From Parcubacteria group bacterium (GTDB lineage: Bacteria > Patescibacteriota > Minisyncoccia > Moranbacterales > UBA11712), in assembly GCA_041659685.1 (NCBI GenBank), contig JBAZXV010000003.1, positions 2,040-66,039 on the forward strand: a DNA stretch of 64,000 bases, read 5' to 3'. The notes beneath the pieces were generated by a model. It ran no database searches. It was not told where the DNA came from and worked only from the letters and a program-made list of their open reading frames with translations. Made by a program: the position numbers and the translations under genes. Below, piece after piece: positions 1-64,000 of this stretch (positions are counted from its first letter, which is position 1; the number at the start of each line of letters is the position of its first letter).

Positions 1-449
1 TACGGCATTTTGTAAAAGCCTTTCAAACACGGCCGCGGCAGTGGCGAACGTGGCAGAGACAAAAGTAGCCAGGGTGCCCACGACAACAAAGCCCGCCGGA
101 TCGTCATCCTTGTTATGAAATATTCTTATGTAAAGCACTGCCGCAATAATTAAGACGCTAAGTATGATTGCAGAGTATTTTATTGTCCGCAAAGCTTTCA
201 CAGAGCTTAGTGAAAATACTTTATTTTGCCCGATGAATCCCAGCAGTTTAAACGCTTGATACAGCGCCACAAAAAATGGGACAGACGCTAAGTACATATA
301 TGCTATTAACGGATCCCGGTAGATGCTAAACAGGTCTAGGTTTGCGGCTCTCCCCTCGGTCAAGGGAAACCGAATCATGGCGGCAAGTGTTCCGATCCCG
401 ATAAGTGAAATTACTATCCTTAGAAATATAATTGAACCTCGTTTCATAG
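1..449 (-). CDS. multi-pass membrane protein, DUF2975-like (C-terminus lies beyond the window start)
   Basis: Reverse-strand ORF starting with ATG at 449-447. Translation MKRGSIIFLRIVISLIGIGTLAAMIRFPL... contains several hydrophobic helices. The ORF runs off the window edge. Confidence 0.5.
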
Positions 450-820
450 ATGGCTTTTTATATTATTAATAACTTCAGTTTAATCTATCGCTTATCGTTT
501 GTCAATATCTTTTTATCGTTTTACCTATACCGCGAAACTAAGCAAGTGAAAGCTACCCCAACATTCAATGTTGGGAAAATATTAAGAAAACTAACCCACC
601 CCCAGCGAGAAACCCGTCTGCACCATCGGTGGGTTTTCTTTTTTGGCTCAACACAAAAGGCAATTTTTCGCTTTTAATATGCCTCTTTCTATTTTTCAGT
701 ATTTGACAAGGGGAAAAAATTTTGCTTCAATACCATGTCCAACTGGACACCAATTCTGTTCCTACAACCCCAAACTAACCGCGCCCAAATATTCACGACC
801 CAATAAGGAGAAAGTCAGAA

Positions 821-1801
821 ATGAAAAAGGTTACATACGGCGTTGCTGGCTGTGGCGAACATGCGCTTCGGGCGCATGTTCTTCCGGGAAAAGATATTCC
901 GGAGCTCGAACTGAATGGCATTTGCGACATCAATCCGGACAACCTTGCCCGTTTTTGCGAAAATTTCGGAGGCGGCCTGACGAGTTACAGCAGCATCGAA
1001 AAACTGCTGGCCGCACCGGACCTCGACGCGGTTCTGATTGCCACGCCGGACGAGTTCCATCTCGAGCAGCTGCGTTTGGCGATCGGCGCCGGAAAGCACG
1101 TATTGATCGAAAAGCCGCTGGCCGTCAAACACGCCGACCTCGAAGACCTGGATTGTCTCCTTCGTTTGGCGGCTTCTCGCGGCCTCGTCGTCACTACCTG
1201 CCATCCGCGGCGCTTTGACCCGCCGTTTACGTGGATTAAAAACCGAATGGGGACCGCCATCGAGGAGCTCGGACCGGTCGCCTCATTCAATTTCGATTTC
1301 TCCTACCACCGGCCCGAAGCCGCGTGGAAAGCCAGCCGGAGTTTGCTGCTGGATCATCTCAACCATGAGATTGATCTGGTGCACTATATTCTCGGCATCA
1401 CATCTTTCGATGCGGAAATGGTCTCTGATTCGTTCGACCATTACCGTGTCACGGGACAGCGGGACGACGGAATCTTCCTGAATTTCCACGGCACTCGCCG
1501 TTTGGAAAGCAAGGTCTATCTCGAGTCGCTGGTCCTTCGCCACGACCGCGGCGAAATAAGGATCGATGCCCACTCCGGTTCCGCCGTAATAGCCAACCAT
1601 GAAACCGGTGAAACCCATGTCCGGGACTGTGGGATGACCGACTATTATATCCGGTCTCTCCGCATCATGCGGAATTTTGTGGAAACGATCCAAGGCGTCT
1701 CCGAGAATTACCTGACGCCTCAGGACCTGTGGGTGAACAACTGGCTGGGAACAACTCTCAAGGAATATGGACACGCCAAGTTCAGCCTGGAGCCCATGTA
1801 A
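821..1801 (+). CDS. Gfo/Idh/MocA family NAD(P)-dependent oxidoreductase
   Basis: The N-terminal Rossmann region (GVAGCGEHALRAHV..DAVLIATPDEFH..EKP) is typical of the family. A strong SD (AAGGAGA) precedes the ATG and a rho-independent hairpin follows at about 1830-1872. Confidence 0.88.
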   Translation: MKKVTYGVAGCGEHALRAHVLPGKDIPELELNGICDINPDNLARFCENFGGGLTSYSSIEKLLAAPDLDAVLIATPDEFHLEQLRLAIGAGKHVLIEKPLAVKHADLEDLDCLLRLAASRGLVVTTCHPRRFDPPFTWIKNRMGTAIEELGPVASFNFDFSYHRPEAAWKASRSLLLDHLNHEIDLVHYILGITSFDAEMVSDSFDHYRVTGQRDDGIFLNFHGTRRLESKVYLESLVLRHDRGEIRIDAHSGSAVIANHETGETHVRDCGMTDYYIRSLRIMRNFVETIQGVSENYLTPQDLWVNNWLGTTLKEYGHAKFSLEPM

Positions 1802-1829
1802 GGTTCGAATTGACTCAAAGGAGACACTC

Positions 1830-1872
1830 AGCGGCGGTGAGAAATCAGCTTTACCTCTCACCGCCGTTTTTC
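1830..1872 (+). terminator. rho-independent terminator after the oxidoreductase gene
   Basis: GC-rich inverted repeat cggcggtgag...ctcaccgccg followed by TTTTT. Confidence 0.7.
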
Positions 1873-1934
1873 TATCCTGAAAAAATTTTCTGAGAATATT
1901 TAAATTTCTTCCCAACCAAAAATTAGAATTTAAT

Positions 1935-2040
1935 AAAACGCCCTGAACGGGCGGCTTTCTGTTTTCATGCCTAGGCTTGCCCGGAAAAACAGGAGTGATA
2001 AGATTAAGAAATGAAATAGAGGCTTCTGCGGAGGCTTTTG
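1935..2040 (+). repeat. composite intergenic repeat, long form: hairpin+T-run, CTTGCCCGGAAAAACAGGAGTGATAAGA core, degenerate double palindrome
   Basis: Shares the ..TTGCCCGAAA..GGAGTGATAGGATAAA..AGAGGCTTCT..GAGGC.. consensus with copies at 3193, 4585, 5655, 6600, 7925 and 36530. Confidence 0.7.
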
Positions 2041-2058
2041 TCCCCTATCGAAAAATAT

Positions 2059-3186
2059 ATGAAAAAGGAACCAACAATTGAAAATTTGGGCTGGGATGCC
2101 TTTTTTGAAGCGGGCCGGGCGAAGCTTGGACTGGGCGCTTTTCGGGTTGCGCGGGTGATTGCCGAACATCGAGGCGCCTATAAAGTCAAAAATGCCGAGG
2201 GTGAATATTTGGCCAGAATAACCGGTAAACAAATTTTCGACGCGAAATCGCGGGAAGATTATCCGGCCGTCGGCGATTGGGTCGCCATTTCCGAAGCTGG
2301 CGGGCGGCAGGCCGTCATCCGGGCAGTTTTGCCGAGAAAGACAATAATCAAAAGAAAGTATGGCGATAAAAATAAAACTGGTGAAAAAGATGAAACTCAA
2401 ATCATCGCCACGAATATTGATGTGGCGTTTGCCGTCGAATCGGTCGACCGGGACTATAACCTGAACCGCCTGGAAAGATATTTTGCCATCGCCCGGGACG
2501 GCGGAATAAATCCTGCCGTAGTACTCAATAAAATAGATTTGATTTCCAGTGAAGAATTAAACTCAAAGCTTGTCCAAATAAAAAACAGGTTCAAAAATAT
2601 TGATGTCATTCCTGCCAGCGCTTTCAATGACGAAGGACTGGCTGATTTGAAAGGATATTTAAAAAAAGAAAAAACCTATTGCTTCCTCGGCTCGTCGGGT
2701 GTCGGAAAATCATCCCTCATCAACAAACTGCTGGGAGAAGATATCCTAAAAACCGAAAATATCGGGGAACGTTCCGGCAGGGGCAAACACGCGACAACCG
2801 GCCGGGAAATGTTTTTCTTACGGGAGGGCCCCGACGCTACGGCCGGGGCAGGCGCCATTGTGATTGATAATCCCGGAGTGCGAGAAGTGGGAATGACGGA
2901 CACAGGCGCCGGAGTCGGCGATGTATTTCAGGAAATAACCGCTCTCGGAAGAGACTGCAAATATGCCGATTGCACGCACGTCCATGAACCGGGCTGCGCG
3001 GTTCTCGGCGCAGTCAAAGCGGGCCGGCTGGATGAAAGCCAATACGCGAATTATATCAGCCTCAAAAAAGAAGCTGAGCATTTTGAAATGACCGGATTTG
3101 AGAAAAAAGAAAAAAACCGCCAGTTCGGAAAGTTTTTGAAAAAAGCGAAAAAGGAATTGAGAGACGCTGGACATAAGGATTATTGA
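2059..3186 (+). CDS. rsgA: ribosome small-subunit-dependent GTPase A (circularly permuted GTPase RsgA/YjeQ)
   Basis: Circularly permuted G motifs (NKIDL ... GSSGVGKSSLIN ... DNPG) are present. A C-terminal Zn-finger-like CxHxxEPGC motif is also present. The ATG at 2059 is preferred over the TTG at 2038. Confidence 0.88.
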   Translation: MKKEPTIENLGWDAFFEAGRAKLGLGAFRVARVIAEHRGAYKVKNAEGEYLARITGKQIFDAKSREDYPAVGDWVAISEAGGRQAVIRAVLPRKTIIKRKYGDKNKTGEKDETQIIATNIDVAFAVESVDRDYNLNRLERYFAIARDGGINPAVVLNKIDLISSEELNSKLVQIKNRFKNIDVIPASAFNDEGLADLKGYLKKEKTYCFLGSSGVGKSSLINKLLGEDILKTENIGERSGRGKHATTGREMFFLREGPDATAGAGAIVIDNPGVREVGMTDTGAGVGDVFQEITALGRDCKYADCTHVHEPGCAVLGAVKAGRLDESQYANYISLKKEAEHFEMTGFEKKEKNRQFGKFLKKAKKELRDAGHKDY

Positions 3187-3192
3187 ATCATT

Positions 3193-3250
3193 TTGCCGAA
3201 AAAAACAGGAGTAATAGAAAGAAAATAGAGGCTTCTATGGAGGCCTCTAA
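3193..3250 (+). repeat. composite intergenic repeat, long form, ending in AATAGAGGCTTCTATGGAGGCCTCTAA
   Basis: Same consensus as the other long-form copies and the same + orientation. Lies immediately 3' of rsgA. Confidence 0.75.
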
Positions 3251-3477
3251 ATATTTCCTAAGGTTAAACTTTAGAAAACGCTAGACTTGACTTTTACTGG
3301 TTAAAAGTGTATCTTTCCAAATCAAATTTAGACATTGATTTTGATCCTGTTTTCCTTCAGAACGCAAGATTTGCGTTTTGCGCGGTATACGGGATCGCTC
3401 CTGCATATCCTGCCAGTCGCCCGGCGGGGTGGTCCTCGCAGACCATCAAAAAAAGTTCTTTGCAAGAGGAGATTACC

Positions 3478-4449
3478 ATGCAAGAAGATTTTATTTCGCG
3501 GATTCAGGGCTTCACTGACCTTCCGGATCGAGGCATGGAAGCGGTTGTTCAAAGAATGGAATACCCTTTCCTGCTTCACGAAATTTTCATTCCTGGTTGT
3601 TCCGCGCAGGATGAAGCGAAGTCCATAAAGGACCAATTGCTCCCTGCTATTTACTTCTATATGGAAAACTGGCTGCCTCTGGCACTCGATAAGGGGAAGA
3701 AGATCCAAGATGTCTATCGGCATTTTTTTGACTTCCCCCTGGATTTCGAAGTGGAAAAAGTATACTTGAAAGTTGTCCAGGGCAAAGAGTATTGCGACAT
3801 CCATGTTCTTCTGAATAATTCCAGCCTCCAGGTGAAGAGGTTCGGCAATTGTCTCGGAATTAGGATAGTCTCTGAGAACTCCAAAAAGGATCCGCATGGA
3901 ACCGGCACGGCAATCTTGGAACAATTTACGAAAAATACTTCCTCGCCGGTGGCAAATTTTTGGCACAGTGCCGATTTCATTGTCCCATTGCTGAGGCGTC
4001 ACAGAGAACCTTTCTCGGTGATTATTGATCTGGATGAGACATACATCCGCCTCGTGAAATCCTGTCCATTCGTGAAATGGATTCCTTTCCCGGAATTCGC
4101 CAAAATCATTGATGCCTACAAGACGAAAAAATCCGTGTTAGCGGGAAAATGTCAGGGCATCTCGATAATGGCGGAATTTATCCATTATACTAACGATGAG
4201 ATTGTGAAGTCAGAGGTGTATCGGAGAGGAAATGTCAGGAATTTCGAGGATTTCCTGGTCACTTTTTCTCGCGGCGATGACCTCTGCCTCAAGATCACGG
4301 CCAATAGCGGCCTTCCGAAGAACAGCTTTTCGACGAATGTCGCTTTGGACCTGGATGTGAGTAATCTGCAATCCGTCCTGAAAGACGTTGCGTCGATGCT
4401 CTATTTTCAATTGTCGGCGCAGACGCTCAACGATCGCCAGAGAAAATAG
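3478..4449 (+). CDS. hypothetical protein
   Basis: Long ORF. The internal ATG at 3478 has an AGGAGA SD, whereas the upstream part of the track ORF overlaps repeat sequence. No recognisable domain. Confidence 0.6.
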   Translation: MQEDFISRIQGFTDLPDRGMEAVVQRMEYPFLLHEIFIPGCSAQDEAKSIKDQLLPAIYFYMENWLPLALDKGKKIQDVYRHFFDFPLDFEVEKVYLKVVQGKEYCDIHVLLNNSSLQVKRFGNCLGIRIVSENSKKDPHGTGTAILEQFTKNTSSPVANFWHSADFIVPLLRRHREPFSVIIDLDETYIRLVKSCPFVKWIPFPEFAKIIDAYKTKKSVLAGKCQGISIMAEFIHYTNDEIVKSEVYRRGNVRNFEDFLVTFSRGDDLCLKITANSGLPKNSFSTNVALDLDVSNLQSVLKDVASMLYFQLSAQTLNDRQRK

Positions 4450-4524
4450 CCGTCAGGCGCGAGAAATTGAGACGTTCACTCCCGCCCGATCGACGGCTTC
4501 CGAGCCACTAGCCCAAAGAAAAAA

Positions 4525-4650
4525 GACGGCGCGTTGCCTATCGTGGACGCGCCGTTTTTCAATGGAGAAATAATATTTTCACCCCTGGCTTGCCCGAAAA
4601 AAACAGGGGCGATATGATAAAGGAATGAATTAGAGGCTTCTGTGAAGACC
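4525..4650 (+). repeat. composite repeat: terminator-like hairpin (GGCGCGTTGCCTATCGTGGACGCGCC+T5), CAATGGAGAAATAATA, long-form core
   Basis: Near-identical to 6559-6685 and related to 7882-8006. Confidence 0.75.
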
Positions 4651-4654
4651 TGCA

Positions 4655-4870
4655 AAAAAATCGACGCTGAATCCTTGGCAAGGTTCAATCTTAACGAAGT
4701 ATTATTTTCCAAACTTAGCATTTTGATACGGCCGTGGGAAAATGCTAAGTTTGGAAGAAATGAAAATGAAGGAGAAATGCATCAAAGGAATGGCTGAGAT
4801 AGCCATTATTTTGTTCATCTCCCCCGACTTTTCCCGAAAAACAGAGATTTCTGCAGAGGCTTTTATTCTG
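4655..4870 (+). repeat. 220-bp repeat unit containing a long hairpin (16-bp stem CCAAACTTAGCATTTT/AAAATGCTAAGTTTGG, 14-nt loop) followed by a degenerate long-form core
   Basis: A second copy lies at 36374-36603 with about 85% identity. Small ORFs inside (4742..4936, 36395..36601) are not conserved in frame. Confidence 0.75.
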
Positions 4871-5005
4871 AATTTAAAAAACAGCGCCGAAAGCGTTGTT
4901 TGTGAATTCCCAGAAGCTGATGCGGATTTAAAATAATATTTTTACTGCGGCCTATAAGTCCTCATTTATTTTGAAGCTGCCCGGCGCGACAATCCGCACC
5001 GGGCG

Positions 5006-5491
5006 CTACAGTCCAAAAACCGCTTTTCTGCCCGCCCGGGAAAAGGCGGCAAAGGTATAGAAAAATGCATCCGCCACCATAGTCCCCGCGACTATGCCCC
5101 AGAATAGATCCCCAATGATATGCGGGAAAAATGAGAGGCAAAACGGGCGAATAACGGTAATATCCAAGAATTCCCCTGTCCCGAAGTCACAGATCACATT
5201 TCTGAAACTCCTGAAAAAAATTCCCGGATATGATCGAAGGTTGCCCCTGCTTCCCTTCCCGAGCCGATGAATATAGACGGCCAGCTCTTGAAGTGAAACG
5301 GCGGAGTAGAAAAAAATAAAATCAGCGCCATTCCCGGCTTCCGCGATAACCAGCCAGTGAGCGTTCCTCATTGTGTAGACGCCCCAGGCCGTGCCCAAAT
5401 ACGAGCACAGTTGGCCGAAAAGAAAATTCTTCGACCAGTATTTTGCCGCTTTCCTGGCCGACGAGAATACTCTCTTCATTTCCCCTCCCAT
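5006..5491 (-). CDS. hypothetical membrane protein
   Basis: 161-aa ORF with hydrophobic segments (FWGIVAGTMVADAFFYTFAAF). No competing ORF. Function unknown. Confidence 0.45.
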   Translation of the reverse strand: MGGEMKRVFSSARKAAKYWSKNFLFGQLCSYLGTAWGVYTMRNAHWLVIAEAGNGADFIFFYSAVSLQELAVYIHRLGKGSRGNLRSYPGIFFRSFRNVICDFGTGEFLDITVIRPFCLSFFPHIIGDLFWGIVAGTMVADAFFYTFAAFSRAGRKAVFGL

Positions 5492-5654
5492 GGCCTCTTA
5501 TTGAGAGGCAATCAGAATATTTTTTCTCCCGTGTTTAAAGGAACTTCTTTCTTATTCTCCGCTTCAACTGATTTGGCAGGCTACACCTAAAAATGCCTTC
5601 TGTCAATCTGGTTTACGCTCATTTGCCTCTCGCGGATGGTTTTTGTGTTTTTTC

Positions 5655-5700
5655 CACCCCGCCCTTGCCCGAAATACGAGGAGTGATAGGATGAAATAAA
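5655..5700 (+). repeat. long-form repeat core without the double palindrome (CCCTTGCCCGAAATACGAGGAGTGATAGGATGAAATAAATG)
   Basis: Matches the consensus of the long-form family. Confidence 0.65.
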
Positions 5701-5754
5701 TGATTTTAAGGTTCAACCTTAGCGAGGCGTTATTTTTAAGTAATTTATTCTTTA

Positions 5755-6536
5755 TGGGCGATCATCTCAAAAAAATTTCGAAACTGAAAAAATTAAATTT
5801 TGCGGCAAGGCAAAATTTTCATTTTGATAAAAAAAGAGCTGAGAAGTATGAAAACGCTCATGATTACAGGACGAGAACTTTTGATTGGATGGCTAAAACA
5901 ATCAGACCCTGTTTAGCCCAAGCTGAATCCGCCCTTGATGTAGGAACTGGTACCGGCGACTTGGTGAGATCAATAAAAATAAAGGGCGTTTTTACCGGCT
6001 TGGATGTCTCAAAGAATATGTTGGATGTCGCAAGAAAAAAGTGCTCTCATGGCAATTTTGTTCTTGGCAACGCCTATTCCCTGCCCTTCGATGACGAAAG
6101 TTTTGAAGTGGTGATCTACAAATATGCCCTGCATCATCTCAAAAGGCCCTTAAACTCGCTTATCGAGGCATTCAGAGTCATGAAGAATAATGGCCAAGTT
6201 ATCATTGCAGATGTGGCATCGTTTAAAAATAAATCGCATCACTCTATTTTCAAAAAGCTAAACAGCCTCAGGGAGCCGGCGAATTACGAATATCGAACCA
6301 TCGAAACAATACTCAGATTATTGGATAAAGCTGGTTTCAAAAAAGCCAGGATCGTAAAAAAGGATTTTAATTTGATTTTAGAAGATTGGCTGAATCATTT
6401 CTATGAACCTGAAAAAACAATAAACCTGGTCTTAGATTCGCCGATCTCATTCAAAGAGGTTATAAGGTTGAAATCTTTATCGAACCAAAAACATCAAATA
6501 ACACTTACATCCTTTGTCGTTACGGCAAAAAAATAA
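5755..6536 (+). CDS. class I SAM-dependent methyltransferase (Methyltransf_11-like)
   Basis: Motif I LDVGTGTGDL is present, with an acidic motif II/post-I pattern. The start is uncertain (5700, 5755 or later) because the 5' end overlaps a repeat. Confidence 0.75.
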
Positions 6537-6558
6537 ATTGCCAATAAAATTTATCGAT

Positions 6559-6685
6559 ACGGCGCGTTGCCTATCGTGGACGCGCCGTTTTTCAATGGAG
6601 AAATAATATCTCCTCTCCCCCCTTGCTCGAAAAACGAGAAGTGGTAGGATAAATGGATAAATAAAGAGAGACTTCTATAAAAAAT
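6559..6685 (+). repeat. composite repeat: terminator-like hairpin, CAATGGAGAAATAATA, long-form core, degenerate palindrome
   Basis: Near-identical to 4525-4650. Confidence 0.75.
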
Positions 6686-6695
6686 TAACAAAGTA

Positions 6696-7193
6696 ATGAA
6701 AAAAATTTTAGTCACAGGAAATGCCGGCGCCGGAAAAAGCACTTTTAGTCAAAAGCTTGGGGAAAAGTTGAAAATGGAAGTGCATGGTCTCGACAAAATT
6801 GTTTGGCGGCCGGGCTGGAAAAAAACTCCCGACAATGAAAAGAAAGAACTGATCAAAAAGATTACGGACGGAGAAGAGTGGATTATAGACGGTGTGTCTC
6901 AAGATGTTTTCAATGAAGCGGAGGTTGTCATCTTTTTAGATTTTCCAAAGAGAGTTTGTTATTGGAGAGTATTTAAGCGCAATTGGAAATATTTATTTTC
7001 TTCGCGACCGGGGCTTCCAGAAAATTGCCCCGAAATATTGATCATGAAACGGCTCGCGCTGATCATCTGGAAATTTCACAAAAATTATCGTCCGAACCTA
7101 TTGTCCGAAATGAAAAAGCATGAGCAAGCCAAAATAATAGTCCATATTAATTCAAATAAACTGCTGGAGGATTTTCTCTCGCAGGCCGGTTAA
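6696..7193 (+). CDS. P-loop NTPase, adenylate-kinase-like (topology modulation protein-like)
   Basis: N-terminal Walker A motif GNAGAGKST. Size and pattern match the small AAA/adenylate-kinase-like family. Confidence 0.75.
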   Translation: MKKILVTGNAGAGKSTFSQKLGEKLKMEVHGLDKIVWRPGWKKTPDNEKKELIKKITDGEEWIIDGVSQDVFNEAEVVIFLDFPKRVCYWRVFKRNWKYLFSSRPGLPENCPEILIMKRLALIIWKFHKNYRPNLLSEMKKHEQAKIIVHINSNKLLEDFLSQAG

Positions 7194-7397
7194 TTTTCAA
7201 TAAGATCCGAGGCATATTCCTCAAATAAATCTTCAAAAGCAAGGTTTTATGCCTTGTTTTTTGTTTTCTGGTTAAACTTGACTTAATTATAAAAATATGC
7301 TTAAATATAGTGTTATCTTCCCATTCGGGAGGCTAGCCTCTGCCATAAGCAAATATGGTATTATCCCAATACAATAATAATCCCGGAGGGTAATTCC

Positions 7398-7838
7398 ATG
7401 AACTGGAAACTGAAATTAGTCTGCAGCTGGGCATTGGTTCTTTCATTGTTTGTAACAATCATCCTGCATTGCACCATCTTTATGGTCACCGCAATGGGGC
7501 TGCAGGAAGGTAGTTATTGGGAAACACGCACCGGCGAAATTCGGGGTGAAACCGTCGACTATCGCGTCGAGCTTCGGCAGCTGATCGCCAAAAAGTGTAT
7601 CCGATACGGATATGAACTTCGGGTTATCAGCCAGGTGATCGAGCTCGTTCCCAAAGGCGGGTCCGGCGAAACTATTGTCGGACACGACTTCGAAGGCAAC
7701 GGCTCCTGGAAGCTGGCTGTCTATCATGAGGCAACTGAAGTTCCTGGGAGTAAATTTTCGGCCATCAACGGTGCCATCGAGGCCCGGAAATTGATCGGCC
7801 AAGCTGTAAAAATTCTGCCTGCCCAGCCCCTGATCTAA
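7398..7838 (+). CDS. hypothetical membrane-anchored protein
   Basis: N-terminal TM segment. A TTGACT..N17..TTAAAT promoter-like sequence lies at about 7280-7310. Confidence 0.5.
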   Translation: MNWKLKLVCSWALVLSLFVTIILHCTIFMVTAMGLQEGSYWETRTGEIRGETVDYRVELRQLIAKKCIRYGYELRVISQVIELVPKGGSGETIVGHDFEGNGSWKLAVYHEATEVPGSKFSAINGAIEARKLIGQAVKILPAQPLI

Positions 7839-7881
7839 GGGCAAGAAGTTCTGGATAAGAATTATGCACTTTCGAAAAAAG

Positions 7882-8006
7882 AACAGCGCGCTGCCTATTC
7901 GGACGCGCTGTTTTCATTTGCCGAAATTCTATTTCACTCCCGCCCTCGCCCGAAATATGAGGAGTGGTAGGATAAAAGGAATAGAGGCTTCTATAGAGGC
8001 CTCTGA
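7882..8006 (+). repeat. composite repeat: hairpin+T-run, long-form core, AATAGAGGCTTCTATAGAGGCCTCTGAA
   Basis: Same family and the same orientation. Confidence 0.75.
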
Positions 8007-8102
8007 ATTTTTACCAGGATGATTCATCTATCAACTGCCGAAATATTGCTTGATTTTCAAGGCAAAAGAGAGTAGTTTGAGAAAAACCGTCAGCACAAAC
8101 CT

Positions 8103-9065
8103 ATGGCTCAAAAATCAAGCCTTCTGGCCATTCTCAAGGCAATCATCATGGTTATCTTCCTACCGATTACTTTGATTTGGATTGTTTGGAAAAAGACCGA
8201 CTGGGAAAAAAGAAACAAATGGATCGCAACCGCCGCTGTCGTGGTTGTTTTTTTGTTCATGATCCCGTCCGATGAGAAAAAAGATCCTGTTGAGCAAAAA
8301 GCGGCTACGCAAGCAGAAAATCAAGTCCGAAGCGAGAATCAATCAACTGAAACTGTTGCGACAGAAGTGGAGCAACTTGCCGGCGATCAGAAAGAAGAAA
8401 TGCAAAAACCGGAAGGAGAAATATTCAAAGTGGCTCACGTTGTTGACGGCGACACAATCAAACTCGAGAACGGCCAAGTGGTGCGATATATTGGAATTGA
8501 TACTCCGGAAACAGTCGATCCCAGAAAACCGGTGCAATGTTTTGGAAAGGAAGCGAGCTCCAAAAACAAAGAGCTGGTCGAAGGAAAAGAGGTGAGGCTC
8601 GTGAAAGATGTTTCCGAAACTGACAAATATGACCGGCTTCTCCGGTATATTTATGTCGGTGATATTTTCGTGAATGATTATCTCGCGCGAAACGGCTTTG
8701 CCAAATCTTCGACTTATCCGCCGGATGTGAAATATCAGGAACAATTCAAAAAAGCCGAAGAAGAAGCGAGAATCAATAAGCGGGGCCTATGGGCCGAAGG
8801 CGCTTGTCAAACCGAAACCGCACCCGAGGAAAAAACTCCAGCCTCATCCCCCGCCCCGTCGACCCAGGCTCCGGCACCAGCGAGCGTGACCGCACCCGTT
8901 CAATCGACGACTCCAAGCTCAACCGGAACTTTTGCCTGCAACTGCTCGAAAACCTGTCCTCAAATGAGCTCCTGCGCCGAAGCTCAATATCAGCTCAATG
9001 TCTGCGGCTGCACGAGAAGAGACGCCGACCACGACGGCATCGCCTGCGACGCGGATTGCCAGTGA
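8103..9065 (+). CDS. membrane-anchored thermonuclease (SNase family) with C-terminal Excalibur Ca-binding domain
   Basis: SNase motifs (VVDGDTIKL, RYIGIDTPE, DRLLRYIYV) are present. The N-terminus has a TM helix. The C-terminus has a Cys-rich DxDxDGxxC Excalibur signature (DADHDGIACDADC). Confidence 0.85.
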   Translation: MAQKSSLLAILKAIIMVIFLPITLIWIVWKKTDWEKRNKWIATAAVVVVFLFMIPSDEKKDPVEQKAATQAENQVRSENQSTETVATEVEQLAGDQKEEMQKPEGEIFKVAHVVDGDTIKLENGQVVRYIGIDTPETVDPRKPVQCFGKEASSKNKELVEGKEVRLVKDVSETDKYDRLLRYIYVGDIFVNDYLARNGFAKSSTYPPDVKYQEQFKKAEEEARINKRGLWAEGACQTETAPEEKTPASSPAPSTQAPAPASVTAPVQSTTPSSTGTFACNCSKTCPQMSSCAEAQYQLNVCGCTRRDADHDGIACDADCQ

Positions 9066-9114
9066 TTGATTCCTAAGGGTCAACTTTCGGAGAGGTTAAG
9101 GTTTTGAATAAAAA

Positions 9115-9894
9115 ATGATTAAACGCTTTTTTGATAAAATAATTATCATCATTCTTATCCTTGAAATAAGTTGGTTTATTTTTATTTATTCCCATAATAG
9201 TACTCTTATTCAAGATATTTTAAAAAACATAAAAACGGATGCGTGGACTGCCATAGGGACTATATTTTTGGGCATGGTAGCATTACTTACGTTTTTCTAT
9301 GACAGATATAAAAATAGAAGAGCAAAAGTATCTATGTTAATTAACACCGTTCCGCCTGACTGTCATCAAATCGAACTTACCAATTCAAAAACTGGAGAAT
9401 TTATTTCGCAAAGTATCTATATAAGAATAAGAGTTGAACACATAGGAGGAAATTCTGCCGAAGATGCCGAAATAATGGTTTCAAATTTTTGGATTGTTAA
9501 TGATCATGGGGGGAAAATTGTAAAAAAAGCCTTTCTTCCGATGAATCTCACATGGAGTCATTTTGGCGGAAAAAAAAGGAGCGTACCCCGAGGACTATTT
9601 AGATACTGTGATTTTGGAAGATTTCAACCAAAATATACAAATAATACCCATACTATATTGCGGCTAGACACTGCAGTCCAACCCAATAGAGTGAGCGACG
9701 GTGAAATTCCCAATGTTATCGAGCCCGGAAAATATGAATTCGAGCTTATTCTTAGCGGCGTAAATTCAAATTTCATAAGAAAAAGATGGATTTTAGAGTT
9801 TAAAAAAAATTGGAGCGATGATGAAAGCGAAATGCTTAATGAACATATAATAATAAAGGAGAGAAAATGGTATAATTTTTTTGCGAATATTTAG
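9115..9894 (+). CDS. hypothetical membrane protein (2 N-terminal TM helices) in an AT-rich island
   Basis: Very AT-rich ORF. Its stop is 3 nt from the start of the next gene (operon). Confidence 0.55.
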   Translation: MIKRFFDKIIIIILILEISWFIFIYSHNSTLIQDILKNIKTDAWTAIGTIFLGMVALLTFFYDRYKNRRAKVSMLINTVPPDCHQIELTNSKTGEFISQSIYIRIRVEHIGGNSAEDAEIMVSNFWIVNDHGGKIVKKAFLPMNLTWSHFGGKKRSVPRGLFRYCDFGRFQPKYTNNTHTILRLDTAVQPNRVSDGEIPNVIEPGKYEFELILSGVNSNFIRKRWILEFKKNWSDDESEMLNEHIIIKERKWYNFFANI

Positions 9895-9897
9895 AAT

Positions 9898-10416
9898 ATG
9901 GACAAAGAAAAAATTATTCAGCCACATGCCAGAGGCGAATATGATAAACTTAATGATTGCTATGAGGGGTTAGCTCAAAAAGTGACAGACTCATTGAATG
10001 AAACAGAAATTGGGATTTATTCTGATTGTTTTTTGCTTCATGCTAGAAATTTAATTGATTTTTTGTGCAATAAAGAGAAAAAAGACTATTTCAAGTGTCC
10101 AAAATGTAAATTACATATTTCAAGAGGCTATACACCCGATGATGTGGTTGCATCTGATTTCTTCTGCGATAAAAATCCACCCTCGAAAAAAACAGATATC
10201 CTTACCGAAGCAGAATATGACAGAATTAATAAACAACTTTCTCATATAACCCGTGCACGTTTGAAAGGTCAAATTAATTTTTTTGATGAAAGAAAATTAT
10301 TTGAAAGTATCTTTAATAATATTAAGGACGAATTGAAAAATTTTGATCAAAAAATAAATCAAGAATACGATTCATTGAAAGCCCGAGACTTAAGAATAAT
10401 TGACAGAGAATCTTAA
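9898..10416 (+). CDS. hypothetical protein, possibly HEPN-like (CxxC plus R-x6-H motif)
   Basis: 172-aa ORF translationally coupled to 9115..9894. Contains CPKC and RINKQLSH (Rx6H) motifs. The HEPN assignment is an inference only. Confidence 0.5.
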   Translation: MDKEKIIQPHARGEYDKLNDCYEGLAQKVTDSLNETEIGIYSDCFLLHARNLIDFLCNKEKKDYFKCPKCKLHISRGYTPDDVVASDFFCDKNPPSKKTDILTEAEYDRINKQLSHITRARLKGQINFFDERKLFESIFNNIKDELKNFDQKINQEYDSLKARDLRIIDRES

Positions 10417-10426
10417 AAAATTAAAT

Positions 10427-10455
10427 AAAATAGAACTTCTATAGAGTCTCCCAAG
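10427..10455 (+). repeat. degenerate copy of the double-palindrome repeat (AAATAGAACTTCTATAGAGTCTC)
   Basis: Similar to the TAGAAGCTTCTATAGAGGCCTCTA family. Confidence 0.55.
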
Positions 10456-10596
10456 TTTCAATTTGAGCGAAGCACGAGTGAAAAGCAGTTTTTTTGACTA
10501 TTTAGATCTTCTGTGGTAGCCTTTTTCGCTAAAAGTAGGTTACTGCATTAAGCGTATAAATTATTAAGATAGTATCAATTGTGATATAATAAAACT

Positions 10597-11205
10597 ATGT
10601 TTGATGACAGAAAAGCGACACAATTACTGAATTATCTTGCACAAAAAGAAGGTGGCAAGATTAACTTCTTAAAGTCGATGAAACTTGTTTATCTCATTGA
10701 TAAGTTTCATTTGAGAAAATACGGCAAAACAATTACAGGCGACCTTTATTATGCAATGAGTAAGGGTCCAGTTGCTTCAAATACTAAAGATATTTGCAAG
10801 TATATACTTCGAGATGATATGGACTATGGAAAAAATGACTATTATGACAAATACATAAAAAAAGGTCGAGTAAAGTTTACTCTTCAATCTATTCAACAGC
10901 CCGACCTTGAGTATTTCTCCGAAGTAGAGATTGAATCTATAGATGCGGTATATGAACAATTCAAGGGTTTCAGCGGTTTTAAATTAGTTGACATTACTCA
11001 CGACACATTTGAATGGAAATGCAAAAGTGAATTTTTAAAAAAAGGAGCCTTGAGAGAGCAAATGAGGTTAAGTGATTTTTTAATCGATCAAAGATATTCT
11101 GAAAGAAGCCCCTTAAGAATATTCAATACAACAAAAACTGATTTAGAAAGGGTTTCAAAAACTTATGATCTAATTAGAAATACTCGGCTGTCTTGTGAAT
11201 GTTGA
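10597..11205 (+). CDS. Panacea-domain (DUF4065 / SocA-like) protein, putative PanA antitoxin
   Basis: N-terminal region LLNYLAQKEGG..KLVYLID..YG..ITGDLYYAMSKGPV matches the DUF4065 signature (KL.Y.....G......A...GPV). Confidence 0.72.
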   Translation: MFDDRKATQLLNYLAQKEGGKINFLKSMKLVYLIDKFHLRKYGKTITGDLYYAMSKGPVASNTKDICKYILRDDMDYGKNDYYDKYIKKGRVKFTLQSIQQPDLEYFSEVEIESIDAVYEQFKGFSGFKLVDITHDTFEWKCKSEFLKKGALREQMRLSDFLIDQRYSERSPLRIFNTTKTDLERVSKTYDLIRNTRLSCEC

Positions 11206-11214
11206 TTGAATACT

Positions 11215-11673
11215 ATGAAGCGCATCAAGCAGATTGAAGAAGAAATTACTAAGGGTGTTGGTGCAGTTTTCAGATTCATAAACCCAGAATATTCAACGAG
11301 CATTCACCACTTTAAAATTCTTATAGGTATTGATAAATCGAAAGCAAAAGATGTTTTGCTTTTTCTAACCTGCACCTCAAAAAGTATTGTGATGAGAAGC
11401 TATGTGTTGATAAGTAATGTATTAATTATAAATAAAGATGAATATTGCGAATTAAGTGAAGAAACCTCAATTTTATGTAATGATATTGAAACTGTAAATA
11501 TTGATGACCTAGTTGGAAAATATCTCTCAGATTGCGAATTTAAGGTTTGCGAACGAATTAGTGATGATTTGTTAATTCGCATTTACCAAGTTATAAAAGA
11601 TTCGAGAGAGGTTAGCAAAAAACATAAAAAAATTATAAGAAAAAATTTGAACCAGAAAGGGATCATTGATTGA
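11215..11673 (+). CDS. hypothetical protein, candidate cognate toxin of the upstream Panacea antitoxin
   Basis: The ORF begins 10 nt after the stop of 10597..11205. No recognisable domain. The role is inferred from gene-pair architecture. Confidence 0.5.
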   Translation: MKRIKQIEEEITKGVGAVFRFINPEYSTSIHHFKILIGIDKSKAKDVLLFLTCTSKSIVMRSYVLISNVLIINKDEYCELSEETSILCNDIETVNIDDLVGKYLSDCEFKVCERISDDLLIRIYQVIKDSREVSKKHKKIIRKNLNQKGIID

Positions 11674-11700
11674 CGTTGCACAATTAATTCGAAACTATTA

Positions 11701-11778
11701 ACGGCCCGTAAGGCCTGTTTTTCTTTTTTTATGACTCTGTTAAAATGAAATAGAAGCTTCTATAGAGGCCTCTAAAAG
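11701..11778 (+). repeat. composite repeat: GGCCCGTAAGGCC hairpin + T-run, CTCTGTTAAAATGAAA, double palindrome
   Basis: Near-identical to 17322-17390. Confidence 0.75.
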
Positions 11779-11801
11779 TTTCAAATTATAGATTTTTAAA
11801 T

Positions 11802-12410
11802 ATGAAAAATAAATTTCAGATCTGTGTTTGCGGATGGTATTATTATCCAGAGTTTTATAAAGCCCTGCTTAGAGTCAAAGATAAATTCAGCATTATTGTA
11901 ATTGGAAATAAAGAAGGAGAAGTTTTTAATTTGCCTTTTGTCTTGAGAAACAATATCGGTTTGGATTGGGGTGCTTATTCTTTTTTTCTTGATAATAAAT
12001 GGGACGGCAAATCAAATGTTTTGTTTATGCAGGACGATTCAACAGTTTCTGATGGTTTTTTTGAGGAAATGTCCAAAATTTCTTTCGACCAAGCCTTTAT
12101 ATTTCGCAACCAAAAAGAGTTTGAAGAAAATTATAGCCACGGGAGAGCTTTTTTCGCTTCCGGAAAATTTCTTAAAAACTTGAATGAAGATGGCGGGATT
12201 TTGTTTGATGAAGGCAACAATGGTTTCATCGCCAAAGGGACTTCTTGGTCAGAAAAGCCGCCCAAGGGTTGCCAAGACCATAATGCGGGAATAAGAGACT
12301 TTACTTCAAAAGTTAAACGAATCGGTGAAAATAATCCTGAACTATCGGTAAATAAACAAGTTTATTCTGAAAAAGTGCGCTTGGGAAGAAGAGGAGTAAT
12401 CAGTAGATAA
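11802..12410 (+). CDS. hypothetical protein (Cys-rich N-terminus CVCGWYYYPEFY)
   Basis: 202-aa ORF in the AT-rich island. No domain recognised. Confidence 0.5.
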   Translation: MKNKFQICVCGWYYYPEFYKALLRVKDKFSIIVIGNKEGEVFNLPFVLRNNIGLDWGAYSFFLDNKWDGKSNVLFMQDDSTVSDGFFEEMSKISFDQAFIFRNQKEFEENYSHGRAFFASGKFLKNLNEDGGILFDEGNNGFIAKGTSWSEKPPKGCQDHNAGIRDFTSKVKRIGENNPELSVNKQVYSEKVRLGRRGVISR

Positions 12411-12446
12411 TTGATTTGGATAGTGATAAAATAAAAGAAGAAATTT

Positions 12447-13463
12447 ATGGAGAAAAATAATTTTAGCCAAGGCGAGATAGTCATCTATAAAACCCCTCAA
12501 AAAGAGGTGGAATTGAAAGTGCGTTTTGAAAAAGAAAATATCTGGTTGAATCAAAATCAAATCGCCCTACTTTTTGGCACGCAGAGGCCGGCAATCACCA
12601 AACATCTAAAGAATATTTTTGAAAGCGGAGAGCTTAAGGAAAAAGTGGTTAGTTCCATTTTGGAACTAACCACCGAGCATGGGGCCATCAAAGGAAAAAC
12701 GCAAACAAACAAGGTGAAATTTTATAATTTGGACGCTGTCATTTCTGTTGGCTATAGAGTAAATTCCCAAAGAGCCACGCAGTTTCGAATATGGGCGACC
12801 AAAATTTTGAAGCAATATTTGGTCAAGGGCTATGCCATCCATGAAAAACGCCTTTTGGAGACCCAAAGCAAATTTCATGAACTGCAAGAGTCGATTTTGT
12901 TTTTGCAAAAACAGTCAAAAAAGAAATTGCTGAAAGGCCAGGAAACGGAAATTTTGAATTTGCTTTCTGATTATTCCAAGACCCTCACTTTGCTGGAAAA
13001 ATACGACAAAGAAAAACTGGGCAGCCCCAAAGGAGCAAAAACAAAATTTGTTTTGAGATATGCCGATTGCGCGGGAATCATCGCCAAGCTCAAAAAAGAG
13101 CTGATTGCCAAAAAAGAGGCCGGCGATCTGTTCGGGCAGGCAAGAGGCGGAAGTTTTGAGGGGATTATCAAAGGACTTTATCAAACATTCGGCAAAAAAG
13201 AACTTTATCCATTGATCGAGGACAAAGCTTCTCATTTGCTCTATCTCATAATCAAAGATCACCCATTCTCCGACGGCAACAAGCGCTCGGCGGCGTTTTT
13301 GTTCGTCTATTTTTTGGATAAGGCAGACTATCTTTTCAAAAAGTCCGGCGAACGGAAAATCAATGACAACGCGCTCACCGCTTTGGCGCTTCTCATTGCT
13401 GAAAGCAATCCGAAAGACAAGGATGTTTTGATAAAAATCATAACCAACTTATTGGGTGATTGA
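12447..13463 (+). CDS. RhuM-family virulence protein with C-terminal Fic/Doc domain
   Basis: N-terminal RhuM-like block (IWLNQNQIALLFG..RPAITKHLKNIF..FRIWATKILKQYLVKGY) is present. The C-terminal Fic/Doc motif HPFSDGNKRSAAF matches HxFx(D/E)GNxR. Confidence 0.8.
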   Translation: MEKNNFSQGEIVIYKTPQKEVELKVRFEKENIWLNQNQIALLFGTQRPAITKHLKNIFESGELKEKVVSSILELTTEHGAIKGKTQTNKVKFYNLDAVISVGYRVNSQRATQFRIWATKILKQYLVKGYAIHEKRLLETQSKFHELQESILFLQKQSKKKLLKGQETEILNLLSDYSKTLTLLEKYDKEKLGSPKGAKTKFVLRYADCAGIIAKLKKELIAKKEAGDLFGQARGGSFEGIIKGLYQTFGKKELYPLIEDKASHLLYLIIKDHPFSDGNKRSAAFLFVYFLDKADYLFKKSGERKINDNALTALALLIAESNPKDKDVLIKIITNLLGD

Positions 13464-13487
13464 TTTTCTTTGCAAAAAATAATCAAG

Positions 13488-13512
13488 GTAGAAGCTTCTA
13501 TAGAGGCCTCTA
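13488..13512 (+). repeat. double-palindrome repeat TAGAAGCTTCTATAGAGGCCTCTA
   Basis: Perfect copy, two adjacent 12-bp palindromes. Confidence 0.8.
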
Positions 13513-13542
13513 GGAAAATAAGATATGAGAAATAAGAAATAA

Positions 13543-13580
13543 CCCCAGTTGAATGATGCGACAGAGTCGCAATTCAACGG
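13543..13580 (+). promoter_or_regulatory. about 15-bp-arm inverted repeat (GTTGAATGATGCGAC/GTCGCAATTCAAC) abutting the RBS of the small AbrB-like gene
   Basis: Seen directly. A related IR lies upstream of the decayed copy at 20630-20663. Confidence 0.5.
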
Positions 13581-13591
13581 AGTAAAAAAAT

Positions 13592-13762
13592 ATGGCTGAG
13601 AAAAAAGGTATAATCAAGCTTAAGAAAGCGAGTGCGTATAGTTTTTCCGTGACCATCCCGAAAGAAATCATCGAGAAATATAAATGGAGGGAAAAACAAA
13701 AGCTGGTCGTCACCGACAAAGGCCGCGGGAAGATAGAGATCAGCGATTGGCGGAGGAAGTGA
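13592..13762 (+). CDS. small AbrB/MazE/SpoVT-like (looped-hinge helix) DNA-binding protein, multicopy family
   Basis: 56 aa, below the ORF-track cutoff. Motif SFSVTIPKEIIEKY...DKGRGKIEISDWRR resembles the swapped-hairpin AbrB fold. A paralog lies at 18396..18575. Confidence 0.6.
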   Translation: MAEKKGIIKLKKASAYSFSVTIPKEIIEKYKWREKQKLVVTDKGRGKIEISDWRRK

Positions 13763-13820
13763 TCTTGGATAGAAAAACACTTTATTGCAAAAACACCGAA
13801 ATATAATATAATGCTTATAT

Positions 13821-14414
13821 ATGCCAGACACAGACCCATTACAAGATCAGGAAGGATTGTTGAGCATTGAGACTCCGCTAGTGTTCGCAGATGGAACGAC
13901 TTTTTTCAAAAACCTTGCCAAGGACTACATTGTCCATGAAAGAGGTTTTTTTATTTTGGGCCCGTCTGGTGTCGGCAAAAGCCATTATTACCGCAACCAG
14001 AAAGAGGGCGAAAAGCATTGGATCGATGCAGACCGGGTATGGCGCTGGTCCAAAGCGATGCCAAAAGGAGCTTGGTGGGAAAAAGGATTGGAAGTGTCTC
14101 AAGACGTTGAGTCTAAATGCGATATTATTACTGAAGAGGCGAAAAAAAAGGGCTTTTGGCTGATCGGCTCGGCCAATAATTGGCTGGTTCCGGATGCCAT
14201 CGTAATTCCGCATTGGCGCACTCATGTCAAATTCATAAAAAAAAGAGAACTCAATTTTGACGGAGGAGCGCGGTCAACTCCCAAAGATCTGGCCCAGGTA
14301 AAGAGTCACCGAAAATTAATCTCGCTTTGGGCAAAAAAAGGAGTGCCTAAGTTCAATTCCGTTGAGGAAGCGATAATGCACTTGGAAAATATTTATCATA
14401 AAAAATATAAATAA
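13821..14414 (+). CDS. P-loop NTPase (kinase-like) of unknown function
   Basis: Walker A motif GPSGVGKSH is present. The rest of the sequence is not assignable. Confidence 0.6.
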   Translation: MPDTDPLQDQEGLLSIETPLVFADGTTFFKNLAKDYIVHERGFFILGPSGVGKSHYYRNQKEGEKHWIDADRVWRWSKAMPKGAWWEKGLEVSQDVESKCDIITEEAKKKGFWLIGSANNWLVPDAIVIPHWRTHVKFIKKRELNFDGGARSTPKDLAQVKSHRKLISLWAKKGVPKFNSVEEAIMHLENIYHKKYK

Positions 14415-14418
14415 ACTT

Positions 14419-15000
14419 ATGTCAATGCCATCATTGAAAGACAAAAATAAAACAATTTTCTATTTTGGATTTGGCTCCAATAAAGATTTAGCGATGATGC
14501 AGCATATGATTGGCAAGAAAAAGATCAAAGGAATCCGCGGAGTTTTGATCGGCTACGAAATTTGTATCCAGCGGGCAGACCAGTTCAGAACAGATATTCC
14601 GCCAACAACCCCTTATCCGGCTTCTCCAAAGGATTTAATTTTGGAAACCTGGGGACCAAAGTTCGAAATGTATGTTTCTCGTCCAAATCCGACGGGTCTC
14701 GCCTATGGCATGATTTGGGAGCTGACTCCGGAAGACTTGGAACTGGTCAGGGAATGGGAGCTGGTTGATTATGGGGCGCAAGAAGACGCCTGGGGCATTG
14801 CCCTTGATTCCAAAGGCAAAATGTATGAAGTGATTACACAAAGTTTTATGAAACCGCCAATTGATATTGACCGGGTTGTTAAGGGGAAAAAATACCCTGC
14901 ATATATTGCGTCAAAAAAAGCCATGCTCAAACGAGCTGACGAGTTGCGGGAGCAATACTTGAAGCAAAATAAATACAAGAAACCTGTTAAATTTGATTAG
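14419..15000 (+). CDS. gamma-glutamyl cyclotransferase-like (AIG2/GGCT fold) protein
   Basis: N-terminal YFGFGSN motif is characteristic of the GGCT-like family. Confidence 0.65.
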   Translation: MSMPSLKDKNKTIFYFGFGSNKDLAMMQHMIGKKKIKGIRGVLIGYEICIQRADQFRTDIPPTTPYPASPKDLILETWGPKFEMYVSRPNPTGLAYGMIWELTPEDLELVREWELVDYGAQEDAWGIALDSKGKMYEVITQSFMKPPIDIDRVVKGKKYPAYIASKKAMLKRADELREQYLKQNKYKKPVKFD

Positions 15001-15938
15001 ACGAGAGACTCTAATTTTACGGCGAAGGTTCTTGCGCCTACCGAAGTCTCGGCGGTTTTATCAGATGATCTTTTAATAACCAGTCCCCCGCCCTTTTCCA
15101 TCGGTACGAATCCTTTTGCCGGATCGATGCCTGCCAAATGGCTTTTTACCCAGGGACTCAAGTTGTCATAATGCCCGATAGCAAAAATAACGACTCTTTT
15201 TTGAGGGTTGCCCTCTTGGTGCAAATCAACAATTGTGGTGGCAATGCTGACGAAGTGATCAACCCTATCCGAAATATCGGTTGGGCCTTCAGCGCGAAGT
15301 TCCGTGCGCCTTACCTGTTCGGCGTCTTCTTCAAAAGCCTTCCAAAAATCCCTTCCGGCGCCATATCTTTTAACAAGGAAGTTATGAAATTCTTTTTCGC
15401 CCTCGGATCCTAACGGGTGCATGAGCCGGAGGTCGTTCAAGATATTGGTAGCTATCGGCCTGCCGTGCTGTGTCGTCAAGACTTCTTCTGGATCAATATC
15501 ATGCTTCGTCATTGATTTTAGTATGCCGGCTATCGCTCGGTCGCCTGTTTCCATCGCCCTTTGATGGGCACTGCGCAGACCGTTCGGCCCGGGCGTAACC
15601 AAATGTGTTTCGCCGGCAATGACCACCACATCCAAATCGCTGCGCTCCTCCGCGGGGAGAGTGTTGTAAATCTGATCCATGAACGATTCGATGCGTGCTT
15701 CAAATTCCGCGGCTTGTTCCGGATACAAAGCGCCGATTTCCCCGTCCTTGGGGTCTCGTATGTCTTTGACATTCACTATTAGGTTGATAAGAGCAGCGCC
15801 TTTTTCAAATTCCTGAGGAGGCTTCAGATCTTCCTTTTTTACTATGATTCTCTCGGCTTCCGGTATTGCCTCGGCGCTTTCTGAAACGGAAAAACCTTCA
15901 GCTCCATGTATGGGTATTTTTTTAGGTTCTTCGATCAT
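14997..15938 (-). CDS. hypothetical protein
   Basis: 313-aa ORF with no confident domain. There is a weak resemblance to the histidine-phosphatase superfamily C-terminal SHG region. Confidence 0.55.
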   Translation of the reverse strand: MIEEPKKIPIHGAEGFSVSESAEAIPEAERIIVKKEDLKPPQEFEKGAALINLIVNVKDIRDPKDGEIGALYPEQAAEFEARIESFMDQIYNTLPAEERSDLDVVVIAGETHLVTPGPNGLRSAHQRAMETGDRAIAGILKSMTKHDIDPEEVLTTQHGRPIATNILNDLRLMHPLGSEGEKEFHNFLVKRYGAGRDFWKAFEEDAEQVRRTELRAEGPTDISDRVDHFVSIATTIVDLHQEGNPQKRVVIFAIGHYDNLSPWVKSHLAGIDPAKGFVPMEKGGGLVIKRSSDKTAETSVGARTFAVKLESLV

Positions 15939-16091
15939 ATTTGATTCAGTTATGGTATAACAACTTATACGGAAAGACTGCGATTGATCGGCTCATGTCT
16001 GTTATTTTAGCACAACCGCGTCGCAATACAATTATACATAAGACTAATAATATTATAAAATACGGACAATACTGTTAAACTTCGTTAAGGC

Positions 16092-16124
16092 TCGATCTTT
16101 GCAAAGTTTAACAGTTATGAGACT
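16092..16124. promoter_or_regulatory. inverted repeat CTGTTAAACTT-N11-AAGTTTAACAG in a divergent intergenic region
   Basis: Perfect 11-bp arms. Lies between the divergently oriented 14997..15938 (-) and 16343 (+) genes. Confidence 0.4.
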
Positions 16125-16129
16125 GGTTG

Positions 16130-16205
16130 AAATGGAGGCTTCTATCGCCTGCGGCAGAGGCCGCGGCGTGGTTGAAATCTGCGATTGGAGGAAAAGATAA
16201 TTAAC
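16130..16205 (+). pseudogene. decayed remnant: repeat fragment (GAGGCTTCTAT) fused to the AbrB-like gene 3' end (..GRGRGVVEICDWRKR*)
   Basis: Direct similarity to 13700-13762 and 18520-18575. Confidence 0.55.
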
Positions 16206-16212
16206 GATTCCA

Positions 16213-16247
16213 TCTCTTGCCAGCCTCTGCGGGCTGGTTTTTTTGTA
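16213..16247 (+). terminator. rho-independent terminator (CCAGCC..GGCTGG + T7)
   Basis: Hairpin followed by a T-run. Confidence 0.6.
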
Positions 16248-16342
16248 TCCGATGCGGGAGATGATTATATGTTTCAGCCAAAGAAATAATTCCCATAGCC
16301 GGTTTGTATATATATTGTAGAAATAATACGTAAATAAAAACT

Positions 16343-16717
16343 ATGGCTAAGTACGTCGACGGGTTCGTACTTCCCGTTCCGAAGAAAAATATCGCAAGCT
16401 ATCGCAAAATGGCCCAAATAGGAGCCAGGGTTTGGAAAAAATATGGAGCGATCGAGTATATCGAGGCGGTCGGCGAAGATCTTAATCCCAAGTCGATGGG
16501 GATGAAATTCCTCACCTTTGCGAAAATAGCCAAGGCAAAGCCGGGAGAAACAGTGGTTTTTTCGTTTATTGTCTTCAAATCGCGCAAGCATCGCGATCAG
16601 GTGAATGCCAAGGTCATGAAAGCGATGATGAGCGACCCGAAAAGTAAAGACATGCAGATGCCGTTCGATATGAAACGCATGGCCTACGGCGGATTCGAGG
16701 TGATCGCCCAAAGCTAG
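16343..16717 (+). CDS. DUF1428 family protein
   Basis: MAKYVDGFVLPVPKKN...YIE.VGEDL matches the DUF1428 N-terminal signature. Confidence 0.8.
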   Translation: MAKYVDGFVLPVPKKNIASYRKMAQIGARVWKKYGAIEYIEAVGEDLNPKSMGMKFLTFAKIAKAKPGETVVFSFIVFKSRKHRDQVNAKVMKAMMSDPKSKDMQMPFDMKRMAYGGFEVIAQS

Positions 16718-16783
16718 TTGAAACATCAAAGTTGAGGTTTTGAAATTATATTTCTAATTTTTAAATGACGGATATTCAACCAT

Positions 16784-17275
16784 ATGCAAAAAATAACACC
16801 AAATTTGTGGTTCGACTCGCAAGCTGAAGAAGCTGCGAACTTCTACGTTTCCGTTTTCAATGATTCAAAGATCAAAAAAATTTCTCGCTACCCCAAAGCG
16901 TCCGAGTCCGTTTCGGGGAAAACCGCTGGCAGCGTCATGACAGTGGCATTCGAAATCGAAGGACAGGATTTTTTGGCCTTGAACGGCGGGCCCCAATTCA
17001 AATTCAGTGAAGCTGTTTCTTTCATTGTGAACTGCGAGGATCAGGAGGAAGTTGATTACTATTGGGAGAAACTCACCGAAGGAGGAGATGAAAAAGATCA
17101 AATTTGCGGGTGGCTGAAGGACAAATTCGGCCTGAGCTGGCAGATCGTGCCCAAAAGACTCGAAGAATTGATGAGCGATTCCGATCCCGAAAAAGTTGAA
17201 AGGGTCACGGCGGTCTTTCTCGAGATGAAGAAGATTGTTGTCGCGGATCTCGAAAAAGCCTTCAGAGGAAAATAG
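16784..17275 (+). CDS. VOC (glyoxalase/PhnB-like) family protein
   Basis: ITPNLWFD..AEEA.NFYVSVF....V.FE..GQ.F.ALNGGP matches the PhnB/3-demethylubiquinone-9 3-methyltransferase-like VOC family. Confidence 0.8.
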   Translation: MQKITPNLWFDSQAEEAANFYVSVFNDSKIKKISRYPKASESVSGKTAGSVMTVAFEIEGQDFLALNGGPQFKFSEAVSFIVNCEDQEEVDYYWEKLTEGGDEKDQICGWLKDKFGLSWQIVPKRLEELMSDSDPEKVERVTAVFLEMKKIVVADLEKAFRGK

Positions 17276-17321
17276 CCTTCGGACACGACTTCGATTTGAT
17301 TTTCAAGTAGGAAACAGACTG

Positions 17322-17390
17322 ATTGCCTGTTTTTCTTTTTTTGCGGCTCTGTTAAAATGAAATAGAAGCTTCTATAGAGCCCTCTATGAT
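17322..17390 (+). repeat. composite repeat: GCCTGTTTTTCTTTTTTT, CTCTGTTAAAATGAAA, double palindrome
   Basis: Near-identical to 11701-11778. Confidence 0.75.
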
Positions 17391-17484
17391 TCGACTTTAG
17401 CGAAGCGTTAAGGCTTTTTTCTTGAAAAAAAGCGGTTTTCGGGATAGGATGAAGATATAATCCAGGGTTGTTCAAACAAATTTT

Positions 17485-18333
17485 ATGGGAAAAAACAAAA
17501 AACAAATCGCCATTTTTGAAGGCAAAAAAATCCGCCGCCATTGGGACGGGAAAAAAGAAAAATGGTATTTTTCGGTCGTGGATATCGTTGCCGTGTTGAC
17601 AGACAGCGAAAATCCGCAGGTTTACTGGCGTGTGCTGAAAAAACGCCTGCTTGACGAGGGTTCAACTGAAACCGTTACAAAATGTAACGGTTTGAAAATG
17701 CGAGCTTCCGACGGAAAAATGAGAATAACCGATGTCGCAGACGTCGAAACACTGCTGCGGCTCGTTCAATCTGTACCGAGTCCAAAAGCCGAACCGATCA
17801 AACTCTGGCTCGCGCGGGTCGGCTATGAAAGAATGCAAGAAACGATTGATCCGGAAAAATCCATAAACAGGGCTAGGATGAACTGGCAAAGGCTCGGCCG
17901 GAGCCAAAAGTGGATCCAGCAGAGAATGATGGGCCAGGAAACCCGAAACAAGCTCACCGATTATTGGAAAGATCACGAAATCAGCCAACAAGAGGAATAT
18001 GCGATTCTGACGAATATTATTCACGAAGAATGGAGCGACCTGTCGGTGCAAGGGCACAAAAAACTGAAAGGGATCAAGGCTGAAAACCTGCGCGACCATA
18101 TGACGGAAGCAGAACTAATTTTCACGGCGCTGGCCGAACTTTCAACCCGCCAAATCGCCGAAACGGATCAGGCAACCGGATTCGAGGAAAACAAATCTCC
18201 GGCGAGAAGCGGCGGACGGATCGCCAAGCGCGCCCGGCTGGATCTGGAAAGAAAAACCGGAAAAAAGATTGTGACCAAAGAAAATTTCAAATTGCCAGGC
18301 GGAAAAACCAAACAAATTCGCAACAGGAAATAA
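17485..18333 (+). CDS. DNA-damage-inducible protein D-like / Bro-N domain protein
   Basis: N-terminal Bro-N-like region (IRRHWDGKKEKWYFSVVDIVAVLT). The C-terminal region aligns by eye with DinD. Confidence 0.65.
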   Translation: MGKNKKQIAIFEGKKIRRHWDGKKEKWYFSVVDIVAVLTDSENPQVYWRVLKKRLLDEGSTETVTKCNGLKMRASDGKMRITDVADVETLLRLVQSVPSPKAEPIKLWLARVGYERMQETIDPEKSINRARMNWQRLGRSQKWIQQRMMGQETRNKLTDYWKDHEISQQEEYAILTNIIHEEWSDLSVQGHKKLKGIKAENLRDHMTEAELIFTALAELSTRQIAETDQATGFEENKSPARSGGRIAKRARLDLERKTGKKIVTKENFKLPGGKTKQIRNRK

Positions 18334-18359
18334 AATAGAAGCTTCTATAGAGGCCTCTG
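18333..18359 (+). repeat. double-palindrome repeat
   Basis: AAATAGAAGCTTCTATAGAGGCCTCTGAAG. It overlaps the TAA stop of the upstream gene. Confidence 0.8.
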
Positions 18360-18395
18360 AAGAAATAAAATATAAAAAATAAAATGTAAAAAGTT

Positions 18396-18575
18396 ATGAC
18401 TGAGAAAAAAGGCGTCCACAAGCTTAAGAAATCGAGCGCGTATAGTTTCTCCGTGACCATCCCCAAAGAAATCGTCGAAAAATACGGCTGGAAAGAGAAG
18501 CAAAAGCTGGCAGTCATCGACAAAGGCCGCGGCGTCGTCGAGATCCGCGACTGGCGGAAGAGGCAATTCAAATAG
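18396..18575 (+). CDS. small AbrB/MazE/SpoVT-like protein, second copy
   Basis: 59 aa, about 70% identical to the 13592..13762 product. Confidence 0.6.
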   Translation: MTEKKGVHKLKKSSAYSFSVTIPKEIVEKYGWKEKQKLAVIDKGRGVVEIRDWRKRQFK

Positions 18576-18604
18576 CAAGGGCAAAATAAATCGTTTTTTA
18601 AATC

Positions 18605-19876
18605 ATGAAAGAGAAATTGAATAAACTCTACCGCGAGACTTTTTCTTCACTGGCAAATCGTAATTTCCGTTTGTATTTCATCGGACAAAGCATTTCAATG
18701 ACTGGCTATTTCATGCAAGGAATTGCTCTTGCCTGGCTTGTCCTCAAAATCACAAACTCGGGCACCGCTCTGGGATTCGCCGTATCTTTGCAATATGCGC
18801 CCATGCTCGTGCTGGGGCCTTGGGGTGGAATGATCGCGGATCGTTTTTCCAAGCGCGTCCTTCTTATTATAACCAAAGCGGTCTTCGGCATTCTGGCTTT
18901 TTTGCTGGGCATCCTTGTCCTCACGGGGACGATCCAAATTTGGATGATTTATCTTTTGAGTCTGGCCGTTGGAATTGTGGGTCTGATTGATAGCCCCGCC
19001 TATTATGCTTTCGTTTCCGAACTGGTCGAGGGACATGAAGTTAAGAATGCCGTCACGCTCAACGCTAGCATGATAAATTTGACCAGAGTTGCCGGACCGG
19101 CATTGGCCGGCATTCTGATCGCCACAGTCGGAATCGCTCCCTGCTTCCTTCTCAACGGCGCTTCTTATATTGTCATCATTGTTGCCCTTCTTCGCATTAA
19201 AAAGGATGAGCTTCAAAAAATTTCACCGCTCGTCAAATCAAAAGGAATGGTTTGGGAAGGTTTTCGCCATGTGATGTCAAAACCTGTCCTTGCCAGTACA
19301 GTTGTCATGATTGCGATAATCGGCACACTTACCTATGAATTTCCAGTGAGCTTGGCGCTGTTTGCCAAGACTACATTTCATGGCAGTGCTGGCGGCTACG
19401 CTGCCTTGACTGGAGCTCTCGGGCTGGGATCTGTTCTCGGGGGACTTTTTCACGCCAGACGAAAAATTAAAAGTTCAAGCACGCTGGCAATGGCCGCACT
19501 CATATTCGGTTGCTCTGTCATTTTTGCGTCTTTTATGCCAACTTTAGTTTTAGCGGCGGGTGTTATGACACTGGTCGGAGCGTGTTCCATTTGGTTTGCC
19601 ACCCTCGCCAACACGACTTTGCAGCTCAATAGCGATCCGCAGCTCCGTGGAAGGGTCATGGTGCTTTGGTCAATGTCTTATCTCGGCTCCACGGCTATCG
19701 GCGGTCCGCTGATCGGCTGGATCGGCGAACACACTGGTCCGCGGTGGAGTTTGGCCGTCGGAGGATTGGCAGCGATTGTCGCCGCGGCCTTGGGATTTAT
19801 TATTATACGCAATCAGAAACGCCTGCCTGCAGTAACCGAAGCAGAAACCACATCCAATCTCTATAAAACAAAATAG
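18605..19876 (+). CDS. MFS transporter (EntS/YbdA-like, 12 TM)
   Basis: Typical MFS N-terminal pattern and multiple TM segments. The TAG stop lies inside a double-palindrome repeat. Confidence 0.88.
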   Translation: MKEKLNKLYRETFSSLANRNFRLYFIGQSISMTGYFMQGIALAWLVLKITNSGTALGFAVSLQYAPMLVLGPWGGMIADRFSKRVLLIITKAVFGILAFLLGILVLTGTIQIWMIYLLSLAVGIVGLIDSPAYYAFVSELVEGHEVKNAVTLNASMINLTRVAGPALAGILIATVGIAPCFLLNGASYIVIIVALLRIKKDELQKISPLVKSKGMVWEGFRHVMSKPVLASTVVMIAIIGTLTYEFPVSLALFAKTTFHGSAGGYAALTGALGLGSVLGGLFHARRKIKSSSTLAMAALIFGCSVIFASFMPTLVLAAGVMTLVGACSIWFATLANTTLQLNSDPQLRGRVMVLWSMSYLGSTAIGGPLIGWIGEHTGPRWSLAVGGLAAIVAAALGFIIIRNQKRLPAVTEAETTSNLYKTK

Positions 19877-19898
19877 AAGTTTCTATGGAGGCCTCCGG
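19871..19898 (+). repeat. double-palindrome repeat (AAATAGAAGTTTCTATGGAGGCCTCC)
   Basis: Family member. It supplies the stop codon of the MFS gene. Confidence 0.75.
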
Positions 19899-19933
19899 CC
19901 GATTCCAAAAGAGAGATTACTCAAATTAAAATA

Positions 19934-20623
19934 ATGCGAGAAATATTCAAAGGGATTGTAAAGAATTTTAAAAGAACCGGCGTGCTACAAGAGGATGTCG
20001 CAATATTTTTAAGAATGCATGATTGTGAAGACACCATAAAACATGTTAATACTGTTGCTGAGGAAGCAAAAATATTGGCATCCCGTTTTTTTGAAAGCCA
20101 GGAAGACGCCTTTTCTGCGGGACTGCTTCATGATGTCAGCGTTTTGTTTCCCGAAGAGGATCGATTGAAGATTGCGAATGAACTCAAAATCGATGTTTTG
20201 CCGGAGGAAAAAATTTATCCGGCCATTCTCCACCAAAAAATTTCTCAAGTTATGGCTCGAGAAATTTTTGGAATTACGGATGAAAATGTTTTGAACGCAA
20301 TCGGTTGTCACACCACTCTCAAGGAAAATGCATCGGTTTTGGATAAAATTGTTTTTATATCCGATAAAATAAGGTGGGACCAGAAATATGATGCGCCTTT
20401 CAAGAGCGATGTTTCAAAAGCTTTGGATATTTCATTGGATGAATCCTGTTTTTGTTATTTGAATTATCTGTGGAACAGAAAAGAAAGTCTTGCGGTTGTG
20501 CATCCATGGATGGCAGCTGCCTACAGACAGCTGGGTAATGATTTAAAAAAATTCGGATTTAGTTTGATATATAATGATGATGGCAAAATAGAAGCTTCTA
20601 TGGAGGCCTCTAATAAAAATTAA
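19934..20623 (+). CDS. HD-domain protein, YqeK-like (bis(5'-nucleosyl)-tetraphosphatase family)
   Basis: H..V...A..LA.RF ... LLHDV ... YHT ... ISDKI pattern is typical of YqeK HD hydrolases. The 3' end reads through a double-palindrome repeat at 20586-20612. Confidence 0.72.
   Translation: MREIFKGIVKNFKRTGVLQEDVAIFLRMHDCEDTIKHVNTVAEEAKILASRFFESQEDAFSAGLLHDVSVLFPEEDRLKIANELKIDVLPEEKIYPAILHQKISQVMAREIFGITDENVLNAIGCHTTLKENASVLDKIVFISDKIRWDQKYDAPFKSDVSKALDISLDESCFCYLNYLWNRKESLAVVHPWMAAAYRQLGNDLKKFGFSLIYNDDGKIEASMEASNKN
20586..20612 (+). repeat. double-palindrome repeat inside the 3' end of the HD gene
   Basis: AATAGAAGCTTCTATGGAGGCCTCTAATAA. Confidence 0.75.
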
Positions 20624-20745
20624 CTCCTGTTGAATAATGCGAGCCGCGATTCAACGGGGAAAGTAAAAAATATGCCTGAGAAAAAATCCACTCATAAGCT
20701 CAAAAAATCGTTCTCGAAGAAGGCGTTTAATGGGGAGATATAGAA
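20620..20745 (+). pseudogene. truncated AbrB-like gene copy with upstream IR (MPEKKSTHKLKKSFSKKAFNGEI*)
   Basis: The 5' part matches 13543-13650 (IR + start) and is then interrupted by a stop. Confidence 0.55.
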
Positions 20746-20825
20746 TTAATTGGGTAGATTACTATATTATTGAGTAGATTTGATGGGTATTTGTGTAGAT
20801 TTTGATAATATGATACCATAGGAGC

Positions 20826-21545
20826 ATGGAAGAAAAATTACTTACAATTGGTCAAGCTGCGGAATATTTGGGGGTTTCTTTGAATACACTTCGCCGTTGG
20901 GATGAAAGCGGTAAATTGGTTGCGATCAAAAAAGAGGGCGGGACTCATCGTTATTACCGTGAAGATGATTTGGAAATATTTTCCAGTGATTTAACGAGGT
21001 TTGCTACGGAATGGATCCGAAATGGAGTTGAATTTCCAGGCACATTTTATTGCCAGACAAGTTCAATTTTTAACGCGAAATTGACGAAAATGCAAAGCGC
21101 GCTGATGCAAAAGCCAGGGTTTGAAGAGCTATATTCCTTGATTGTTTTAATTGCCGGAGAAATTGGCGATAATTCATTTGCTCACAATTTAGGGAAGTGG
21201 CCGGATACCGCGGGAATCTTTTTTGGTTATGATCTTGAAAAACGAATAATTGTTCTTGCTGACAGAGGATTGGGTATCTTGGAAACACTGCGACAAGTTC
21301 GACCGAAACTTCCAAATCATGTGGAAGCGGTAAAAGTAGCATTTACGGAATTTGTTTCCGGGCGTGCGCCGGAAAAGCGAGGCAACGGCCTTAAGCTTGT
21401 TCGCGAGGTTGTCACCGATCAGCCAATTGATTTATTTTTTATCAGCGGTGACGCCGAAGTGCGCATGAAAGGGCAAAATAAAGTATTTCGTGTTACGCGC
21501 GGCCAGCATATTGTGAGAGGATGTCTGGCTAAAATAGAATTCTAA
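20826..21545 (+). CDS. MerR-family HTH fused to a GHKL (HATPase_c, RsbW-like) ATPase/kinase domain
   Basis: N-terminal TIGQAAEYLGVSLNTLRRWDESGKL matches the MerR HTH. The C-terminal region has an N-box-like EIGDN..AHN and a G-box-like GRAPEKRGNGLKLV. Confidence 0.65.
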   Translation: MEEKLLTIGQAAEYLGVSLNTLRRWDESGKLVAIKKEGGTHRYYREDDLEIFSSDLTRFATEWIRNGVEFPGTFYCQTSSIFNAKLTKMQSALMQKPGFEELYSLIVLIAGEIGDNSFAHNLGKWPDTAGIFFGYDLEKRIIVLADRGLGILETLRQVRPKLPNHVEAVKVAFTEFVSGRAPEKRGNGLKLVREVVTDQPIDLFFISGDAEVRMKGQNKVFRVTRGQHIVRGCLAKIEF

Positions 21546-21567
21546 TACATCTTAAAAAGCAAAATAT

Positions 21568-21867
21568 ATGAAATTACAAATCGAAAAATTCGGCAAGACA
21601 TTAATTTCGCGGGAATTAGGCCGAGAGGCATTTAAGGCCTTTCAGCCAACCTTGCGCGACCTTCCTAAAAATGAAGATCTGGAGATAGATTTTTCCGGAG
21701 TATTGACATTGTCGCCATCATGGGCTGATGAATTTTTAAGCCCATTATTTGATCAACTGGATGACAAGTTAATAATCTTGCCAAGCGATAATCTTTCGGT
21801 GCGTGCGACGCTTAAAATTCTCGAAGAGGTCAATAAGCGGCCGTTCAAGATCAGGCCGCAATCCTGA
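21568..21867 (+). CDS. STAS-like (DUF4325-type) small protein, putative partner of the upstream GHKL protein
   Basis: 99 aa. The pattern is consistent with STAS/anti-sigma antagonist-like proteins. It lies 22 nt downstream of the previous gene. Confidence 0.55.
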   Translation: MKLQIEKFGKTLISRELGREAFKAFQPTLRDLPKNEDLEIDFSGVLTLSPSWADEFLSPLFDQLDDKLIILPSDNLSVRATLKILEEVNKRPFKIRPQS

Positions 21868-21929
21868 TTTAGTTTGAGTGATGTTCAAGCAGTGTAATAT
21901 TTATAAACTCATTCACCCTAAAAAGGAAG

Positions 21930-21982
21930 AGTCGAACAAAGGCCGCGGCGTGGTGGAAATCCGCGATTGGCGGAAGAAGTGA
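21930..21982 (+). pseudogene. 3' remnant of the AbrB-like gene (..KGRGVVEIRDWRKK*)
   Basis: Matches 18520-18575 with no start codon. Confidence 0.55.
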
Positions 21983-22133
21983 TCTGTGATTCAATACCCC
22001 GTCAGCATCAGTGGACTGACATTTTCTCTAAACAGGGTATTGAACCTTTAAGGAATAAGAAGATCAAAACAAATGATGATTGTGAAAAAACTATAACTAT
22101 CATAGGATTAAAGCAATATTAAGAGGATAGTAC

Positions 22134-22319
22134 ATGCGAGCAATTGAAGAATTCAAAAAGGAAATGGTTGAAGCCACGAAAAATTCAAAAGATGGCAAAA
22201 TATATCTTTTTGATGCCAAGGAAAGAGCGGCCAAAATTGAAGAGCTGAGAGCTGCGGGCAAGGAGCTTGTCGGAATCTTCATTGAGACTAAGGAGGACGA
22301 ACAATATTCAAAGTACTAG
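22134..22319 (+). CDS. small hypothetical protein
   Basis: 61-aa ORF with a lysine/glutamate-rich helical composition. Weak support. Confidence 0.35.
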   Translation: MRAIEEFKKEMVEATKNSKDGKIYLFDAKERAAKIEELRAAGKELVGIFIETKEDEQYSKY

Positions 22320-22475
22320 ATGAATTATACAGAATGGCGTCGAAATATCTTCAGAAATACATAGTGCGCGAGTTAAAAGAACTTAAGGATCACGGACACA
22401 CCTGGAAAGATTTTCGGATGGTCGATCCGTTCGGTTTTTATCTGAGATTCACAGAACTCATCGACTGGGGACAAA

Positions 22476-22503
22476 AATAGAAGCTTCCATGGAGGCCTCT
22501 AAA
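22476..22503 (+). repeat. double-palindrome repeat followed by a terminator-like hairpin
   Basis: AAAATAGAAGCTTCCATGGAGGCCTCTAAATT, then CCAGCTCGAGCCGGCTGG+T6 at 22505-22535. Confidence 0.75.
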
Positions 22504-22622
22504 TTCCAATCCCCCACCAGCTCGAGCCGGCTGGTTTTTTGATTTTCTGAAAATGCCACGCGGCTGGCTTTTTTATTGGAAAAAAATAGGTTATAATTAA
22601 ACAAAGCAAACAATTGTTTTTT

Positions 22623-25600
22623 ATGGCGTCAAGAATTGTGAAATTTTTTGGTGTTCGAAATAAGATATTCCGAATATCGGTTTTTTTGTTTGCCTTTTTT
22701 CTTTTCTATTTCATTTCACCCGGCTCGGCCTTTGCAAGCTATGCCGGAGAATATTGGAACCTGCCCTCTCCCGCCGCATCCCCCTCTTTTCCCGGCGGAT
22801 CGCCGAATTACACGAGAACTGATTCGGATATCAATTTCAACTGGGGAGAATCTTCGCCAGCGCCCGGAACGATAAACATAGACGGCTTTGTGGCCCGCTG
22901 GACGGAGACGAAAAACTTTGACGCCGGAACATACTATTTCAGCGCCACATCCGACGACGGCGTCAGGGTATATGTCGACAGCACTTTGATTTTGAATTCC
23001 TGGATAGACCAGGCGCCAAAATTCTATAGCGCTTCTTCCAATATTTCCGCCGGAAGCCATACAATTAAAGTAGAATATTACGAAAACGGCGGCGGAGCCG
23101 TTTGCCAGTTTTCCTATTATAAACGAAACCCCAGCGTCTCCACTTTTTCTCCGTCCGACAACGCCACCGGCATCAGTCCGACCGGAAATTTGGTCCTGAA
23201 TTTTGACCAGACGGTATACACCAGCGCCAGCGGCAGCAATGATTTCGTCATCAAAAAGGCTTCGGACGATTCCACTATTGAAACTATTGACGCGAAAGAC
23301 GCCAAAGTCAGCGGCCACGGAACCTCCACCATCACTATCAATCCGGCGGCCACGTTCGAGGAACAAACCGCCTACTATGTCCAAATCGGTTCCGATGCCG
23401 TCTATAACGGTTCCGGCTATTATTACGGCGGCATAAGCGACTCGGCAACCTGGAATTTCACCACAGGCGACTTCACTAACCCCGCTGTTTCAACCTATTC
23501 CCCGGCGGATGACGCCGCGGACATCGACACGACGGCTATTTTGGTATTGACGTTCACCGAGCCAGTGACTGCTAAAGCCGGCGCCGACAACGATATCGTC
23601 ATCAAGAAAATTTCCAACAATTTTTCCGTGGAAACGATTGATGCGCTTGATGCCAAGGTGACCGGTTCAGGCACAACCGCCATTGCCATTAATCCCGAAG
23701 TAATTTTAGACGAACAAACTGCCTATTATGTTCAAATCGGCGCGGACGCCTTCGACGACACGGCTGGAAATTCATACGCCGGAATCTCCAGCACAACCGC
23801 CTGGAATTTCACAACTGAAGATGTCACTGCCCCTTCGGGCGGCTTAATCACATACACCGACGGCTATAACACGACCGGATCGGTATCGCTCACGTCAAAC
23901 GACGGCGCGGAAAACGGCTCAGGCATTAATTCTTCTTCCAGAATTGTCCAGCGAAAATCGGCGACGCTCTCGGACGGAACTTGCGGAAGTTTCGGCATTT
24001 TTTCGACCATCAGCTCAACAGGTGCATACCCGAATCTCACCGACGCAACTGCGACTTCCGGAAACTGCTATAAATATCAATATTTGGTTTCCGATATGGC
24101 CGGCAATCAGGCGGCCTATACTTCGAGTAATATCGCGAAAGTGGATACGGACGGCCCGATTACCGATGCCGGATCCGACGAGACAAAAAATGCCCAATTT
24201 TCGAAAAATGGTGCCGCTTCCGACAATGTTTCCGGCATAGCCGGCTACCTTTGGGAAAAGCAATCCGGCCCCGGCATAATCACCTTCGGCACAGCAACCG
24301 ACGAAGACACGACCGTTTCGACTGATACGGACGGAACTTATGTCATCCGCTTCACCACCAATGACAATGCCGGCAATTCCGCTTACGATGAATTTACTCT
24401 GACCTGGGATGCAAGCGCGCCCGGCACTCCCGCCGTTTCCCCTCCCTCCGGAACCTATACTTCGACTCAATCCGTCGAACTGACTTCCGCCGGCAGCAGT
24501 GAAATATATTACACGACCGACGGCGACACCCCCACTGCGAGTTCCGCCCTCTATTCCTCCGCCATTACAGTTGACCATTCCATGACCATCAAAGCCCTGG
24601 CAGTGGACGCGATTGGAAATGAAAGTCCAGTTCTGACGGCCCATTATACGGTAAATTTGGATTCCGACTCCCCGTCAATCTCCAGTGTCAGAGCCGATCC
24701 CTCGGCCAGCTCGGCCGAAGTAACCTGGAAAACCAACGAGGACTCTTCATCACAGGTGGAATACGGACTCGCATCGAGCTATGGAAATACTACTTCCGAA
24801 TTCGACACATCCCCGCGCGTCACAAGCCATTCCGTGTCTCTGAGCGGCCTTCAATCCTGCGCAAAATACTATTTCCGCGTGAAGTCCGAAGACGAATCTT
24901 CAAACAATGCCGTTTCCTCCCGGTCAACTTTCTATACTTCAGGCTGTGAAGCTTCTCAAATTTCGGACGGAGAAGGCGATTTCATCGACACTTCCGGCGG
25001 ATCAGTCTCGATCGCCACCGCCCAGGGAACTGCCGCGCTGATCGCTCCCGAAAACTTCTATTCCGAAACCGCCGCCATCCAGCTTAATATGCTTGAGATG
25101 GACAATTCTCCTTCGGCTCCTTCGGGAATGAATTTTGTGAATGATAATTTCTTCGAACTGCTGGCGGTCTCCTCAAACGGGGAAAAAATCGATAATTTCG
25201 ACCACACTGTCACTTTCACTGTAAACTACGGATCCGATACGGAAAATCAATATGTCGAAAGCACTTTGGACGTTTACAAATATTTCGGCGGAACATGGAC
25301 TAAAAAAGATTGCGCTCTTGATACCGGCGCCAACACCCTCACTTGCCTGTTAAACAGCTTTTCTTCATACGCCGTGTTGGGAGATGAAAATGTTGAAGAT
25401 GCTCCGATCGAAGATGTTTCGAATGAAAATACTCCGGTTGAGGATACTCCTGTCGAGAATATTTCAACCGAAGCTGTTCCGGATAAAGATGCGCAAAAGG
25501 CCCGTGTCGACTCCTGGAAGGCAAAACAATACACCACCGATGGTTCCTGCTCAAACAAGCTGAAGCTCACAATCAAGGGCCGGCATTTTAATAAAGGAGT

Positions 25601-26018
25601 CGAGGTGAGGATAGGCGGAACAAAAGCCGATGATGTTGACCGGGAAAACAGCCGAAAAATGACAGCTAAATTTTGCCTGGATGATCTATTCGGCGTTAAA
25701 ACCGATTATGCGCGAAAAATTCACGTCATCAATCCGAACGCCGATACCGCCAAAGCCAAGAAGAAGATTCATTTGGACAGGATCGGCCCCGATTTGAGAG
25801 CGTCGATCAATAACTTTGATCCCGAATCATCGAAGGGCGTAAAAAATATCCAACAAGCCCTGGTCAATCTCGGTTTTTTGAACAGCCAATGCGTGACGGG
25901 CACTTACGGCCCTCTCACAATCGAGGCAGTCAAAAAATTTCAGCAGAAGAACGGACTGCCGACGACCGGATATTCCGGCCCACTCACAAAGGCTAAATTC
26001 ATGAAAAAATTCAAATAA
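22623..26018 (+). CDS. giant secreted cell-surface protein: signal peptide, PA14, 3x Ig-like (SbsA/Big_5), CHB_HEX_C-like, FN3, C-terminal peptidoglycan-binding domain
   Basis: PA14-like block (DGFVARWTETKNF..GTYYFSATSDDGVRVYVD). Three tandem repeats of about 83 aa. The C-terminal PG_binding_1 motif is present (GTYGPLTIEAVKKFQQKNGLPTTG). Confidence 0.88.
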   Translation: MASRIVKFFGVRNKIFRISVFLFAFFLFYFISPGSAFASYAGEYWNLPSPAASPSFPGGSPNYTRTDSDINFNWGESSPAPGTINIDGFVARWTETKNFDAGTYYFSATSDDGVRVYVDSTLILNSWIDQAPKFYSASSNISAGSHTIKVEYYENGGGAVCQFSYYKRNPSVSTFSPSDNATGISPTGNLVLNFDQTVYTSASGSNDFVIKKASDDSTIETIDAKDAKVSGHGTSTITINPAATFEEQTAYYVQIGSDAVYNGSGYYYGGISDSATWNFTTGDFTNPAVSTYSPADDAADIDTTAILVLTFTEPVTAKAGADNDIVIKKISNNFSVETIDALDAKVTGSGTTAIAINPEVILDEQTAYYVQIGADAFDDTAGNSYAGISSTTAWNFTTEDVTAPSGGLITYTDGYNTTGSVSLTSNDGAENGSGINSSSRIVQRKSATLSDGTCGSFGIFSTISSTGAYPNLTDATATSGNCYKYQYLVSDMAGNQAAYTSSNIAKVDTDGPITDAGSDETKNAQFSKNGAASDNVSGIAGYLWEKQSGPGIITFGTATDEDTTVSTDTDGTYVIRFTTNDNAGNSAYDEFTLTWDASAPGTPAVSPPSGTYTSTQSVELTSAGSSEIYYTTDGDTPTASSALYSSAITVDHSMTIKALAVDAIGNESPVLTAHYTVNLDSDSPSISSVRADPSASSAEVTWKTNEDSSSQVEYGLASSYGNTTSEFDTSPRVTSHSVSLSGLQSCAKYYFRVKSEDESSNNAVSSRSTFYTSGCEASQISDGEGDFIDTSGGSVSIATAQGTAALIAPENFYSETAAIQLNMLEMDNSPSAPSGMNFVNDNFFELLAVSSNGEKIDNFDHTVTFTVNYGSDTENQYVESTLDVYKYFGGTWTKKDCALDTGANTLTCLLNSFSSYAVLGDENVEDAPIEDVSNENTPVEDTPVENISTEAVPDKDAQKARVDSWKAKQYTTDGSCSNKLKLTIKGRHFNKGVEVRIGGTKADDVDRENSRKMTAKFCLDDLFGVKTDYARKIHVINPNADTAKAKKKIHLDRIGPDLRASINNFDPESSKGVKNIQQALVNLGFLNSQCVTGTYGPLTIEAVKKFQQKNGLPTTGYSGPLTKAKFMKKFK

Positions 26019-26283
26019 AGTTCCCCGGGCTTTCTCTCGCGGTCTTCCGCGCAGGAGAATAAAATGGCTAAAAAATTATTTCCCGAAGCTGAATAACCGC
26101 AGATCCGTTTTCATTCGGGCGATATTCAGGCGGCGAAATATATCCTCCAGAAAAAAAACCAATACCTTTTATCGAGAAACCAAAAAAAATTAGAACCCTT
26201 GTTGCATCCGAAATACAAATTGACAACTTTTTTTAAAAAAGGTATTTTTAGATTAAAGTAACTCTTAAAACAAAAACAAAACC

Positions 26284-27684
26284 ATGCAGAAGAAAATTTT
26301 TCTCATGCCGGTTCTCCTTGCTCTGGTGTTTTTTGCGTGCCAGAGACAAGCCAAGGCCGACACCTGGACGCAGAAATATCTGGTGGACGAAGCAACCTCG
26401 AAAAGCCTTTACGCCACAGACGGGGCTCAGGACTCAAGCGGAAACAAATGGTTCACGACCGGTTCTCTGACGGGAGATCCAAATAACAATAGATTATTTG
26501 AATACACCGCGGGCGGAACTTGGGTCGATCACACCGACACAGTCAACAATCTCATACCGCATCCGACCGAAAAAGCGAAAAGTATTGTGTATGGAGACAA
26601 ATCAGGCAATGTTTGGCTTTTGGGAGGGGCAAGTTTGCTGGAATACGACGGATCCAATTGGAGCCGAATTTCGGACACGGGGCTTTCTCAACAGTTATAT
26701 GGTGACAACAAAGGCGGATTCTTTTTCAATATTTTCGGCGATGCCAGCGGAAACCTTTATGCCATTGCGCAATTCACAGGCAATAAAGCAGTTATTAAAA
26801 GGGATGCGAATGGGACTTGGTCAAAAGTATTCACGGGAGGTCTCATATTCGAAGATACGAGCAGCATAGGATCTCTAAGAGGAGGCTATAACGAAATAAC
26901 CGAAGATTTTTGGTTTATTCCGTCTAATTCTTCCTCCAACAGCCTTTCCGGAGTTTACCGCTATTCCGACGGGGACTGGACGCATTACACGACCGCCGAC
27001 GGCCTCGCGGATAATTCGCCCAACTCTTTTTTGGTAGGGGCAAACGGAAACGTGTGGGTGATTTTTGACAATACCCTAATCGATACGAGCACTAAAGGAA
27101 TTTCGAAATTCGACGGCTCTTCCTGGACGACCATCAATCCGTCAAACAGCGGATTGGCCACCGGCATTGGTAAACAAATGTCAGAAGACAATGAGGGAAG
27201 AATTTGGTTTACCAGCATCAAGGGAGATTACGACGGCGGAGTTGTTTCCGTTTTCAACCCTTCTTCCGGAAGCTGGATGTATTATTCGGCCAGAAACGGC
27301 CTCGACGGTTTCAAAAGCATCGGCCGGGTCTTCTTTTTGGGAAAGGACACCTGGACGGCGGCAGGTAATGGAGTGGACGGGTTCTATATCATCGAAGACA
27401 ATACCCTTTACGCGACTCTCTATGGCCAAGTCGGCGGCGCGACAGTTGAGGAGGCCAGTCTTGGGGCTCTCAAGAAAGCCAAATCCAAAAAAGTCACCAT
27501 CTACAAAATGACTCAGAAAAAGAATAAGAAATGGAAAGCGAAAGTTTATCGCCGAACCAAAACCTCAAGCGGGTGGTACAAATCCCTTAATCTGCCTGTC
27601 GGGAGATATAAAGTGAAAGTTCAGGGAAAGTCGACGAAAACGGTTGTCCTGACCGATGGCAACCCGTATCGGCTCAATTTCTGA
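26284..27684 (+). CDS. secreted beta-propeller protein (two-component-regulator propeller-like repeats)
   Basis: Signal peptide. Repeated SGN(K/V)W(F/L) and NGNVWVIF propeller blades. Lys-rich C-terminus. Confidence 0.7.
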   Translation: MQKKIFLMPVLLALVFFACQRQAKADTWTQKYLVDEATSKSLYATDGAQDSSGNKWFTTGSLTGDPNNNRLFEYTAGGTWVDHTDTVNNLIPHPTEKAKSIVYGDKSGNVWLLGGASLLEYDGSNWSRISDTGLSQQLYGDNKGGFFFNIFGDASGNLYAIAQFTGNKAVIKRDANGTWSKVFTGGLIFEDTSSIGSLRGGYNEITEDFWFIPSNSSSNSLSGVYRYSDGDWTHYTTADGLADNSPNSFLVGANGNVWVIFDNTLIDTSTKGISKFDGSSWTTINPSNSGLATGIGKQMSEDNEGRIWFTSIKGDYDGGVVSVFNPSSGSWMYYSARNGLDGFKSIGRVFFLGKDTWTAAGNGVDGFYIIEDNTLYATLYGQVGGATVEEASLGALKKAKSKKVTIYKMTQKKNKKWKAKVYRRTKTSSGWYKSLNLPVGRYKVKVQGKSTKTVVLTDGNPYRLNF

Positions 27685-28022
27685 TAAGGAATTGCCAGCC
27701 TTTTCGGGCATTTTTCGGTTGCAAACGGAACATCCCGATTTGTGGCAATTTGCAATCCCGCCAAAATCTTTTCCAGCGCACACAGTCCTCAAAATAAAAT
27801 ATTGGATCCGGAAAAAATTTAAGCAAACATGAAGTTACTTGAAATATTTGGAAATCGAAAAAGACAAGCTGAAGGAAACGCCTGATTTCATCTCCGAAAT
27901 CAGGGCGCATATTTATGCAGGCCAAAAACGACAAGGCGCTCAATTTTTTTTGACATGCTGCTCTGCGGCACGAATTTACAGCTGGCGCAAAAAATACTAA
28001 AAATCAATCAGGGGGATGATAA

Positions 28023-28253
28023 TTGTTAAACAAAATCATGAATAATATCGGAATGATTCTCATTATTGTCGGCTGGGCGATCCAACTCACGAGCAAGGGA
28101 AAAGAGATGAAAAGAAATTTTGTGCTGATCTACGCCGTCGGAGTCCTGCTTCTTGTGATCGACGAATATAGAAATCATCTTGTCCCACTGGGAACACTTA
28201 ACCTTATTTCTTTTTCTTTGGCCATGGCGGTCTTCCTGAAAATCAGGAAATAG
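28023..28253 (+). CDS. small hypothetical membrane protein
   Basis: 76 aa with two hydrophobic helices. Weak support. Confidence 0.35.
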   Translation: MLNKIMNNIGMILIIVGWAIQLTSKGKEMKRNFVLIYAVGVLLLVIDEYRNHLVPLGTLNLISFSLAMAVFLKIRK

Positions 28254-28411
28254 AAAAATACAAATTCAATTCTTTTCGTCGCTTTTCTCATCGGCGGATT
28301 CTTCCTCGCCAATTGGGCGAAAAGGAGAAAATGATGGTTTTGGTATTTCACACAAAAAACGCCTGATCCTGTAAAGAAAAATTATGGCAAATAATCTTGA
28401 AACCGGATACC

Positions 28412-28433
28412 GCCTTTAAGCGGTTTTTTAATT
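28412..28433 (+). terminator. small terminator hairpin (CCGCCTTTAAGCGG+T6)
   Basis: Hairpin followed by a T-run. Confidence 0.5.
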
Positions 28434-28545
28434 CCCTTTCCGGGCTTGTTTTTCGGCCCGGCGGTTTATGTAAGAAATATCATCAGGAAAAAACATAAAA
28501 AGCCATATAAAAGGCTTTTTATGTTATATTTTTAAACTTGACAAT

Positions 28546-28575
28546 TACTCAAAAAAGTGCTAAAATGCCAGGTTC
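28546..28575 (+). promoter_or_regulatory. sigma70-type promoter TTGACA-N17-TAAAAT (with upstream TGc) for 28672..29664
   Basis: Perfect -35, 17-bp spacer, near-consensus -10. Confidence 0.65.
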
Positions 28576-28671
28576 TTTCAAAAATCATAGTTGGGGCTGA
28601 AAAGAGGCTGTTCACGGCCTTTATTCTGCCCTAAACTATGCAGTTAATCCCACTTTGCGCTGGAGGATGAT

Positions 28672-29664
28672 ATGTCCGAAAAACCGAAAGTTATTGTCTA
28701 TCTCCTGAACCCGCCCTTTTCCGCCCTGGTTAAAAGAGGCAAAAAATGGTTTCCGGAATGTCTCCAAGCCGGGGTCATGGAAACAGAAACATCGTGCGGC
28801 GTCGGCATCGTTATTGAGGACGGATCGAAATTCGTAATGGGTCCCACTCTTCCTCGAAACCTTATTGCCGGCTTCCGGGCCAGCCTCATGATTTCGCGCC
28901 TCAACCGGTTTGAAGGCGCAGACATGTGGAACGCTATGGACGCCGGACAGCGGAACAACTCACCATCTTCATTTGCTCAAGCGATAATCGAAAAGATCGG
29001 GCAGAAGGCCTATGAGGAAATTATGGCCACGCCCGTTCCCGAAGAAATCATTCGAGCGATGCTCGATAATCAGAACGCAGAAGATCCGCCGGATCTCTGG
29101 CCGATCACCGATGAAGTCCGGGCCGGTACGATTCAGTGGAGGCAGGAATTCACCGACTTCGGCATCCCGCATCCTGACGAAATCGACGCCAAAAAGCGGC
29201 AGCGGGAAGAAACTTTGGCAAGATTTGAACCCTTGATTGAGTCTTACGCCGAGTACCGCCTCCGTTCTCGGAATTGTAATGTAATGGATTTTGTGGACGG
29301 CGCCCTCATCTCAGCCCTGGATTTTCTCGGGAATGCGGAGCCGTATCCGGACGAGGTGATCGTAGCTCTGGCCGGATATTTGGGCGACCTGGCTTTTCAG
29401 GATAAGGGATCGATGACACTGGCCAGCACCATGAGTCAGGATGTCAAAGATCGGACCGAGAGGGAGTCTCACCTGACGTCAGCCTTGTGGCTTGTCGCGA
29501 ATTGCCTTAAGCCCATCGAAGAAAAACCCTGGTGGATCCCTAATTTCTTTTGGACTCCGATTATGACGTATCGTTACTCCCTCGATGAAGCCATGCGGCT
29601 TCTCAAAGATCTCACCGAGGAGGTCATCAGAAACAACAAGGCCCGGCAGGCGGAAGCCGCCTGA
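28672..29664 (+). CDS. hypothetical protein
   Basis: 330-aa ORF with slightly higher GC than its neighbours. It has its own promoter and terminator. No domain recognised. Confidence 0.65.
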   Translation: MSEKPKVIVYLLNPPFSALVKRGKKWFPECLQAGVMETETSCGVGIVIEDGSKFVMGPTLPRNLIAGFRASLMISRLNRFEGADMWNAMDAGQRNNSPSSFAQAIIEKIGQKAYEEIMATPVPEEIIRAMLDNQNAEDPPDLWPITDEVRAGTIQWRQEFTDFGIPHPDEIDAKKRQREETLARFEPLIESYAEYRLRSRNCNVMDFVDGALISALDFLGNAEPYPDEVIVALAGYLGDLAFQDKGSMTLASTMSQDVKDRTERESHLTSALWLVANCLKPIEEKPWWIPNFFWTPIMTYRYSLDEAMRLLKDLTEEVIRNNKARQAEAA

Positions 29665-29756
29665 ACGCCAAGGCTTCTTGCCGGGATTAACATGGCGGCA
29701 AAAAATTGCCGATCAATTTTGCGCGGTTTGGAGGAACCGGCGCAAATTGAATATTT

Positions 29757-29815
29757 GAAGACCGCAGCTCGCGTAGAGCGACTGCGGTCTTTTCATTTCG
29801 GCCCGGCGGTTTTTG
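29757..29815 (+). terminator. rho-independent terminator (AAGACCGCAG..CTGCGGTCTT + T-run)
   Basis: Long GC-rich hairpin plus T-tract. It contains the TTCGGCCCGGCGGTTT motif also found at 28452-28467. Confidence 0.7.
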
Positions 29816-30035
29816 CGCGGGGGAATTGAAAACATAAGACTTAGAATCCGTACTATATTAAGTTACAGCTTATCTAAAAATTCCATTTCTGCTGTAAACT
29901 CCGTATTTTGGCTGCAAATTTTTCAAAAATTGTCGAAATATCACCGATATCCCTCCTCGTTTTTCAAAATTTTCGCTCGAAATCCATAATTTTCGTCACG
30001 AAAGCGAATTTTGAGATAAGCTTTAGCGATAATTT

Positions 30036-30635
30036 GTGGATAATCAGCATTTGGGCATCAAAGAAAACGAAAAATCTGATGCCGAATTGGTCGAATTGGC
30101 GAAAGCCGATCCCGAATCTTTCGGCCTTCTGATGGAGCGGTATCAGATTCCGCTTTTTCATTATATCCGCCGCCTCACTCAGCTTCCGAGAGAAGATGCC
30201 GAGGATCTGCTTCAGGAAGTCTTTATCAAGATCTACCGGAAACTGAACGAATACGACGAACTCTTGAAATTTTCCAGCTGGGCCTACCGGATCGCGCATA
30301 ATCATATTGTGGATTTTTTCCGAAAAACCGGCGCGCGCCCCAAGACCAGTTCACTGGAAGAATACGAGCTGGCGAAAATGCTGAAATCAAAAACGAATAT
30401 GGCAAAGGAGCTTGGCTCCAAAGACTGTCTGGAAAAAATAAAAATTTGTCTGGAAAAAATGCCGCTTAAATATCGAGAAATTTTAGTTCTCCGTTTCCTC
30501 GAAGAAAAGGAATACGAAGAAATTATGGATATCTTGAAAAAACCCAAGGGCACGATCGCGACTCTGATAGCCCGCGGCCGGAAAATGCTTTCGGCCAATA
30601 TGAAAAAGGAAGGTATTGATTGTCTTGAAGAATAA
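30036..30635 (+). CDS. RNA polymerase sigma-70 factor, ECF subfamily
   Basis: Region 2 (LLQEVFIKIYRKL..AW.YRIAHN) and region 4 (YREILVLRFLEEKEYEEI) signatures are present. Confidence 0.85.
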   Translation: MDNQHLGIKENEKSDAELVELAKADPESFGLLMERYQIPLFHYIRRLTQLPREDAEDLLQEVFIKIYRKLNEYDELLKFSSWAYRIAHNHIVDFFRKTGARPKTSSLEEYELAKMLKSKTNMAKELGSKDCLEKIKICLEKMPLKYREILVLRFLEEKEYEEIMDILKKPKGTIATLIARGRKMLSANMKKEGIDCLEE

Positions 30636-30639
30636 AACT

Positions 30640-31422
30640 ATGAAAAACATAATCGCGGATACAATTGAGAAAATTAAAAACGAGAATATGCGTCCCGAAC
30701 CGCGCTGGAGATACCTGGCAAAAAAATATTCAGCCTGGATGTCTTTTTTTGCAATCGCGCTCTTGGGCGCCGCCATTTTTTCGGTGGCGTATTTCCTCGT
30801 ATCGCAACTGGACTGGAGCTTACACGCCGTCGCGCGCCGCTATTCATTTTTCTATTACTTATCCCTCATTCCTTATCTTTGGATAATTCCGCTTATCAGC
30901 CTGATGTTTTTTGCATTTTTTAGCCTTCGAAAAACCGAAAACGGATACAGATACAATTTTTTGAAAATTGCCGCGGTCGTTTTGGGGAGCCTTTTTCTTT
31001 TCGGCCTTTTGCTGGTATCCTCCGGCTTTGGAGGAAAGATAAACGCGGCCGTGATGCGCGATTTTCCGGGTTATGGAAAATTGGTCGCAACGAAGGAATC
31101 TCAGTGGTCCCAACCGGAAAAAGGTTTGCTGGCGGGAACAATAAATTTTGTTTCAGGAAACTCAATTGACCTTCGGGACTTTTCCGGGAAAGACTGGAAA
31201 ATCAATATCGACGAAAAAACCATCGTACGTCCGTCAGCAAGCCTTGAATCGGGAAAAATGATAAAAGCAATCGGCCAAACTGAAAGTAATCAGGTTTTCA
31301 GAGCCAACGAAATCCGTCCCTGGCAGGGCAAGGGTCAAATGAAAAAATCCGGCGGCGCGGGAAGCGGAAATGCAAAACACCCGGAATCTCCAAAGGGAAG
31401 AGGCATGCCCGGCGGCGAGTAA
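30640..31422 (+). CDS. putative anti-sigma factor (membrane protein) co-transcribed with the ECF sigma
   Basis: Overlaps or abuts the sigma gene. It has TM helices. The role is inferred from position. Confidence 0.55.
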   Translation: MKNIIADTIEKIKNENMRPEPRWRYLAKKYSAWMSFFAIALLGAAIFSVAYFLVSQLDWSLHAVARRYSFFYYLSLIPYLWIIPLISLMFFAFFSLRKTENGYRYNFLKIAAVVLGSLFLFGLLLVSSGFGGKINAAVMRDFPGYGKLVATKESQWSQPEKGLLAGTINFVSGNSIDLRDFSGKDWKINIDEKTIVRPSASLESGKMIKAIGQTESNQVFRANEIRPWQGKGQMKKSGGAGSGNAKHPESPKGRGMPGGE

Positions 31423-31498
31423 GAAAATATTTTGAAAACAATCCGGAAAGCTTTCGTTCTATATACCAGAGCCGGCTAATAATCATTAAGGAACAACA

Positions 31499-31909
31499 AT
31501 GAACAACAAATATATCGCGCTGGGCGCGGTGGCAATCGCGGGAATTGCGGGATCTCTCGCCATCTCTCAGGCCGCCTTCGCTTATCGGGGCAACCCGGAC
31601 CAAACCGGTCCCAATTATAGCCCGGAAAGGCACGCGGAAATGCAAAAAGCATTTGAAAACAAAGATTATAACTCCTGGAAGGAGCAGATGAACGGGCGAG
31701 GAAGAGTGACTGAGATCGTCAATGAGCAAAATTTTTCCCGATTCGCTGAAATGCGCAAGCTGACGCTCGAAAAAAAATATGACGAAGCCAACAAGATTCG
31801 AGCAGAGCTTGGGCTGGGCCAGGGAAACGGCCAGGGAATGAATCAGGGACGCAATCGCGCTAATTTCGTCGACAAAGATGGAAACGGCGTCTGCGACAAT
31901 CTCCGATAA
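31499..31909 (+). CDS. small secreted hypothetical protein
   Basis: Signal peptide (AIAGIAGSLAISQAAFA) and SD AAGGAAC. A terminator follows. Confidence 0.6.
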   Translation: MNNKYIALGAVAIAGIAGSLAISQAAFAYRGNPDQTGPNYSPERHAEMQKAFENKDYNSWKEQMNGRGRVTEIVNEQNFSRFAEMRKLTLEKKYDEANKIRAELGLGQGNGQGMNQGRNRANFVDKDGNGVCDNLR

Positions 31910-31920
31910 AAAAAGAAAAG

Positions 31921-31975
31921 AGGCACCGGCTTCTTTCCCCATAGACAAAGACCGCCGAATATCGGCGGTCTTTCC
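31921..31975 (+). terminator. rho-independent terminator (AGACCGCCGAATATCGGCGGTCT + T-rich)
   Basis: Perfect hairpin. Confidence 0.7.
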
Positions 31976-32027
31976 TTTCCCCTTTCGGACTTGTTTTTTT
32001 CTGTCGGTTTTTGTGCGAAGCGGTAAC

Positions 32028-32173
32028 CCCCGTAGACGTCCGACGTCTACGAAGTAGGATCCGGAAGATAATCCTTGCCCAAGCCACCCGCTCATTAGCG
32101 GTTTTTGGGCGGGACGGAAATACTTACCGAGGTAAGTATTTGAATACGTATTTTTCCCGCGATTCAAGGTTTC
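32028..32173 (+). repeat. mosaic palindromic repeat, modules A-B-C (GTAGACGTCCGACGTCTAC; CCGCTCATTAGCGG+T5; GGAAATACTTACCGAGGTAAGTATTTGAATACGTATT)
   Basis: Modules recur at 33441, 34964, 36637 and 52259. Confidence 0.75.
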
Positions 32174-32259
32174 AAATAATTCTATTTTTCGTATATCCCC
32201 TTTGAACATCATGATTTATTAAAAGAAGGGGGCGCGCCTGATGGCCGCCCCCAGCGAAA

Positions 32260-33312
32260 CTACCCTTCCCCCAAAACATCGTCCCTGACTGCATTAATAA
32301 CGCCGCGCTTGTTTAGTTCACCCAGTGCGGGCACCCAATATTTTTCATCCGGGTCATCCCGCGCTATTTTCAGCATGCATTGCTCGATGTCTTCGCCCGC
32401 CCTTTTGCAAAGAGCGGAAAAAATGAGAAATTTTTCTTCAGGGTGATCGGCAGATCGCTTGTAGGCGCCGATCAGGTGCGAGTTGGGAGCTCGGTTTGGG
32501 CCGTCGAGCAAAAGGACGATTGCTTCGCGGCAATTTTGCTCCAGCTTCTGGTTGAGAGCCAGAAATCCTTTCCATATTACAGAAAGAAGGGTATTCATGT
32601 CCCAACGTTTAATCCCATGTTTTATGAGATTTTTCAGCGCCCCGGCTGAGACGTTTCCCCCATTGCCGTTTTTCACCTCAAACTCATACGCCTCACAAAG
32701 CGTGAGTTCAAAGCGCTCCCGATCATTTCGAATCTTGAGAGCTTTGTAGGCCGCCGACCTGGTGTCCTTGTCAGGGTGACCGAGAAGAGTGATTAATTTT
32801 TTGGTCATGTGCATACCCGACCGGCCAGCGATACCGTTTACCGCGGCGAGGCGGACATCGGGATTATCATCTTTATGAGCTTTTTGAAAAATCACTTCCC
32901 CGATCCGTTGAAAGTAAAGAATAGAATTCCGGATCGCCAGAATTTCCACAAGCCGGCGCCTGATCTCCCACCGCTTGTGATCGACGACTTCCTCCATCAT
33001 CAAGTCGGTTTCCTGGAAGTGTTCCATCACTGTCAGGATTTCCGCCAGCGCTTTGCCTTCAACCAGATTGAGATCGCCGGTTTTGTTCACAAATCCCAGC
33101 AAAAGACGCAAAACTTTCCACTGGATGAGTTGGGGTTCCAAGATATCGAGACAGGCTCCCCCGACTGCCGTGTGTCCCTTGCAGTCAACAAGAACTTCAT
33201 GGACAGCTTCGGGGGGTAAAGTTTTTGCGCTTTCCAGGAACTCCTCTTTAAAAATGAAGCCGCCCACAAAAAGCCGGAAAAACAGACGCAGATTAGCCAG
33301 GTCTTCTTTCAT
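32260..33312 (-). CDS. HEAT-repeat protein
   Basis: PBS-lyase/HEAT-like repeats (DDNPDVRLAAVNGIAG; GHPDKDTRSAAYKAL). The start at 33312 has SD GGAGG. Confidence 0.65.
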   Translation of the reverse strand: MKEDLANLRLFFRLFVGGFIFKEEFLESAKTLPPEAVHEVLVDCKGHTAVGGACLDILEPQLIQWKVLRLLLGFVNKTGDLNLVEGKALAEILTVMEHFQETDLMMEEVVDHKRWEIRRRLVEILAIRNSILYFQRIGEVIFQKAHKDDNPDVRLAAVNGIAGRSGMHMTKKLITLLGHPDKDTRSAAYKALKIRNDRERFELTLCEAYEFEVKNGNGGNVSAGALKNLIKHGIKRWDMNTLLSVIWKGFLALNQKLEQNCREAIVLLLDGPNRAPNSHLIGAYKRSADHPEEKFLIFSALCKRAGEDIEQCMLKIARDDPDEKYWVPALGELNKRGVINAVRDDVLGEG

Positions 33313-33440
33313 GGGAATCCTCCGGGGCATATTTAGTTGGGAAGCTACGCGAGCAATCCCTCCATTTCTCTGGCTTTAAGTTAGGGGAAAACCTCGCTGT
33401 TTGTCAATAAATAAGGGAAAAAATCCATTTGGATAATTCA

Positions 33441-33557
33441 TGGGAAGAAAATACTTACCTCGGCAAGTATTTGAATACGTATTTATTTCCGCGGTTCAGG
33501 GTTGATTTTTTCTAAATACATTCCTGATTGTTTCCTAACATCGAATGTTAGGAAATG
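33441..33557 (+). repeat. mosaic palindromic repeat, modules C + D' (…ATACTTACCTCGGCAAGTAT…; TTTCCTAACATCGAATGTTAGGAAA)
   Basis: Direct repeat of 34964-35030 and 32110-32173. Confidence 0.75.
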
Positions 33558-33597
33558 GCAAATTTATTTACAGAAAAAATCTTAGCGCTCAAAAAAT

Positions 33598-33640
33598 TAA
33601 AGGCCAGGGAATCTTGCTTCCCTGGCCCATTAGGCGTTGC
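33598..33640 (-). terminator. rho-independent terminator for the minus-strand operon (GCCAGGGAA..TTCCCTGGC + T-run on the - strand)
   Basis: Perfect 9-bp stem. Confidence 0.65.
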
Positions 33641-33650
33641 TCCAATTGGT

Positions 33651-33887
33651 TTAAGACTGCCATTCGGCGATCTTTTCCATCGCTGCCGCGGCCTCGTCCG
33701 GGCTAACCAGGAACGAAACCTGCGAGTATCCTCTCGCGCAGCTGCCATAGTCCTTATCAACCGTCAGGCCGATACTTTCAGCGAACTGGACAAACTCAGC
33801 GCGCTTTCTCCAAGTTTCGCCGGTCAGTTTGATGTCCAGCTCAACGCAATTCGGCCCCAAAACAGTATCTTTCACTTCAACTGCCAT
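33651..33887 (-). CDS. small hypothetical protein
   Basis: 78 aa. Strong SD (AAGGAGA) 7 nt upstream. A terminator lies downstream. Confidence 0.55.
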   Translation of the reverse strand: MAVEVKDTVLGPNCVELDIKLTGETWRKRAEFVQFAESIGLTVDKDYGSCARGYSQVSFLVSPDEAAAAMEKIAEWQS

Positions 33888-33928
33888 AATAGTCTCCTTG
33901 CCAATATCGTTAAAGTCTCGACCATCGG

Positions 33929-34744
33929 TTAAACCAGCTTGAGGTTGAGCTTCTGTTCAACCTGGGCCAGTTCCGCAGTAAGCGCTTCCCGCAAATCCAC
34001 TGGGACGGCAAGAAGATTCCTGCGAACGTCCGCAACTGTCCTGCCCCAGGGCTCATCGGCTTCGATCTCATTAGCCAGCTCATTCAGGTATTCCCGGATT
34101 AGGAAGTCAGAATTATACCTGGCCAGCTGACGGATATATTCAACGACGAGCGCCGCCAATTTCGGGCACCAAAGCGGATGCCTGCCTTCAACCCTCTTTG
34201 CCAGAGGTTCTCGGGGGCTGGAGAATATTGAATCTTGGATAACCATAGTCAAACGGAATACCAATTCTGTCATTTCCTCTTCGCCCCTCCGTATCCTCCC
34301 CAGAATTAACACGTCGTCGCCAATTCGTTTGCGCCAAAGATTTCCTTTGAGCACTGATCCATCAGCCAGGCGCAAATTTTTTTCTTCTCCTCTGACTCTT
34401 GAGACCAGATAATTGAACGGCACCTCAACGACCGGGTCGTGCAAGTACTTGTGGCCGTCCAGGAGAAGGGTGAGGATTTTTTCCTTGAGAAAAACACTCC
34501 CCCAAAGTTCCGCATGCACAATCGTTATCTCTGGAAGATTAAGAAAGAAACTTCCATTCGGAATACTGATCCTGCAAACCGGATAAATCCCCTCCGGCTC
34601 CCTCGGAAAATGTTTTTTTTCTTTGGAGTGAAAGGCTGTGACATCCACACTGAACTCCATTTTATTGAACCCCGACTGCGTATTGTATTGAATCGTCGGG
34701 CCATTGACCAGTATCCAGCCATTTTCCAAATTCGTCCAAGCCAT
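33929..34744 (-). CDS. hypothetical protein
   Basis: 271 aa. SD AAGGAGG. Forms an operon with 33651..33887. Confidence 0.6.
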   Translation of the reverse strand: MAWTNLENGWILVNGPTIQYNTQSGFNKMEFSVDVTAFHSKEKKHFPREPEGIYPVCRISIPNGSFFLNLPEITIVHAELWGSVFLKEKILTLLLDGHKYLHDPVVEVPFNYLVSRVRGEEKNLRLADGSVLKGNLWRKRIGDDVLILGRIRRGEEEMTELVFRLTMVIQDSIFSSPREPLAKRVEGRHPLWCPKLAALVVEYIRQLARYNSDFLIREYLNELANEIEADEPWGRTVADVRRNLLAVPVDLREALTAELAQVEQKLNLKLV

Positions 34745-34963
34745 TGTGTTCCTCCTTTACTTTGTCCCCCTGTCTGTTCATTGAACAAAACGAGGACTTC
34801 GCAAAGCTGCCTGTGATTTTACCCTCACAAGTCGGGTTTTTCCGCCCATTGCGGAACAATGTCAAAAAACAATTGCTCTCCATTGTATATATAAAAACTC
34901 GCGTTTGTCAACGGAACGGGGAAATGCCTCTCCCCGGACTTGTTCTTTCCCGGCAATTTTTTG

Positions 34964-35030
34964 TGTGGGAAGAAAATACTTACCGAGGTAAGTATTTAAA
35001 TACGTATTTATTTCCGCGGTTCGGGAATCG
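34964..35030 (+). repeat. mosaic palindromic repeat, module C
   Basis: GGGAAGAAAATACTTACCGAGGTAAGTATTTAAATACGTATTTATTTCCGCGGTTCGGG. Confidence 0.75.
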
Positions 35031-35178
35031 CTTTTCTTAAGTTTAATTCTTGCGAAATTTTTTTTAACAATTAAGATTTACTGATTGACAAAAGCGAGTC
35101 AACGTGCTTTTTTTGTTTTATCCCGCAAGTAATAACAATGATCTTTCCCAACATAAATTAAAGGAGGAGCAAGATATT

Positions 35179-36114
35179 ATGCACGCAAGAAGATGGGTCT
35201 CAATGCCGCTTTGGCAGCTTCGCCTTTCCGCCTGGCTCTTCCAGATAGAAATTCTAAGCAAAGAAATTAGGAGGAGAGCGCTTGAGGGTGAGGAATGGCT
35301 GGAACTTTATGCCCGTATCCTAAGGTATTTTTTCTTAGTTATACTGGCGCTGATCTCACGAAAATTCAGCCTGATTTCTTCGGTCTATACCTGGTTCCGC
35401 CAGAGCGACAATATCCTCGATGGAGATGTGCGACTCCGTTTGGGGGATGACCTGGAATCTTATATGGCGAGAAAAAACAGGGTGATGAAAGATCTTTTCA
35501 ACCTTAACTTTGCAAAGGCGCAGACTGAGAGAGAAGATATTCTCATTGCCTATTTTGTCCGAGAAGCGCGGCGTTTGCCCGTCTTTTCCGAACTTTGCCG
35601 GCAAGCCCGAATATTATGGCTACTGATGCAATCAGATGCCCTTCGCAGAAAGATAAGACCGATTGTGCCCCGCTCCGAATTTAATGAATTCACTTTCGAT
35701 CAAGATGTTTGCATTCTTAGCTTTTGCGTTTTGGCTCTTGACGGAAACAAGGAGCGTTTGCAATCGATTGCCAAGGTTCTTTGCGGCTTATTCAGCAGAA
35801 CCGATTGCCTCCTTGACTGCTTTGATGATATCAGAAGAGGAATCATTCAGATTCCCCGGGAGGCATTTGAGCGGCATGGATTGGATCTTGAATCCATGCA
35901 AAAATGCCTGAATGAGAAAGACTTTTTGGCGTCGCCGGGATTTCTGGAATGGCGGCGTGAGGAAGGCCGGCGCCTTCAGAATCAATGGCAGGCGGCAATG
36001 AAAGCTGTCAGGAATAACTTCGGCAATGTTTTCTCGAGTGCGATCTTGACGAAGATCATCCAGCTTGTTATATACACGCGCTTCTATCGCTCGATCCATA
36101 ATCTGCCTGTCTGA
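35179..36114 (+). CDS. hypothetical protein
   Basis: The ATG at 35179 has a strong SD (TAAAGGAGGAG). Alpha-helical. No confident domain. Confidence 0.6.
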   Translation: MHARRWVSMPLWQLRLSAWLFQIEILSKEIRRRALEGEEWLELYARILRYFFLVILALISRKFSLISSVYTWFRQSDNILDGDVRLRLGDDLESYMARKNRVMKDLFNLNFAKAQTEREDILIAYFVREARRLPVFSELCRQARILWLLMQSDALRRKIRPIVPRSEFNEFTFDQDVCILSFCVLALDGNKERLQSIAKVLCGLFSRTDCLLDCFDDIRRGIIQIPREAFERHGLDLESMQKCLNEKDFLASPGFLEWRREEGRRLQNQWQAAMKAVRNNFGNVFSSAILTKIIQLVIYTRFYRSIHNLPV

Positions 36115-36343
36115 TCCGGCCAACCTTGCGCGTGCCTTTAACCGCTGGTTTCTTCAACCACATCAAGGAGAGCCATCCTTTAAAAGGGCCAGTCCGTGCT
36201 TCGGACTGGCCTCTTTTACTTACAATGGTATTTTCCTGGGAAAAAATAATTAGATGAATAAGTGTTTTTTTCCGGACACTGTTTTTTGCGGGAGACAAAA
36301 ACTTGCGATATGTGATGAAAGCTTGAAAATTTCGGGCGACCGT

Positions 36344-36368
36344 TTTCCTAACATTCAATGTTAGGATT
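36344..36368 (+). repeat. module D'-type palindrome (TTTTCCTAACATTCAATGTTAGGATTTT)
   Basis: Related to 33525-33552. Confidence 0.6.
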
Positions 36369-36373
36369 TTTTT

Positions 36374-36603
36374 ACAAAAATCGACGCTGAATCTTTGCTA
36401 AGGTTCAATCTTAGCAAAGTATTATTTTCCAAACTCAGCATTTTTATACGGCCGTGGGAAAATGCTAAGCTTAAAAGTATGGAGAAGAGATGCATCAAAG
36501 GAACGACTGAAGCAGAAGTTTTTTTGTTCCCCTCCCCCGACTTTGCCCGAAATATGAGGAGCGGTAGGATAAAAAATAGAAGCTTCTATGGAGGCTTCTA
36601 AGG
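36374..36603 (+). repeat. second copy of the 220-bp long-hairpin unit + long-form core + double palindrome
   Basis: About 85% identical to 4655-4870 / 4585-4650. Confidence 0.75.
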
Positions 36604-36636
36604 GTATATTGCTAAAAAGCTCGACGTTGAATAATA

Positions 36637-36700
36637 TCTGATTATTTCCCAACATCGGATGTCAGGAAACGCCAGGAGTTGTAGACGTCGGACGTCTACG
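36637..36700 (+). repeat. mosaic palindromic repeat, modules D-A (TTCCCAACATCGGATGTCAGGAA; GTAGACGTCGGACGTCTAC)
   Basis: About 95% identical to 52328-52392. Confidence 0.75.
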
Positions 36701-36795
36701 GACAAGGCAAATATTCAAACAGCGTCCGATTGGACGCTGTTTTTGTGTCTTCCCTTGAAAAGATTATGTATCCTGAAATTGAATATTGGAAAAAT

Positions 36796-38703
36796 TTATG
36801 GCCGGTAGACGCAGCGGAAACCGGTATTGGTGTTCTTGCTGGTAATAGGAGTTCCCAAGCTTAAGGCATAGATGCCAGCAATTGTACCGTACCACCATGT
36901 TCCACCGCGGTTAAAAGCAAGATTCGTCGAGTTTGTGTTTCCAACCGGATTAAATGTATAAACCATTCCCATATTTTGAGCTGAATTCCAACTGGGATTC
37001 CCAGGTCGCAAACTGGCATAGCTCATCGTCCCGTAATCATCAATAGTAGTATATTCTTTCCAGTCCTGACTATCATCCGGACCAGTGGTTGAATGGGGAT
37101 TGTCTTTTGGTTTGATCATATCAGAAACATTTTCAAAAAGGTTTCCGGAGAGGTCCCAAACCGTTTCACTATTGGAAAGCGTGAAAGTGCGCCTTTGCGC
37201 CGAGGGAGCGGAATCTCCGGTACCTTCATAGCCTTGCGAATCATCTGCGTTAGCAGCGCCAACGGACATACTGGGAACATTATCCGTATGCCCCAGATAA
37301 AGACCCCCTTCCCCCACAGTTCCCGAAGTCCAATTGTCACCGATATTTTCGATGTTCCTCGCCATAGTCATCCATTCGTTGTTGGTGATGAGATGGTACC
37401 CAGTTCCAAGTCCTGAACAAGAGGAAACGGAGGTGGTTTGGGAGATGTTAGCAATGGAATAACCCGATGCAAGTGATTTGACATAAGCAGAAGTACAGGC
37501 TTGAGCATTATTATCATATGTTTGCTTGTTTGTCGCCGGCGTCACATCCCCCGCTCCGTCGTTGTTAAAATCGCACTTAGCCTCATACTTCATGACGCAG
37601 AAGCCTCCGCCGGTTCCGTAGCGGACGTCTCCGGGAACGGGAACGTATCCATCGGGGCAACTCGTGGGCTGGACATGGGGGTCGGTCGGAACATCCAGGT
37701 ATTCATCAGTTTCACTAGCCTGGGTGTTGTAAATCTTGGCGGTTTTATCGGTTGAATTGTAATAAATTTTCCCTTCCTCGGCCGAGGGAGCAGCGGTTTG
37801 GGAATCAAGCTTCAGAGTTCCGATATTCAGTTTGGCATTGGTGAGGGTGAGGTTTCCCGAAGAATCGGTGGCGGGGATGACGCTCACTCCTCCGGTTGTT
37901 GAGGTATTGAGATCATCCAAAAGATCAGTGTTGAGGTTCGCAACTTTGGTTGCGGAAGCAACGGTGAACGGGGCGGTTCCGGTGATTTGGGCGGAGGAAA
38001 AGGTGAGAGAACTGATGTTTCCGGTGGCGGAGAGGTCCACCATGTTTGAAAGGCTTCCTCCGTTCCAATTCCAATTCCCGTTGAAGTTTCCGTCGGTGAT
38101 GGTGTTGGTTCCGAGATCAAGATTGGTGATATTTCCAGTGGTGAGGGTGATCCCGTCGGCCAATTTGTCGCTCGTTATGGTATGGCTTTGGATATCATCT
38201 CCCGTGATGGCGTTCGAAAGGTTTAGTTTGGAAGCGTCGATGTTGGCGGCAGGCGATATCTGGTCATTGGTAATATACCCTGAAAGATTCAGCTTGGAAG
38301 GGCTGATTGAAGCATTGTCGGCGATGGAAGCATCGGTAATCGTTCCGGATTTGATGTTGCTTTCCGTAATTGTTCCGCGGCTCAGACTTTCTTCTCTCAG
38401 AGAGCGATTTTGAATAGTCTTGGCGACGATAATCCCATCCGTTCCCATGGTTCCCGAAACATCGATTTGGTCATTGGAAAGAAACTGGTCAAGGGTGGCA
38501 GTTTTTCCTTTGGCGTTTTGAAGCTTGGCCCTTTCGGTATTAATGGTATAGGTTTTTGAGTTTTTGGAGGCGATAAGGGTGGTTCCGGAGATTTCAGTGA
38601 TAACGGCTTTGGTAAGTTTGGTTTTTTTGGCGGCCAGCGCCGGAGAAACCGCGGAAAGAAGGAATGCGATGGCCAGAACGGCGATGGTTTTTTTGTTTTT
38701 CAT
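36796..38703 (-). CDS. secreted protein with C-terminal formylglycine-generating-enzyme (FGE-sulfatase/SUMF1)-like domain and an N-terminal repetitive region
   Basis: Signal peptide MKNKKTIAVLAIAFLLSAVSPALA. C-terminal NEWMTMARN..GNLFENVSD..GGTWWYG..GFRCV matches the FGE-sulfatase fold. Confidence 0.72.
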   Translation of the reverse strand: MKNKKTIAVLAIAFLLSAVSPALAAKKTKLTKAVITEISGTTLIASKNSKTYTINTERAKLQNAKGKTATLDQFLSNDQIDVSGTMGTDGIIVAKTIQNRSLREESLSRGTITESNIKSGTITDASIADNASISPSKLNLSGYITNDQISPAANIDASKLNLSNAITGDDIQSHTITSDKLADGITLTTGNITNLDLGTNTITDGNFNGNWNWNGGSLSNMVDLSATGNISSLTFSSAQITGTAPFTVASATKVANLNTDLLDDLNTSTTGGVSVIPATDSSGNLTLTNAKLNIGTLKLDSQTAAPSAEEGKIYYNSTDKTAKIYNTQASETDEYLDVPTDPHVQPTSCPDGYVPVPGDVRYGTGGGFCVMKYEAKCDFNNDGAGDVTPATNKQTYDNNAQACTSAYVKSLASGYSIANISQTTSVSSCSGLGTGYHLITNNEWMTMARNIENIGDNWTSGTVGEGGLYLGHTDNVPSMSVGAANADDSQGYEGTGDSAPSAQRRTFTLSNSETVWDLSGNLFENVSDMIKPKDNPHSTTGPDDSQDWKEYTTIDDYGTMSYASLRPGNPSWNSAQNMGMVYTFNPVGNTNSTNLAFNRGGTWWYGTIAGIYALSLGTPITSKNTNTGFRCVYRP

Positions 38704-38807
38704 TTTGGTTTTCTTTAGCTGGTTAAATGCCAGCGGAAAACACAAAAGGCCTCCCGCTCGCCGACAACCCCTTTCGGAGTTGTCCACTACCCTTTCGAGT
38801 AGCGACA

Positions 38808-38858
38808 TTACTACATGATAGCGAAACGGAAAGCCGTTTCTATGTAGTAATGTTTTTA
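38808..38858. promoter_or_regulatory. inverted repeat CATTACTACATG-N25-CATGTAGTAATG upstream of the FGE-domain gene
   Basis: Perfect 12-bp arms, seen directly. Function unknown. Confidence 0.4.
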
Positions 38859-39149
38859 GGTGCCATGCTCCGACGCAACGTCGGAGTTTAGGCGTAAATT
38901 GTTGGCTTTATTATACTATTTCAAAAAAAACGCGCAAGTAGCAAACATTCTCCCCGCACTCTTCGGGATGTTCGAGTGGATATTTTTGCACGGGGCGAAA
39001 ATACTTTGCCAGCCAAATAACTCTTTTTTTCGAATCTGGAATATCCATTTCTAAAGTTGAACTCTGAAGTGACCATGGCGGACGAATGAAAGAAAACGCT
39101 CATTTTGCAGGTATAAATAAAAAGATTGTCAATATTTTTTACACGCCTG

Positions 39150-39178
39150 TTGACAAATTATTTTACAAATATTACACT
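39150..39178 (+). promoter_or_regulatory. sigma70-type promoter TTGACA-N17-TACACT for the Panacea TA operon
   Basis: Consensus -35, 17-bp spacer. Confidence 0.55.
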
Positions 39179-39197
39179 TATGAACAACATCAACCAT

Positions 39198-39974
39198 ATG
39201 CTTGGAAAATTTATCTTAAAAAAGCGCAAAAAACTTGGCCTGACGCAGGATTTTTTGGCGTCAAAACTTGGCATTTCCCGCCCAACCTACATGCAGATAG
39301 AACAAGGAGAAAGGGATTTGACTCTTTCTGAAGCAAAAAAACTTGCGGATATATTTGGCATAGATTTCTGTCATTTTTCACAGGGTGAGGATTATGCCGT
39401 CACCGTAGAGATAGAAAAAGAAAAAAAACAAACAAAGGAAAAGGTTCCGGCGATGAGAATAAATGTCCCGCAAAAAAACCTAAAGAAATTCAAGGAAGTT
39501 TTTCTGTATGTTTTGTCAAAAATTGGAAGCAAGCCGAATGTGGGAGAAAGCGTGATAAATAAACTTTTCTATTTTATTGATTTTGACTACTACGAAAAAT
39601 ATGAGGAACAATTAATCGGTGCGACCTATATAAAAAACCATTACGGACCCACTCCCTGCGAACTGATAAAAATAGTTGAGGAAATGAAAACGAGAGGAGA
39701 GGTGGAAGAAGTGAGGAGCAGGCATTTTGAGTTCCATCAAAAGAAATTTTTTCCTTTGCGCAAGCCTGATTTGAGCATACTCACCGCAAGAGAAATAGAG
39801 CACATAGACGACGTTTTAAACAGGCTTTCTGACAAAAACGCGCGGGAAATTCGCGATTATTCCCACGAGGACGTTCCTTACAAGGTCCATAAAGACGGAG
39901 AAAAAATTGACTACGAAAGCGTTTTTTATCGCGATGAAAAATATTCAGTAAGAAGTTATGACGATGAACTATAG
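39198..39974 (+). CDS. HTH-XRE + Panacea (DUF4065) fusion protein, putative PanA-type antitoxin
   Basis: HTH block LGLTQDFLASKLGISRPTYMQIEQGERDLTLSEAKKLADIFG. C-terminal Panacea block INKLFYFIDFDYYEKYEEQLIGATYIKNHYGPTP. Confidence 0.78.
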   Translation: MLGKFILKKRKKLGLTQDFLASKLGISRPTYMQIEQGERDLTLSEAKKLADIFGIDFCHFSQGEDYAVTVEIEKEKKQTKEKVPAMRINVPQKNLKKFKEVFLYVLSKIGSKPNVGESVINKLFYFIDFDYYEKYEEQLIGATYIKNHYGPTPCELIKIVEEMKTRGEVEEVRSRHFEFHQKKFFPLRKPDLSILTAREIEHIDDVLNRLSDKNAREIRDYSHEDVPYKVHKDGEKIDYESVFYRDEKYSVRSYDDEL

Positions 39975-40305
39975 CGAGCTGCCTGAATTTTCCAGGGAAT
40001 TTAAAAAATACTCCGCCAAAAAATACAGGACACTGCAAAAAGATTTAGATAATTTCAAAAAAATAACCGATTCGATCCCGACGGGAACGGGGAAACATTT
40101 TAACGTCCTGTTTTCAAACAGCGAAATAAAAATCATCAAGGCGCGGCTGTTTTGCAGGACTCTGAAAGGATCGTCTATGAGAATAATCTACTGCTTTTTT
40201 CAAAATGCGAATAAAATTGAATTTATTGAAATATATTTCAAGGGCGACAAAGAAAACGAAAATCGGGAAAGAATAAGGGATTATATCAAGAATTTTGAAA
40301 TTTAA
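39958..40305 (+). CDS. RelE/ParE-superfamily (HigB/Gp49-like) toxin candidate
   Basis: Overlaps the antitoxin gene by 17 nt. The RIIYCFFQNANKIEFIEIYFKGD pattern resembles RelE/Gp49 (RiiY.f.....i.ll.if.K). Confidence 0.6.
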   Translation: MTMNYSELPEFSREFKKYSAKKYRTLQKDLDNFKKITDSIPTGTGKHFNVLFSNSEIKIIKARLFCRTLKGSSMRIIYCFFQNANKIEFIEIYFKGDKENENRERIRDYIKNFEI

Positions 40306-40318
40306 TATCGCTGAAATA

Positions 40319-40347
40319 TTCCGACATCCGATGTTGGGGCATTTTTA
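40319..40347 (+). repeat. module D-type palindrome (TTCCGACATCCGATGTTGGGG)
   Basis: Variant of TTCCCAACATCGGATGTCGGGAA. Confidence 0.55.
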
Positions 40348-40414
40348 ATTTGAAGGATATATTATCAATTCAAATCTTTTTCCGTTATAATGGAAAAGTA
40401 ATCTTGAAGCACTG

Positions 40415-41311
40415 ATGAAACTTGACCGCGAAAAAAAAGGCGACGCGTATATTCTTCTCGGGGCGGTGATCTGGGGATTTTTTCCCATAATCACCACTCT
40501 TACTTTTGCGACCTTGTCTCCCCTCACTTCGCTTGGCTGGAGCACTCTTTTCGCCGCCGTGTTTTTCGCCGTTCTTTTGACAGCGCGAAAAAAATGGCCG
40601 GAAATCAGAAAAAAGGAAGCTTTGAAAGACATTCTCATGACGACTCTTCTCCTCAGCGTCGTCTATTATTTCTTCTATTATTTCGGCCTCAAATTCACGA
40701 GTCCCGGAAACGTGAGTCTCATCGCTCTCACTGAAATATTTTTCAGCTTCATCTTTTTCCAGCTGTGGCGAAAAGTTGATTTTCCGCCGGCGCATATCTT
40801 CGGGGCCCTTCTCATGCTTTCGGGAGCCGGCATCGTGCTTTATCCGAATTTTTCCTCTTTTCACTCAGGGGATTTTCTCATTTTAGCCGCCTGCTTCATC
40901 GCCCCGTTTGGAAATTTTTTCCAGCAAAGAGCGCGAAAAAACGCCGGCAGCGAAGCGATTCTGTTCGTCCGCAGCCTTTTCGGCGCGATTTTAATTTTTG
41001 CTTTGGCCGCGGCGCTGGGAGAAAACGTTTTTGCGCTCGACCTTTCGAAATCCTTTTTGTTTCTTCTCGTGAACGGGTTTATCATGTTCGGATTTTCCAA
41101 AATTATCTGGATTGAAGGCATCCATCGGATCAGCGTGACAAAAGCCAACGCCCTTTCCGCCATCACTCCCCTTCTCACGCTTTTGTTTGTCTGGATGATT
41201 TTTCACAATGCCCCGACCGCTTTCCAGCTTCTCGCATTTGTGCCGATGTTTTTCGGCGTTTTTCTTCTCGGCAAAGGAAAAAAAGCGGAAAAACTGGAGC
41301 TCGAAGTATAG
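40415..41311 (+). CDS. DMT-family (EamA-like) transporter
   Basis: 10-TM hydrophobic profile with two EamA-like halves. Confidence 0.82.
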   Translation: MKLDREKKGDAYILLGAVIWGFFPIITTLTFATLSPLTSLGWSTLFAAVFFAVLLTARKKWPEIRKKEALKDILMTTLLLSVVYYFFYYFGLKFTSPGNVSLIALTEIFFSFIFFQLWRKVDFPPAHIFGALLMLSGAGIVLYPNFSSFHSGDFLILAACFIAPFGNFFQQRARKNAGSEAILFVRSLFGAILIFALAAALGENVFALDLSKSFLFLLVNGFIMFGFSKIIWIEGIHRISVTKANALSAITPLLTLLFVWMIFHNAPTAFQLLAFVPMFFGVFLLGKGKKAEKLELEV

Positions 41312-41439
41312 CTTTTCACGCCGGGCTATTTTAAATAAGATGAAGGAAGGGAGTGAAATTTATTGGATATATGCTATAATCAGACCATAACTTCTTTTAG
41401 TCAGATCTTCAGTCTTTTTAACAATTAAACGAAAAAAAC

Positions 41440-42234
41440 ATGAACAAAAAAACAACCTGGCTGATAGTCGCGCTGGTGATCCTGGCCCTGGCCGCCTTTT
41501 TGGATTTTGGTATTTTTTCCAAAAACAAACTGCCGGCGGAACTCATTGTCTCCGGGCATCCGGAGTGGCCGCCGATTATGTACCAGCAGAACGATCAGAT
41601 TGTCGGCGCCGGGCCGGAAATCGTCGCGAAAATTTTTCAAGAATTGGGCATCAAAGTTGTTCCGAAATTTGAAGGTTCTTGGGAAACAGTCCAAAGCAAG
41701 GCCAAAGACGGTTCCGTCGACGTTTTAGCGGCCGCCTACAAAACGGCGGAGCGGGAAACCTACATGGACTATTCGATCCCCTATACGGTTGACCCGGTGG
41801 TTTTGGTGACTAAAAAAGGCAAGGCTTTCCCCTATGACAAATGGGACGACCTCGTCGGGAAAAATGGAGTGGTGACGACCGGCGACAGTTACGGGCAGGA
41901 TTTTGACAATTTCTTGAAAGAAAAACTGACGGCTCAAAAAGTCGGCGCCCCCGCGGAAGCTTTTGCGCTTCTCGACCAGGGGAAAGCGGACTATTTCGTC
42001 TACGCGCTTTATTCGGCCGAAAATTATTTTTTTCAGCAAAAAGCGGCTGACCGGTTTGAGATTATTCCAAAATATGTCAGCTCGGAAAATTTCTATCTCA
42101 CTGTTTCCAAAAAATCTCCTTTCGCTTCTCTCCTGCCGCAAGTTAACGCTCTTTTGGAAAAATATAAAGCGGACGGAACGATTGACCGGATAATCGAAAG
42201 CAAGAAGCAATCTTTGTGGAGCGAGAATAAATAG
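41440..42234 (+). CDS. ABC transporter substrate-binding protein, family 3 (polar amino-acid type)
   Basis: N-terminal TM/signal sequence. The SBP_bac_3-like pattern (..YDIV.A..TP.R...DFS.PY...) is present. Confidence 0.75.
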   Translation: MNKKTTWLIVALVILALAAFLDFGIFSKNKLPAELIVSGHPEWPPIMYQQNDQIVGAGPEIVAKIFQELGIKVVPKFEGSWETVQSKAKDGSVDVLAAAYKTAERETYMDYSIPYTVDPVVLVTKKGKAFPYDKWDDLVGKNGVVTTGDSYGQDFDNFLKEKLTAQKVGAPAEAFALLDQGKADYFVYALYSAENYFFQQKAADRFEIIPKYVSSENFYLTVSKKSPFASLLPQVNALLEKYKADGTIDRIIESKKQSLWSENK

Positions 42235-42655
42235 GGCCGCCGAATTTGAAGCTCCCAATCCCGCCTCCCTCACCGGCCCGCTTCGACGCGAGACGAGCAG
42301 GCGCACGAATTTTCTGCGAAGCGGAATAAACATACAAAATAATATTATGAAACTTTTTCGTTTTGTTTTTTCTCTGGTCCTGCTAGGTTGGGGAGTTTTG
42401 GCGTTTCTTGCGGGAACTGATATTTATCATGCAACGGATCCGAATCTCTCGGTGGAATGGCTTGTCTTCAGTTCGTATTTCTATTTGAGCCTTCTTTATT
42501 ATCCTCATAAACATGGCGGATTTTTTCATTCGGAAAGACGAAAAATAATCAATGAAAGCATCTTTTTTCCCTTTTGGCCGGTTTGTTGCCAATATTCCCG
42601 ATTCTCTGTAAAATGAAGTCTGTTGGAGATTTTCTAAAAATTAATTGATAAACCA

Positions 42656-43702
42656 ATGTTTATGCGTCAGACGGAACGCCGGATGGGAAAGGAAAATTTT
42701 TACCAGAAAAAGCGGTTTAAGATTTTGCTGGCGGCAATCATATTAGTTGTCGCCGTTGCGGGATTTTTTGCCATAAAGACCGGACATATATTAAACAAAA
42801 TTTCCGGTTCAAAAAACTCCTCTTTGGGGAGCTTGTTCGGAAACTCAGCGTCTCCGCAATCGGATGACGGACGGATTAATGTTCTGCTGCTCGGCATGAG
42901 AGGCACGAATATGCCTGGCGGAGGTCTCCTCGCGGATTCAATCATGGTCGCCTCGTTTGATACCAAAAACAACAAAGTCGGGCTGATTTCAGTTCCGCGC
43001 GACCTTTATGTCCAAATTCCCGGCACATCAGAACGCGGAAAAATCAATTCAGTTTATGCCCATTGGGAAGGCGGTGGTAAAGGCCAGGGCATCCAGAAAA
43101 TGGAAGAAATGATGGGGATCGTCACCGGTCTCAAGATCAATCATGCCATCGTAATCAATTTTGATGGATTCAAGAAAATGATTGACGCCGTCGGAGGAAT
43201 TGATGTCCGGATGCCCAAGGGTTTTGCAGAAACTCAGCAATTCGTGGAGGGAAACGAATGCGGAGGGTCGTTTACATTGCCGATCGGCACCAATCATCTT
43301 AACGGAGAAAAGGCCCTTTGCTACGCTCGCGCGCGGGTGCAGACCAACGATTTTGACCGCGCCAAGCGCCAGCAAGTAGTCCTGAAAGCTTTGAAAGATA
43401 AACTGATCTCTCTCGGAACACTCGCCGATTTTTCTAAAGTCAACAACCTCTTGAATATTGCCGGAGACAACGTGAAAACCGATCTCACGCCCGAGGAGAT
43501 GAAAGGTTTTTATGACCAATATGCAAGCATGAAAGACGCCGATATCAACCAGCGCGTCTTTGAAAATTCCGAGAAAGGTTTGCTCATGGTTCCGGAAGCC
43601 GGCACTGGCCTCGGCTATGTTCTCGTTCCGCGCACCGGACAAGACAACTATTCCGCCGTGCAAGATGCCTGTAAAAATATCTTCACCCCAGCGGCGGAGT
43701 AA
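42656..43702 (+). CDS. LCP family protein (LytR-CpsA-Psr)
   Basis: N-terminal TM helix. Conserved LCP core (RINVLLLGMRG..D.L.DSIMVASFD..ISVPRD). Confidence 0.85.
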   Translation: MFMRQTERRMGKENFYQKKRFKILLAAIILVVAVAGFFAIKTGHILNKISGSKNSSLGSLFGNSASPQSDDGRINVLLLGMRGTNMPGGGLLADSIMVASFDTKNNKVGLISVPRDLYVQIPGTSERGKINSVYAHWEGGGKGQGIQKMEEMMGIVTGLKINHAIVINFDGFKKMIDAVGGIDVRMPKGFAETQQFVEGNECGGSFTLPIGTNHLNGEKALCYARARVQTNDFDRAKRQQVVLKALKDKLISLGTLADFSKVNNLLNIAGDNVKTDLTPEEMKGFYDQYASMKDADINQRVFENSEKGLLMVPEAGTGLGYVLVPRTGQDNYSAVQDACKNIFTPAAE

Positions 43703-43734
43703 ATTGCTTTCATTTGCGTAGTTTTTGTAACATC

Positions 43735-43768
43735 TGAACGTCCCGACACTTCATGCTGGGACGTTTTT
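43735..43768 (+). terminator. rho-independent terminator (ACGTCCC..GGGACGT + T5)
   Basis: Hairpin followed by a T-run. Confidence 0.65.
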
Positions 43769-43770
43769 AT

Positions 43771-44160
43771 TTGACAAAAGTGATTGAGATGCTTTAATGA
43801 TATTATCATTCTCCTTAACATACGGGAGAAAAAGGAGGCAGCCATGATTACGGTCATGAATACCAAACCGGATCAGCGCGCAAGGTCGGCGCCCTAGCTT
43901 CCCTGAATGGCCGTCCGTAAACGGGCGATATTGGGGGCAGCGGCTCAGGATGGGTCTCATCGGCTAATCCTTTACCTGGCCATCATTCACCGGCCATGGT
44001 TCAGTCGCTGACATCTCCGGGCTATCATAAGGTACCACAAAAACCCGGAGGGCGTAGCTATGACTGGTAAAAACCAATTTTCCAACTTGACCTACAACAA
44101 TGCCGGGCTGGCGCTTTTAAATAGGCTGGCCCGGATCCCCTTTTTCTTTTTTTGAGAAAA
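43771..44160 (+). ncRNA. candidate structured non-coding or leader transcript containing a 17-codon ORF (MITVMNTKPDQRARSAP) with a strong SD
   Basis: About 540-bp gap with no ORFs. It has a TTGACA -35-like start and GC-rich paired segments (GCCGTCCGTAAACGGGC; CACCGGCCATGG). It ends in a hairpin + T-run at about 44100-44158. Not matched to any known RNA family by eye. Confidence 0.3.
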
Positions 44161-44241
44161 CAAAAATAACCCCGCCAAGGGGTCATTTTTTATATCCAAA
44201 GATATCCTTCCGGCAGACAGTGCAACCGGCTTGCCGAATGC

Positions 44242-44595
44242 TTAATTAATCTTCTTGAAAGTTATCTTATATGAAGGCTCGTATTCCGCGTTATTCTTGT
44301 CTTTGAGGTTGATGCTCTCCCCTTTCATGAGCGACGTCATCGCAATGTCAGTGAGCATTTGTCCCAGGCTTTCGATTTCCGACTTGGATTTTTCCAGCTC
44401 CTCATAGCGCGACCCCATCTCGGCCTGAATGGCGGATTCCTGCGCCTTTTTCTTTTCGCGGAGCTTTTTCAGCTCTTCTTTTGTGTCTTCGTAGCCTTCC
44501 GATTGCGAAAGGGCATCCCGATATTCCCGGCCGATTTCTTTGCAAGTTTTCTTATGTTCCTGGATTTTGTCGAATACTTCCTGCATTTTTTGCAT
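44242..44595 (-). CDS. hypothetical coiled-coil protein
   Basis: 117 aa, Glu/Lys-rich. A terminator hairpin (ACCCCGCCAAGGGGT) lies downstream at 44166-44195. Confidence 0.5.
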   Translation of the reverse strand: MQKMQEVFDKIQEHKKTCKEIGREYRDALSQSEGYEDTKEELKKLREKKKAQESAIQAEMGSRYEELEKSKSEIESLGQMLTDIAMTSLMKGESINLKDKNNAEYEPSYKITFKKIN

Positions 44596-44720
44596 ATTTT
44601 TTGTTCTTGAAAAAGAAAATTAATAACGTTTGTTATCTTAACACAAAGCCGGCGGATTGGAAACCTGCCCAATAATTATTTTGGTTGGACGCAAAGGCGG
44701 ATTGTGCTACCATTCCTGCA

Positions 44721-45994
44721 TGAAAAACAATCAGGAAAAATTTGATATCGCGGTCATCGGAGGCGGACCGGCCGGCATGATGGCGGCAGGGCGGGCGGCC
44801 CAAATGGGCGCCAGAGTCGCGCTTTTGGAAAAAAACACCACTCTCGGCCGCAAGCTCCTCATTACCGGAAAAGGCCGCTGTAATCTGACGCAGGCGGAAT
44901 TTGACGACAAGGTGATTATCGAAAAATTCGGGAAAAACGGAAAATTTTTATTTTCCTCGCTGGCGGCTTTCGGGCCGGAGGAAGTCATTAAATTTTTCGA
45001 AGACAGAAAATTACCCGTTAAAACCGAAAGGGGCGGACGGGTTTTTCCCGTTTCGGATAAATCACTGGATGCCTTGCGGGTGATGAAAAAATATCTGGAA
45101 AATCACAAGGTGAAGATAATGTCCGGCAGCAGAATCTACGGATTTTTCAGCGACGGGAAAAAAATTACGGGCATAAAACTAAAACCCGGAAGAAATATGC
45201 CCGGCGACAATCAGATCTCGGCTGATAAATTCATTCTCTGCACGGGCGGAAAATCCTATCCAATCACCGGTTCAACCGGCGACGGATATCAATGGGCCAA
45301 GGAATTGGGACATACGATAACTCCGCCCGCTCCGGCCCTGGTGCCGATCAAAGCCAAAGAGGCTTGGATCCGGGACGTGCAAGGCTTGAGTTTGAAAAAC
45401 GTGGAAATAAAACTGCTGCAGGACAACAAGAAACGGGATTCGAGATTCGGAGAAATGCTTTTTACGCATTTCGGCCTCAGCGGACCGATCGTGCTGGATC
45501 TCAGCAAGCGCGCCGGAGAATTGATGCGGCAGGGCGAAGTCACAATTTCCATTGACCTGAAACCCGCCCTTAGCTCAGACCGTCTTGATGCCCGGCTGCA
45601 AAGGGATTTCAAAGATAACGGAAAGAAAGACTTTATCAACTACCTTCCGGAGCTCCTGCCGCAAAAAATGATCCTTCTGATGATAAAACTCTCCGGCATC
45701 GATCCGCGAAAAAAAATAAATTCCATCACCCGGGATGAACGGAAAAAACTAGCGGGCCTCCTCAAGGATTTGCGCCTGACGGCTGACGGAACAACCGGAT
45801 ATGATCAGGCCATCGTCACGAGCGGAGGAGTGAGCACGAAAGAAGTGCATTCCAAAACCATGCAATCCCGAATCGTCAGCAACCTGTTTCTTGCCGGCGA
45901 GATTTTGGATTTGGACGGGCCATCCGGCGGATACAACCTTCAAATGTGCTGGAGCACCGGATATGCCGCCGGAACATACGCGGCGCAATTATGA
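44721..45994 (+). CDS. NAD(P)/FAD-dependent oxidoreductase, HI0933/BaiN-like flavoprotein
   Basis: DIAVIGGGPAGMMAAGRAA FAD-binding motif. Length and pattern match TIGR00275-type flavoproteins. Confidence 0.85.
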
Positions 45995-46347
45995 CTTCGC
46001 AGTCAAGCCAACTTATAATGGTTTCGGGATTCCGGACACAGCTTCTCGGCTTTTTTCTGGTTCGCGGGATGGCTTTTTACCGTCGGATTTCTGCATCTCG
46101 CTTTCTGGAAAGGCGTGCTGGCTATCGTCCTCTGGCCGTATTTTATCGGCCTCGCCATAAGCGCAATGGCCGGACGCTAGAATCCCGGAAAAATATTTTT
46201 TCTGATTTTTTATTGAGACAAAGAAGATCATGTGTTTTCGGCATGATTTTTTCATTCACGGTTCGACGCCAAAAAAGCGCCTGACCCCTTTTCAAATCCG
46301 TTAAAGTGATGTATGATTAAAACTCAGTGCTTAACAAGGGAAAACCA

Positions 46348-47799
46348 ATGGCGAATGACGATGTAGCAGTGCGTTTCAATAACGTAACATTTGAATACGG
46401 ATATAAAAAACCCATTTTGGATGAGGTTTCTTTTTCTTTGCGCCGCGGCTCGAAAATCACGCTCATGGGGCAAAACGGCGCCGGCAAAAGCACGATTTTG
46501 AATTTGATTGCCGGATCCCTGAAAGAAGAAGACGGATCCATCTATGTCGACCCACGGCTCAAAATCGCCTACGCAAAACAGGTCATTCCGAGCGATCAAA
46601 TGCCTTTGACGGTCAGGGAATTCTTCGAGCAATGCTTTTTGGAAAAAATATATAATATTGATCCGAAAATCGACAGCGTACTTGACCTTGTTAATCTCAA
46701 GGCGCCGCATGACAAAATAATCAGGGAATTTTCCGGCGGACAGCAGGCTCGCCTCCTTTTGGCTTCGGCTTTGATCCAGGATCCGGATCTTCTCATTCTT
46801 GACGAGCCGACCAACAATTTGGACGCGGCGGGAATCGCCCGGCTTACGGAATTTTTGATGAATTACGACAAAACCTGCATTGTTATTTCCCACGATGCGG
46901 ACTTCTTGAATTCTTTCACGGACGGAGTCCTCTATCTTGACGTGTTCACCCACAAAGTTGAACAATATCTCGGCGACTATTATGTCGTGGTGGCGGAAAT
47001 CGCGGACCGCATCGAAAAAGAAAAGAGAAAAAATGCGCAATACGAAAAAGAAATTATCGCCAACAAAGAAAAAGCTAATTTTTTCGCAAACAAGGGAGGA
47101 AAAATGCGTCTCGTCGCGCGAAAAATGCGCAATAAAGCGGCTGAAATGGAGGAATCGAAAGTTGATGTAAGACGGGAGGACAAAGCCATTCGAAATTTCA
47201 CCATTCCCGTTCAGGAAGAACTGCTGGGAGAAATCCTGAATATCAGTTCACTCACTGTGATGAGAGGCCAGAATCCGGAAGAGAAGAAAACGGCTGTCTC
47301 GCTCAAAAAAAACACTCATCTTCTGCTGGCCGGCCCCAACGGGATCGGAAAAAGTACTTTGCTTGAATCGCTGGCTTCAGGCAGTGCCAAGGGCGCAAAA
47401 ATTGCGGACGGCATCCGGATCGGATACTACCGGCAGGATTTTTCGACGCTTAATTTCGAAGACACCGTGCGTGATTCGCTTGCGGCGGCAGCGCGAAAAA
47501 ATGACGAAGAGATGCTTCGATCAGTCGCCTCGGGATTCCTTATCGATAAAAAAATAATCAATGAAAAGATCGGAACCCTTTCCGAAGGGCAAAAGGGGCT
47601 CGTCGCTTTTGCGCGCCTCGTTCTTGAAGAGCCGGGACTTTTGATTCTGGACGAGCCGACGAACCACATCAATTTCCGCCATCTGCCGGTTATCGCAAAA
47701 GCCCTGGATTCCTTCAAGGGCGCCATGGTTCTTGTGAGCCATGTCCCTGAATTCGTGCAGCAAATCCGGATAGACGAAGTACTGGATCTGGAAAAATAA
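46348..47799 (+). CDS. ABC-F family ATPase (tandem ABC domains, no TM domain)
   Basis: Two Walker A motifs (GQNGAGKST; GPNGIGKST), two LSGGQ-like signatures and an inter-domain linker. Confidence 0.9.
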   Translation: MANDDVAVRFNNVTFEYGYKKPILDEVSFSLRRGSKITLMGQNGAGKSTILNLIAGSLKEEDGSIYVDPRLKIAYAKQVIPSDQMPLTVREFFEQCFLEKIYNIDPKIDSVLDLVNLKAPHDKIIREFSGGQQARLLLASALIQDPDLLILDEPTNNLDAAGIARLTEFLMNYDKTCIVISHDADFLNSFTDGVLYLDVFTHKVEQYLGDYYVVVAEIADRIEKEKRKNAQYEKEIIANKEKANFFANKGGKMRLVARKMRNKAAEMEESKVDVRREDKAIRNFTIPVQEELLGEILNISSLTVMRGQNPEEKKTAVSLKKNTHLLLAGPNGIGKSTLLESLASGSAKGAKIADGIRIGYYRQDFSTLNFEDTVRDSLAAAARKNDEEMLRSVASGFLIDKKIINEKIGTLSEGQKGLVAFARLVLEEPGLLILDEPTNHINFRHLPVIAKALDSFKGAMVLVSHVPEFVQQIRIDEVLDLEK

Positions 47800-47819
47800 T
47801 TTTACGAATTACACTATTG

Positions 47820-47852
47820 AAACCGCCCCGCTAAGGAGGGGCGGTTTTTGTT
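47820..47852 (+). terminator. rho-independent terminator (CCGCCCC..GGGGCGG + T5)
   Basis: Perfect hairpin plus T-run. Confidence 0.75.
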
Positions 47853-47902
47853 CGGAACGGAGATAAGCAATTAATTACTTATCTCGTTAAGTCATCATCT
47901 TT

Positions 47903-48745
47903 TCACAGTTTAAGTTTTTTATTTCTCAGGCTGAACTTTGGAAAAAGCGTCCCGGAAAGAATGATATTTTTCGCAGAACATGCCTCCCGGCCAAAAGACA
48001 AAACGGCAGGGCTTTTTCCCGTAAACGAAGGCGGGCGATAGAAAAATTTCATCGCCCCCAATTCTGAAGAAGATTCTTTTTCTTCGCTGCCGACAATCAG
48101 GGTGCTCTTGACGGGACTGCTTAAGTTGCCCGCCGCATCGCCCGCCAAACCCGTAATTTCATACTTACCCGGAGTTAATTCCGGAAAAATGATGCCGGAC
48201 GGCAAAACCCACGTGCCATCTTCGTTGTTAACGGCGGCATAGACAGTTCCATTGATATCGACTACGATTACGGCTGTTTTATCATCAACCGTTCCTTCGA
48301 GATCCGGGCTGGAATCGTTTGTGACGGAACTGTTAACAGTCATCTTGGGCGCCGCTGTGTCGATAACCAGACCTTCCATGGCCCTTATGCTGATCCGGGC
48401 GCCTTCAAGGGGAACCGCGTTCATTGTCACATCATAGATCCCGTCCGCCAGATCGGTTTCCGCGCCTGCCGCCCAACTTCCGTCGCCGCTGTTGACTCCC
48501 CGAAAAGTTTGGTTGGCGACGTTCACGAATATGCCGGCGCTGGGTTCATCGATGGTGCCGGTAACGGTCGGCTTCGTATTGTTGGTTATCTGATAATTAA
48601 TGCTGAGTCGCGGACCGGGAATCACCGTGGGGTTAAGGAGAAGCTGATTTCCCGCTGTCTCCTGCGCTTTTGCCGGACTGACAGCTAAAATCAGCCAAAA
48701 TAGAGCCAGATTCGCCAACACCCTTCCAAATAAATTATTATCCAT
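47903..48745 (-). CDS. secreted Ig-like domain protein
   Basis: Signal peptide (LALFWLILAVSPAKA). Ig-like beta-rich repeats (TVTGTIDEPSAGIFVNV; EGTVDDKTAVIVVDING). Confidence 0.6.
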   Translation of the reverse strand: MDNNLFGRVLANLALFWLILAVSPAKAQETAGNQLLLNPTVIPGPRLSINYQITNNTKPTVTGTIDEPSAGIFVNVANQTFRGVNSGDGSWAAGAETDLADGIYDVTMNAVPLEGARISIRAMEGLVIDTAAPKMTVNSSVTNDSSPDLEGTVDDKTAVIVVDINGTVYAAVNNEDGTWVLPSGIIFPELTPGKYEITGLAGDAAGNLSSPVKSTLIVGSEEKESSSELGAMKFFYRPPSFTGKSPAVLSFGREACSAKNIILSGTLFPKFSLRNKKLKL

Positions 48746-48957
48746 CTTTTTTAAATATCAATTAATTTATCCTTCTCTGCGATGCAAGATAAGCGCACTC
48801 AACCGTCCCTATTTATGAATACTTATTTTAGTTTTTTTTATTACTGATATTTCAGAAATCGAGCGCCTGTAAAATCCGGCTTGGCAGAGATAAAAACCAA
48901 AAAGCGCTCCATTGCAAAAGACGCTTTAGCTTCGGAATGAAGATGCTCCAAACAGTT

Positions 48958-50631
48958 TTATTCGCGGCGGATTATAAGAGAGGCAAGGGCGGCAAAAAGA
49001 GAAAGCGCGGCCGAAATTGAAAACACGAGAATCGTCCCTTTTCTGAAAGGCCCGCTCAAAATACTGGGAAAAAATTCATGTCCCAACAAATCGTTTCTGG
49101 CGGAATCGGACAAACTGTTTAAAACTTGGCCTGGAACGAGCGAACCCAGAGGATTATAACCCAGAAAGGCGGCGAAAATTGCATTGGTGGGCGGCAGATG
49201 CGAAACGGCTTGAGCGGTAGGAACCGGGATGCCTTCTTTAATCAAAGATTGGTCGAGCGTGCCGGGGAGGCTGGAGGAAAGTCCGATCGTAATCAGCGCA
49301 AAAACAATAACAATGCCCATACTGTTTGAAACATTGAGAAATGTAGACCTCATTCCCGAGGCGACTCCGCGATGCTCAGGCGGAACGGAGTTCATTATCA
49401 CAGCCGTATTGGGAGAAAAGAATATCCCCATACCGGCTCCCAGGATAAAAATAATAAGAGCGAAAACAGGATAAGAAAAATTTATCGGGAGAAAAAGAAG
49501 CCCGATGAAAGCCAAAGCGGATACGAGCATGCCTCCCACCGTAAAATACCGGGAGCCGAAACGATCGGAAAAATAGCCGCCGATAGGCCCGGTGATAAAA
49601 AGTCCGGCGGTCAGGGGCAAAATAAAAATGCCGGCCCAAAGAGGAGTGTCCGCGAAATCATACCCGCGAAGCGGCAGCCAAATCCCCTGCAGCCAGATAA
49701 TGAGCATGAAAAGAAGGCCGCTTCTCGAGAGCGAGGAAAGGAAAGAAGCGACATTTGCGGCGGTAAAAACAGGAATGCGGAAAAGCTCCAGCCTGAACAT
49801 GGGAGCAATTTTTTTTCTTAATTTCTCCACAAAATAAAAAGCCGCGAGGAGAAGGAGGCCGACTGCCATAGCGCCGATGACTTTCGGATTCGTCCACCCC
49901 ATGGGCGACGACCCATACGGAATGATTCCGTATATGAATCCGACCATAAAAATCGTCAGGCCTCCCGCAAAAAGGATGTTTCCGAGGATATCCAGCTTCA
50001 CTTTTTCTTTTTTTCGCTTCACTTCCCGAAGGGAATAATAGGCCCAGACGGTTCCTCCGACGGAAAAAGGAATGCTCACCAGAAAAACGTATCTCCAATA
50101 TATCGCGGCCAGAACTCCACCAAGGACGAGTCCGATAAACTGCCCGGAGAGAAACGCCATTTGGTTTATTCCGAGCGCGAGACCCCTTTGCTTTTCCGGA
50201 AACGCATCGGTGATTATGGCCGAAGAATTGGCAAAAATGAACGCTCCTCCCACCGCCTGGACCATTCGGAAAATAATGAGCTGGATTGCCGCGCTGTTTC
50301 CCTGGCCGTGGATGAAATAGAGAAGAGTCGATCCGACCGCAAAAACAAGAAATCCGAAATTATAGAGGCGAACCCGGCCATACATATCCGAAATGCGTCC
50401 GATCGTCACCAAAAGGACGGAAGTCACCAAAAGATACCCCATTATCGTCCACAAAAGGTAATTCGATTCCTCCGGAAGAAGAGGATCAACTCCGATTCCC
50501 CGAAAAATCGCGGGAAGGGCGATGAGGACTATGCTGGCGTCGATGGCCGCCATAACGACACCCAGCGTAGTGTTGGAAAGCACAATCCATTTATAATCCA
50601 TATTTCGAATACGATTGAGTAGGCCTGGCAT
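48958..50631 (-). CDS. MFS transporter, DHA2 (14-TM drug:H+ antiporter) family
   Basis: About 14 predicted TM helices. MFS motif A region (GRISDMYGRVRLY). Confidence 0.88.
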   Translation of the reverse strand: MPGLLNRIRNMDYKWIVLSNTTLGVVMAAIDASIVLIALPAIFRGIGVDPLLPEESNYLLWTIMGYLLVTSVLLVTIGRISDMYGRVRLYNFGFLVFAVGSTLLYFIHGQGNSAAIQLIIFRMVQAVGGAFIFANSSAIITDAFPEKQRGLALGINQMAFLSGQFIGLVLGGVLAAIYWRYVFLVSIPFSVGGTVWAYYSLREVKRKKEKVKLDILGNILFAGGLTIFMVGFIYGIIPYGSSPMGWTNPKVIGAMAVGLLLLAAFYFVEKLRKKIAPMFRLELFRIPVFTAANVASFLSSLSRSGLLFMLIIWLQGIWLPLRGYDFADTPLWAGIFILPLTAGLFITGPIGGYFSDRFGSRYFTVGGMLVSALAFIGLLFLPINFSYPVFALIIFILGAGMGIFFSPNTAVIMNSVPPEHRGVASGMRSTFLNVSNSMGIVIVFALITIGLSSSLPGTLDQSLIKEGIPVPTAQAVSHLPPTNAIFAAFLGYNPLGSLVPGQVLNSLSDSARNDLLGHEFFPSILSGPFRKGTILVFSISAALSLFAALASLIIRRE

Positions 50632-50815
50632 AGTTTTCCGGACTTCTTTTTTATGGCCGTAAACATTTATATCACTTAATACTAATGCCTCCAGAGTTTA
50701 TTCCAAGCCAACCGCTTCACGCTGGAAAAATGCGCAATCTGCCGGATAAACCGAAAACCGTCCGCCATAACGGGACGGCCTTTTCATATGAAAATACTTT
50801 CTGAAGCGCGTATGA

Positions 50816-51886
50816 TTATTTCTCCCAGGAATAAGCCTTAAATGTCCAGTCAATCGCCGTGCGAATGTCCTGCCAGCGATACGGATCGTCAAGGATAACC
50901 ACGACGATGCGATGCAAGCGGGTTGGATCCGATACTCCCATAGGAAGGGAATATCCGGCCGCCGGCGTGAAACCGGTTTTTCCGCCCATGCAATTTGGAA
51001 TATCGTCGAGAAGAATATCGCTGTTAATGAGAGTGTGCGACGTCTGGCCGTCGCAAGAATATATTTCTGAATTATTCGGAAATCTGAACATTTTCCAAAC
51101 TTCGTCAAAGCGCATCGAATAAGCGGCGATGCGCGCAATGTCAGCCGCCGAGGAATAGCATTCGGATTCGCGTCCGTCCGGCTCGAGTCCGGAAGGCGTG
51201 CAAAAATGCGTATCCGTAAGTCCCATCTGTTCCGCTTTCCGGTTCATGAGACCGGCGAAGGCGTCCTGGGATCCGGCGATATGTTTTCCGAGGGCAATCG
51301 CCGCATCGTTGGCGCTGTTCATCAGCATCGCCTGAAGAAGGCTCCGCGCCGAAACCCGCTCCCCGATCTTGAGCCGGGGACTGATGCAATAGCCGCTGCG
51401 TGGACAGCCGATCTTTGTTCCTTCGATATAGACTTCCTCTTCGCCAATTTCCACCGGTTCTTCAAGATCACCTATTTTTTCCATAGCCAGAATGGCTGTC
51501 ATCATTTTCGTGAGCGATGCGATTTGCTTTTGGTCCGCTTCATGACCTCCGGCCAATATTTTCCCCGTATCGGCATCAACCACCACAAAGGCATGAGCGG
51601 TTGGAATCGCAAGATCATGAATTTCTTCATTCCGCACCGGCTGGTATTCCGGATCGTCGACGGCTTGGGCCTTAATCCGTTCGATTTTTTTCGCTTCCGC
51701 CTCAGGAATCGCTTTCTGAATTTCGTCCGGCCGCACCTCGTTGCGGAGCGATTTGTAATGCCGGCTGATCATATACGCTCCGTCAGCGATTATAATCGCT
51801 ATGAGCAGCAATAAAACAAAACCATATTTTGGTTTTTTGGGAGGCGGATCAGGTTTATATCTTTTAGGCAGGTATTTTATGTCCAT
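50816..51886 (-). CDS. D-alanyl-D-alanine carboxypeptidase (serine peptidase S11, PBP5/6-like)
   Basis: SLTKMMT (SxxK), SANDAA (SxN) and KTGFT (KTG) active-site motifs. N-terminal membrane anchor. Confidence 0.85.
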   Translation of the reverse strand: MDIKYLPKRYKPDPPPKKPKYGFVLLLLIAIIIADGAYMISRHYKSLRNEVRPDEIQKAIPEAEAKKIERIKAQAVDDPEYQPVRNEEIHDLAIPTAHAFVVVDADTGKILAGGHEADQKQIASLTKMMTAILAMEKIGDLEEPVEIGEEEVYIEGTKIGCPRSGYCISPRLKIGERVSARSLLQAMLMNSANDAAIALGKHIAGSQDAFAGLMNRKAEQMGLTDTHFCTPSGLEPDGRESECYSSAADIARIAAYSMRFDEVWKMFRFPNNSEIYSCDGQTSHTLINSDILLDDIPNCMGGKTGFTPAAGYSLPMGVSDPTRLHRIVVVILDDPYRWQDIRTAIDWTFKAYSWEK

Positions 51887-52081
51887 TACGAAGAAATTTT
51901 AGCAAATGAAAGGAGCCTCTGCAAATCAGCGGAAGATAAAACATTGACAGCCGCCGCGGCAGGATGTTTTTCCGCGGCGGAAGCTGGAAATTGGCGAAGG
52001 AGAAAAAATGGTCGAGAAGACTGGAAATAATATCCGCAGCCCCCCGTATTACCTATTAATCTAAATCTTAAAAACAGGAAT

Positions 52082-52231
52082 ATGCTGTGGACCATATTCG
52101 TAATCCTGCTGATCCTCTGGATTTTGGGAGTGGTGAGCTCCTATACTTTGGGAGGCTATATTCACATTTTGCTTGTCATAGCGATAGTGGTTCTTCTGAT
52201 CAGATTAATTGAAGGCAGAAGAGTCATTTGA
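52082..52231 (+). CDS. Lmo0937-family small membrane protein
   Basis: 49 aa: MLWTIFVILLILWILGVVSSYTLGGYIHILLVIAIVVLLIRLIEGRRVI. It is below the ORF-track cutoff and matches the conserved family pattern. Confidence 0.6.
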   Translation: MLWTIFVILLILWILGVVSSYTLGGYIHILLVIAIVVLLIRLIEGRRVI

Positions 52232-52258
52232 CGATCCAGAAGACAACCCCTGCTCAAA

Positions 52259-52392
52259 TCAACCGCTCATTGGCGGTTTTTCTTCGGGGCGGAAATACTC
52301 ACCAAGGTAAGTATTTAAATACGTATATCTGATTATTTCCCAACATCGGATGTCGGGAAACGCTAGGAGTTGTAGACGTCGGACGTCTACAA
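52259..52392 (+). repeat. mosaic palindromic repeat, modules B-C-D-A
   Basis: CCGCTCATTGGCGG+T5; GGAAATACTCACCAAGGTAAGTATTTAAATACGTAT; TTCCCAACATCGGATGTCGGGAA; GTAGACGTCGGACGTCTAC. Confidence 0.75.
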
Positions 52393-52536
52393 GAGTTGGT
52401 TTCCGGGATTACGCTCGCGGTCTTTTGCATAGGAGGACAAAATCTGCATGCAGTTGAGATCCCCCGATATTTTGGGGGTTGTTTTTTGTTCGAACACTTT
52501 GTTCGCATGGCATAAACAAAACCACCTGCTGAAATT

Positions 52537-52566
52537 GACATTCGGCAAACTATCGGATACTATTCA
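52537..52566 (+). promoter_or_regulatory. sigma70-type promoter TTGACA-N17-TACTAT upstream of 52599
   Basis: Consensus -35, 17-bp spacer. Confidence 0.5.
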
Positions 52567-52598
52567 TTATCAAAATAAAAAGATGGGAAGAGGAGAAT

Positions 52599-52937
52599 AT
52601 GGATCAAAAGCAAACAGTTCCTTTGGGTTCCCGGGAAGAGTATGCAATGGCCGAAGCCCTTCTGGCCGTCCAGGAAGTTCCCGGTGCAAACAGGCAAAAA
52701 TGCGAGCAGGCTTATGAGGCGCGGCATGAGGAAGCCCTTCTCGAATTCCCTCTCCTTGCGCATATCAACGATTATGCCGCCAGGATGGAGACGGTCTTTG
52801 ATGAAGAGATTGCGCTCATGCATTACGATCTCATTTATTTTAGACTCTACTCCGTCGCCTCCAAGGCGATCAAGGTGATCGCGGCTTATCGGCCCGAACT
52901 TGCCAAGCGGCTTGCCGAAAAGGCGGAGGAGACGTGA
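52599..52937 (+). CDS. hypothetical protein
   Basis: 112 aa. SD GGAAGAGGAG. A terminator follows at 52948-52992. Confidence 0.5.
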   Translation: MDQKQTVPLGSREEYAMAEALLAVQEVPGANRQKCEQAYEARHEEALLEFPLLAHINDYAARMETVFDEEIALMHYDLIYFRLYSVASKAIKVIAAYRPELAKRLAEKAEET

Positions 52938-52947
52938 ACGCCGACCA

Positions 52948-52992
52948 GAAAATTTTTGCGCGCCCGTCAGGCGGCCTTTCACCGAGAGGCCG
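52948..52992 (+). terminator. rho-independent terminator (GCGGCCTTTCACCGAGAGGCCGC + T-rich)
   Basis: Hairpin followed by a T-run. Confidence 0.7.
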
Positions 52993-53107
52993 CTTTATCT
53001 TTTTCAAATTTTCCAACGTCCGGTTTTGAGAAGCCGCTTGCATCAAAACGGACGCTTTTTATCCAGAATGCGCTTGCCGCTTCTATGTGGTAAAATGAAG
53101 TCAACCG

Positions 53108-53803
53108 ATGAAAAAACAAAAAATCAAAAATAAAGCCCATACTCTTATCATTTCCGATCTTCACATGGGATCGCGGGTGAGCCGCGCCAGGGAAGCCGCC
53201 GAGTTTCTTAAAAGCTTTGAATTCCAAAAATTGATTTTACTCGGAGACATTTTTGAAGATCTCAATTTTAACCGCCTTCGTGAAGAAGACTGGAAGTTTA
53301 TAGCGCTCCTCACAAGGCTTTCCAAAACCAGAAAAGTGCGCTGGGTCGAAGGAAACCACGACAGGGGACTCGCGAAAATTTTTGCCGCGCTCACCGGAGC
53401 GAAAGTATATAAAGTTTATGTTTGGCGGCACAAGAACAAGAAATACCTCGCGATCCACGGCCATCAGTTTGATAATTTCCTCGTCGACAATGCCCTCCTA
53501 AGCTTGATCGCCGTCAAATTATATAATTTTATCCAGCTCATCGATTTTAAAGATAAGAGAATGAGCCGCTACGTAAAGAGGGAAAGCAAGGGCTGGATGC
53601 GCAATTCCGAAAAAGTAGCGGCGCGCGCCGTCCTCTATGCACGCCTTCGCGGGGCTGATTATATTTTCTGCGGGCACACCCACCAAGCGATGCAGGAGAA
53701 AAGAGGCAAAATCCGATATTTCAACTCGGGTTCCTGGACGGACGTGCCTTCGACCTATATTACTGCGGATGGCAAAAAAATCGAGATTTGCAGATATCAA
53801 TAA
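53108..53803 (+). CDS. metallophosphoesterase (calcineurin-like; LpxH/YfcE-like)
   Basis: SDLHMG ... GDIFE ... GNHD ... GHTH motif series. Confidence 0.82.
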   Translation: MKKQKIKNKAHTLIISDLHMGSRVSRAREAAEFLKSFEFQKLILLGDIFEDLNFNRLREEDWKFIALLTRLSKTRKVRWVEGNHDRGLAKIFAALTGAKVYKVYVWRHKNKKYLAIHGHQFDNFLVDNALLSLIAVKLYNFIQLIDFKDKRMSRYVKRESKGWMRNSEKVAARAVLYARLRGADYIFCGHTHQAMQEKRGKIRYFNSGSWTDVPSTYITADGKKIEICRYQ

Positions 53804-53805
53804 AT

Positions 53806-53836
53806 AAAATATCCCGGCAATTGACGCCGGGATTTT
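53806..53836 (+). terminator. rho-independent terminator (CCCGGC..GCCGGG + T7)
   Basis: Hairpin followed by a T-run. Confidence 0.7.
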
Positions 53837-53977
53837 TTTGTCGGGTAAAAATTCTTAGGACAAAGAAACAAAGCCGGCGAATATTTGTAGGAATATACGA
53901 GAGAAAAATATAAGCGCGTTAATTTATAATTTACTCTGTTAAATAGCGCGCCGGAGCGCAATTTAACAGGAAAAAAT

Positions 53978-54478
53978 ATGGAAAAAAGCAACAACGGACA
54001 GAAAATTATTATCGAGCGCGTATTCAATGTTCCAAAAGAAAAAGCCTGGAAGGCCTGGACTGATCCTGAAATGATCAAAAAATGGTGGGGACCGAAAGAT
54101 TTCACAGCGCCCCATATCAGCCTCGATCTGCGCGCGGGCGGCAAGTTCCTCTATTCCATGCGGGGAAAAGCCGGACCGGATCAGCCGGTAAGAGATTTTT
54201 GGAATACCGGTAAATTTATGAAAATCGTGCCGCGGGAAAAAATCGTCTCATCCGTCAGCTTTGCGGACGAGCAAGGAAACCCCGTTCCCGCCTCGCACTA
54301 CGACATGCCCGACCAGTGGCCGATGGAAACCAAATCAACGACCATATTCGAGGAAACCGCAGATGGAAAAACAAAACTAACCGTGCGGGAGGCCGGCATT
54401 CCCGAAGAAATGGCCGAGCCCGCGCGCATGGGCTGGGAACAGTCTCTCGACAAATTTCAAAAAGTCCTTGAGCAATGA
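53978..54478 (+). CDS. SRPBCC-superfamily protein (Aha1/activator-of-Hsp90-ATPase-like)
   Basis: IERVFNVPKEKAWKAWTDPEMIKKWWGP is the typical AHSA1-domain start. Confidence 0.78.
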   Translation: MEKSNNGQKIIIERVFNVPKEKAWKAWTDPEMIKKWWGPKDFTAPHISLDLRAGGKFLYSMRGKAGPDQPVRDFWNTGKFMKIVPREKIVSSVSFADEQGNPVPASHYDMPDQWPMETKSTTIFEETADGKTKLTVREAGIPEEMAEPARMGWEQSLDKFQKVLEQ

Positions 54479-54502
54479 CCAACTATTATTTTCTTCCCAA
54501 AT

Positions 54503-55192
54503 TCAATCCTGGGAAATGCTAATCAGAGTGCAGGCTCCCTTTTTTGTGAGAGCGGGGATCACCCGGTATTTGACTCCCCCAATCTCGGTCTTCCAGGAGC
54601 TTTCCCAGTGGCCGGACAGGACATATTTCACATTCGGCGTCAGAAGTTTGCGAAATTCCTTATATTTATTCGAATATTTTTTCGACGTTCTTGAAAACGG
54701 CGGATGGTGCATGGCGATTATGACATCTTTATCGGTTTGGAGCGCCTGCTTCAAAAATTTTAACTGGGTTTTTTTCAGTCCCCCGGTCGAATCGCTGTTT
54801 CTTTCATTGGTATCGAGAACAATTATGCGGATTTTTTTCAGATCGCAGTAATAATATGTCGAACCGTTAAAAACCTTGAAACTTTTCTTGTCGTGATTGC
54901 CTTTGACCCAGATCGTCTTGACTGATGAAAATTTATCGGCGGCGTCCTTCAGCATTTTGGCGTATGTTTTTAACCCTTTATCCGTCATGTCTCCGTCAAC
55001 TATCACTGCGTCCGCCTTGTCCTCAAAATTCCGAAGCGCGTCTTCAAAATAGGATATTTTTTCTTCAGGGGAACAGGCTGTTTTGGATTGCTTCATGTTT
55101 TTTTTGCCGACGTGAAGATCGGTTACGACGCCGACGGTTGCCGCCGAGCAAAGACTTGGTATTAAAATAAGCAGAATAATGAGCTTTTTCAT
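54503..55192 (-). CDS. secreted metallophosphoesterase (calcineurin-like)
   Basis: Signal peptide. DLHVG ... DGDMTD ... GNHD ... MHHPP ... GHWE motifs. Confidence 0.78.
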   Translation of the reverse strand: MKKLIILLILIPSLCSAATVGVVTDLHVGKKNMKQSKTACSPEEKISYFEDALRNFEDKADAVIVDGDMTDKGLKTYAKMLKDAADKFSSVKTIWVKGNHDKKSFKVFNGSTYYYCDLKKIRIIVLDTNERNSDSTGGLKKTQLKFLKQALQTDKDVIIAMHHPPFSRTSKKYSNKYKEFRKLLTPNVKYVLSGHWESSWKTEIGGVKYRVIPALTKKGACTLISISQD

Positions 55193-55577
55193 GGTTGTGC
55201 CCGAATCTTTTCATAGATATGGCCTTAGCTGTCCCGGCGTTTGCATTGAATGCCGGGACGGATAAAAAATAATATCGCTTCCCCAAAGTTAAGCGGCTTA
55301 TGATTCCGCTTAGACTCCCCTTCTTTCTCTCATTATGTTTTCAGCCGGCTCTTTCATAAACATTATTACAAAAAGATTTGCAAATCCTTACAGCGCGCCA
55401 AAGGGAAAAACTGCTGAAACAATACTATTAATAACGGCGATCCGTTTCGGCTGAATTTCTAGTGAACCGCCCATCGTCATTTTTCAGCACGGGAATTCGG
55501 AAAAAATCTTCGAAAAAACACCCCGGCGTAAAAGCCGGGGTGTTTTGATGACCGAAGGAATATTTGAGTGTCAGGCG

Positions 55578-56810
55578 TTATTCGACAAAGGTGAGCGCTT
55601 TCCCCTTGTGGGTTCCGCGACCGGTTCGTCCAATGCGATGGATATAATCTTCGTAGGTAGAGGGAATGTCATAATTGATGACATGAGTCACGCCGTCTAT
55701 ATCAAGCCCGCGGGCGGCCACATCCGTGGCGACCAGAATCCGGGCATGATTGTCTTTGAATTTTTTGAGAGCGCGCTGACGCTGGCCGTGAGATTTGTTG
55801 CCATGGATGGATTCTGCCTTGAATCCTCGATTCAAAAGAGTCTTTGAAAGTTTTTCCACTCCATGCTTCGTTCGGCCGAAAACAAGCACTTTTTTGAATT
55901 CGGGACCGTTTAAGATGTTGTGAAGCATCTCGACTTTATCCAATCCGTTTATTTTTACAATATCCTGCTCGACATTTTTTGAGGTCGCCTGAGTTTTTAC
56001 GGAGATTGTTATCGGATCTCTAAGAAAATTGTTAATAAGAGCTTCTATTCTCGGAGACATTGTGGCCGCAAAGCACAGGGTATGCCTCTCCGTCGGAACA
56101 TGCGACATGATAAGACGAATGTCATTGATAAATCCCATATCAAGCATTTGATCGGCCTCATCCAGAACAACGGTTTCCACTTCGCCGAGGCGCAAACATT
56201 TTCTGTTGATAAGATCGATCGTCCTCCCGGGAGTACCGATGATAAGATTATTGAAATATCTAAGATCGCGAATTTGCATGTTGATATTGGCTCCGCCCAC
56301 ACAAACCACCGAATAGAGGCCGAGGCCTTTCGAGAACACGCGAAATTCCTGGTCGATTTGAATCGCCAGTTCGCGCGTCGGAGTCAGAATAAGCACCTGC
56401 GTGTTCTTGTCTTCCTGCATCTTGTGAATAAGCGGCAATAAAAAAGCGGCGGTTTTTCCGGTTCCGGTATTCGCCAGACCCACGACATCGCGGCCGTTCA
56501 GGATGTGCGGAATTATTTTGTCCTGGATTGGAGTCGGCTGCTCATAACCATTCTGTTCGAGAGTGCGAAGGATCGTGGAACTGATTTTAAAGTCGGAAAA
56601 TTTATGTTCCGGCACAAAACGATCCACTTTTTCCGTAATGACAGCGGCTTTGTTGATAAATGAAGAAATGTCGAGCGGCGTTAATTTGAAACCGCCTCCT
56701 CTGGGAGCCCGGCTTCTTCCGCCGAAGCGGCTGCCTCCCCCCGAATTTCTCCGGCGGCCAGGCGAAAAGCTCCGCCTCGCGGATTGATATTTTGAATTAT
56801 TGTTTCTCAT
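55578..56810 (-). CDS. DEAD-box ATP-dependent RNA helicase with RGG-rich N-terminal extension
   Basis: Q-motif (TPIQ), Walker A motif ANTGTGKT, a DEAD motif (LDEAD), SAT, and HRIGRTGRG. Confidence 0.88.
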   Translation of the reverse strand: MRNNNSKYQSARRSFSPGRRRNSGGGSRFGGRSRAPRGGGFKLTPLDISSFINKAAVITEKVDRFVPEHKFSDFKISSTILRTLEQNGYEQPTPIQDKIIPHILNGRDVVGLANTGTGKTAAFLLPLIHKMQEDKNTQVLILTPTRELAIQIDQEFRVFSKGLGLYSVVCVGGANINMQIRDLRYFNNLIIGTPGRTIDLINRKCLRLGEVETVVLDEADQMLDMGFINDIRLIMSHVPTERHTLCFAATMSPRIEALINNFLRDPITISVKTQATSKNVEQDIVKINGLDKVEMLHNILNGPEFKKVLVFGRTKHGVEKLSKTLLNRGFKAESIHGNKSHGQRQRALKKFKDNHARILVATDVAARGLDIDGVTHVINYDIPSTYEDYIHRIGRTGRGTHKGKALTFVE

Positions 56811-57115
56811 GTAATTGTTGAATAATAAATGTTCTTTAATAATATTTTGTTGCCGCGCTAAAAATAGTTATTTCCGTTCCCCTGCGGAAATGGCCTGCAA
56901 ATGGCGCAAGGCAATCTGTTAATCATATACTATTTATCTATTTTTGTAAAGGGCTAAGCGTTATTAGGCCTTATTTATGGTAAAAATTGAAGAAAAAGGA
57001 GTATCAAAAAAAACGGCGGGGCCGACCGACGCTTTTTTCTATCCATGAAACCCAAATAATTAAAATGGCATAATCGACCTTGAGTTTTGGGTTCTTTTTT
57101 TGTTGTGTTTCTGCC

Positions 57116-58831
57116 CTATCGGGATTTTTTGAACGATCCGGAGCTATTCACTTTCCAGGTATATTTTTTCTTTCCGTTGAAGCGCGTAATGAATTTTCTT
57201 TTTGTGATTTGCAAAATGATTTGCGCCGTTTTGTATTTCTTTTTGAGCATCACTCGTTTGACTATTGTCACATTGCTCCCCCAAACTCTCGCGAGTGTGA
57301 TGTAGGCTCTTTTTTTGATCAGCCCCACGGCTATAATTTCATGGTATTCATCGCCGTAAAAATTAGCATCGGCATATTGGGCCGTTAGAGGATCGACGGT
57401 AAAGAAGGGGTATTCGCCGCCGTTCACATATGTCAGCCGGCCGTTTGCAAAGATGTCTGCCGGATCATCGCTGTTTGCCGCGTATCCCTCCGGCGCAGCG
57501 GGCGAGCAAACCTCAGCCGCTATGTTTGCGTCCCCCAAGCCGTCGCTGTCGGCGTCGCGATAGTAAGTTTGCTTTTGGGAAATAGAATTATCGGATTCAT
57601 CGCAATCAGAACCCGCTGATGAGCCATCGTTATCGAAGTCGCCGTCATTTTGATCATTGCTGTTTGCGGCATAGCCGGGCGGAATGGTGAAGGAACAAAC
57701 GGAGGTTGTTTCGTCCGAGCCGAGGCCGTCGCTGTCAGCGTCGCGGTAGTAGGTTTGAAATTGGAAAATGGAACTGTTCGAGTCGTTGCAGTCGACGCTT
57801 GTCGCATAGCCGTCATTATCGAAGTCGCTGTCGTTCCGGTCGGTGTTATCAGCCACGTATCCCGCCGGCGCGGTGAGCGAACAAAAAGAGGCCGGGGCGC
57901 TCGCGCCCAGCCCGTCGCCGTCCGCGTCGGGATAATACATCCGATTCGAAGAGATGCCGGCGTCGTAATCATTACAATCTTCGTTATAATTTTTTCCGTC
58001 TTTATCGGCATCGAGGCAAGTAACCGGATATTCCGTGTATTTTACGATCTGACCGTTATCGTCGTTAGTGATATAGACATCGGCCTTGCGCGCCAGACAA
58101 TTCGCCTTCATCGCAAAGCCTTCCTGGGCGCTCCCCGGGAGGCTGTAATGATTAATCGCTTCATTTGCCCCGTTAAGCTCCACCAGGGCGTTACTCGCAT
58201 CAAAAATCGCATAGGAAATTCCGGTATCCGCGTTGTAATCGATTCCGGAAATATCCGAATAGCCCGCATCCGGCGTGATAGTTTGCGCATAATCAACATC
58301 CCCGCTAGCATTGAGATTCACGTCAAAGACATAAATTTTTCCGTCCGCCTGAAGACCGGCCAGAAAATATCCATCCCGATAAGCCAGGCCTTCGAGCCCG
58401 CTGTTATCCGGACCAGTCATCCAGGTTGTAAGAGTCCAGGATTTTCCGGAAAGTTCTCCCGTGCCGAGATCAAATTCCACGATGCTGTCCGGGTTTTCTA
58501 TGCCGATATACAAATACCGGTCGTCTTCCGCAAGAGTGATCCCCTCAAGATCCCCGGCCACCGGCCAGGAATTTAGCTCGGTCCCGTTCGAATTAAGTTC
58601 TATAAGCGTTCCGGTGTTGCGGACAACAAAAAGCGATTGCCTCCCTTCATGCCAAACTGCGCCGCTTGCATCCGAATACGTTGCGATAGTCGTTCCCGAC
58701 CCTCCCGGCCAAGAGTTGATGGCAAGGCAATGCCAGGGAGAGGCAATGAAAAAAATAATGACGCCTAAAATAGTAATTTTTATTTTTTTACCGGAGACAG
58801 GGACGCCTTTGGCAAATATTTTATCCTCCAT
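57116..58831 (-). CDS. secreted protein: SdiA-regulated-like beta-propeller region + tandem MopE-like putative metal-binding repeats (YYRDADSDGLG..C)
   Basis: Signal peptide. Three tandem repeats of about 50 aa carrying the D-x-D-x-DG-x-G...C signature. The antisense ORF 57650..58576 is discounted. Confidence 0.7.
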   Translation of the reverse strand: MEDKIFAKGVPVSGKKIKITILGVIIFFIASPWHCLAINSWPGGSGTTIATYSDASGAVWHEGRQSLFVVRNTGTLIELNSNGTELNSWPVAGDLEGITLAEDDRYLYIGIENPDSIVEFDLGTGELSGKSWTLTTWMTGPDNSGLEGLAYRDGYFLAGLQADGKIYVFDVNLNASGDVDYAQTITPDAGYSDISGIDYNADTGISYAIFDASNALVELNGANEAINHYSLPGSAQEGFAMKANCLARKADVYITNDDNGQIVKYTEYPVTCLDADKDGKNYNEDCNDYDAGISSNRMYYPDADGDGLGASAPASFCSLTAPAGYVADNTDRNDSDFDNDGYATSVDCNDSNSSIFQFQTYYRDADSDGLGSDETTSVCSFTIPPGYAANSNDQNDGDFDNDGSSAGSDCDESDNSISQKQTYYRDADSDGLGDANIAAEVCSPAAPEGYAANSDDPADIFANGRLTYVNGGEYPFFTVDPLTAQYADANFYGDEYHEIIAVGLIKKRAYITLARVWGSNVTIVKRVMLKKKYKTAQIILQITKRKFITRFNGKKKYTWKVNSSGSFKKSR

Positions 58832-59393
58832 TTTTTTATTGTACCATAAATCGGCTTGTATTCTTAAATTATCCCCGGCGTTATCAAATCAAGCGATTAT
58901 TCGCCGATTGAACATTGAATGAAAACAAAGTCAAAAAGCGGTTGTATATATATGTGCAATTCGGAGAAATTTGCCTATTAAATAATCAATTTTCATAAAG
59001 TATAAAAACGATAAATGCGTAAATTTCCGGCAATATTAGCAGTAGCGGCGTTCCTGCTTCTGGCGACAGCTCTTTTTTTGATCTTCGAAGGAAAAAACGA
59101 CTACGCCTCTCCCTTCCCCCATGAACTATAATGCAATTTCAGCGCCGCAGACCCGGAATCCGGCCTCCGCGGGCTATCGGAAATAATTTTATTCTTTTAC
59201 GATGAAGCACAAAATTCCTGTCTATACCGGACCTTTTGTTTTGGCCTCTCTCGCCATTTTCTTTTTGAAGCCGTATTTCAAGTTCTGAAATAGATTTTTG
59301 CAATGCAGAACTGTTTTCCTGAAATTATTATTAAAATAATTTCCATTTTGTGGTATAATTTATATTATAATACAGGACAATAAAAATCTTTCC

Positions 59394-62300
59394 GTGCATC
59401 AAAAAAAACAAAAAAAATTGTTTCTATGCTTGTTCGCTGTTTTAGTGTTGTTTTTTATTTTTTCTTTTGGCATTTCCCGCGCTTCGGCAGCGATGGTTTA
59501 TGTGGACTATTCCACCGGAAACGACACAACCGGCGACGGGACATCGGAAAATCCGTATAAAACTTTCCATAAAGGCTTCACAATGGCCAACGCCGACGAT
59601 ATATTGGACCTCGCCGGAACTTTTGACTGGACCAACGCCGACGAAACCGGGGACGCGGCGACGACCGGCTATACGATCAACAAAAATTTGACTATCCTGG
59701 GCCACGGGCCGGATCAAACCATCATCCAGGCGGCGAGCTCCGAAAACACCGCCGGCCGGCGGGTATTCACTGTGGCCAGAGATATATCAGTATCTTTCCA
59801 AGGCTTGGCAATCCGTTATGGCAAGCTCACCGGCTTCAATTTTGGCGGCGGAATTTTGGCCATCGGCGCAGTCACAATGACCGACTGTGAAGTATACAGC
59901 AACCGGTGCGGGGGCGGTTTTGGCGGCGGAATTTTGGGCGGAGGCGTCAATGATTCGAGTGATAGCGGTTCCTCTGTCGCCAATTTGACAATTATAGATA
60001 GCTCCTTTCATGACAACATTGCCTATTACGGAGGTGGCGGAGTCTCCTACAAATCTCCCACCTCCGGATCCGGAACACTAACCATCACCAATTCCACCAT
60101 CGCCTCAAATCAAAGAACGGCCACCACTGGAAATACCGAAGGGGCAGGAGTTAATATCTGGTATGGGAACGCCATTTTCACCAATACTACTGTTTCGAAA
60201 AATATCGCCCCGAACGGATCGGGGAACTGCGGCTACAGCATGAACGACCCGCTCGGATATATCACCATAAAAAATTCAATAGTTGCCGGAAATACCGGAT
60301 CGACCATGGAATTCGGCTACCGACAGGCCGGATACGGCAACGTGACAGACAACGGCTACAACATCATCGCTGGCAGCCAATCATACTACACTTGGACCGG
60401 CGCGACCGACTGGGTGGACACGAACCAAGACGGGTCCTTTGTCCTTTACGGCACGGCCACAACCGGGCAATCAAACTTTGACACTTCGATAAACATAAAC
60501 GACAACACGAACAACAAAACGAAAACGCTCGCCCTGCTTTCGGGAAGCATTGCCATCAACAACGGCTCTCCGGATGCCAATGGCTCCATAAGCGTCCCTT
60601 CAACAGACCAGCGCGGAGCGACCAGAAACGGATCCGTTGACATCGGAGCCTATGAATTCGACGGCGGCGGACTTCCTGTCGACGCTCCCGCAACCCAGGC
60701 TTCGGGAATCGCTTCTTCAAGTGTCTATTATAATAATATGACCGTGAGCTGGACGAACGGAAATGGATCCCGCCGGGTCGTTTTCGCAAAACAGGCTTCG
60801 AGCGGCACGGCTTCTCCGGTTGATACGACCCGCTATAGCCCCAGTTCCGTATTCGGCTCTGGCAGCCAAATCGGCTCGAGTGGCTGGTATGCCGTTTATG
60901 ATGGCCTCGGCACCAGCGTCACGGTGACGAATCTGACCGGCGCCACCAATTATATCTTTCAGGTTTTCGAATATAACGGCGTTGGAACCGGCCAGGCGGA
61001 ATATCTAACAAGCACCGGCAGTGGAAATTCTTTGGCTCAAGCGAGTTATTCCCCAACCACGCTCTACGCCAATTCTGCAAGCGGAAACGACACGACCGGC
61101 GCTGGAACGTCGGGAAATCCCTATAAAACTTTCTACAAGACCTATGCAATGAGCCAGCCCGGCGACACGATTGATCTTACCGGAACTTTCACCTGGACGG
61201 ACGCGGACGAAACGGGCGACGCCGCAACAACCGGATATACGATCAGTAAGGATTTGACAATTGGAGGACACGGACCGAATCAAACCATCATCCAGTCGGC
61301 CAGCGCCGATAATACGGCTGATCGGCGCGTTTTCACTGTGTCGCGAGCCAATACCGTCGCTTTTCAGGATTTGGCGGTCCGATACGGACGACTCACTTCC
61401 TATGGTTACGGCGCAGGAATTTTCGCGATGGGAACAATCACAATTTCAGATTGCGAGATATATAGCAACCGGAGCGCAGGAGCTTTCGGCGGAGGAGTCC
61501 AGGGAGGCGGCTGCGACAACGCCAGTGACGCCGGATCCTCCGTGTCCAACGTAACCATTGTCGACAGTTCAATTCACGACAATATGGCCTATTACGGCGG
61601 AGGAGGCATCACTTTCAAATCGCCCGTTTCCGGATCAGGCACTCTCACTGTCACTAATTCCACTATTTCCGGAAACCAGCGGACGGCCACCATCGGGAAC
61701 ACGGAAGGATCGGGTGTCAACATCTGGAATGGCAACGCTGTTTTGACAAATGTTACTATTTCCGGAAATTCCGCCCCGAACGGTTCCGGAAACTGCGGCA
61801 TCGACATAAACGACCAGCTGGGATACATCACCATGAAAAATTCGATCATTGCCGGAAACACCGGAACCACTTATGAATTCGGCTACCGGCAGGCCGGATA
61901 CGGGCACGTTATTGATAATGGCTACAATATCATCGCCGGCAACCAATATTATTACACCTGGACAGGCGCGACCGACTGGGTGGACACAAACCAAGACGGG
62001 TCTTTCGTTCTTTACGGCACGGCCACAACCGGACAGCTGAACCGGGGCAGTTTCGGCCTGAACAGCTCCCTGAATAATACGCAAACCTACGCTATGCTTG
62101 AAAACAGCATTACTATCAACAATGGCTCATCAAGCGCCAACGGCTCCGTGAGTGTGCCTTCGACGGACCAGCGCGGTTTAGTCAGAGTTGGCGCGACTGA
62201 TATCGGCGCCTATGAATACGGGGCAACCGCCAACACCACCCCGAGTCTCACCAGTGTTTCCGACTCTCCCGATCCGGTGAAAGGCGGCGGCGCAATCTCT

Positions 62301-64000
62301 ATCGCTCCTTCCGGACAGGGCGACGCGGATTCGAACGATTTGTATTTCTACTGCAACGAGTCCGGAAACCCGACAGCCGCAAGCAATAGCTGTTCCGGTG
62401 GTCCGTATTCTTACGCGAATTACGGCTCAATGGCTTGTAGCTACAATGCGGGCACAGGAGACACAACCCGAACGGTTTATTGCCGCACGTATGACGGGAC
62501 GGACTACAGCGCCGAACAAACCACGACTTATACAGTCGACTCAACCGCGCCTTCGAGCGGGTCAATCACTTATTCGAACGGATTCACCAATTCAGTTTCA
62601 GTAGCACTCACGGCCGCTGACGGCACGGACGGCGGATCCGGACTCGACACCGGATCGAGAACCGTCCAGCGGAAATCAGCCACACTTTCCGACGGAACCT
62701 GCGGCGCTTATGGAAGTTTCGCGACTATTTCGCCAACGGGAACTTATCCAAATTTCACGGACGCAACCGCGCTTTCAGGAAATTGCTACCAATACCAATA
62801 TTTGGTTTCCGACGCGACGGCTAATCAGGCAACCTACATAGAAGCAAGTACTGTGAAAGTTGATACGGCTACCCCGACAACCTCCGATAATTTCACTCAT
62901 AACAACGCGTGGCAGAACAGTGACCAAACAATTGCGCTGTCTCCCGCGGATGCCGCCTCCGGAATAATTTGGACAAAGTATTGCACCGACTCAGGCAACA
63001 CCTGTGACCCGAGCTCCGGCACCAGCTACAGCGGCGCGGCCACCATAAGCGCGGAAGGCACCACTTACTTCCGTTACGCCAGTTATGATAACGCCGGCAA
63101 TACTCAAAACACAGCTTCAAAAACAATAAAAATCGACAAAACCGCGCCTTCCGTTTCCGCCGGCTCCAACCAAACGAAAAATGCCGCCTTCACCCAAAAC
63201 GCCGCTGTTTCCGACTCCGTTTCGGGAGTAGCGAGCTACTTATGGGAAAAAGTAACTGGCCCCGGCACAATAACTTTCGGAACAGCCGCCGCCGAGAACA
63301 CAACTATTTCCGCTTCCATGGGCGGAACCTATGTCATCCGCCTCACCGCTACAGATAACGCTAACAATTCCTCTTCGGACGATTTCACGCTCGCCTGGGA
63401 CACCACTTCGCCAGTGATATCAAGCGTCTCATCAATCCCGTCTTCCACTTCCGCGACCATTACATGGACATCGAACAAAAATTCTTCTTCGCAGGTGGAA
63501 TATGGGCTGGTTTCGGCTTATGGAAACTCAACGACTGAAGCCGACATGGCAACGCGCGTTTCATCCCACTCCGTAAATTTAAGCTCTCTACAATCCTGCG
63601 CGAGATATTTCTATCGCGTGAAATCCAAAGACGCGGCCGGCAATCAGGGCTTTTCAGCCCCGTCGACTTTCAACACTTCAGGATGCGAAACGTCTTCCAT
63701 TTCAGACGGAAACAGTGATCCGGTGGAAGTTTCAGGAGGAACTGTCGCAGTAAACACCAATGCCGGCAGCGCAACCGTCATCGCGCCAAATAATTACACT
63801 TCAGAAACTGCCACGATTCAAGTTAATAAGCTCAATACGGAAAACGCTCCTTCGGCGCCGGCAGGACAAACTCTTATTGGCGACAATTTTTTCAATCTTC
63901 TCGCTGTTTCCGCAAGCGGCTCTGTTATCGCAAGTTTCGCGAATCCAGTCACTTTTTCCGTTTCCTACGGATCTGATGTGGAAAATGCCTACGACGAAAA
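59394..64000 (+). CDS. giant secreted right-handed beta-helix surface protein (partial; continues beyond the window end)
   Basis: Uninterrupted reading frame from GTG 59394 (or TTG 59418) to the window end, over 1530 aa. Hydrophobic N-terminus, two tandem beta-helix modules of about 540 aa, and a C-terminal module paralogous to 22623..26018. Confidence 0.8.
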   Translation, partial: MHQKKQKKLFLCLFAVLVLFFIFSFGISRASAAMVYVDYSTGNDTTGDGTSENPYKTFHKGFTMANADDILDLAGTFDWTNADETGDAATTGYTINKNLTILGHGPDQTIIQAASSENTAGRRVFTVARDISVSFQGLAIRYGKLTGFNFGGGILAIGAVTMTDCEVYSNRCGGGFGGGILGGGVNDSSDSGSSVANLTIIDSSFHDNIAYYGGGGVSYKSPTSGSGTLTITNSTIASNQRTATTGNTEGAGVNIWYGNAIFTNTTVSKNIAPNGSGNCGYSMNDPLGYITIKNSIVAGNTGSTMEFGYRQAGYGNVTDNGYNIIAGSQSYYTWTGATDWVDTNQDGSFVLYGTATTGQSNFDTSININDNTNNKTKTLALLSGSIAINNGSPDANGSISVPSTDQRGATRNGSVDIGAYEFDGGGLPVDAPATQASGIASSSVYYNNMTVSWTNGNGSRRVVFAKQASSGTASPVDTTRYSPSSVFGSGSQIGSSGWYAVYDGLGTSVTVTNLTGATNYIFQVFEYNGVGTGQAEYLTSTGSGNSLAQASYSPTTLYANSASGNDTTGAGTSGNPYKTFYKTYAMSQPGDTIDLTGTFTWTDADETGDAATTGYTISKDLTIGGHGPNQTIIQSASADNTADRRVFTVSRANTVAFQDLAVRYGRLTSYGYGAGIFAMGTITISDCEIYSNRSAGAFGGGVQGGGCDNASDAGSSVSNVTIVDSSIHDNMAYYGGGGITFKSPVSGSGTLTVTNSTISGNQRTATIGNTEGSGVNIWNGNAVLTNVTISGNSAPNGSGNCGIDINDQLGYITMKNSIIAGNTGTTYEFGYRQAGYGHVIDNGYNIIAGNQYYYTWTGATDWVDTNQDGSFVLYGTATTGQLNRGSFGLNSSLNNTQTYAMLENSITINNGSSSANGSVSVPSTDQRGLVRVGATDIGAYEYGATANTTPSLTSVSDSPDPVKGGGAISIAPSGQGDADSNDLYFYCNESGNPTAASNSCSGGPYSYANYGSMACSYNAGTGDTTRTVYCRTYDGTDYSAEQTTTYTVDSTAPSSGSITYSNGFTNSVSVALTAADGTDGGSGLDTGSRTVQRKSATLSDGTCGAYGSFATISPTGTYPNFTDATALSGNCYQYQYLVSDATANQATYIEASTVKVDTATPTTSDNFTHNNAWQNSDQTIALSPADAASGIIWTKYCTDSGNTCDPSSGTSYSGAATISAEGTTYFRYASYDNAGNTQNTASKTIKIDKTAPSVSAGSNQTKNAAFTQNAAVSDSVSGVASYLWEKVTGPGTITFGTAAAENTTISASMGGTYVIRLTATDNANNSSSDDFTLAWDTTSPVISSVSSIPSSTSATITWTSNKNSSSQVEYGLVSAYGNSTTEADMATRVSSHSVNLSSLQSCARYFYRVKSKDAAGNQGFSAPSTFNTSGCETSSISDGNSDPVEVSGGTVAVNTNAGSATVIAPNNYTSETATIQVNKLNTENAPSAPAGQTLIGDNFFNLLAVSASGSVIASFANPVTFSVSYGSDVENAYDE

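Follow-up and report, generated by a model that had tools for sequence, protein, structure and literature searches.

The stretch of DNA analysed here, 64,000 nucleotides from a Parcubacteria/Moranbacteria (CPR) MAG and referred to as the window, carries composite repeats between its genes, and the question is whether these are mobile elements or structured RNAs, as suggested by a sequence-only reading, or serve the expression of the genes around them. The repeats are genuine, and they are most likely reusable control units, combining signals for stopping and starting transcription with a docking site for a very small AbrB-type regulator whose gene lies nearby. For an uncultivated Parcubacteria/Moranbacteria genome, this gives a rare and directly testable pair of a regulator and its putative binding site in a poorly understood group.

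The sequence-only reading had described a four-part unit at 1935, 3193, 4525, 5655, 6559 and 7882. Repeats are present at these positions and form a dispersed, non-unique family, unlike ordinary intergenic DNA: 4526-4601 and 6559-6634 are 89% identical over 76 nt, stem and loop included, and the whole composite is found again in another metagenome contig (L092), beside different genes. Rather than six copies of one unit, they are mosaics of four modules (Table 1): a predicted intrinsic terminator, an A/T-rich linker, a predicted sigma-70-type promoter with an extended -10, and two directly adjoining 12-bp palindromes, TAGARGCYTCTA, here called the array. The hairpin said to open each unit is missing at 3193, the supposedly shared linker CAATGGAGAAATAATA is found at 4561 and 6594 and nowhere else (that of the 7882 copy has diverged), and the double palindrome said to close each unit is intact at 3226 and 7982 only: the copies at 2017 and 4631 have degenerated, a single poor 12-mer is left at 6666, and another kind of hairpin takes its place at 5706.

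The three near-identical terminator hairpins of the window have folding energies of -18 to -22 kcal/mol and a U-run behind them, and they differ by one compensatory stem change (ACGGCGCG/CGCGCCGT at 4526 becomes ACAGCGCG/CGCGCTGT at 7883). The promoter-like module, with seven copies in the window and, in a strict search, four matches vs none in shuffles, occurs as P1 (TTGCCC, about 13 nt, TGnTAGGAT) or as P2 (a U-run, then TGtTAAAAT). We infer promoter activity mainly through the extended -10: the P1 -35 is weak (TTGCCC matches at 3/6), and a single P1 copy passes a generic promoter scan. Arrays begin 4-12 nt past the -10, and TGnTAnnnT lies 2-22 nt upstream of 27/157 arrays vs 5.7% of random positions. 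The 24-nt double palindrome has 10 good and 4 degenerate copies in the window, all on the + strand, where none is expected; searching its 23-nt core with up to 3 mismatches gives 14 matches (10 + strand sites and 4 palindromic echoes on the - strand), vs none in 100 shuffles. The arrays are strongly clustered in one island, and 37-64 kb is free of them. Most copies had been missed by the sequence-only reading, namely those at 10431 (degenerate), 11751, 13489, 17363, 18336, 19874, 20589 and 22478.

Table 1. Features of the repeat units and associated genes; all lie on the + strand of the window.
Positions	Feature	Remarks
1939..1966	Terminator-like hairpin CGCCCTGAACGGGCG with U-rich tail, after upstream gene	-9.7 kcal/mol
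1977..2004	P1 before rsgA: TTGCCC, 13-nt gap, TGaTAAGAT (extended -10)	Repeat families D7/D14; also before rsgA in L016, L039, L159
2017..2040	Degenerate double palindrome TAGAGGCTTCTGCGGAGGCTTTTG, 18 nt ahead of rsgA ATG (2059)	
3193..3220	Weak P1 (TTGCCG ... TAGAAA), no preceding terminator hairpin	
3226..3249	Double palindrome TAGAGGCTTCTA, TGGAGGCCTCTA	RNA hairpin -14.6 kcal/mol
3257..3284	'S' hairpin CCTAAGGTTAAACTTTAGAAAACGCTAG	L016 homology stops just past it
4525..4560	Predicted intrinsic terminator T1: 9-13-bp G+C-rich stem, then U5	D20; -22.3 kcal/mol, z -4.9
4561..4576	Linker	
4590..4618	P1 TTGCCC-17-TATGAT	Sole P1 copy passing sigma-70 scan
4631..4654	Degenerate double palindrome TAGAGGCTTCTGTGAAGACCTGCA	
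4655..4870	220-bp unit, copy 1	
5619..5644	Terminator-like hairpin and U-run	
5665..5692	P1 TTGCCC ... TGaTAGGAT	
5706..5729	S hairpin TTAAGGTTCAACCTTAGCGAGGCG replacing double palindrome	
6559..6593	T1, second copy	89% identity to 4526-4601
6594..6609	Linker	
6623..6650	P1 TTGCTC ... TGgTAGGAT	
6666..6677	Lone degenerate 12-mer GAGAGACTTCTA, array remnant	
7883..7914	T1 variant	-19.2 kcal/mol, z -4.4
7946..7973	P1 TCGCCC ... TGgTAGGAT before SNase nuclease gene	Orthologous module in L016
7982..8005	Double palindrome TAGAGGCTTCTA, TAGAGGCCTCTG	
10431..10454	Degenerate array TAGAACTTCTA, TAGAGTCTCCC	15 nt past stop of ORF 9898-10416
11713..11774	P2 (terminator U-run, TATGACTCTGtTAAAAT extended -10, GAAA) and double palindrome 11751-11774	D12; 97-98% identical to three L011 copies
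13489..13512	Double palindrome	79 nt upstream of AbrB-like gene 1
13592..13762	56-aa SpoVT/AbrB-domain gene (AbrB-like gene 1), proposed array binder	PF04014 29.1 bits, cut-off 24.7
17325..17386	P2 and double palindrome 17363-17386	
18336..18359	Double palindrome, 3 nt past stop codon	36 nt upstream of AbrB-like gene 2
18396..18575	59-aa SpoVT/AbrB-domain gene (AbrB-like gene 2), paralogue	28.4 bits
19874..19897	Double palindrome; first TAG is MFS gene stop codon	36 nt ahead of HD-domain gene
20589..20612	Double palindrome	Upstream of degenerate AbrB-like ORF (20672-20743)
22478..22501	Double palindrome; TAG ends small ORF	Canonical terminator 22517-22540 next
36374..36540	220-bp unit, copy 2	Outer part of long stem not kept
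36543..36570	P1 TTGCCC ... CGgTAGGAT	
36577..36600	Double palindrome	

Unit modules recur in related MAGs, at orthologous as well as other sites. At rsgA, 5 lineages with about 69-73% identity in coding DNA retain the -10-like element, the array and a short A-rich leader, and P1 and the array are kept at the nuclease gene in L016. The rsgA locus of L159 retains the terminator and P1 without an array, its ATG lying 11 nt past the -10; P1 is therefore predicted to be a stand-alone promoter, to which the array is a separable add-on.

Arrays of this kind form a family widespread in CPR bacteria, TAGAnGCnTCTA repeated two to three times and hardly ever single (81 arrays vs 5 lone exact units in the long loci and the window), at a density of about one extra array per 20 kb. 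TAGA, GC and TCTA, which were fixed by the search pattern, are kept within one mismatch in 180 arrays, n5 and n8 differ by lineage, and in 63/147 arrays the variable positions are not fully Watson-Crick, neither inside each 12-mer nor across the 24-mer. Taken together, these properties suggest that the array is more than a hairpin and acts as a sequence-specific site.

Its most consistent place is just upstream of genes for SpoVT/AbrB proteins of 53-59 amino acids, a family with two intact copies in the window and remnants at 16155 and 21937. The 56-aa protein exceeds the Pfam gathering cut-off for PF04014, and the best matches of the predicted structure (pLDDT 70) are SpoVT, MazE, AbrB-N and archaeal AbrB-like chromatin proteins. 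At loci found by motif, the gene most often next to the array is the AbrB-like one, which the array precedes by 18-105 nt in 11 distinct cases. Among ten homologues ascertained by protein alone, five have TAGA-type units within 130 nt upstream, and four divergent ones have other arrays of 12-bp period, (CGTACGTACG+2)x2, (GAACGTTC+4)x4, TAGTACGTACTA x3 and (TACGnnCGTA+2)x3, which are found nowhere else within their own loci. An upstream palindromic array of this period is present at 9/10 AbrB-like genes vs 5/54 neighbouring genes (Fisher p = 3e-7), in a small sample and with the alternative arrays recognised post hoc; restricted to the TAGA type, the comparison is 5/8 vs 5/36 other genes (p = 0.009). 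The AbrB-like gene P0037 has no upstream array, and those of L016 and L139 directly follow another gene. The variable residues 10-21 co-vary with array type, SSA going with R/Y arrays, NSK/NTS with G,T/A,C arrays, DSK with A,C/G,T arrays and xxH with non-TAGA arrays, a pattern confounded with phylogeny. By homology to AbrB, this segment would be the DNA-contacting loop in front of the conserved IPKEI.

With a probability of about 0.55, we propose that the arrays are operators for the small AbrB-like repressor, sited at the transcription start, and that copies with flanking U-runs may also terminate. The units would be modular 'punctuation' between co-directional genes, in the order intrinsic terminator for the upstream gene, linker, promoter reliant on the extended -10, and array at or just after the transcription start. 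Each 12-mer would bind one dimer of the 56-59-aa protein from 13592 and 18396, neighbouring dimers would bind cooperatively, and an occupied array would block open-complex formation or promoter escape. Such a repressor would act on its own genes and otherwise on mostly accessory genes, including those for rsgA, a secreted nuclease, an MFS transporter, an HD hydrolase and Bro-N. Arrays with A- and U-runs on their flanks, a frequent arrangement in other CPR lineages, could double as intrinsic terminators through their 10-16-bp hairpins.

A less probable explanation, though one to be taken seriously, is that the double palindrome works at the RNA level only, terminating where a U-run follows and otherwise protecting mRNA ends, either 5'-terminally or between cistrons, in the manner of REP stabilisers or Bacillus 5' stem-loops; that the AbrB-like gene is a frequent neighbour would then merely reflect its location in array-rich islands. 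The 24-mers and 36-mers form 10-16-bp hairpins, which reach -14 to -25 kcal/mol where G-C or G.U occupies the variable positions. The most frequent form, both inside the window and outside it, carries an A.C mismatch, however, and at -8 kcal/mol (z -1.3) is no more stable than shuffled sequence; direct-repeat forms (e.g. TAGAGGCATCTA x2) hardly fold at all (-4.1 kcal/mol). One strand has an excess of G.U-compatible variants (97/147 observed vs 58 expected), but a hairpin would not need TAGA, GC and TCTA to be invariant across lineages. A generic scan called two window copies terminator-like, yet 8/9 scored window arrays are without a U-run on the sense strand, and with the -10 just 4-6 nt upstream a transcript would begin within the 5' arm. 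The private arrays of the divergent AbrB-like genes also argue against this explanation. In public loci, arrays lie between convergent genes 20 times vs 6 between divergent genes, many begin at or a few nt from a stop codon or tRNA 3' end, and an A-run precedes and/or a T-run follows half of them, features that suit terminators better than operators. The structured-RNA proposal of the sequence-only reading is not borne out: the units match no Rfam family, even at E<=10, and double-palindrome variation does not track RNA pairing.

Selfish spread of the units through intergenic DNA as short repeats (REP/BIME-, REPIN- or MITE-like), with regulation incidental, is doubtful. They are modular composites with near-identical genomic copies (94% for P2 and array, besides the 89% pair), P2 and array are 97-98% identical between genomes whose genes share 73-79%, an identity in excess of what promoter and operator need, and the lineage-specific n5/n8 variants would fit concerted evolution. 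Arrays also occur at junctions where relatives differ in gene content, and about a quarter of those in public loci lie inside long ORFs (by crude ORF calling), which also counts against operators; copies within ORFs read in frame as EASIEAS. Against such spreading stand the low copy density and the orthologous positions at rsgA and the nuclease gene, retained across about 30% coding divergence (about 73% coding identity in L016). The unit boundaries show neither terminal inverted repeats nor target-site duplications, no other MITE features and no REP-type GTAG tetranucleotide were seen, the scanned window genes include no transposase or RAYT-like ORF, and the AbrB family has no match in IMG/VR viral contigs. 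Conserved terminator/promoter architecture, which the sequence-only reading had named as the outcome that would refute its mobile-element and structured-RNA views, fits the evidence more closely than either, with the addition of a putative protein-binding array.

It is improbable that the arrays are crossover sites for swapping accessory-gene cassettes in an integron-like island, via a site-specific recombinase or short-homology recombination. The island is low in GC and holds unrelated accessory genes and remnants of AbrB-like ones, and its arrays are all co-oriented, which a symmetric dimer site would not need and which thus counts against operators. Synteny with JBAZYY01 breaks at units (different genes follow the rsgA unit, and the MFS gene is elsewhere), but ordinary intergenic indels predict the same breakpoints. 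In L065, the P2 module is joined to the leader found in the window behind the 13489 array, and the 24-mer, with 10-bp arms and a central TATA, presumably resembles recombinase core sites; however, the annotated part of the window shows no recombinase gene, features of integron attC are absent, and arrays also lie after tRNAs and before housekeeping genes. CPR bacteria are naturally transformable, and the conserved sequence lies in terminator-like hairpins and inside genes (including a DnaE-like ORF), but a DNA-uptake signal comparable to DUS/USS, which also pair into terminators, is very hard to credit at about 1 per 20 kb vs about 1 per kb for DUS/USS, with lone units rare, every unit palindromic and the window copies concentrated in one island.

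The duplication of a 220-bp unit reported by the sequence-only reading holds: its copies are 83-87% identical (4655-4838 vs 36376-36552, 82.6% over 184 nt; 87% over 111 ungapped nt), and 4709-4754 forms the perfect 16-bp stem around a 14-nt loop. The unit is an organism-specific duplicated non-coding segment, without comparative support, partly assembled from the same modules as the other units. The array at 36577 is followed by about 150 nt of non-coding DNA with a terminator at its end (about 36722-36750) and no downstream gene on the + strand. Copy 1 also contains an S-like hairpin (4672-4700) and a decayed P1/palindrome remnant (about 4826-4868), and a terminator-like hairpin comes after it (about 4879-4905); behind the predicted P1-array promoter at 4.6 kb, it is possibly a small RNA.

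Repeated units are present at all six positions (1935, 3193, 4525, 5655, 6559 and 7882) at which a sequence-only reading had placed copies of one composite unit, but instead of a single repeated unit they are mosaics of modules whose composition varies from copy to copy. The linker CAATGGAGAAATAATA, taken to be a regular component, is found at 4561 and 6594 and at none of the other positions. The closing double palindrome is made up of a pair of 12-bp palindromes with no gap between them. Intact copies lie at 3226 and 7982 and degenerate ones at 2017 and 4631; a single poor unit represents it at 6666, and at 5706 another hairpin takes its place. The modules, listed in the table, include an intrinsic terminator hairpin (T1) and two promoter-like modules (P1 and P2). 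All T1 copies and both simpler hairpins combine a G+C-rich hairpin with a sense-strand U-run, as expected for intrinsic terminators, and T1 at 7883 carries a compensatory G-C to A-U change relative to the other copies. T1, linker and P1 are nearly identical at 4526 and 6559, and the same composite is found beside other genes in the related public locus L092; both observations can be explained by duplication of whole cassettes or by gene conversion between them. Most copies of the double palindrome lie beyond the interval to which the units had been assigned, every copy is on the + strand and none (0) is expected by chance. As a separate observation, the 64-nt module formed by P2 and its array at 11712-11775 is 97-98% identical to three copies in the related locus L011, whereas coding DNA of the same two genomes is 73-79% identical, so that this intergenic module exceeds the genes in conservation. 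In addition, at 4585-4612, 7939-7968 and other P1 copies, the promoter spacer (CAGGGG or CGAGGAG) can pair with the -35 region (CCCTTGCC), giving a weak hairpin of -9 to -12 kcal/mol.

Positions of recurrent features in the window, with the make-up of the alternative arrays found upstream of divergent AbrB-like homologues
Feature	Position	Sequence or remark
T1 terminator	4525, 6559, 7883	G+C-rich hairpin then U5; -18 to -22 kcal/mol
Simpler terminator-like hairpins	1939, 5619	
P1 module	1977, 3193, 4590, 5665, 6623, 7946, 36543	TTGCCCGAAA..GGAGTGRTAGGATAAA
P2 module	11713, 17325	CTGTTTTTCTTTTTTTATGACTCTGTTAAAATGAAA; precedes palindrome at both
Further double palindromes	10431 (degenerate), 11751, 13489, 17363, 18336, 19874, 20589, 22478, 36577	outside the interval first assigned
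Alternative array 1		(CGTACGTACG+2) x2
Alternative array 2		(GAACGTTC+4) x4
Alternative array 3		TGGTACGTACCA TAGTACGTACTA TAGTACGTACTA
Alternative array 4		(TACGnnCGTA+2) x3
AbrB-like genes	13592-13762, 18396-18575	56 aa, 59 aa
AbrB-like C-terminal remnants	16155-16200, 21937-21983	last 15-20 codons
AbrB-like degenerate full copy	20672-20743	
5'-UTR hairpin	13546-13581, 20626-20657	CCCCAGTTGAAT..ATTCAACGGAG; also in L011, L065, L042
Recurrent hairpin	3257-3284, 4672-4700, 5706-5729, 9069-9100, 17387-17414, 36393-36419	CCTAAGGTTnAACCTTAG(CGAAGCG); also L092 505-535 and L102
Hairpin family	554, 33531, 36344, 36645, 52336	TTTCCTAACATnnAATGTTAGGA
Intergenic module (families D6/D9)	32110, 33441, 34966, 52285	GGAAATACTTACCGAGGTAAGTATTTGAATACGTAT; near - strand genes
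LOOT RNA (RF03000)	38763-38894 (-)	full-length; 70.5 bits, gathering score 46.4

The intact 24-mer of the double palindrome, TAGAAGCTTCTATAGAGGCCTCTA, is composed of TAGAAGCTTCTA and TAGAGGCCTCTA. When metagenomes were scanned with the variable positions left free, at least 120 DNA stretches matched, defining the family TAGAnGCnTCTA, which occurs as two- or three-unit arrays (at least 140 among the matches listed). Lone exact units number 5 against 81 arrays in the long loci and the window, among the matches listed, and in the same set the bases at n5 and n8 follow lineage (AAGCTT/AGGCCT, AGGCAT/ATGCCT, ATGCAT or ACGCGT). In species-representative genomes, almost all exact motifs belong to Moranbacteria/Moraniibacteriota and Parcubacteria metagenome-assembled genomes (MAGs). 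An NCBI 'Parcubacteria group bacterium' MAG encodes, on a 150-kb contig, a protein identical to a 56-aa protein of the window, and two public fragments match parts of the window at 100% identity. Among the 147 distinct 24-mers in the matches listed, full complementarity at the variable positions spans the 24-mer in 50 and is found inside each 12-mer in 54, and 63 have neither kind. The commonest array form contains an A.C mismatch and folds at -8 kcal/mol (z -1.3), no better than shuffles, and the direct-repeat forms hardly fold at all. These counts, together with the poor folding, suggest that the conserved feature is the half-site TAGAnG and no particular hairpin, as would be expected if each 12-mer were recognised by one symmetric protein dimer. 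Motif copies within long ORFs of other MAGs (L003 498-521, L014 5880-5903 and the loci L004, L008 and L024; one ORF is DnaE-like) read in frame as (I/L)EASIEAS and look like tolerated in-frame insertions.

With gene context taken from crude ORF calling, the matches listed comprise 70 arrays between tandem genes, 20 in convergent and 6 in divergent contexts and 39 inside ORFs, and many of them begin at, or a few nucleotides from, a stop codon or the 3' end of a tRNA. An A-run before and/or a T-run after the array is seen in 75 of 148 public arrays among the matches listed, and copies flanked in this way plausibly serve as terminators. In the window, a sense-strand T-run (U-run) accompanies one of the nine scored arrays, at 7982, and a generic terminator scan flags the arrays at 3226 and 7982 as terminator-like. 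In the lineage of the window, the array lies 4-12 nt after an extended -10 element (TGaTAGGAT in P1, TGtTAAAAT in P2), and, among the matches listed, TGnTAnnnT is found 2-22 nt upstream of 27/157 arrays compared with 5.7% of random positions, a 3-fold enrichment; a generic two-hexamer promoter scan is passed by only one P1 copy (4590-4618). In five lineages with approximately 69-73% coding identity, the ATG of rsgA is still preceded by a -10-like element, then the array and then a short A-rich leader. The array before rsgA is absent in the related loci L159 and L163; in L159 the terminator and P1 are retained and the ATG lies 11 nt past the -10, a layout which argues that P1 is a promoter and the array a separable insert at the transcription start. 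From this arrangement of sequences, we infer a promoter function for P1.

The commonest neighbour in loci found by motif is a gene for a 53-59-aa protein with a SpoVT/AbrB domain (AbrB-like), which has an array 18-105 nt on its 5' side in at least 11 distinct cases with differing n5/n8 variants. The window copies at 13592 and 18396 have arrays 79 nt and 36 nt upstream, respectively. As a guard against ascertainment bias, homologues were also gathered by protein search and the contigs of ten, a small sample, were examined. TAGA-type units lie within 130 nt upstream in five of these ten, one (P0037) is without an upstream array, and the four most divergent have other arrays of the same 12-bp period directly upstream, which were recognised post hoc and were found nowhere else within their respective loci. 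Counted together, a 12-bp-period array precedes 9/10 AbrB-like genes and 5/54 neighbours (Fisher p = 3e-7, including the post hoc alternative arrays); the TAGA type alone precedes 5/8 AbrB-like genes and 5/36 others (p = 0.009). At the sites given in the table, a strong 5'-UTR hairpin (-17 kcal/mol, z -5.3) separates the array from the start codon of the AbrB-like gene; GGAG within its 3' arm suggests a second, translational layer of control.

Both window proteins match PF04014 (SpoVT/AbrB, MazE_antitoxin) with 29.1 and 28.4 bits (cut-off 24.7), and the NCBIfam AbrB domain is matched with 19.2 bits, under its cut-off of 28.3. The best Foldseek matches of an AF2 monomer model of the 56-aa protein (pLDDT 70) are SpoVT, MazE, AbrB-N and Sulfolobus AbrB-like (archaeal chromatin) proteins, all with E>0.4, weak values that are expected for a 56-aa domain. 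A sequence search of the PDB with the protein found nothing, and IMG/VR viral contigs gave no confirmed match to the family. In the protein alignment, no variation is seen around IPKE, KY and DKGxG; residues 10-21 do vary, in step with array type, and by homology to AbrB, we take these residues to be the DNA-recognition loop. The genes 3' of the AbrB-like gene are different at every site, encoding an unknown P-loop protein, MFS, NUDIX, CN hydrolase, flavodoxin and others, which argues against a toxin-antitoxin pair with an AbrB-type antitoxin, and that reading was rejected for want of a conserved downstream toxin gene and of the toxin-binding C-terminal tail, the protein stopping directly after the domain.

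In the most economical reading, the composite units would be terminator-promoter-operator cassettes, in which the operator is an array of putative binding sites for a small AbrB-like repressor. Besides its own genes, this repressor would control, in the lineage of the window, a set of others in a low-GC island, most of them accessory. The data accommodate terminator as well as operator use of the arrays. Such a system resembles AbrB/MazE-type autoregulation. SpoVT/AbrB-type autoregulators are small dimeric DNA binders with palindromic or repeated sites in their own promoter region, and they usually repress at or near the transcription start. The AbrB-like protein shares its domain with AbrB, Abh, SpoVT, MazE and AbrB-type VapB/PrlF antitoxins, as judged from PF04014 and the fold matches. 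In contrast to these autoregulators, the candidate binder has only 53-59 aa, has neither a C-terminal oligomerisation or toxin-binding part nor a conserved partner gene, and belongs to a family so far found only in CPR metagenomes; its putative sites form gap-free arrays of 2-4 perfect 12-bp palindromes and, within the Moranbacteria lineage, have spread to many further genes. The site geometry resembles that of MetJ metbox arrays, which are likewise spacer-free tandem short palindromes (8-bp metbox, 2-5 units) bound cooperatively by one dimer per unit, lone units being non-functional. MetJ is an enterobacterial ribbon-helix-helix protein with an 8-bp period, and the likeness is therefore one of mode of working, not of family membership. 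CIRCE, the DNA operator of HrcA that also affects mRNA, is likewise a conserved inverted repeat between promoter and start codon of several operons, but differs in sequence, repressor family and regulon and is a single 9-N9-9 repeat.

A wider proposal would have the arrays and the AbrB-like protein mark the boundaries of CPR transcription units, the bound array serving the gene upstream as roadblock terminator or insulator and the gene downstream as a switch, with the shared 24-60-nt boundary as the junction at which cassettes are duplicated, lost or exchanged, i.e. an integron-like island without an integrase; we consider this improbable. Synteny with the relative JBAZYY01 is interrupted at units, and in the related locus L065 a P2 module is joined to a leader which, in the window, comes after the 13489 array. 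Recombination may therefore also use the shared sequences as junctions; ordinary intergenic indels account equally well for both observations.

A structured-RNA or mobile nature had been suggested for the units, including the 220-bp long-hairpin segment. The duplication of this segment, at 4655 and 36374, is borne out (82.6% identity over 184 nt), as is the perfect 16-bp stem, at 4709-4754. A putative P1-array promoter (4590-4654) immediately precedes the first copy, and a terminator-like hairpin lies beyond its end at approximately 4880-4905, an arrangement from which an RNA of about 280 nt would be transcribed. No promoter lies in front of the second copy; behind it come P1, an array and approximately 150 non-coding nucleotides that close with a terminator, and no gene follows on that strand. 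Between the two copies, the only ones that exist, one double change is seen among 46 base pairs; the second copy has a disrupted outer stem, and the differences in the outer part of the long stem are not compensatory. A small ORF at 4742-4936 was discarded, a 7-nt indel breaking its frame in the second copy. Relatives were found neither in about 1 Mb of related loci (blastn, word size 7) nor in Rfam. Both copies start with AAAAATCGACGCTGAAT and a hairpin of the second recurrent type (S) and end in a P1 module, and in our view the unit arose by segmental duplication of intergenic modules, is specific to the organism and is possibly a small-RNA gene. For the window as a whole, Rfam at the gathering threshold returned LOOT only, at 38.8 kb, and a search at E<=10 over 1800-8200 and 36200-36800 gave nothing relevant, only chance-level matches; a tRNA/tmRNA scan found nothing.

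REP/BIME/REPIN sequences are likewise short intergenic palindromes; they combine into modular composites at the ends of genes, undergo concerted evolution within a genome and can stabilise mRNA or terminate transcription. In contrast, the arrays occur in tens and not hundreds of copies, without GTAG or, among the 20 window ORFs scanned, a RAYT gene, and as contiguous tandem units conserved across genera and tied to the AbrB-like gene; a REP/RAYT system was rejected on the missing GTAG and the low density, roughly one additional array every 20 kb. Looked for as marks of mobility, terminal inverted repeats and target-site duplications failed to appear: neither of the unit ends, ACGGCGCG... and ...GAGGCCTCTA, is an inverted copy of the other, and the flanks are merely A-rich with no consistent duplication. 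As the units are also retained at orthologous sites (rsgA and a nuclease gene), a MITE reading was rejected; a scan of 20 window ORFs turned up no transposase domain. Comparable terminator hairpins of conserved sequence, and intergenic repeats with promoter and terminator signals, are known from Neisseria DUS pairs and Correia elements, but the density here is far lower, on which ground a DNA-uptake signal was rejected, and there are no terminal inverted repeats, target duplications or signs of an uptake role. Integron attC sites (R''-L''...L'-R' architecture, 57-141 nt, compared with a 24-nt element) were excluded, RYYYAAC...GTTRRRY not occurring in the right order and the GTTGAAT...ATTCAAC hairpin having its core sites in the wrong order, and no integrase was found among the scanned window ORFs; TIGR arrays, which came up in the literature search, were set aside since the 12-mers have no spacers.

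To our knowledge, almost nothing is known about gene control in CPR/Patescibacteria, few of which are culturable, and a literature search found no paper with the motif or linking AbrB-type proteins to CPR repeats. The analysis defines a cis-element, comprising arrays of TAGAnGCnTCTA and sister arrays that share the 12-bp period, and names a 56-aa protein, easily synthesised and tested, as its candidate binder. For a Moranbacteria-like genome it also gives predicted target genes, the probable promoter type (extended -10) and terminators. Should binding be confirmed, the pair would be among the first regulator-operator pairs for CPR/Patescibacteria and would account for intergenic DNA being more strongly conserved than genes in these genomes. 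In annotation, masking these repeats as mobile elements should be avoided.

The low-GC (0.30-0.41) accessory island at 9000-22500 has co-directional genes, including SocA/Panacea, RhuM and Fic, Bro-N, a MerR-HTH protein and several ORFs without a Pfam match, and its gene content is unlike that of JBAZYY01. The AbrB-like remnants and degenerate copy are signs of repeated duplication or rearrangement in its 13-22 kb part. Several other repeats accompany genes. In relatives, the CCTAAGGTTnAACCTTAG hairpin ends 6-8 nt before a start codon with AGGA in its 3' arm and may therefore mask the ribosome-binding site. Within the TTTCCTAACATnnAATGTTAGGA family, the copy at 33531 adjoins the ATG of the ORF at 33555-33932 and that at 36344 is followed by T7 and is terminator-like. 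Finally, the 66 nt at 36634-36699 and 52325-52390 are 97% identical.

Follow-up and report, generated by a model that had tools for sequence, protein, structure and literature searches.

Two unrelated, previously unannotated protein families from a Parcubacteria-group genome recur separately beside restriction-modification genes

PrrC is an anticodon nuclease with an HEPN nuclease domain, and it is encoded within the EcoprrI type Ic restriction-modification (R-M) locus (PMC3710099; PMC12707154). In the guard model, PrrC is silent until a phage inhibits the restriction enzyme (PMC3710099; PMC12707154). At least 16 HEPN clades are embedded in R-M operons, and the MAE_28990 HEPN is found in an operon with a methylase and a ParB/DUF262 nuclease (PMC3710099). 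RhuM/Doc toxins are co-located with R-M-embedded HEPN genes (PMC3710099). HEPN domains are four-helix up-down bundles in which helices 2 and 3 are separated by a variable insert. Their Rx4-6H motif, whose Arg precedes a polar residue, is located where helix 3 ends or where the loop to helix 4 starts, and a conserved acidic residue of helix 2, typically in an E-x3-[KR] arrangement, lies near the motif (PMC3710099).

The two genes described here, A and B, are neighbors in a window of 64,000 nucleotides from a Parcubacteria-group MAG. In GenBank they are WC831_02425 and WC831_02430, and the product name of each is just "hypothetical protein". A sequence-only reading of this DNA had proposed that A and B form an abortive-infection or defense pair, with a membrane protein followed by an HEPN-like protein. 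The sizes, positions, and spacing it gave for the two ORFs agree with the ORF list (Table 1). Between the stop codon of A and the ATG of B there are only the three nucleotides AAT, and due to this short gap the two genes are likely co-transcribed in the window. Since each has a family of homologues, A and B are judged to be genuine genes and not chance ORFs.

Table 1. Positions of genes, domains, and motifs at the A/B locus, numbered from the first letter of the window.
Feature	Position	Strand	Details and evidence
Staphylococcal-nuclease-like protein, membrane-anchored, with Excalibur domain	8103-9065	+	Pfam SNase 8.4e-25, Excalibur 7.3e-5
Gene A	9115-9894	+	259 aa, 2 TM helices, stop TAG at 9892-9894; ORF list
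A, TM helices (~aa 6-24 and 43-61)	9130-9297	+	Hydropathy scan; helices 2-28 and 41-66 in model
A, predicted Ig-like beta-sandwich domain (aa 70-250)	9322-9864	+	Strands in model
Gene B	9898-10416	+	172 aa, ATG at 9898; ORF list
B, helix-2 motif D43-C-F-L-L-H48-A-R50-N51-L-I-D-F55	10024-10062	+	102 members aligned
B, CPKC (aa 67-70), in insert between helices 2 and 3	10096-10107	+	Sequence, model
B, helix-3-end motif region	10222-10260	+	H116 102/102, R121 102/102, N111 80/102
SocA/Panacea antitoxin-like gene	10597-11205	+	Pfam PF13274, E=5e-23
155-aa ORF, abuts SocA/Panacea antitoxin-like gene	11206-11673	+	ORF list
RhuM-Fic fusion protein	12447-13463	+	Pfam RhuM 8.5e-25, Fic 3.6e-9; PADLOC PDC-S23 2.8e-121

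The low GC content reported for A and B compared to their neighbors was confirmed. GC is 0.29-0.37 over positions 9001-12500, compared to 0.51 at 8501-9000 and 0.42-0.48 past 13000. By gene, A has a GC of 0.33 and B of 0.30, the three genes after B have 0.30-0.35, and the RhuM-Fic gene has 0.41. The staphylococcal-nuclease-like gene upstream of A falls outside the low-GC block because its GC is 0.49. The TA-like and Fic neighbors mentioned in the sequence-only reading were also identified with Pfam and PADLOC, as the SocA/Panacea antitoxin-like gene and the RhuM-Fic gene. The PADLOC model matched by the RhuM-Fic protein, PDC-S23, is a candidate system. An Rfam scan of positions 8000-14000 returned a single sub-threshold chance match and nothing else. 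No recognizable R-M gene adjoins A or B in the window.

Homologue searches with A returned at least 80 proteins with 35-76% identity. The family had no match in Pfam, PADLOC, NCBIfam, or PHROGs, and its profile had no match among PDB sequences. When 50 members were scanned against family and PADLOC models, there were scattered single matches and nothing consistent. The AlphaFold model of A (pLDDT 90.8) consists of N-terminal helices followed by a beta-sandwich at residues 70-250. Two N-terminal TM helices had been claimed for A, and both hydropathy and AlphaFold support them in the window copy. They are not a trait of the family, since a lone TM helix is the rule (42 of 50 members). Two occur in the subfamily closest to the window copy, and of these the second is the one shared by the whole family. 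Across the family, the 15 residues preceding the last TM helix contain 1.2 Lys and Arg, compared to 3.7 in the 15 that follow it. By the positive-inside rule, this concentration of basic residues suggests that the C-terminal beta-sandwich probably faces the cytoplasm.

Conserved positions in the sandwich domain include P81-D-C-H84, Y102/R104, F140-L-P...W147-S-H149, R163-x-C165-D166, and Y207. Over 34 loci, down to 24-30% identity, R104, F140, P142, L145, W147, H149, D166, and Y207 are invariant, and P81, D82, C83, H84, Y102, S148, C165, G168, D185, and N217 are nearly invariant. The conservation of Asp, Cys, His, and Arg residues likely reflects a metal-binding, ligand-binding, or catalytic site. 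The predicted fold itself offers no functional clue: Foldseek against the PDB gave weak, generic Ig-like matches at E ~0.01, including GH2 Ig domains, Asf1, arrestin, and the Kir C-terminal domain.

Cap15 of CBASS is a TM-anchored effector with two TM helices and a beta-barrel. A resembles it in having N-terminal TM helices, a compact beta-rich domain predicted to be cytoplasmic, and a defense context. A differs from Cap15 in its predicted Ig-like sandwich, which carries a Cys/His/Asp cluster. No gene near A encodes a cyclase or another enzyme that would produce a signal, and A has no PADLOC match. Cap15 was also absent from the best 50 Foldseek PDB matches listed for A.

A single-sequence search with B found seven homologues, and profile searches found 158-169 cluster representatives at E<=1e-3. 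B had no match in Pfam, PADLOC, NCBIfam, or PHROGs. The family profile had no match among PDB sequences, and just scattered single matches were seen when 102 members were compared to PADLOC models. The AlphaFold model (pLDDT 86.7, pTM 0.83) has helices at residues 3-26, 35-57, 104-114, 119-123, and 132-156, of which 119-123 continues the helix at 104-114, and B is predicted to be a soluble four-helix bundle. Among 102 aligned members, helix 2 carries H48 (102/102), R50 (101/102), F55 (102/102), and an acidic residue, Glu or Asp, at position 43 (101/102). E14 and F45 are nearly invariant in the same alignment. H116 is placed just after helix 3 in the model.

The sequence-only reading had drawn attention to the CPKC and to the sequence RINKQLSH, which corresponds to residues 109-116. 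Both are present in B, yet neither defines the family. The CPKC lies in an insert (residues 58-103) that is poorly conserved, short or absent in most members, and modeled with a confidence of ~65. Position 109, the Arg of RINKQLSH, is Arg in 44 of 102 members and Lys in 34, so that it is basic in 78/102 (76%).

The comparison of B to HEPN proteins gave a mixed result. AlphaFold predicted an HEPN-like bundle for B, and a beta-sandwich for A. The predicted four-helix layout, the variable insert that separates helices 2 and 3, and the invariant His ending helix 3 are shared with the HEPN families embedded in R-M operons, and the layout of B fits an HEPN-like fold. These families, MAE_28990, Abi2/AbiD/AbiF, AbiU2, and Ymh/PF09509, are small, helical, stand-alone proteins of R-M operons. 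In contrast to the strict R-[NDH]-x3-5-H of the HEPN families, B has N-x4-H, with N111 at -5 from H116 and a mostly basic residue at -7. Read as R-x6-H, the motif of B has Ile or Leu, instead of a polar residue, after position 109. The helix-2 acidic residue at position 43 is separated from R50 by six residues, not three. B also differs from the HEPN families in the additional invariance of H48 and R50 on helix 2 and of R121. For the earlier, tentative HEPN call, the predicted bundle and the position of the His are supportive, and the Arg proved not to be invariant.

No significant match to an HEPN family was found for ~150 B members against Pfam, nor for B against the PDB, by sequence or structure, or against BFVD. 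Foldseek matches of B to HepT had E of 5-9 and TM-scores of 0.3-0.4. Two neighbors of B homologues carry the HEPN motif. A HepT neighbor, used as a phmmer seed, found no PDB relatives. Based on its architecture and neighborhoods, B is probably an RNase.

Another possible explanation is that B is a helical-bundle enzyme or ligand-binding protein of another type, for example with a DinB/YfiT-like metal site, and that the genomic context of A and B is incidental, a result of mobile cargo inserting into variable regions. Candidate residues for such a metal site in B are E14, E/D43, H48, and H116. The lack of a significant HEPN match in the searches above fits this explanation, as does the hydrophobic residue after R109, which is unlike typical HEPN motifs, and two invariant His residues with conserved Glu residues could bind metal. 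In rare fusions, the partner of the B domain is a cytidine-deaminase domain, a HAD hydrolase, or, in P0103, a pair of C-terminal TM helices, and the first two of these partners are not nucleases. However, B does not match a DinB-family Pfam model either. Its predicted topology, the variable insert separating its second and third helices, and the position of its His agree with the HEPN description, and its genomic setting is like that of many HEPN clades. We therefore consider this explanation unlikely.

Neighborhoods were then compared for both families. Homologues of A were found inside type I R-M operons at eight loci with five layouts, and their stop and start codons usually overlap those of adjacent genes by 4 nt. 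Four of the eight type I loci (L020, L021, L023, L024), from four different higher taxa, share one common cassette, hsdS - SEC-C protein - A - hsdR - YgjP. The other layouts are hsdM - unknown - hsdS - A - unknown - hsdR (L027), hsdM - Ymh - hsdS - A - hsdR (L030), hsdM - hsdS - A (L015), and hsdM - hsdS - hsdR - A (L026). A is also found downstream of a type III Mod gene (L017), close to a ResIII gene (L016), and after a transposase in Nitrospira moscoviensis (L037). The closest homologues of A, with 64-76% identity, have a Fic gene after them and lie among Fic genes (L011, L082), or have a DUF2254 gene after them (L004); another of the closest homologues (L081) is at a contig end with a transposase before A. 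R-M components account for approximately one-quarter of 107 scanned proteins flanking A homologues; the enrichment near A and B was gauged against a general figure of ~1% of genes, not a formal control set. In an all-against-all BLAST of the neighbors, only R-M subunits, YgjP, SEC-C, and Fic proteins recurred near A.

R-M-type neighbors were found at 10 of 38 B loci, even with 13 of these loci covering less than 2 kb. Beside B are a methylase and Tsp45I (L051, L053), Eco57I-type enzymes (L057, L062, L071), a fused methylase-S protein (L073), a methylase and an HNH gene (L006), or GmrSD (L066, L083, L088). The Mycobacterium marinum locus (L088) additionally has an integrase, a RelA/SpoT-like gene, and a Panacea pair, and another B locus (L090) has NYN, HD, Bro-N, and RhuM-Fic genes. 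The gene before B in its closest homologues encodes GmrSD (L083), a methyltransferase (L006), or an unrelated 160-aa protein (L084). R-M genes alone recurred near B in the all-against-all BLAST, and no recurrent unannotated partner was found for A or B. Embedding in, or coupling to, an R-M operon is seen with homologues of both A and B and not with the window copies.

These data bear out the defense-type context proposed for the locus, as both families recur beside R-M and other defense genes, and the homologues did not prove to belong to core contexts. Unrelated mobile genes also gather in defense islands, and neighborhood is weak evidence of function. The distribution of A is patchy: Patescibacteria, Bacteroidales, Deltaproteobacteria, Nitrospira, Planctomycetota, and Acidobacteriota. 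That of B is also patchy and includes Mycobacterium marinum. This patchiness suggests that A and B are spread by horizontal transfer. The A family was not found in plasmid and phage collections and occurred once in 2.9 million viral contigs; the B family was not found in viral contigs, phages, or plasmids.

One pair of loci connects the two families directly. At one locus (L009), the order is EcoRI-like methylase - A - GmrSD-HNH, and at another (L066) it is methylase - B - GmrSD-HNH. The methylase 3' ends are 77% identical in nucleotide sequence, and the GmrSD-HNH proteins are 88% identical in amino acid sequence. The junction is sharp. The common sequence ends ...CCACAAAAATAAnATG, in which the stop codon of the methylase and the start codon of the exchanged ORF are separated by one base, and similarity resumes ~25 nt before the GmrSD start. 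A and B are alternative occupants of one translationally coupled position, which argues for comparable accessory roles and against a partnership.

The neighborhoods could also mean that A, B, or both are accessory parts or regulators of restriction systems and not effectors. A, for instance, could anchor a type I enzyme at the site of DNA entry in the membrane, and B could regulate the expression or activity of a nuclease. The translational coupling of A to hsdS and hsdR in several layouts fits such a part, and the filling of the methylase-GmrSD slot by A or by B is compatible with it. One A member matches type I S-subunit models, though this is probably a fusion or a mis-called start. Against this explanation, most homologues, the window copy included, have no adjacent R-M genes, and most type I systems lack such a gene. 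The presence of two unrelated folds in the same slot also points to interchangeable cargo rather than a dedicated subunit. Accessory parts are, for these reasons, a decidedly unlikely explanation.

To determine how A and B are associated elsewhere, loci were collected for each family, ORFs were called, and the ORFs were searched with HMMs of both families. Outside the window, 38 loci with an A gene and 38 with a B gene were compared, and A and B are together in the window only. B is absent from all 38 of these A loci and A from all 38 of these B loci, so that 0 of ~76 other loci carry both families and the two-gene system of the sequence-only reading did not hold up. A and B are not a conserved pair. 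The window showed no synteny with the loci of close homologues past the gene boundaries.

Two candidates for a wider membrane-protein association were tried and rejected. In M. marinum, a 239-aa protein with two N-terminal TM helices and a beta-rich domain is encoded 8 nt upstream of the B homologue. As a relative of A, this protein gave no match with hmmsearch and a probability of 0.2% with hhalign. The second candidate, a theme of membrane proteins encoded upstream of B, was seen at ~8 of 28 B loci, roughly what the proteome background would give.

It is very unlikely that A and B work together as a single abortive-infection system that combines a membrane sensor or effector with an HEPN-like RNase: their 3-nt gap, shared strand, and shared low GC, the M. 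marinum arrangement, and the fusion of the B homologue P0103 to TM helices would all fit a pair, but the separate loci, the undetectable relation of the M. marinum protein to A, the background frequency of TM proteins upstream of B, and the substitution of A for B without co-occurrence at the methylase-GmrSD cassette argue against it.

The reading we prefer, with a probability slightly better than even (roughly 55%), is that A and B are unrelated, independently moving single-gene modules that likely act as R-M-linked second-line effectors, as PrrC does. R-M embedding and RhuM/Doc neighbors, as described for HEPN genes, recur here, and the second-line effector proposal follows from this. On this proposal, A and B would be side by side by chance in a low-GC accessory block with the Panacea TA-like pair and the RhuM-Fic gene. 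Either protein would be kept inactive by, or co-expressed with, a neighboring restriction enzyme, and when restriction fails or is inhibited it would act on the host cell: A at the membrane, and B probably by cleaving RNA. A defense function and a guard mechanism are what the architecture and neighborhoods of the two families suggest.

The likeness to PrrC lies in the accessory gene within a type I hsd operon, since A homologues lie between hsdS and hsdR, and in the B homologues beside R-M and GmrSD genes. The differences are that PrrC has an N-terminal ABC ATPase, which A and B lack, and has no sequence similarity to A or B; that A is predicted to be a membrane beta-sandwich, not a nuclease; and that the A and B copies in the window are outside any R-M operon.

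A more specific form of the preferred reading can be put forward as a rather doubtful possibility. A and B may be interchangeable plug-in guardians, one acting at the membrane and the other a divergent HEPN-like RNase, which shut down the host when the restriction enzyme is inhibited. Either one could then be exchanged into a single translationally coupled slot of a methylase-X-nuclease operon. If this is true, they would be two new single-gene defense families that are prominent in CPR/Patescibacteria.

By sequence comparison, A and B represent two previously unannotated protein families. If the proposed defense role fails, they are two more hypothetical genes of a variable region. The two methylase-GmrSD loci provide a natural experiment, in which the same methylase and GmrSD genes flank A at one locus and B at the other, and this pair could be used to test whether embedded genes guard restriction enzymes against phage anti-restriction. 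To our knowledge, PrrC is the sole well-studied accessory gene that rides in R-M operons. If the proposal holds, A and B would enlarge the small set of such genes. CPR/Patescibacteria have few known defenses besides R-M, and A and B would then also be an addition to the sparse known defense repertoire of Patescibacteria.

A common cassette, consisting of a methylase gene, a variable gene and a GmrSD(HNH) gene, was found in L009 and L066, two of the loci collected with homologues of A (the membrane-anchored 259-aa protein of the window) or B (its 172-aa neighbor, a predicted four-helix bundle). The variable gene belongs to the A-family in one genome and to the B-family in the other, with sharp junctions at the methylase stop codon and ~25 nt 5' of the GmrSD start.

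Coordinates of features in the window and in homologue loci (locus coordinates are internal)
Sequence	Positions	Feature
L009	3947-6802	Methylase-X-GmrSD(HNH) cassette
L066	1-1861	Methylase-X-GmrSD(HNH) cassette
L088	4274-5537	239-aa protein and B-family gene
L084	1381-1977	Gene directly 3' of B homologue, motif KIRNNFVH
L051	4086-4700	Gene directly 3' of B homologue, motif FRHKIVH
Window	10597-11673	SocA/Panacea antitoxin-like gene, 155-aa ORF
Window	39126-40300	Second Panacea protein, small ORF
Window	12447-13463	RhuM-Fic fusion (PADLOC PDC-S23)
L090	9875-10417	Similar RhuM-Fic gene
Window	13592-13762	First AbrB/SpoVT-like ORF
Window	13821-14414	P-loop protein
Window	about 18290-18570	Second AbrB/SpoVT-like ORF
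L012	6088-6650	Apparently split A-family gene
L045	5977-7733	Apparently split A-family gene
L030	4026-4784	Ymh (PF09509) protein

In Mycobacterium marinum (L088; PEDH01000158.1), the B-family gene lies 8 nt downstream of the gene for a 239-aa protein that begins with two TM helices and also has a beta-rich domain. This architecture is like that of A, but homology between the two is not detectable. Next in the locus come a GmrSD_C gene and a Panacea pair. Both motifs listed for the genes downstream of B homologues are canonical HEPN-style, and neither gene has a Pfam match; judging by these motifs, B-family genes sometimes adjoin other probable HEPN proteins. B-domain fusions (P0095, P0119 and P0103) carry a cytidine/dCMP-deaminase domain, a HAD hydrolase or two C-terminal TM helices.

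The first Panacea gene of the window directly abuts an ORF that matches no family beyond a weak hit to PADLOC 'Orf5' (E=9e-4); this is likely a PanA-toxin pair with an unclassified toxin. The second Panacea protein (282 aa, N-terminal XRE-type HTH) is 42% identical to the one adjoining a B homologue in L057. The small ORF that follows and overlaps its gene resembles the 114-aa partner in L057 in translation.

RhuM-Fic genes lie 2 kb downstream of B in the window and, in L090, ~4.5 kb from a B homologue. RhuM/Doc genes are recorded in the HEPN literature from neighborhoods that combine R-M and HEPN genes. The two AbrB/SpoVT-like ORFs are small and similar, with near-identical spurious ORFs on their opposite strands. 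Since the first is followed by the P-loop protein, which has no family match, this ORF and the P-loop protein may form a further TA-like module.

Two A-family genes appear to be split, one into two consecutive ORFs (L012), through either a frameshift or an assembly error, and the other by a 323-aa ORF (L045). Both are possibly pseudogenes. In the type I operon of L030, Ymh, counted among HEPN families in the literature, is encoded between hsdM and hsdS, and an A homologue is also present between hsdS and hsdR. L020, L021, L023 and L024 share a nearly identical cassette, in the order hsdS, SEC-C-motif protein, A, hsdR and YgjP; its presence in MAGs of Bacteroidales, Patescibacteria and Deltaproteobacteria suggests that this type I R-M unit is mobile.

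Follow-up and report, generated by a model that had tools for sequence, protein, structure and literature searches.

Copies of the repeat in the window

The window is the whole 64-kb stretch of DNA that was analysed. From 2.0 to 22.5 kb it carries rsgA and small unrelated accessory genes (SNase, SocA/Panacea, RhuM-Fic, Bro-N, MFS, HD, MazE-like and methyltransferase genes), separated by copies of a 24-base double-palindrome. Its 12-bp unit has the form TAGA-R-GC-Y-TCTA, and a copy holds two or three units in tandem. In total there are about 15 copies (12 clear, with E<1e-6 in a profile scan, and 3-4 decayed), all on the + strand; 14 of them are packed into this region, where chance predicts none. 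The copies and their surroundings are:

1977-2004, + strand: promoter-like module, TTGCCC-N16-TGnTAAGAT
3193-3220, 4590-4618, 5665-5692, 6623-6650, 7946-7973, 36543-36570: sister modules
2017-2040, + strand: clear copy, second unit decayed (TAGAGGCTTCTGCGGAGGCTTTTG); 12 nt past module 1977-2004, 18 nt ahead of the rsgA ATG at 2059
3226-3249, + strand: clear copy, perfect RNA stem; 40 nt past the rsgA stop, 5 nt past module 3193-3220; second promoter-like site downstream at 3287-3315
4631-4654, + strand: clear copy by profile, decayed in sequence; behind a terminator (4526-4559) and module 4590-4618; non-coding sequence with a long hairpin on its 3' side
4838-4865, + strand: decayed copy (profile scan)
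6668-6678, + strand: remnant (profile scan)
7982-8005, + strand: clear copy, perfect stem, T-run next; behind a terminator (about 7882-7914) and module 7946-7973; SNase gene starts at 8103
10426-10453, + strand: decayed copy with deletions (TAGAACTTCTATAGAGTCTCCCA), directly behind ORF 9898-10416
11751-11774, + strand: clear copy, exact canonical; 4 nt past the extended -10-like TGTTAAAAT (11738-11746), T-runs at 11718-11730; ATG at 11802, 27 nt downstream
13489-13512, + strand: clear copy, exact canonical; 26 nt past the RhuM/Fic ORF stop, 79 nt ahead of the MazE/AbrB-like gene 13592-13762
13592-13762, + strand: MazE/AbrB-like 56-aa gene, the commonest downstream neighbour of the repeat
16128-16145, + strand: half-unit remnant (profile scan), fused to a 3' fragment of a MazE/AbrB-like gene
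17363-17386, + strand: clear copy, 4 nt past TGTTAAAAT (17350-17358); then a terminator-like hairpin (17395-17413) with T6 and a second promoter-like site (17422-17450)
18336-18359, + strand: clear copy, 2 nt past the Bro-N ORF stop, 36 nt ahead of the MazE/AbrB-like gene 18396-18575
18396-18575: second intact MazE/AbrB-like copy
19874-19897, + strand: clear copy, 4 mismatches; first TAG is the MFS stop codon; HD gene ATG at 19934, 36 nt downstream
20589-20612, + strand: clear copy within the 3' end of the HD gene, in frame as IEASMEAS; then a GTTGAAT...ATTCAAC hairpin and a decayed MazE/AbrB-like ORF
22478-22501, + strand: clear copy, last of the cluster; its TAG is the stop codon of a 48-aa ORF (22334-22480); two canonical terminators on its 3' side
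36577-36600, + strand: clear copy, isolated, perfect stem (A-U at pair 5/20); 6 nt past module 36543-36570, non-coding hairpins downstream
About 16155-16200, 20672-20743, 21937-21980: MazE/AbrB-like remnants

A search of both strands with TAGAAGCTTCTATAGAGGCCTCTA at up to three mismatches returned nine matches, 9/9 on the + strand, against 0 in 100 shuffles; a tenth appears at four mismatches. Matches on the minus strand all arise from the palindromic symmetry of + strand copies. Of 24 occurrences of the 8-mer core, against about three expected by chance, 20 fall inside copies, so the repeat is an array unit and not a free word. The double-palindrome is thus a true dispersed repeat family, far above chance and polar with respect to the genes. 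This agrees with the original prediction, in which the family, its single orientation along the genes and the positions of its copies (correct to within 0-7 nt) had been described. The claim of two adjacent perfect 12-bp palindromes holds for the copies at 11751 and 13489 and not for the remaining ones. No Rfam family matches the 24-base repeat and no matching paper was found; it is a real, previously undescribed relative of REP-type bacterial repeats, REP-like in the broad sense.

Promoter-like modules, stop codons and terminators

In seven window copies a reused promoter-like module, either of the TTGCCC-N16/17-TAGGAT type or CTGTTAAAAT, ends 4-13 nt upstream. Five others (13489, 18336, 19874, 20589, 22478) adjoin, supply or overlap a stop codon. 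A location at gene 3' ends, as first proposed, is therefore right for these five and wrong for the seven behind a module. The repeat does supply the stop codons of the MFS ORF (18605-19876) and of the 48-aa ORF, and the HD ORF (19934-20623) does read through its copy, as had been noted.

At 2017, 4631, 7982, 11751 and 17363 the order is stop codon, canonical terminator, promoter-like module, repeat and start. The module at 5665-5692 has no repeat and ends 7 nt ahead of the ATG at 5700, which fits a putative leaderless start there; from this the module is predicted to behave like a promoter. Across genomes, an extended -10 (TGnTAnnAT) is found within 30 nt upstream in 16 of 73 de-duplicated copies and on the control side in 0 of 73, and the usual spacer between it and the repeat is 4-8 nt. 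At 3226 and 17363 another promoter-like site intervenes between repeat and gene, and the sequence downstream of 4631, 17363 and 36577 is non-coding; both observations stand against a stem-loop at transcript boundaries, a reading treated below.

The duplicated units are whole modules of 60-110 nt and not the 24-mer alone: that at 17363 is 94% identical to 11713-11774, and homologous promoter-plus-hairpin modules stand before unrelated genes. Prokaryotes are documented to reuse promoters in front of unrelated genes, and putative mobile promoters (Nijveen, Matus-Garcia, van Passel) are highly similar promoter-bearing segments found within and across genomes (PMC3575422). The TTGCCC..TAGGAT and CTGTTAAAAT modules are reused in the same way; unlike mobile promoters, they carry a defined hairpin or palindrome at the predicted transcript start, and the hairpin also occurs without a promoter.

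That the copies are not ordinary terminators is borne out in the window, where a T-run follows only at 7982 and, weakly, at 3226, the two copies flagged as terminator-like, and the host's real terminators are separate GC-rich hairpins with T-runs upstream of several copies. Intrinsic termination for the upstream genes, or on the minus strand against antisense transcription into the promoters, is the least probable of the readings considered. Some T-run-bearing copies in relatives do look like terminators, where a perfect-stem sub-type is followed by the T-run, in part directly after tRNA genes, and the AAAA that precedes nearly all window copies is a T-run on the other strand. However, 10 of the 12 clear window copies have no sense-strand T-run, and canonical terminators already stand upstream of five copies and downstream of 22478. 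As for the minus strand, essentially all Pfam-supported genes in 1-31 kb are + strand genes, which leaves no known antisense transcription for a terminator to halt, and close to its loop the minus-strand hairpin contains a C.A mismatch.

Occurrence in relatives and possible mobility

The same 23-mer is found in about 10 Moraniibacteriota/Patescibacteria MAGs and 71 metagenome loci, as two or three tandem 12-bp units and nearly identical across many species and sampling sites. Judged from these matches, the family is lineage-wide in Moranbacteria-like CPR bacteria and not specific to the source genome. Upstream of rsgA, the repeat stands between a -10-like box and the ATG in six lineages whose flanks diverge; unit order is swapped and unit number is two or three while the repeat is kept, indicating that a palindrome or hairpin is conserved and not an asymmetric word. 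The copy in the HD gene is kept in a homologue (L092). In relatives, in-frame copies occur within polA, dnaE and metG, and in metG the repeat replaced a conserved MetRS motif through substitution of 10 nt with no indel, which is not how a MITE-type insertion arises. These coding copies and the near-identity across species are left unexplained by a simple stabiliser role.

A proliferating miniature mobile element, one of the two explanations first offered, is not supported. Neither RAYT/IS200-type genes nor an integrase, other recombinase or transposase is present among the ORFs of the window, and the 286 ORF families next to copies in relatives include no recurrent recombinase or transposase; no dedicated transposase was seen in the window or in those flanks. 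Outside the palindrome the copies carry no terminal inverted repeats, and a target duplication could not be demonstrated. The other explanation, a REP/BOX-like family, stands in so far as the repeat is dispersed, polar and above chance; it differs from classical REPs in having no conserved GTAG head, no REPIN- or BIME-style inverted doublets and no RAYT among the ORFs covered, and in the near-identity across species.

Another reading takes the hairpins of the dense arrays, like integron attC sites or Xer-dependent dif modules, for places where small gene units are added, removed or rearranged by a site-specific recombinase. As in sedentary chromosomal integrons, small unrelated accessory genes, some of toxin-antitoxin type, follow one another in one orientation with a similar hairpin-forming repeat between them, here 14 copies in 20 kb, and similarly dense arrays occur in three relatives (L016, L011, L068). 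The window and L016 differ in gene order, and repeats lie at the junctions; module, repeat copy and SNase are linked in L016 as at 7982. One upstream gene has three different downstream neighbours, and at 16128-16145 a half-unit is fused to a gene fragment. We nevertheless hold such a site to be very unlikely. The lack of a recombinase, IntI included, in the window or recurring near copies counts against it, and the element is 24 nt long, unlike attC (57-141 nt), without R''/L''/L'/R' boxes or a GTTRRRY core. Where genomes share homology, the shared stretch often stops at a gene end or takes in the promoter, rather than stopping at the hairpin, which travels sometimes with the 5' side of a gene and sometimes with the 3' side. 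Many units have their own promoter, core genes (rsgA, tRNAs) are also flanked by copies, and homologous recombination between the repeated 60-110-nt modules explains the shuffling.

Rather improbable, too, is a mere passenger, a selfish or neutral palindrome spread with duplicated intergenic modules and by short-patch conversion, whose position and polarity would only mirror where it is tolerated and how modules are copied. The repetition of whole modules, the many decayed copies, the converted MetRS motif, the lack of a covariation signal and the in-frame copies in housekeeping genes are in its favour, as is the varying presence at orthologous gene ends (the 22478 copy is present in L047 and absent from L020/L070). 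Rickettsia palindromic elements likewise occur in frame in housekeeping genes and between genes, but they are insertions of 100-150 bp, while the repeat measures 24-36 nt and in at least one coding case came about with no change in length. Against a passenger speak the near-identical sequence across species and sites, the constant place upstream of rsgA despite diverged flanks, and the non-random association of sub-types with T-runs, A-runs and -10 boxes; the very compact genomes would also make neutral retention less likely.

Possible roles: RNA hairpin or DNA operator

The 24-mer does fold as a single hairpin, as had been suggested, though with a stem of 10 bp rather than 11 and a 4-nt loop. 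In the canonical form one stem pair is an A.C mismatch, and the predicted energy is -8.8 kcal/mol on either strand; the perfect-stem variants at 3226 and 36577 reach -15.4 and -13.0 kcal/mol. Folded in context, the hairpin is a separate module in 5/6 leaders. For the window variants the sense strand folds better than the antisense in seven cases and worse in none. However, non-seed copies in relatives favour the antisense fold more often, so this advantage is not general. Substitutions in window copies cluster at loop positions 11-14. The enrichment of the perfect-stem variant where a T-run follows, with the A.C mismatch kept in the commonest form, does not favour a boundary stem-loop.

Covariation for the long hairpin was no better than in shuffles, with 85.7% of cells paired, and the alternative of two 12-bp palindromes fits slightly better (90.6%). 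These sequence statistics do not separate RNA-level from DNA-level readings. The 4-nt spacer between cores, kept in 121/123 instances, would also fit a spacing constraint on DNA.

The main rival to a boundary stem-loop is a DNA operator, which we regard as possible but on balance doubtful. The tandem palindromes, two or three per site, would bind dimers of a small repressor; spanning about +1 to +25 of the promoter, the site would block RNA polymerase. A candidate for the dedicated binding protein first suggested is the multi-copy 56-aa MazE/AbrB-like protein, or an RHH-type protein, which would regulate itself and a set of accessory genes. Consistent with this, the commonest form has two perfect DNA palindromes and an imperfect RNA stem, the TAGA..TCTA boxes keep a strict phasing of exactly 12 bp, the repeat follows an extended -10 box by 4-8 nt, and the rsgA palindromes are kept while their order and number vary. 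Among 18 MazE/AbrB-like genes, at loci chosen for carrying the repeat, it lies 18-98 nt upstream in sense orientation in 12; the other six, from the same chosen loci, are without it and count against the operator. MetJ uses tandem met boxes as its operator. Arc binds its 21-bp 'TAGA box' as a dimer of dimers (PMC12645479). The architecture resembles these and antitoxin operators of beta-sheet binders in its two to three abutting TAGA..TCTA palindromes at fixed phasing, just downstream of a -10 box and often upstream of a MazE/AbrB-type gene. Unlike such operators, the repeat also lies behind stop codons without a recognisable promoter (five window copies, and one copy in each of four short intergenic spacers of L068), forms terminator-like hairpins with T-runs after tRNA genes, and occurs inside polA, dnaE and metG. 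Further, about one copy in three has A14G, by which the second TAGA becomes TGGA; this change and the common T11C break the palindromes and are silent in the hairpin loop.

Among known repeats, the family resembles REP/BIME elements of enterobacteria and pseudomonads (REPIN-RAYT), short (20-40 nt) imperfect palindromes in intergenic or intercistronic spacers that join other small motifs into mosaic modules and can form mRNA stem-loops. REPs stabilise upstream mRNA segments. Besides the differences already given, REPs are species-specific, and this repeat is built of tandem 12-bp palindromic units, keeps one orientation and is in many copies promoter-proximal rather than 3' of genes. Like Neisseria DUS pairs or Haemophilus USS, it is a conserved word common to related species that forms terminator hairpins and arises by substitution within coding genes, including DNA-maintenance genes. 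Its density is however far too low (four exact copies on a 998-kb contig of a relative), single units are not over-represented outside 24-mers, and polarity is strong.

Our preferred reading, with a probability of roughly 40%, is a REP-like hairpin on duplicated promoter or intergenic modules, probably a boundary stem-loop of the sense transcript and not a terminator. The window copies belong to duplicated intergenic modules. Behind the seven sigma-70-type promoter-like modules, the usual spacing between -10 box and start site would place the transcript start at or just before the stem-loop; the other five copies lie immediately past the upstream cistron's stop codon or overlap it. Descent accounts best for the uniform orientation: whole oriented modules (promoter or A-run plus hairpin) would have been copied and gene units shuffled at them. 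The sense transcript is predicted to fold the 24-mer into an independent 10-bp stem-loop between A-rich single strands. It would not stop transcription, since copies lack a U-run and canonical terminators are present separately. As a boundary element at the RNA level, the hairpin would instead keep exonucleases from attacking the downstream RNA at its 5' end and the upstream RNA at its 3' end, besides marking where the transcript is processed between cistrons.

Copies of the repeat in the window

The repeat TAGAAGCTTCTATAGAGGCCTCTA, a 24-mer made of two tandem 12-bp palindromic units (TAGA-R-GC-Y-TCTA), matches the window nine times at up to three mismatches, always on the + strand, and shuffled sequences give no match; a tenth match has four mismatches. 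A scan with a profile made from the copies themselves finds 12 clear members (E<1e-6) and some decayed ones. Fourteen members lie inside 2.0-22.5 kb and one at 36.6 kb. This agrees with the original prediction of a dense family in a single orientation: all 15-16 copies are on the + strand, and each minus-strand match is the palindromic echo of a + copy.

Members of the repeat family in the window (clear members are named by their first nucleotide)
2017, 3226, 4631, 7982, 11751, 17363 and 36577, + strand: clear members, class P, starting 4-13 nt 3' of a promoter-like module
13489, 18336, 19874, 20589 and 22478, + strand: clear members, class I, 0-26 nt 3' of a stop codon or overlapping it
10426-10453, + strand: decayed member (profile scan)
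4838-4865, + strand: decayed member (profile scan)
16128-16145: half unit (profile scan)
6668-6678: remnant (profile scan)

The 8-bp core GARGCYTC occurs 24 times in the window, where about 3 are expected, and 20 of these occurrences are inside copies; it is therefore the double unit, and not a free word, that is repeated. Two perfect 12-bp palindromes, which had been proposed for the family, are found in 11751 and 13489 only. The proposed alternative of a single hairpin is also predicted, with a 10-bp stem and a 4-nt loop instead of an 11-bp stem. As RNA, the canonical 24-mer is predicted to have an A.C mismatch in this stem, and its energy is -8.8 kcal/mol for both strands. On the sense strand the stem is perfect in the variants at 3226 and 36577, with predicted energies of -15.4 and -13.0 kcal/mol, compared with -11.5 and -9.1 on the antisense strand.

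Placement relative to promoters, stop codons and terminators

The copies had been described as lying at gene 3' ends. This is correct for the five class I copies; the seven class P copies are instead placed after a promoter-like module, a reused segment of sigma-70 type. Module type 1 is TTGCCC-N16/17-(TGn)TAGGAT, with seven homologous copies in the window, and type 2 is CTGTTAAAAT, with two window copies that are 94% identical across 62 nt. Near-identical predicted promoter segments thus stand 5' of non-homologous genes in the window and in relatives, a description of reused promoter modules (PMC3575422) that fits this element. At 2017, 4631, 7982, 11751 and 17363 the module is itself preceded by a canonical GC-rich hairpin and T-run terminator, or by a T-run, so the upstream gene is closed before the repeat begins.

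One module without a repeat (5665-5692, in the stretch 5665-5702) ends 7 nt 5' of the ATG at 5700 of a methyltransferase gene (5700-6536), a spacing that suggests the promoter of a leaderless mRNA. In general, start codons of this region have no Shine-Dalgarno sequence. Between repeat and start codon, the genes at 3307 and 17485 each possess a promoter-like site (3287-3315 and 17422-17450), and a terminator-like hairpin follows copy 17363 at 17395-17413. The modules at 4631 and 36577 lead into non-coding, hairpin-rich sequence. A 110-nt non-coding repeat with a 16-bp hairpin, 87% identical between 4656-4766 and 36376-36486, stands 3' of the promoter and 24-mer at 4631, but 5' of them at 36577. 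Together with a terminator-like site at 4789-4807, this repeat may be a small RNA.

For the class I copies, inspection of the window sequence gives no convincing promoter upstream. As had been noted, several are part of the genes they follow: the first TAG of the repeat ends both the MFS ORF (18605-19876) and a 48-aa ORF (22334-22480), and the HD gene (19934-20623) reads through a copy in frame as IEASMEAS.

The original prediction also held that the copies are not ordinary terminators, and for the window this is borne out. Here only 7982, and weakly 3226, qualify as intrinsic terminators (a GC-rich hairpin with a U-run directly after it, ending a transcription unit), and the canonical terminators are separate sites, two of them downstream of copy 22478. 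In relatives one sub-type does look like such a terminator: a downstream T-run accompanies 12/25 copies of the G5 sub-type (perfect stem), including those after tRNA genes, versus 7/48 others (p=0.004). An upstream A-run accompanies 26/48 copies of the canonical A5 sub-type versus 4/25 (p=0.002). These are counts from loci picked by a seed pattern that biases such variant statistics. Two loci (L025, L080) carry a copy and a T-run directly after tRNA genes. As the explanation of the repeat, we regard a terminator function, on the sense or the antisense strand, as scarcely probable.

Our preferred reading, to which we give a probability of roughly 0.4, builds on the observed copies, their polarity, their position relative to terminators, promoter-like boxes and codons, and their conservation between species. 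It is that of a REP-like, lineage-wide palindromic repeat carried on duplicated promoter and intergenic modules, which in the window would act as a boundary stem-loop in the sense transcript and would not terminate it. Such a stem-loop would form the very 5' end of the RNAs that the reused promoters give rise to, and would also lie between cistrons; it would protect RNA ends and set processing points and would have no role in stopping transcription. That the modules are active as promoters, where transcription starts, how the RNA folds in vivo and a possible influence on its stability are what we infer here.

Conservation in relatives and comparison with known repeats

Among GTDB genomes, 27 stretches contain a degenerate 23-mer of the repeat, and nearly all of these belong to Candidatus Moraniibacteriota, Moranbacteria or Patescibacteria MAGs; a further 71 stretches are from metagenomes, and among viral contigs there is no match. 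The related loci that surround copies add up to about 630 kb. Two of these loci, L028 and L040, match parts of the window with 100% identity, while the genes of locus L016 (JBAZYY010000003.1) have 73-79% nucleotide identity; the window accordingly belongs to a Moranbacteria-like CPR bacterium. Copies in relatives are built of 2 or 3 units, and the 3-unit form is a perfect 36-nt palindrome with a predicted energy of -28.5 kcal/mol.

The same two promoter modules precede copies in relatives. Across loci, an extended -10 box lies at most 30 nt upstream in 16 of 73 de-duplicated, isolated copies, against 0 on the control side, and the usual gap is 4-8 nt. It is only this extended box that is enriched: the loose pattern TAnnnT upstream of copies does not differ from the control. 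In six lineages the stretch from a -10-like box to the ATG of rsgA contains the repeat, with swapped unit order and with 2 or 3 units. In one locus (L068) there is one copy per short intergenic spacer, in the order stop, 2-11 nt, hairpin, 7-18 nt, ATG. The polarity is complete in the window and its closest relatives; outside the window, 19 copies are sense and 8 antisense to co-directional flanking genes, as judged by crude longest-ORF calls that miscall the antisense of MazE-like genes.

Further, copies are found inside coding sequence. In relatives, PolA, DnaE and an acidic protein contain in-frame copies read as (I/V/L)EASIEAS. In the MetRS gene of locus L018 a copy is read as LEASIEAS with no evidence of insertion. 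In the MetRS gene of L066 (6303-6327, on a 998-kb contig) a copy lies in another frame: compared with L018, L005 and L074, the conserved motif YKGEYEGLY has become YRGFYRGLY through 10 nucleotide differences and no indel. Because these bases are substituted without an indel, the copy looks converted, not inserted, which would imply conversion or a strong drive towards the repeat sequence.

A miniature mobile element had been proposed as one option, and a look for a RAYT or IS200-like tnpA suggested. The mobile element is not supported, and its hallmarks are absent from the sequence covered. No RAYT (Y1 HUH transposase) is present among the window ORFs, nor does the window contain a recombinase, transposase or integrase; of the 286 ORF families that flank copies in the ~630 kb of related loci, none that recurs is of this kind, and a crude motif scan for RAYT, transposase and integrase is also negative. 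Matching of flanks gives no clean filled/empty pair with homology to the left and right of the site; all it yields are polymorphisms of 2 versus 3 units and a single gene-end case. In this sole filled-versus-empty comparison the downstream flanks are non-homologous, so no target duplication can be demonstrated. Correia, RUP and BOX elements are about 100-150 nt long or built of modular boxes, with terminal inverted repeats and target-site duplication; the repeat studied here, in contrast, is 24-36 nt long, and its MetRS copy arose by substitution.

With REP and REPIN sequences the repeat shares a 20-40 nt imperfect palindrome able to form a stem-loop (here a 10-bp stem and 4-nt loop, -8.8 to -15.4 kcal/mol). 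However, REPs have a conserved GTAG 5' head, whereas the window copies start with A-TAGA and none has GTAG; and REPINs and BIMEs form inverted doublets or alternate in orientation, whereas here there are only tandem direct units, all on the + strand. Rfam 15 has no match over any copy at the gathering score, and within 1500-23000 none covers a copy even at E<=1. The literature searched has no paper in which the 12-mers occur in a relevant context, and no description of REP-like repeats from CPR. The element is a short dispersed palindromic repeat that is unusual in four respects: it is built of tandem 12-bp palindromes, it is conserved across species, it is often placed close to promoters and its polarity is strict.

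Other candidates were rejected. A DUS/USS/HIP1-type word does not fit, as the GARGCYTC core is not enriched outside the 24-mers and only 1-4 exact copies occur on relatives' contigs of 100-1000 kb, compared with about 1 per kb in both orientations for DUS/USS. CRISPR and TIGR arrays have spacers of tens of nt, whereas copies in the 2.0-22.5 kb cluster are 0.7-3.9 kb apart with ordinary genes between them. Pfam finds no Cas/Tas-like domains in the window; the exceptions, a DEAD-box helicase and a metallophosphoesterase with sub-threshold Cas3-related matches (E 1.5e-4 and 2.7e-3), are taken to reflect generic domain similarity. A Shine-Dalgarno role of GGAGG in the 3' arm is inconsistent with start-codon distances of 7-250 nt.

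The genes between 1 and 31 kb are almost all on the + strand. By Pfam, rsgA is the one core gene among them, mixed with small accessory genes for methyltransferase, P-loop kinase-like, secreted SNase, SocA/Panacea, RhuM-Fic, Bro-N, MFS, HD, MerR-type HTH, DUF1428, MazE/AbrB-like and glyoxalase-like (3-dmu-9_3-mt) proteins. At 8-12 kb the GC fraction drops to 0.357. In L016 the order is rsgA, MFS, a further gene and SNase, close together; in the window, distances of 5-10 kb separate rsgA, SNase and MFS, with repeats or modules at the junctions (orthologous stretches 1979-3285, 7960-9063 and 18605-19822). On this comparison, 2-22.5 kb is a rearranged accessory-gene island. The small gene at 22334-22480 is followed by a different neighbour in each of three genomes, with the repeat on its stop codon in two and absent in one. 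For SNase, homology spans the promoter and hairpin plus the downstream gene; for HD and the 3' side of rsgA, it spans the hairpin plus the upstream gene. As the hairpin travels with either neighbour, there is no fixed cassette structure.

Repeats at rearranged junctions might suggest a recombination site, which we consider highly improbable. An integron attC is 57-141 nt long with R''-L''...L'-R' boxes, a GTTRRRY core and intI; the 24-mer and its edges have no core site, the window has no tyrosine recombinase or intI, and nearby GTTGAAT...ATTCAAC hairpins are opposite in polarity to R''/R' boxes.

RNA hairpin, DNA palindrome and the MazE/AbrB-like genes

Does the repeat act as RNA or as DNA? 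In a covariation test, 85.7% of cells are paired under the long hairpin and 90.6% under the two 12-bp palindromes, and neither value beats shuffles. A functionless passenger, simply carried along by its surroundings, is unlikely in our judgement. For the hairpin of our preferred reading speak the window substitutions, which cluster at loop positions 11-14 and include A14G, which destroys the second TAGA; the window variants, which are better or equal on the sense strand; and autonomous folding, predicted in 5/6 leaders. A strand-asymmetry (G.U) test favours the sense strand in the window and not in relatives, where the sample is biased by the seed pattern.

For DNA palindromes speak that the commonest form keeps perfect DNA symmetry yet has an RNA mismatch, that the 4-nt spacing is kept in 121/123 instances, that unit 1 is more conserved than unit 2, and that the commonest downstream gene encodes a MazE/AbrB-like DNA binder. 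In 12/18 MazE/AbrB-like genes the repeat lies 18-98 nt upstream in sense orientation. The repeat may be a tandem operator, a possible though doubtful alternative: the position of the palindromes fits a putative operator at these 12 genes and at the promoter modules. The tandem TAGA..TCTA boxes recall operators of beta-sheet repressors, among them Arc, which as a dimer of dimers binds an operator called the 'TAGA box' (PMC12645479).

MazE/AbrB-like genes and further intergenic repeats in the window
13592-13762: intact MazE/AbrB-like gene (56-59 aa, Pfam MazE_antitoxin)
18396-18575: intact MazE/AbrB-like gene (56-59 aa, Pfam MazE_antitoxin)
~16155-16200: decayed MazE/AbrB-like copy
20672-20743: decayed MazE/AbrB-like copy
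21937-21980: decayed MazE/AbrB-like copy
554-576, 33531-33553, 36344-36366, 36645-36667, 52336-52358; and 32110-32184, 33441-33515, 34966-35040, 52233-52326: grouped sites of the TTTCCTAACATTCAATGTTAGGA and GAAATACTTACCGAGGTAAGTATTTGAATACGTAT families

Two intact and three decayed MazE/AbrB-like copies lie within 9 kb, and this is the commonest gene family in the repeat-fetched loci (18 intact copies). Between 24-mer and MazE/AbrB-like start there is a conserved two-tier hairpin, CCCCaGTTGAATnaTGCGAnnnnTCGCAATTCAACGGGG, at 13543-13580 and 20624-20658 and in three related loci (L011, L015, L095). It matches no Rfam family; it may serve as a leader structure or else as an operator. Another family of small hairpins, CTAAGG-n5-CCTTAG ... 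GCTAG, is often found just 3' of the 24-mer (3257-3285, 9068-9100, 17395-17413; also L016, L027, L033); the one at 17395-17413 is followed by a T6 run and looks like a terminator. In the right half of the window, the inverted repeat TTTCCTAACATTCAATGTTAGGA and GAAATACTTACCGAGGTAAGTATTTGAATACGTAT are further intergenic families, and the intergenic repeats thus differ between parts of the contig. In addition, an LOOT RNA (RF03000) match of 70.5 bits at 38763-38894 (-) overlaps the start of a 670-aa gene (36796-38808, -), three 186-nt tandem coding repeats (57534-57979) lie inside a 571-aa gene (57116-58831, -), and diverged duplications of ~1.56 kb, 71-72% identical, lie at 59.5-62.2 kb (59483-62176).

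A more far-reaching proposal, which we think quite improbable, is that the 24-mer is the site of a dedicated trans-acting protein, with the co-occurring, multi-copy MazE/AbrB-like one as the obvious candidate, that would repress an accessory or defence-type regulon and, via the hairpin or a cruciform, promote unit shuffling and patch conversion. As a variant of it, the promoter and 24-mer units at 4631, 17363 and 36577 would be a small-RNA family sharing a 5' protein-binding handle. If this proposal were true, CPR bacteria would have an integrase-less gene-cassette platform; if only the ordinary reading of a duplicated leader hairpin is true, the value lies mainly in annotation.

The CPR/Patescibacteria have tiny genomes and are uncultivated, and almost nothing is known of how they regulate genes and how their genomes change. 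A sequence-conserved hairpin or palindrome that marks promoters, cistron boundaries and terminators across a lineage offers a handle on the boundaries of transcription units. It allows a test of whether 5'/3' stem-loops or a small MazE/AbrB-type repressor serve as a general control device, and can be used to follow the rebuilding of accessory-gene islands. It would also extend the REP-like concept to a family conserved between species, apparently without a RAYT.
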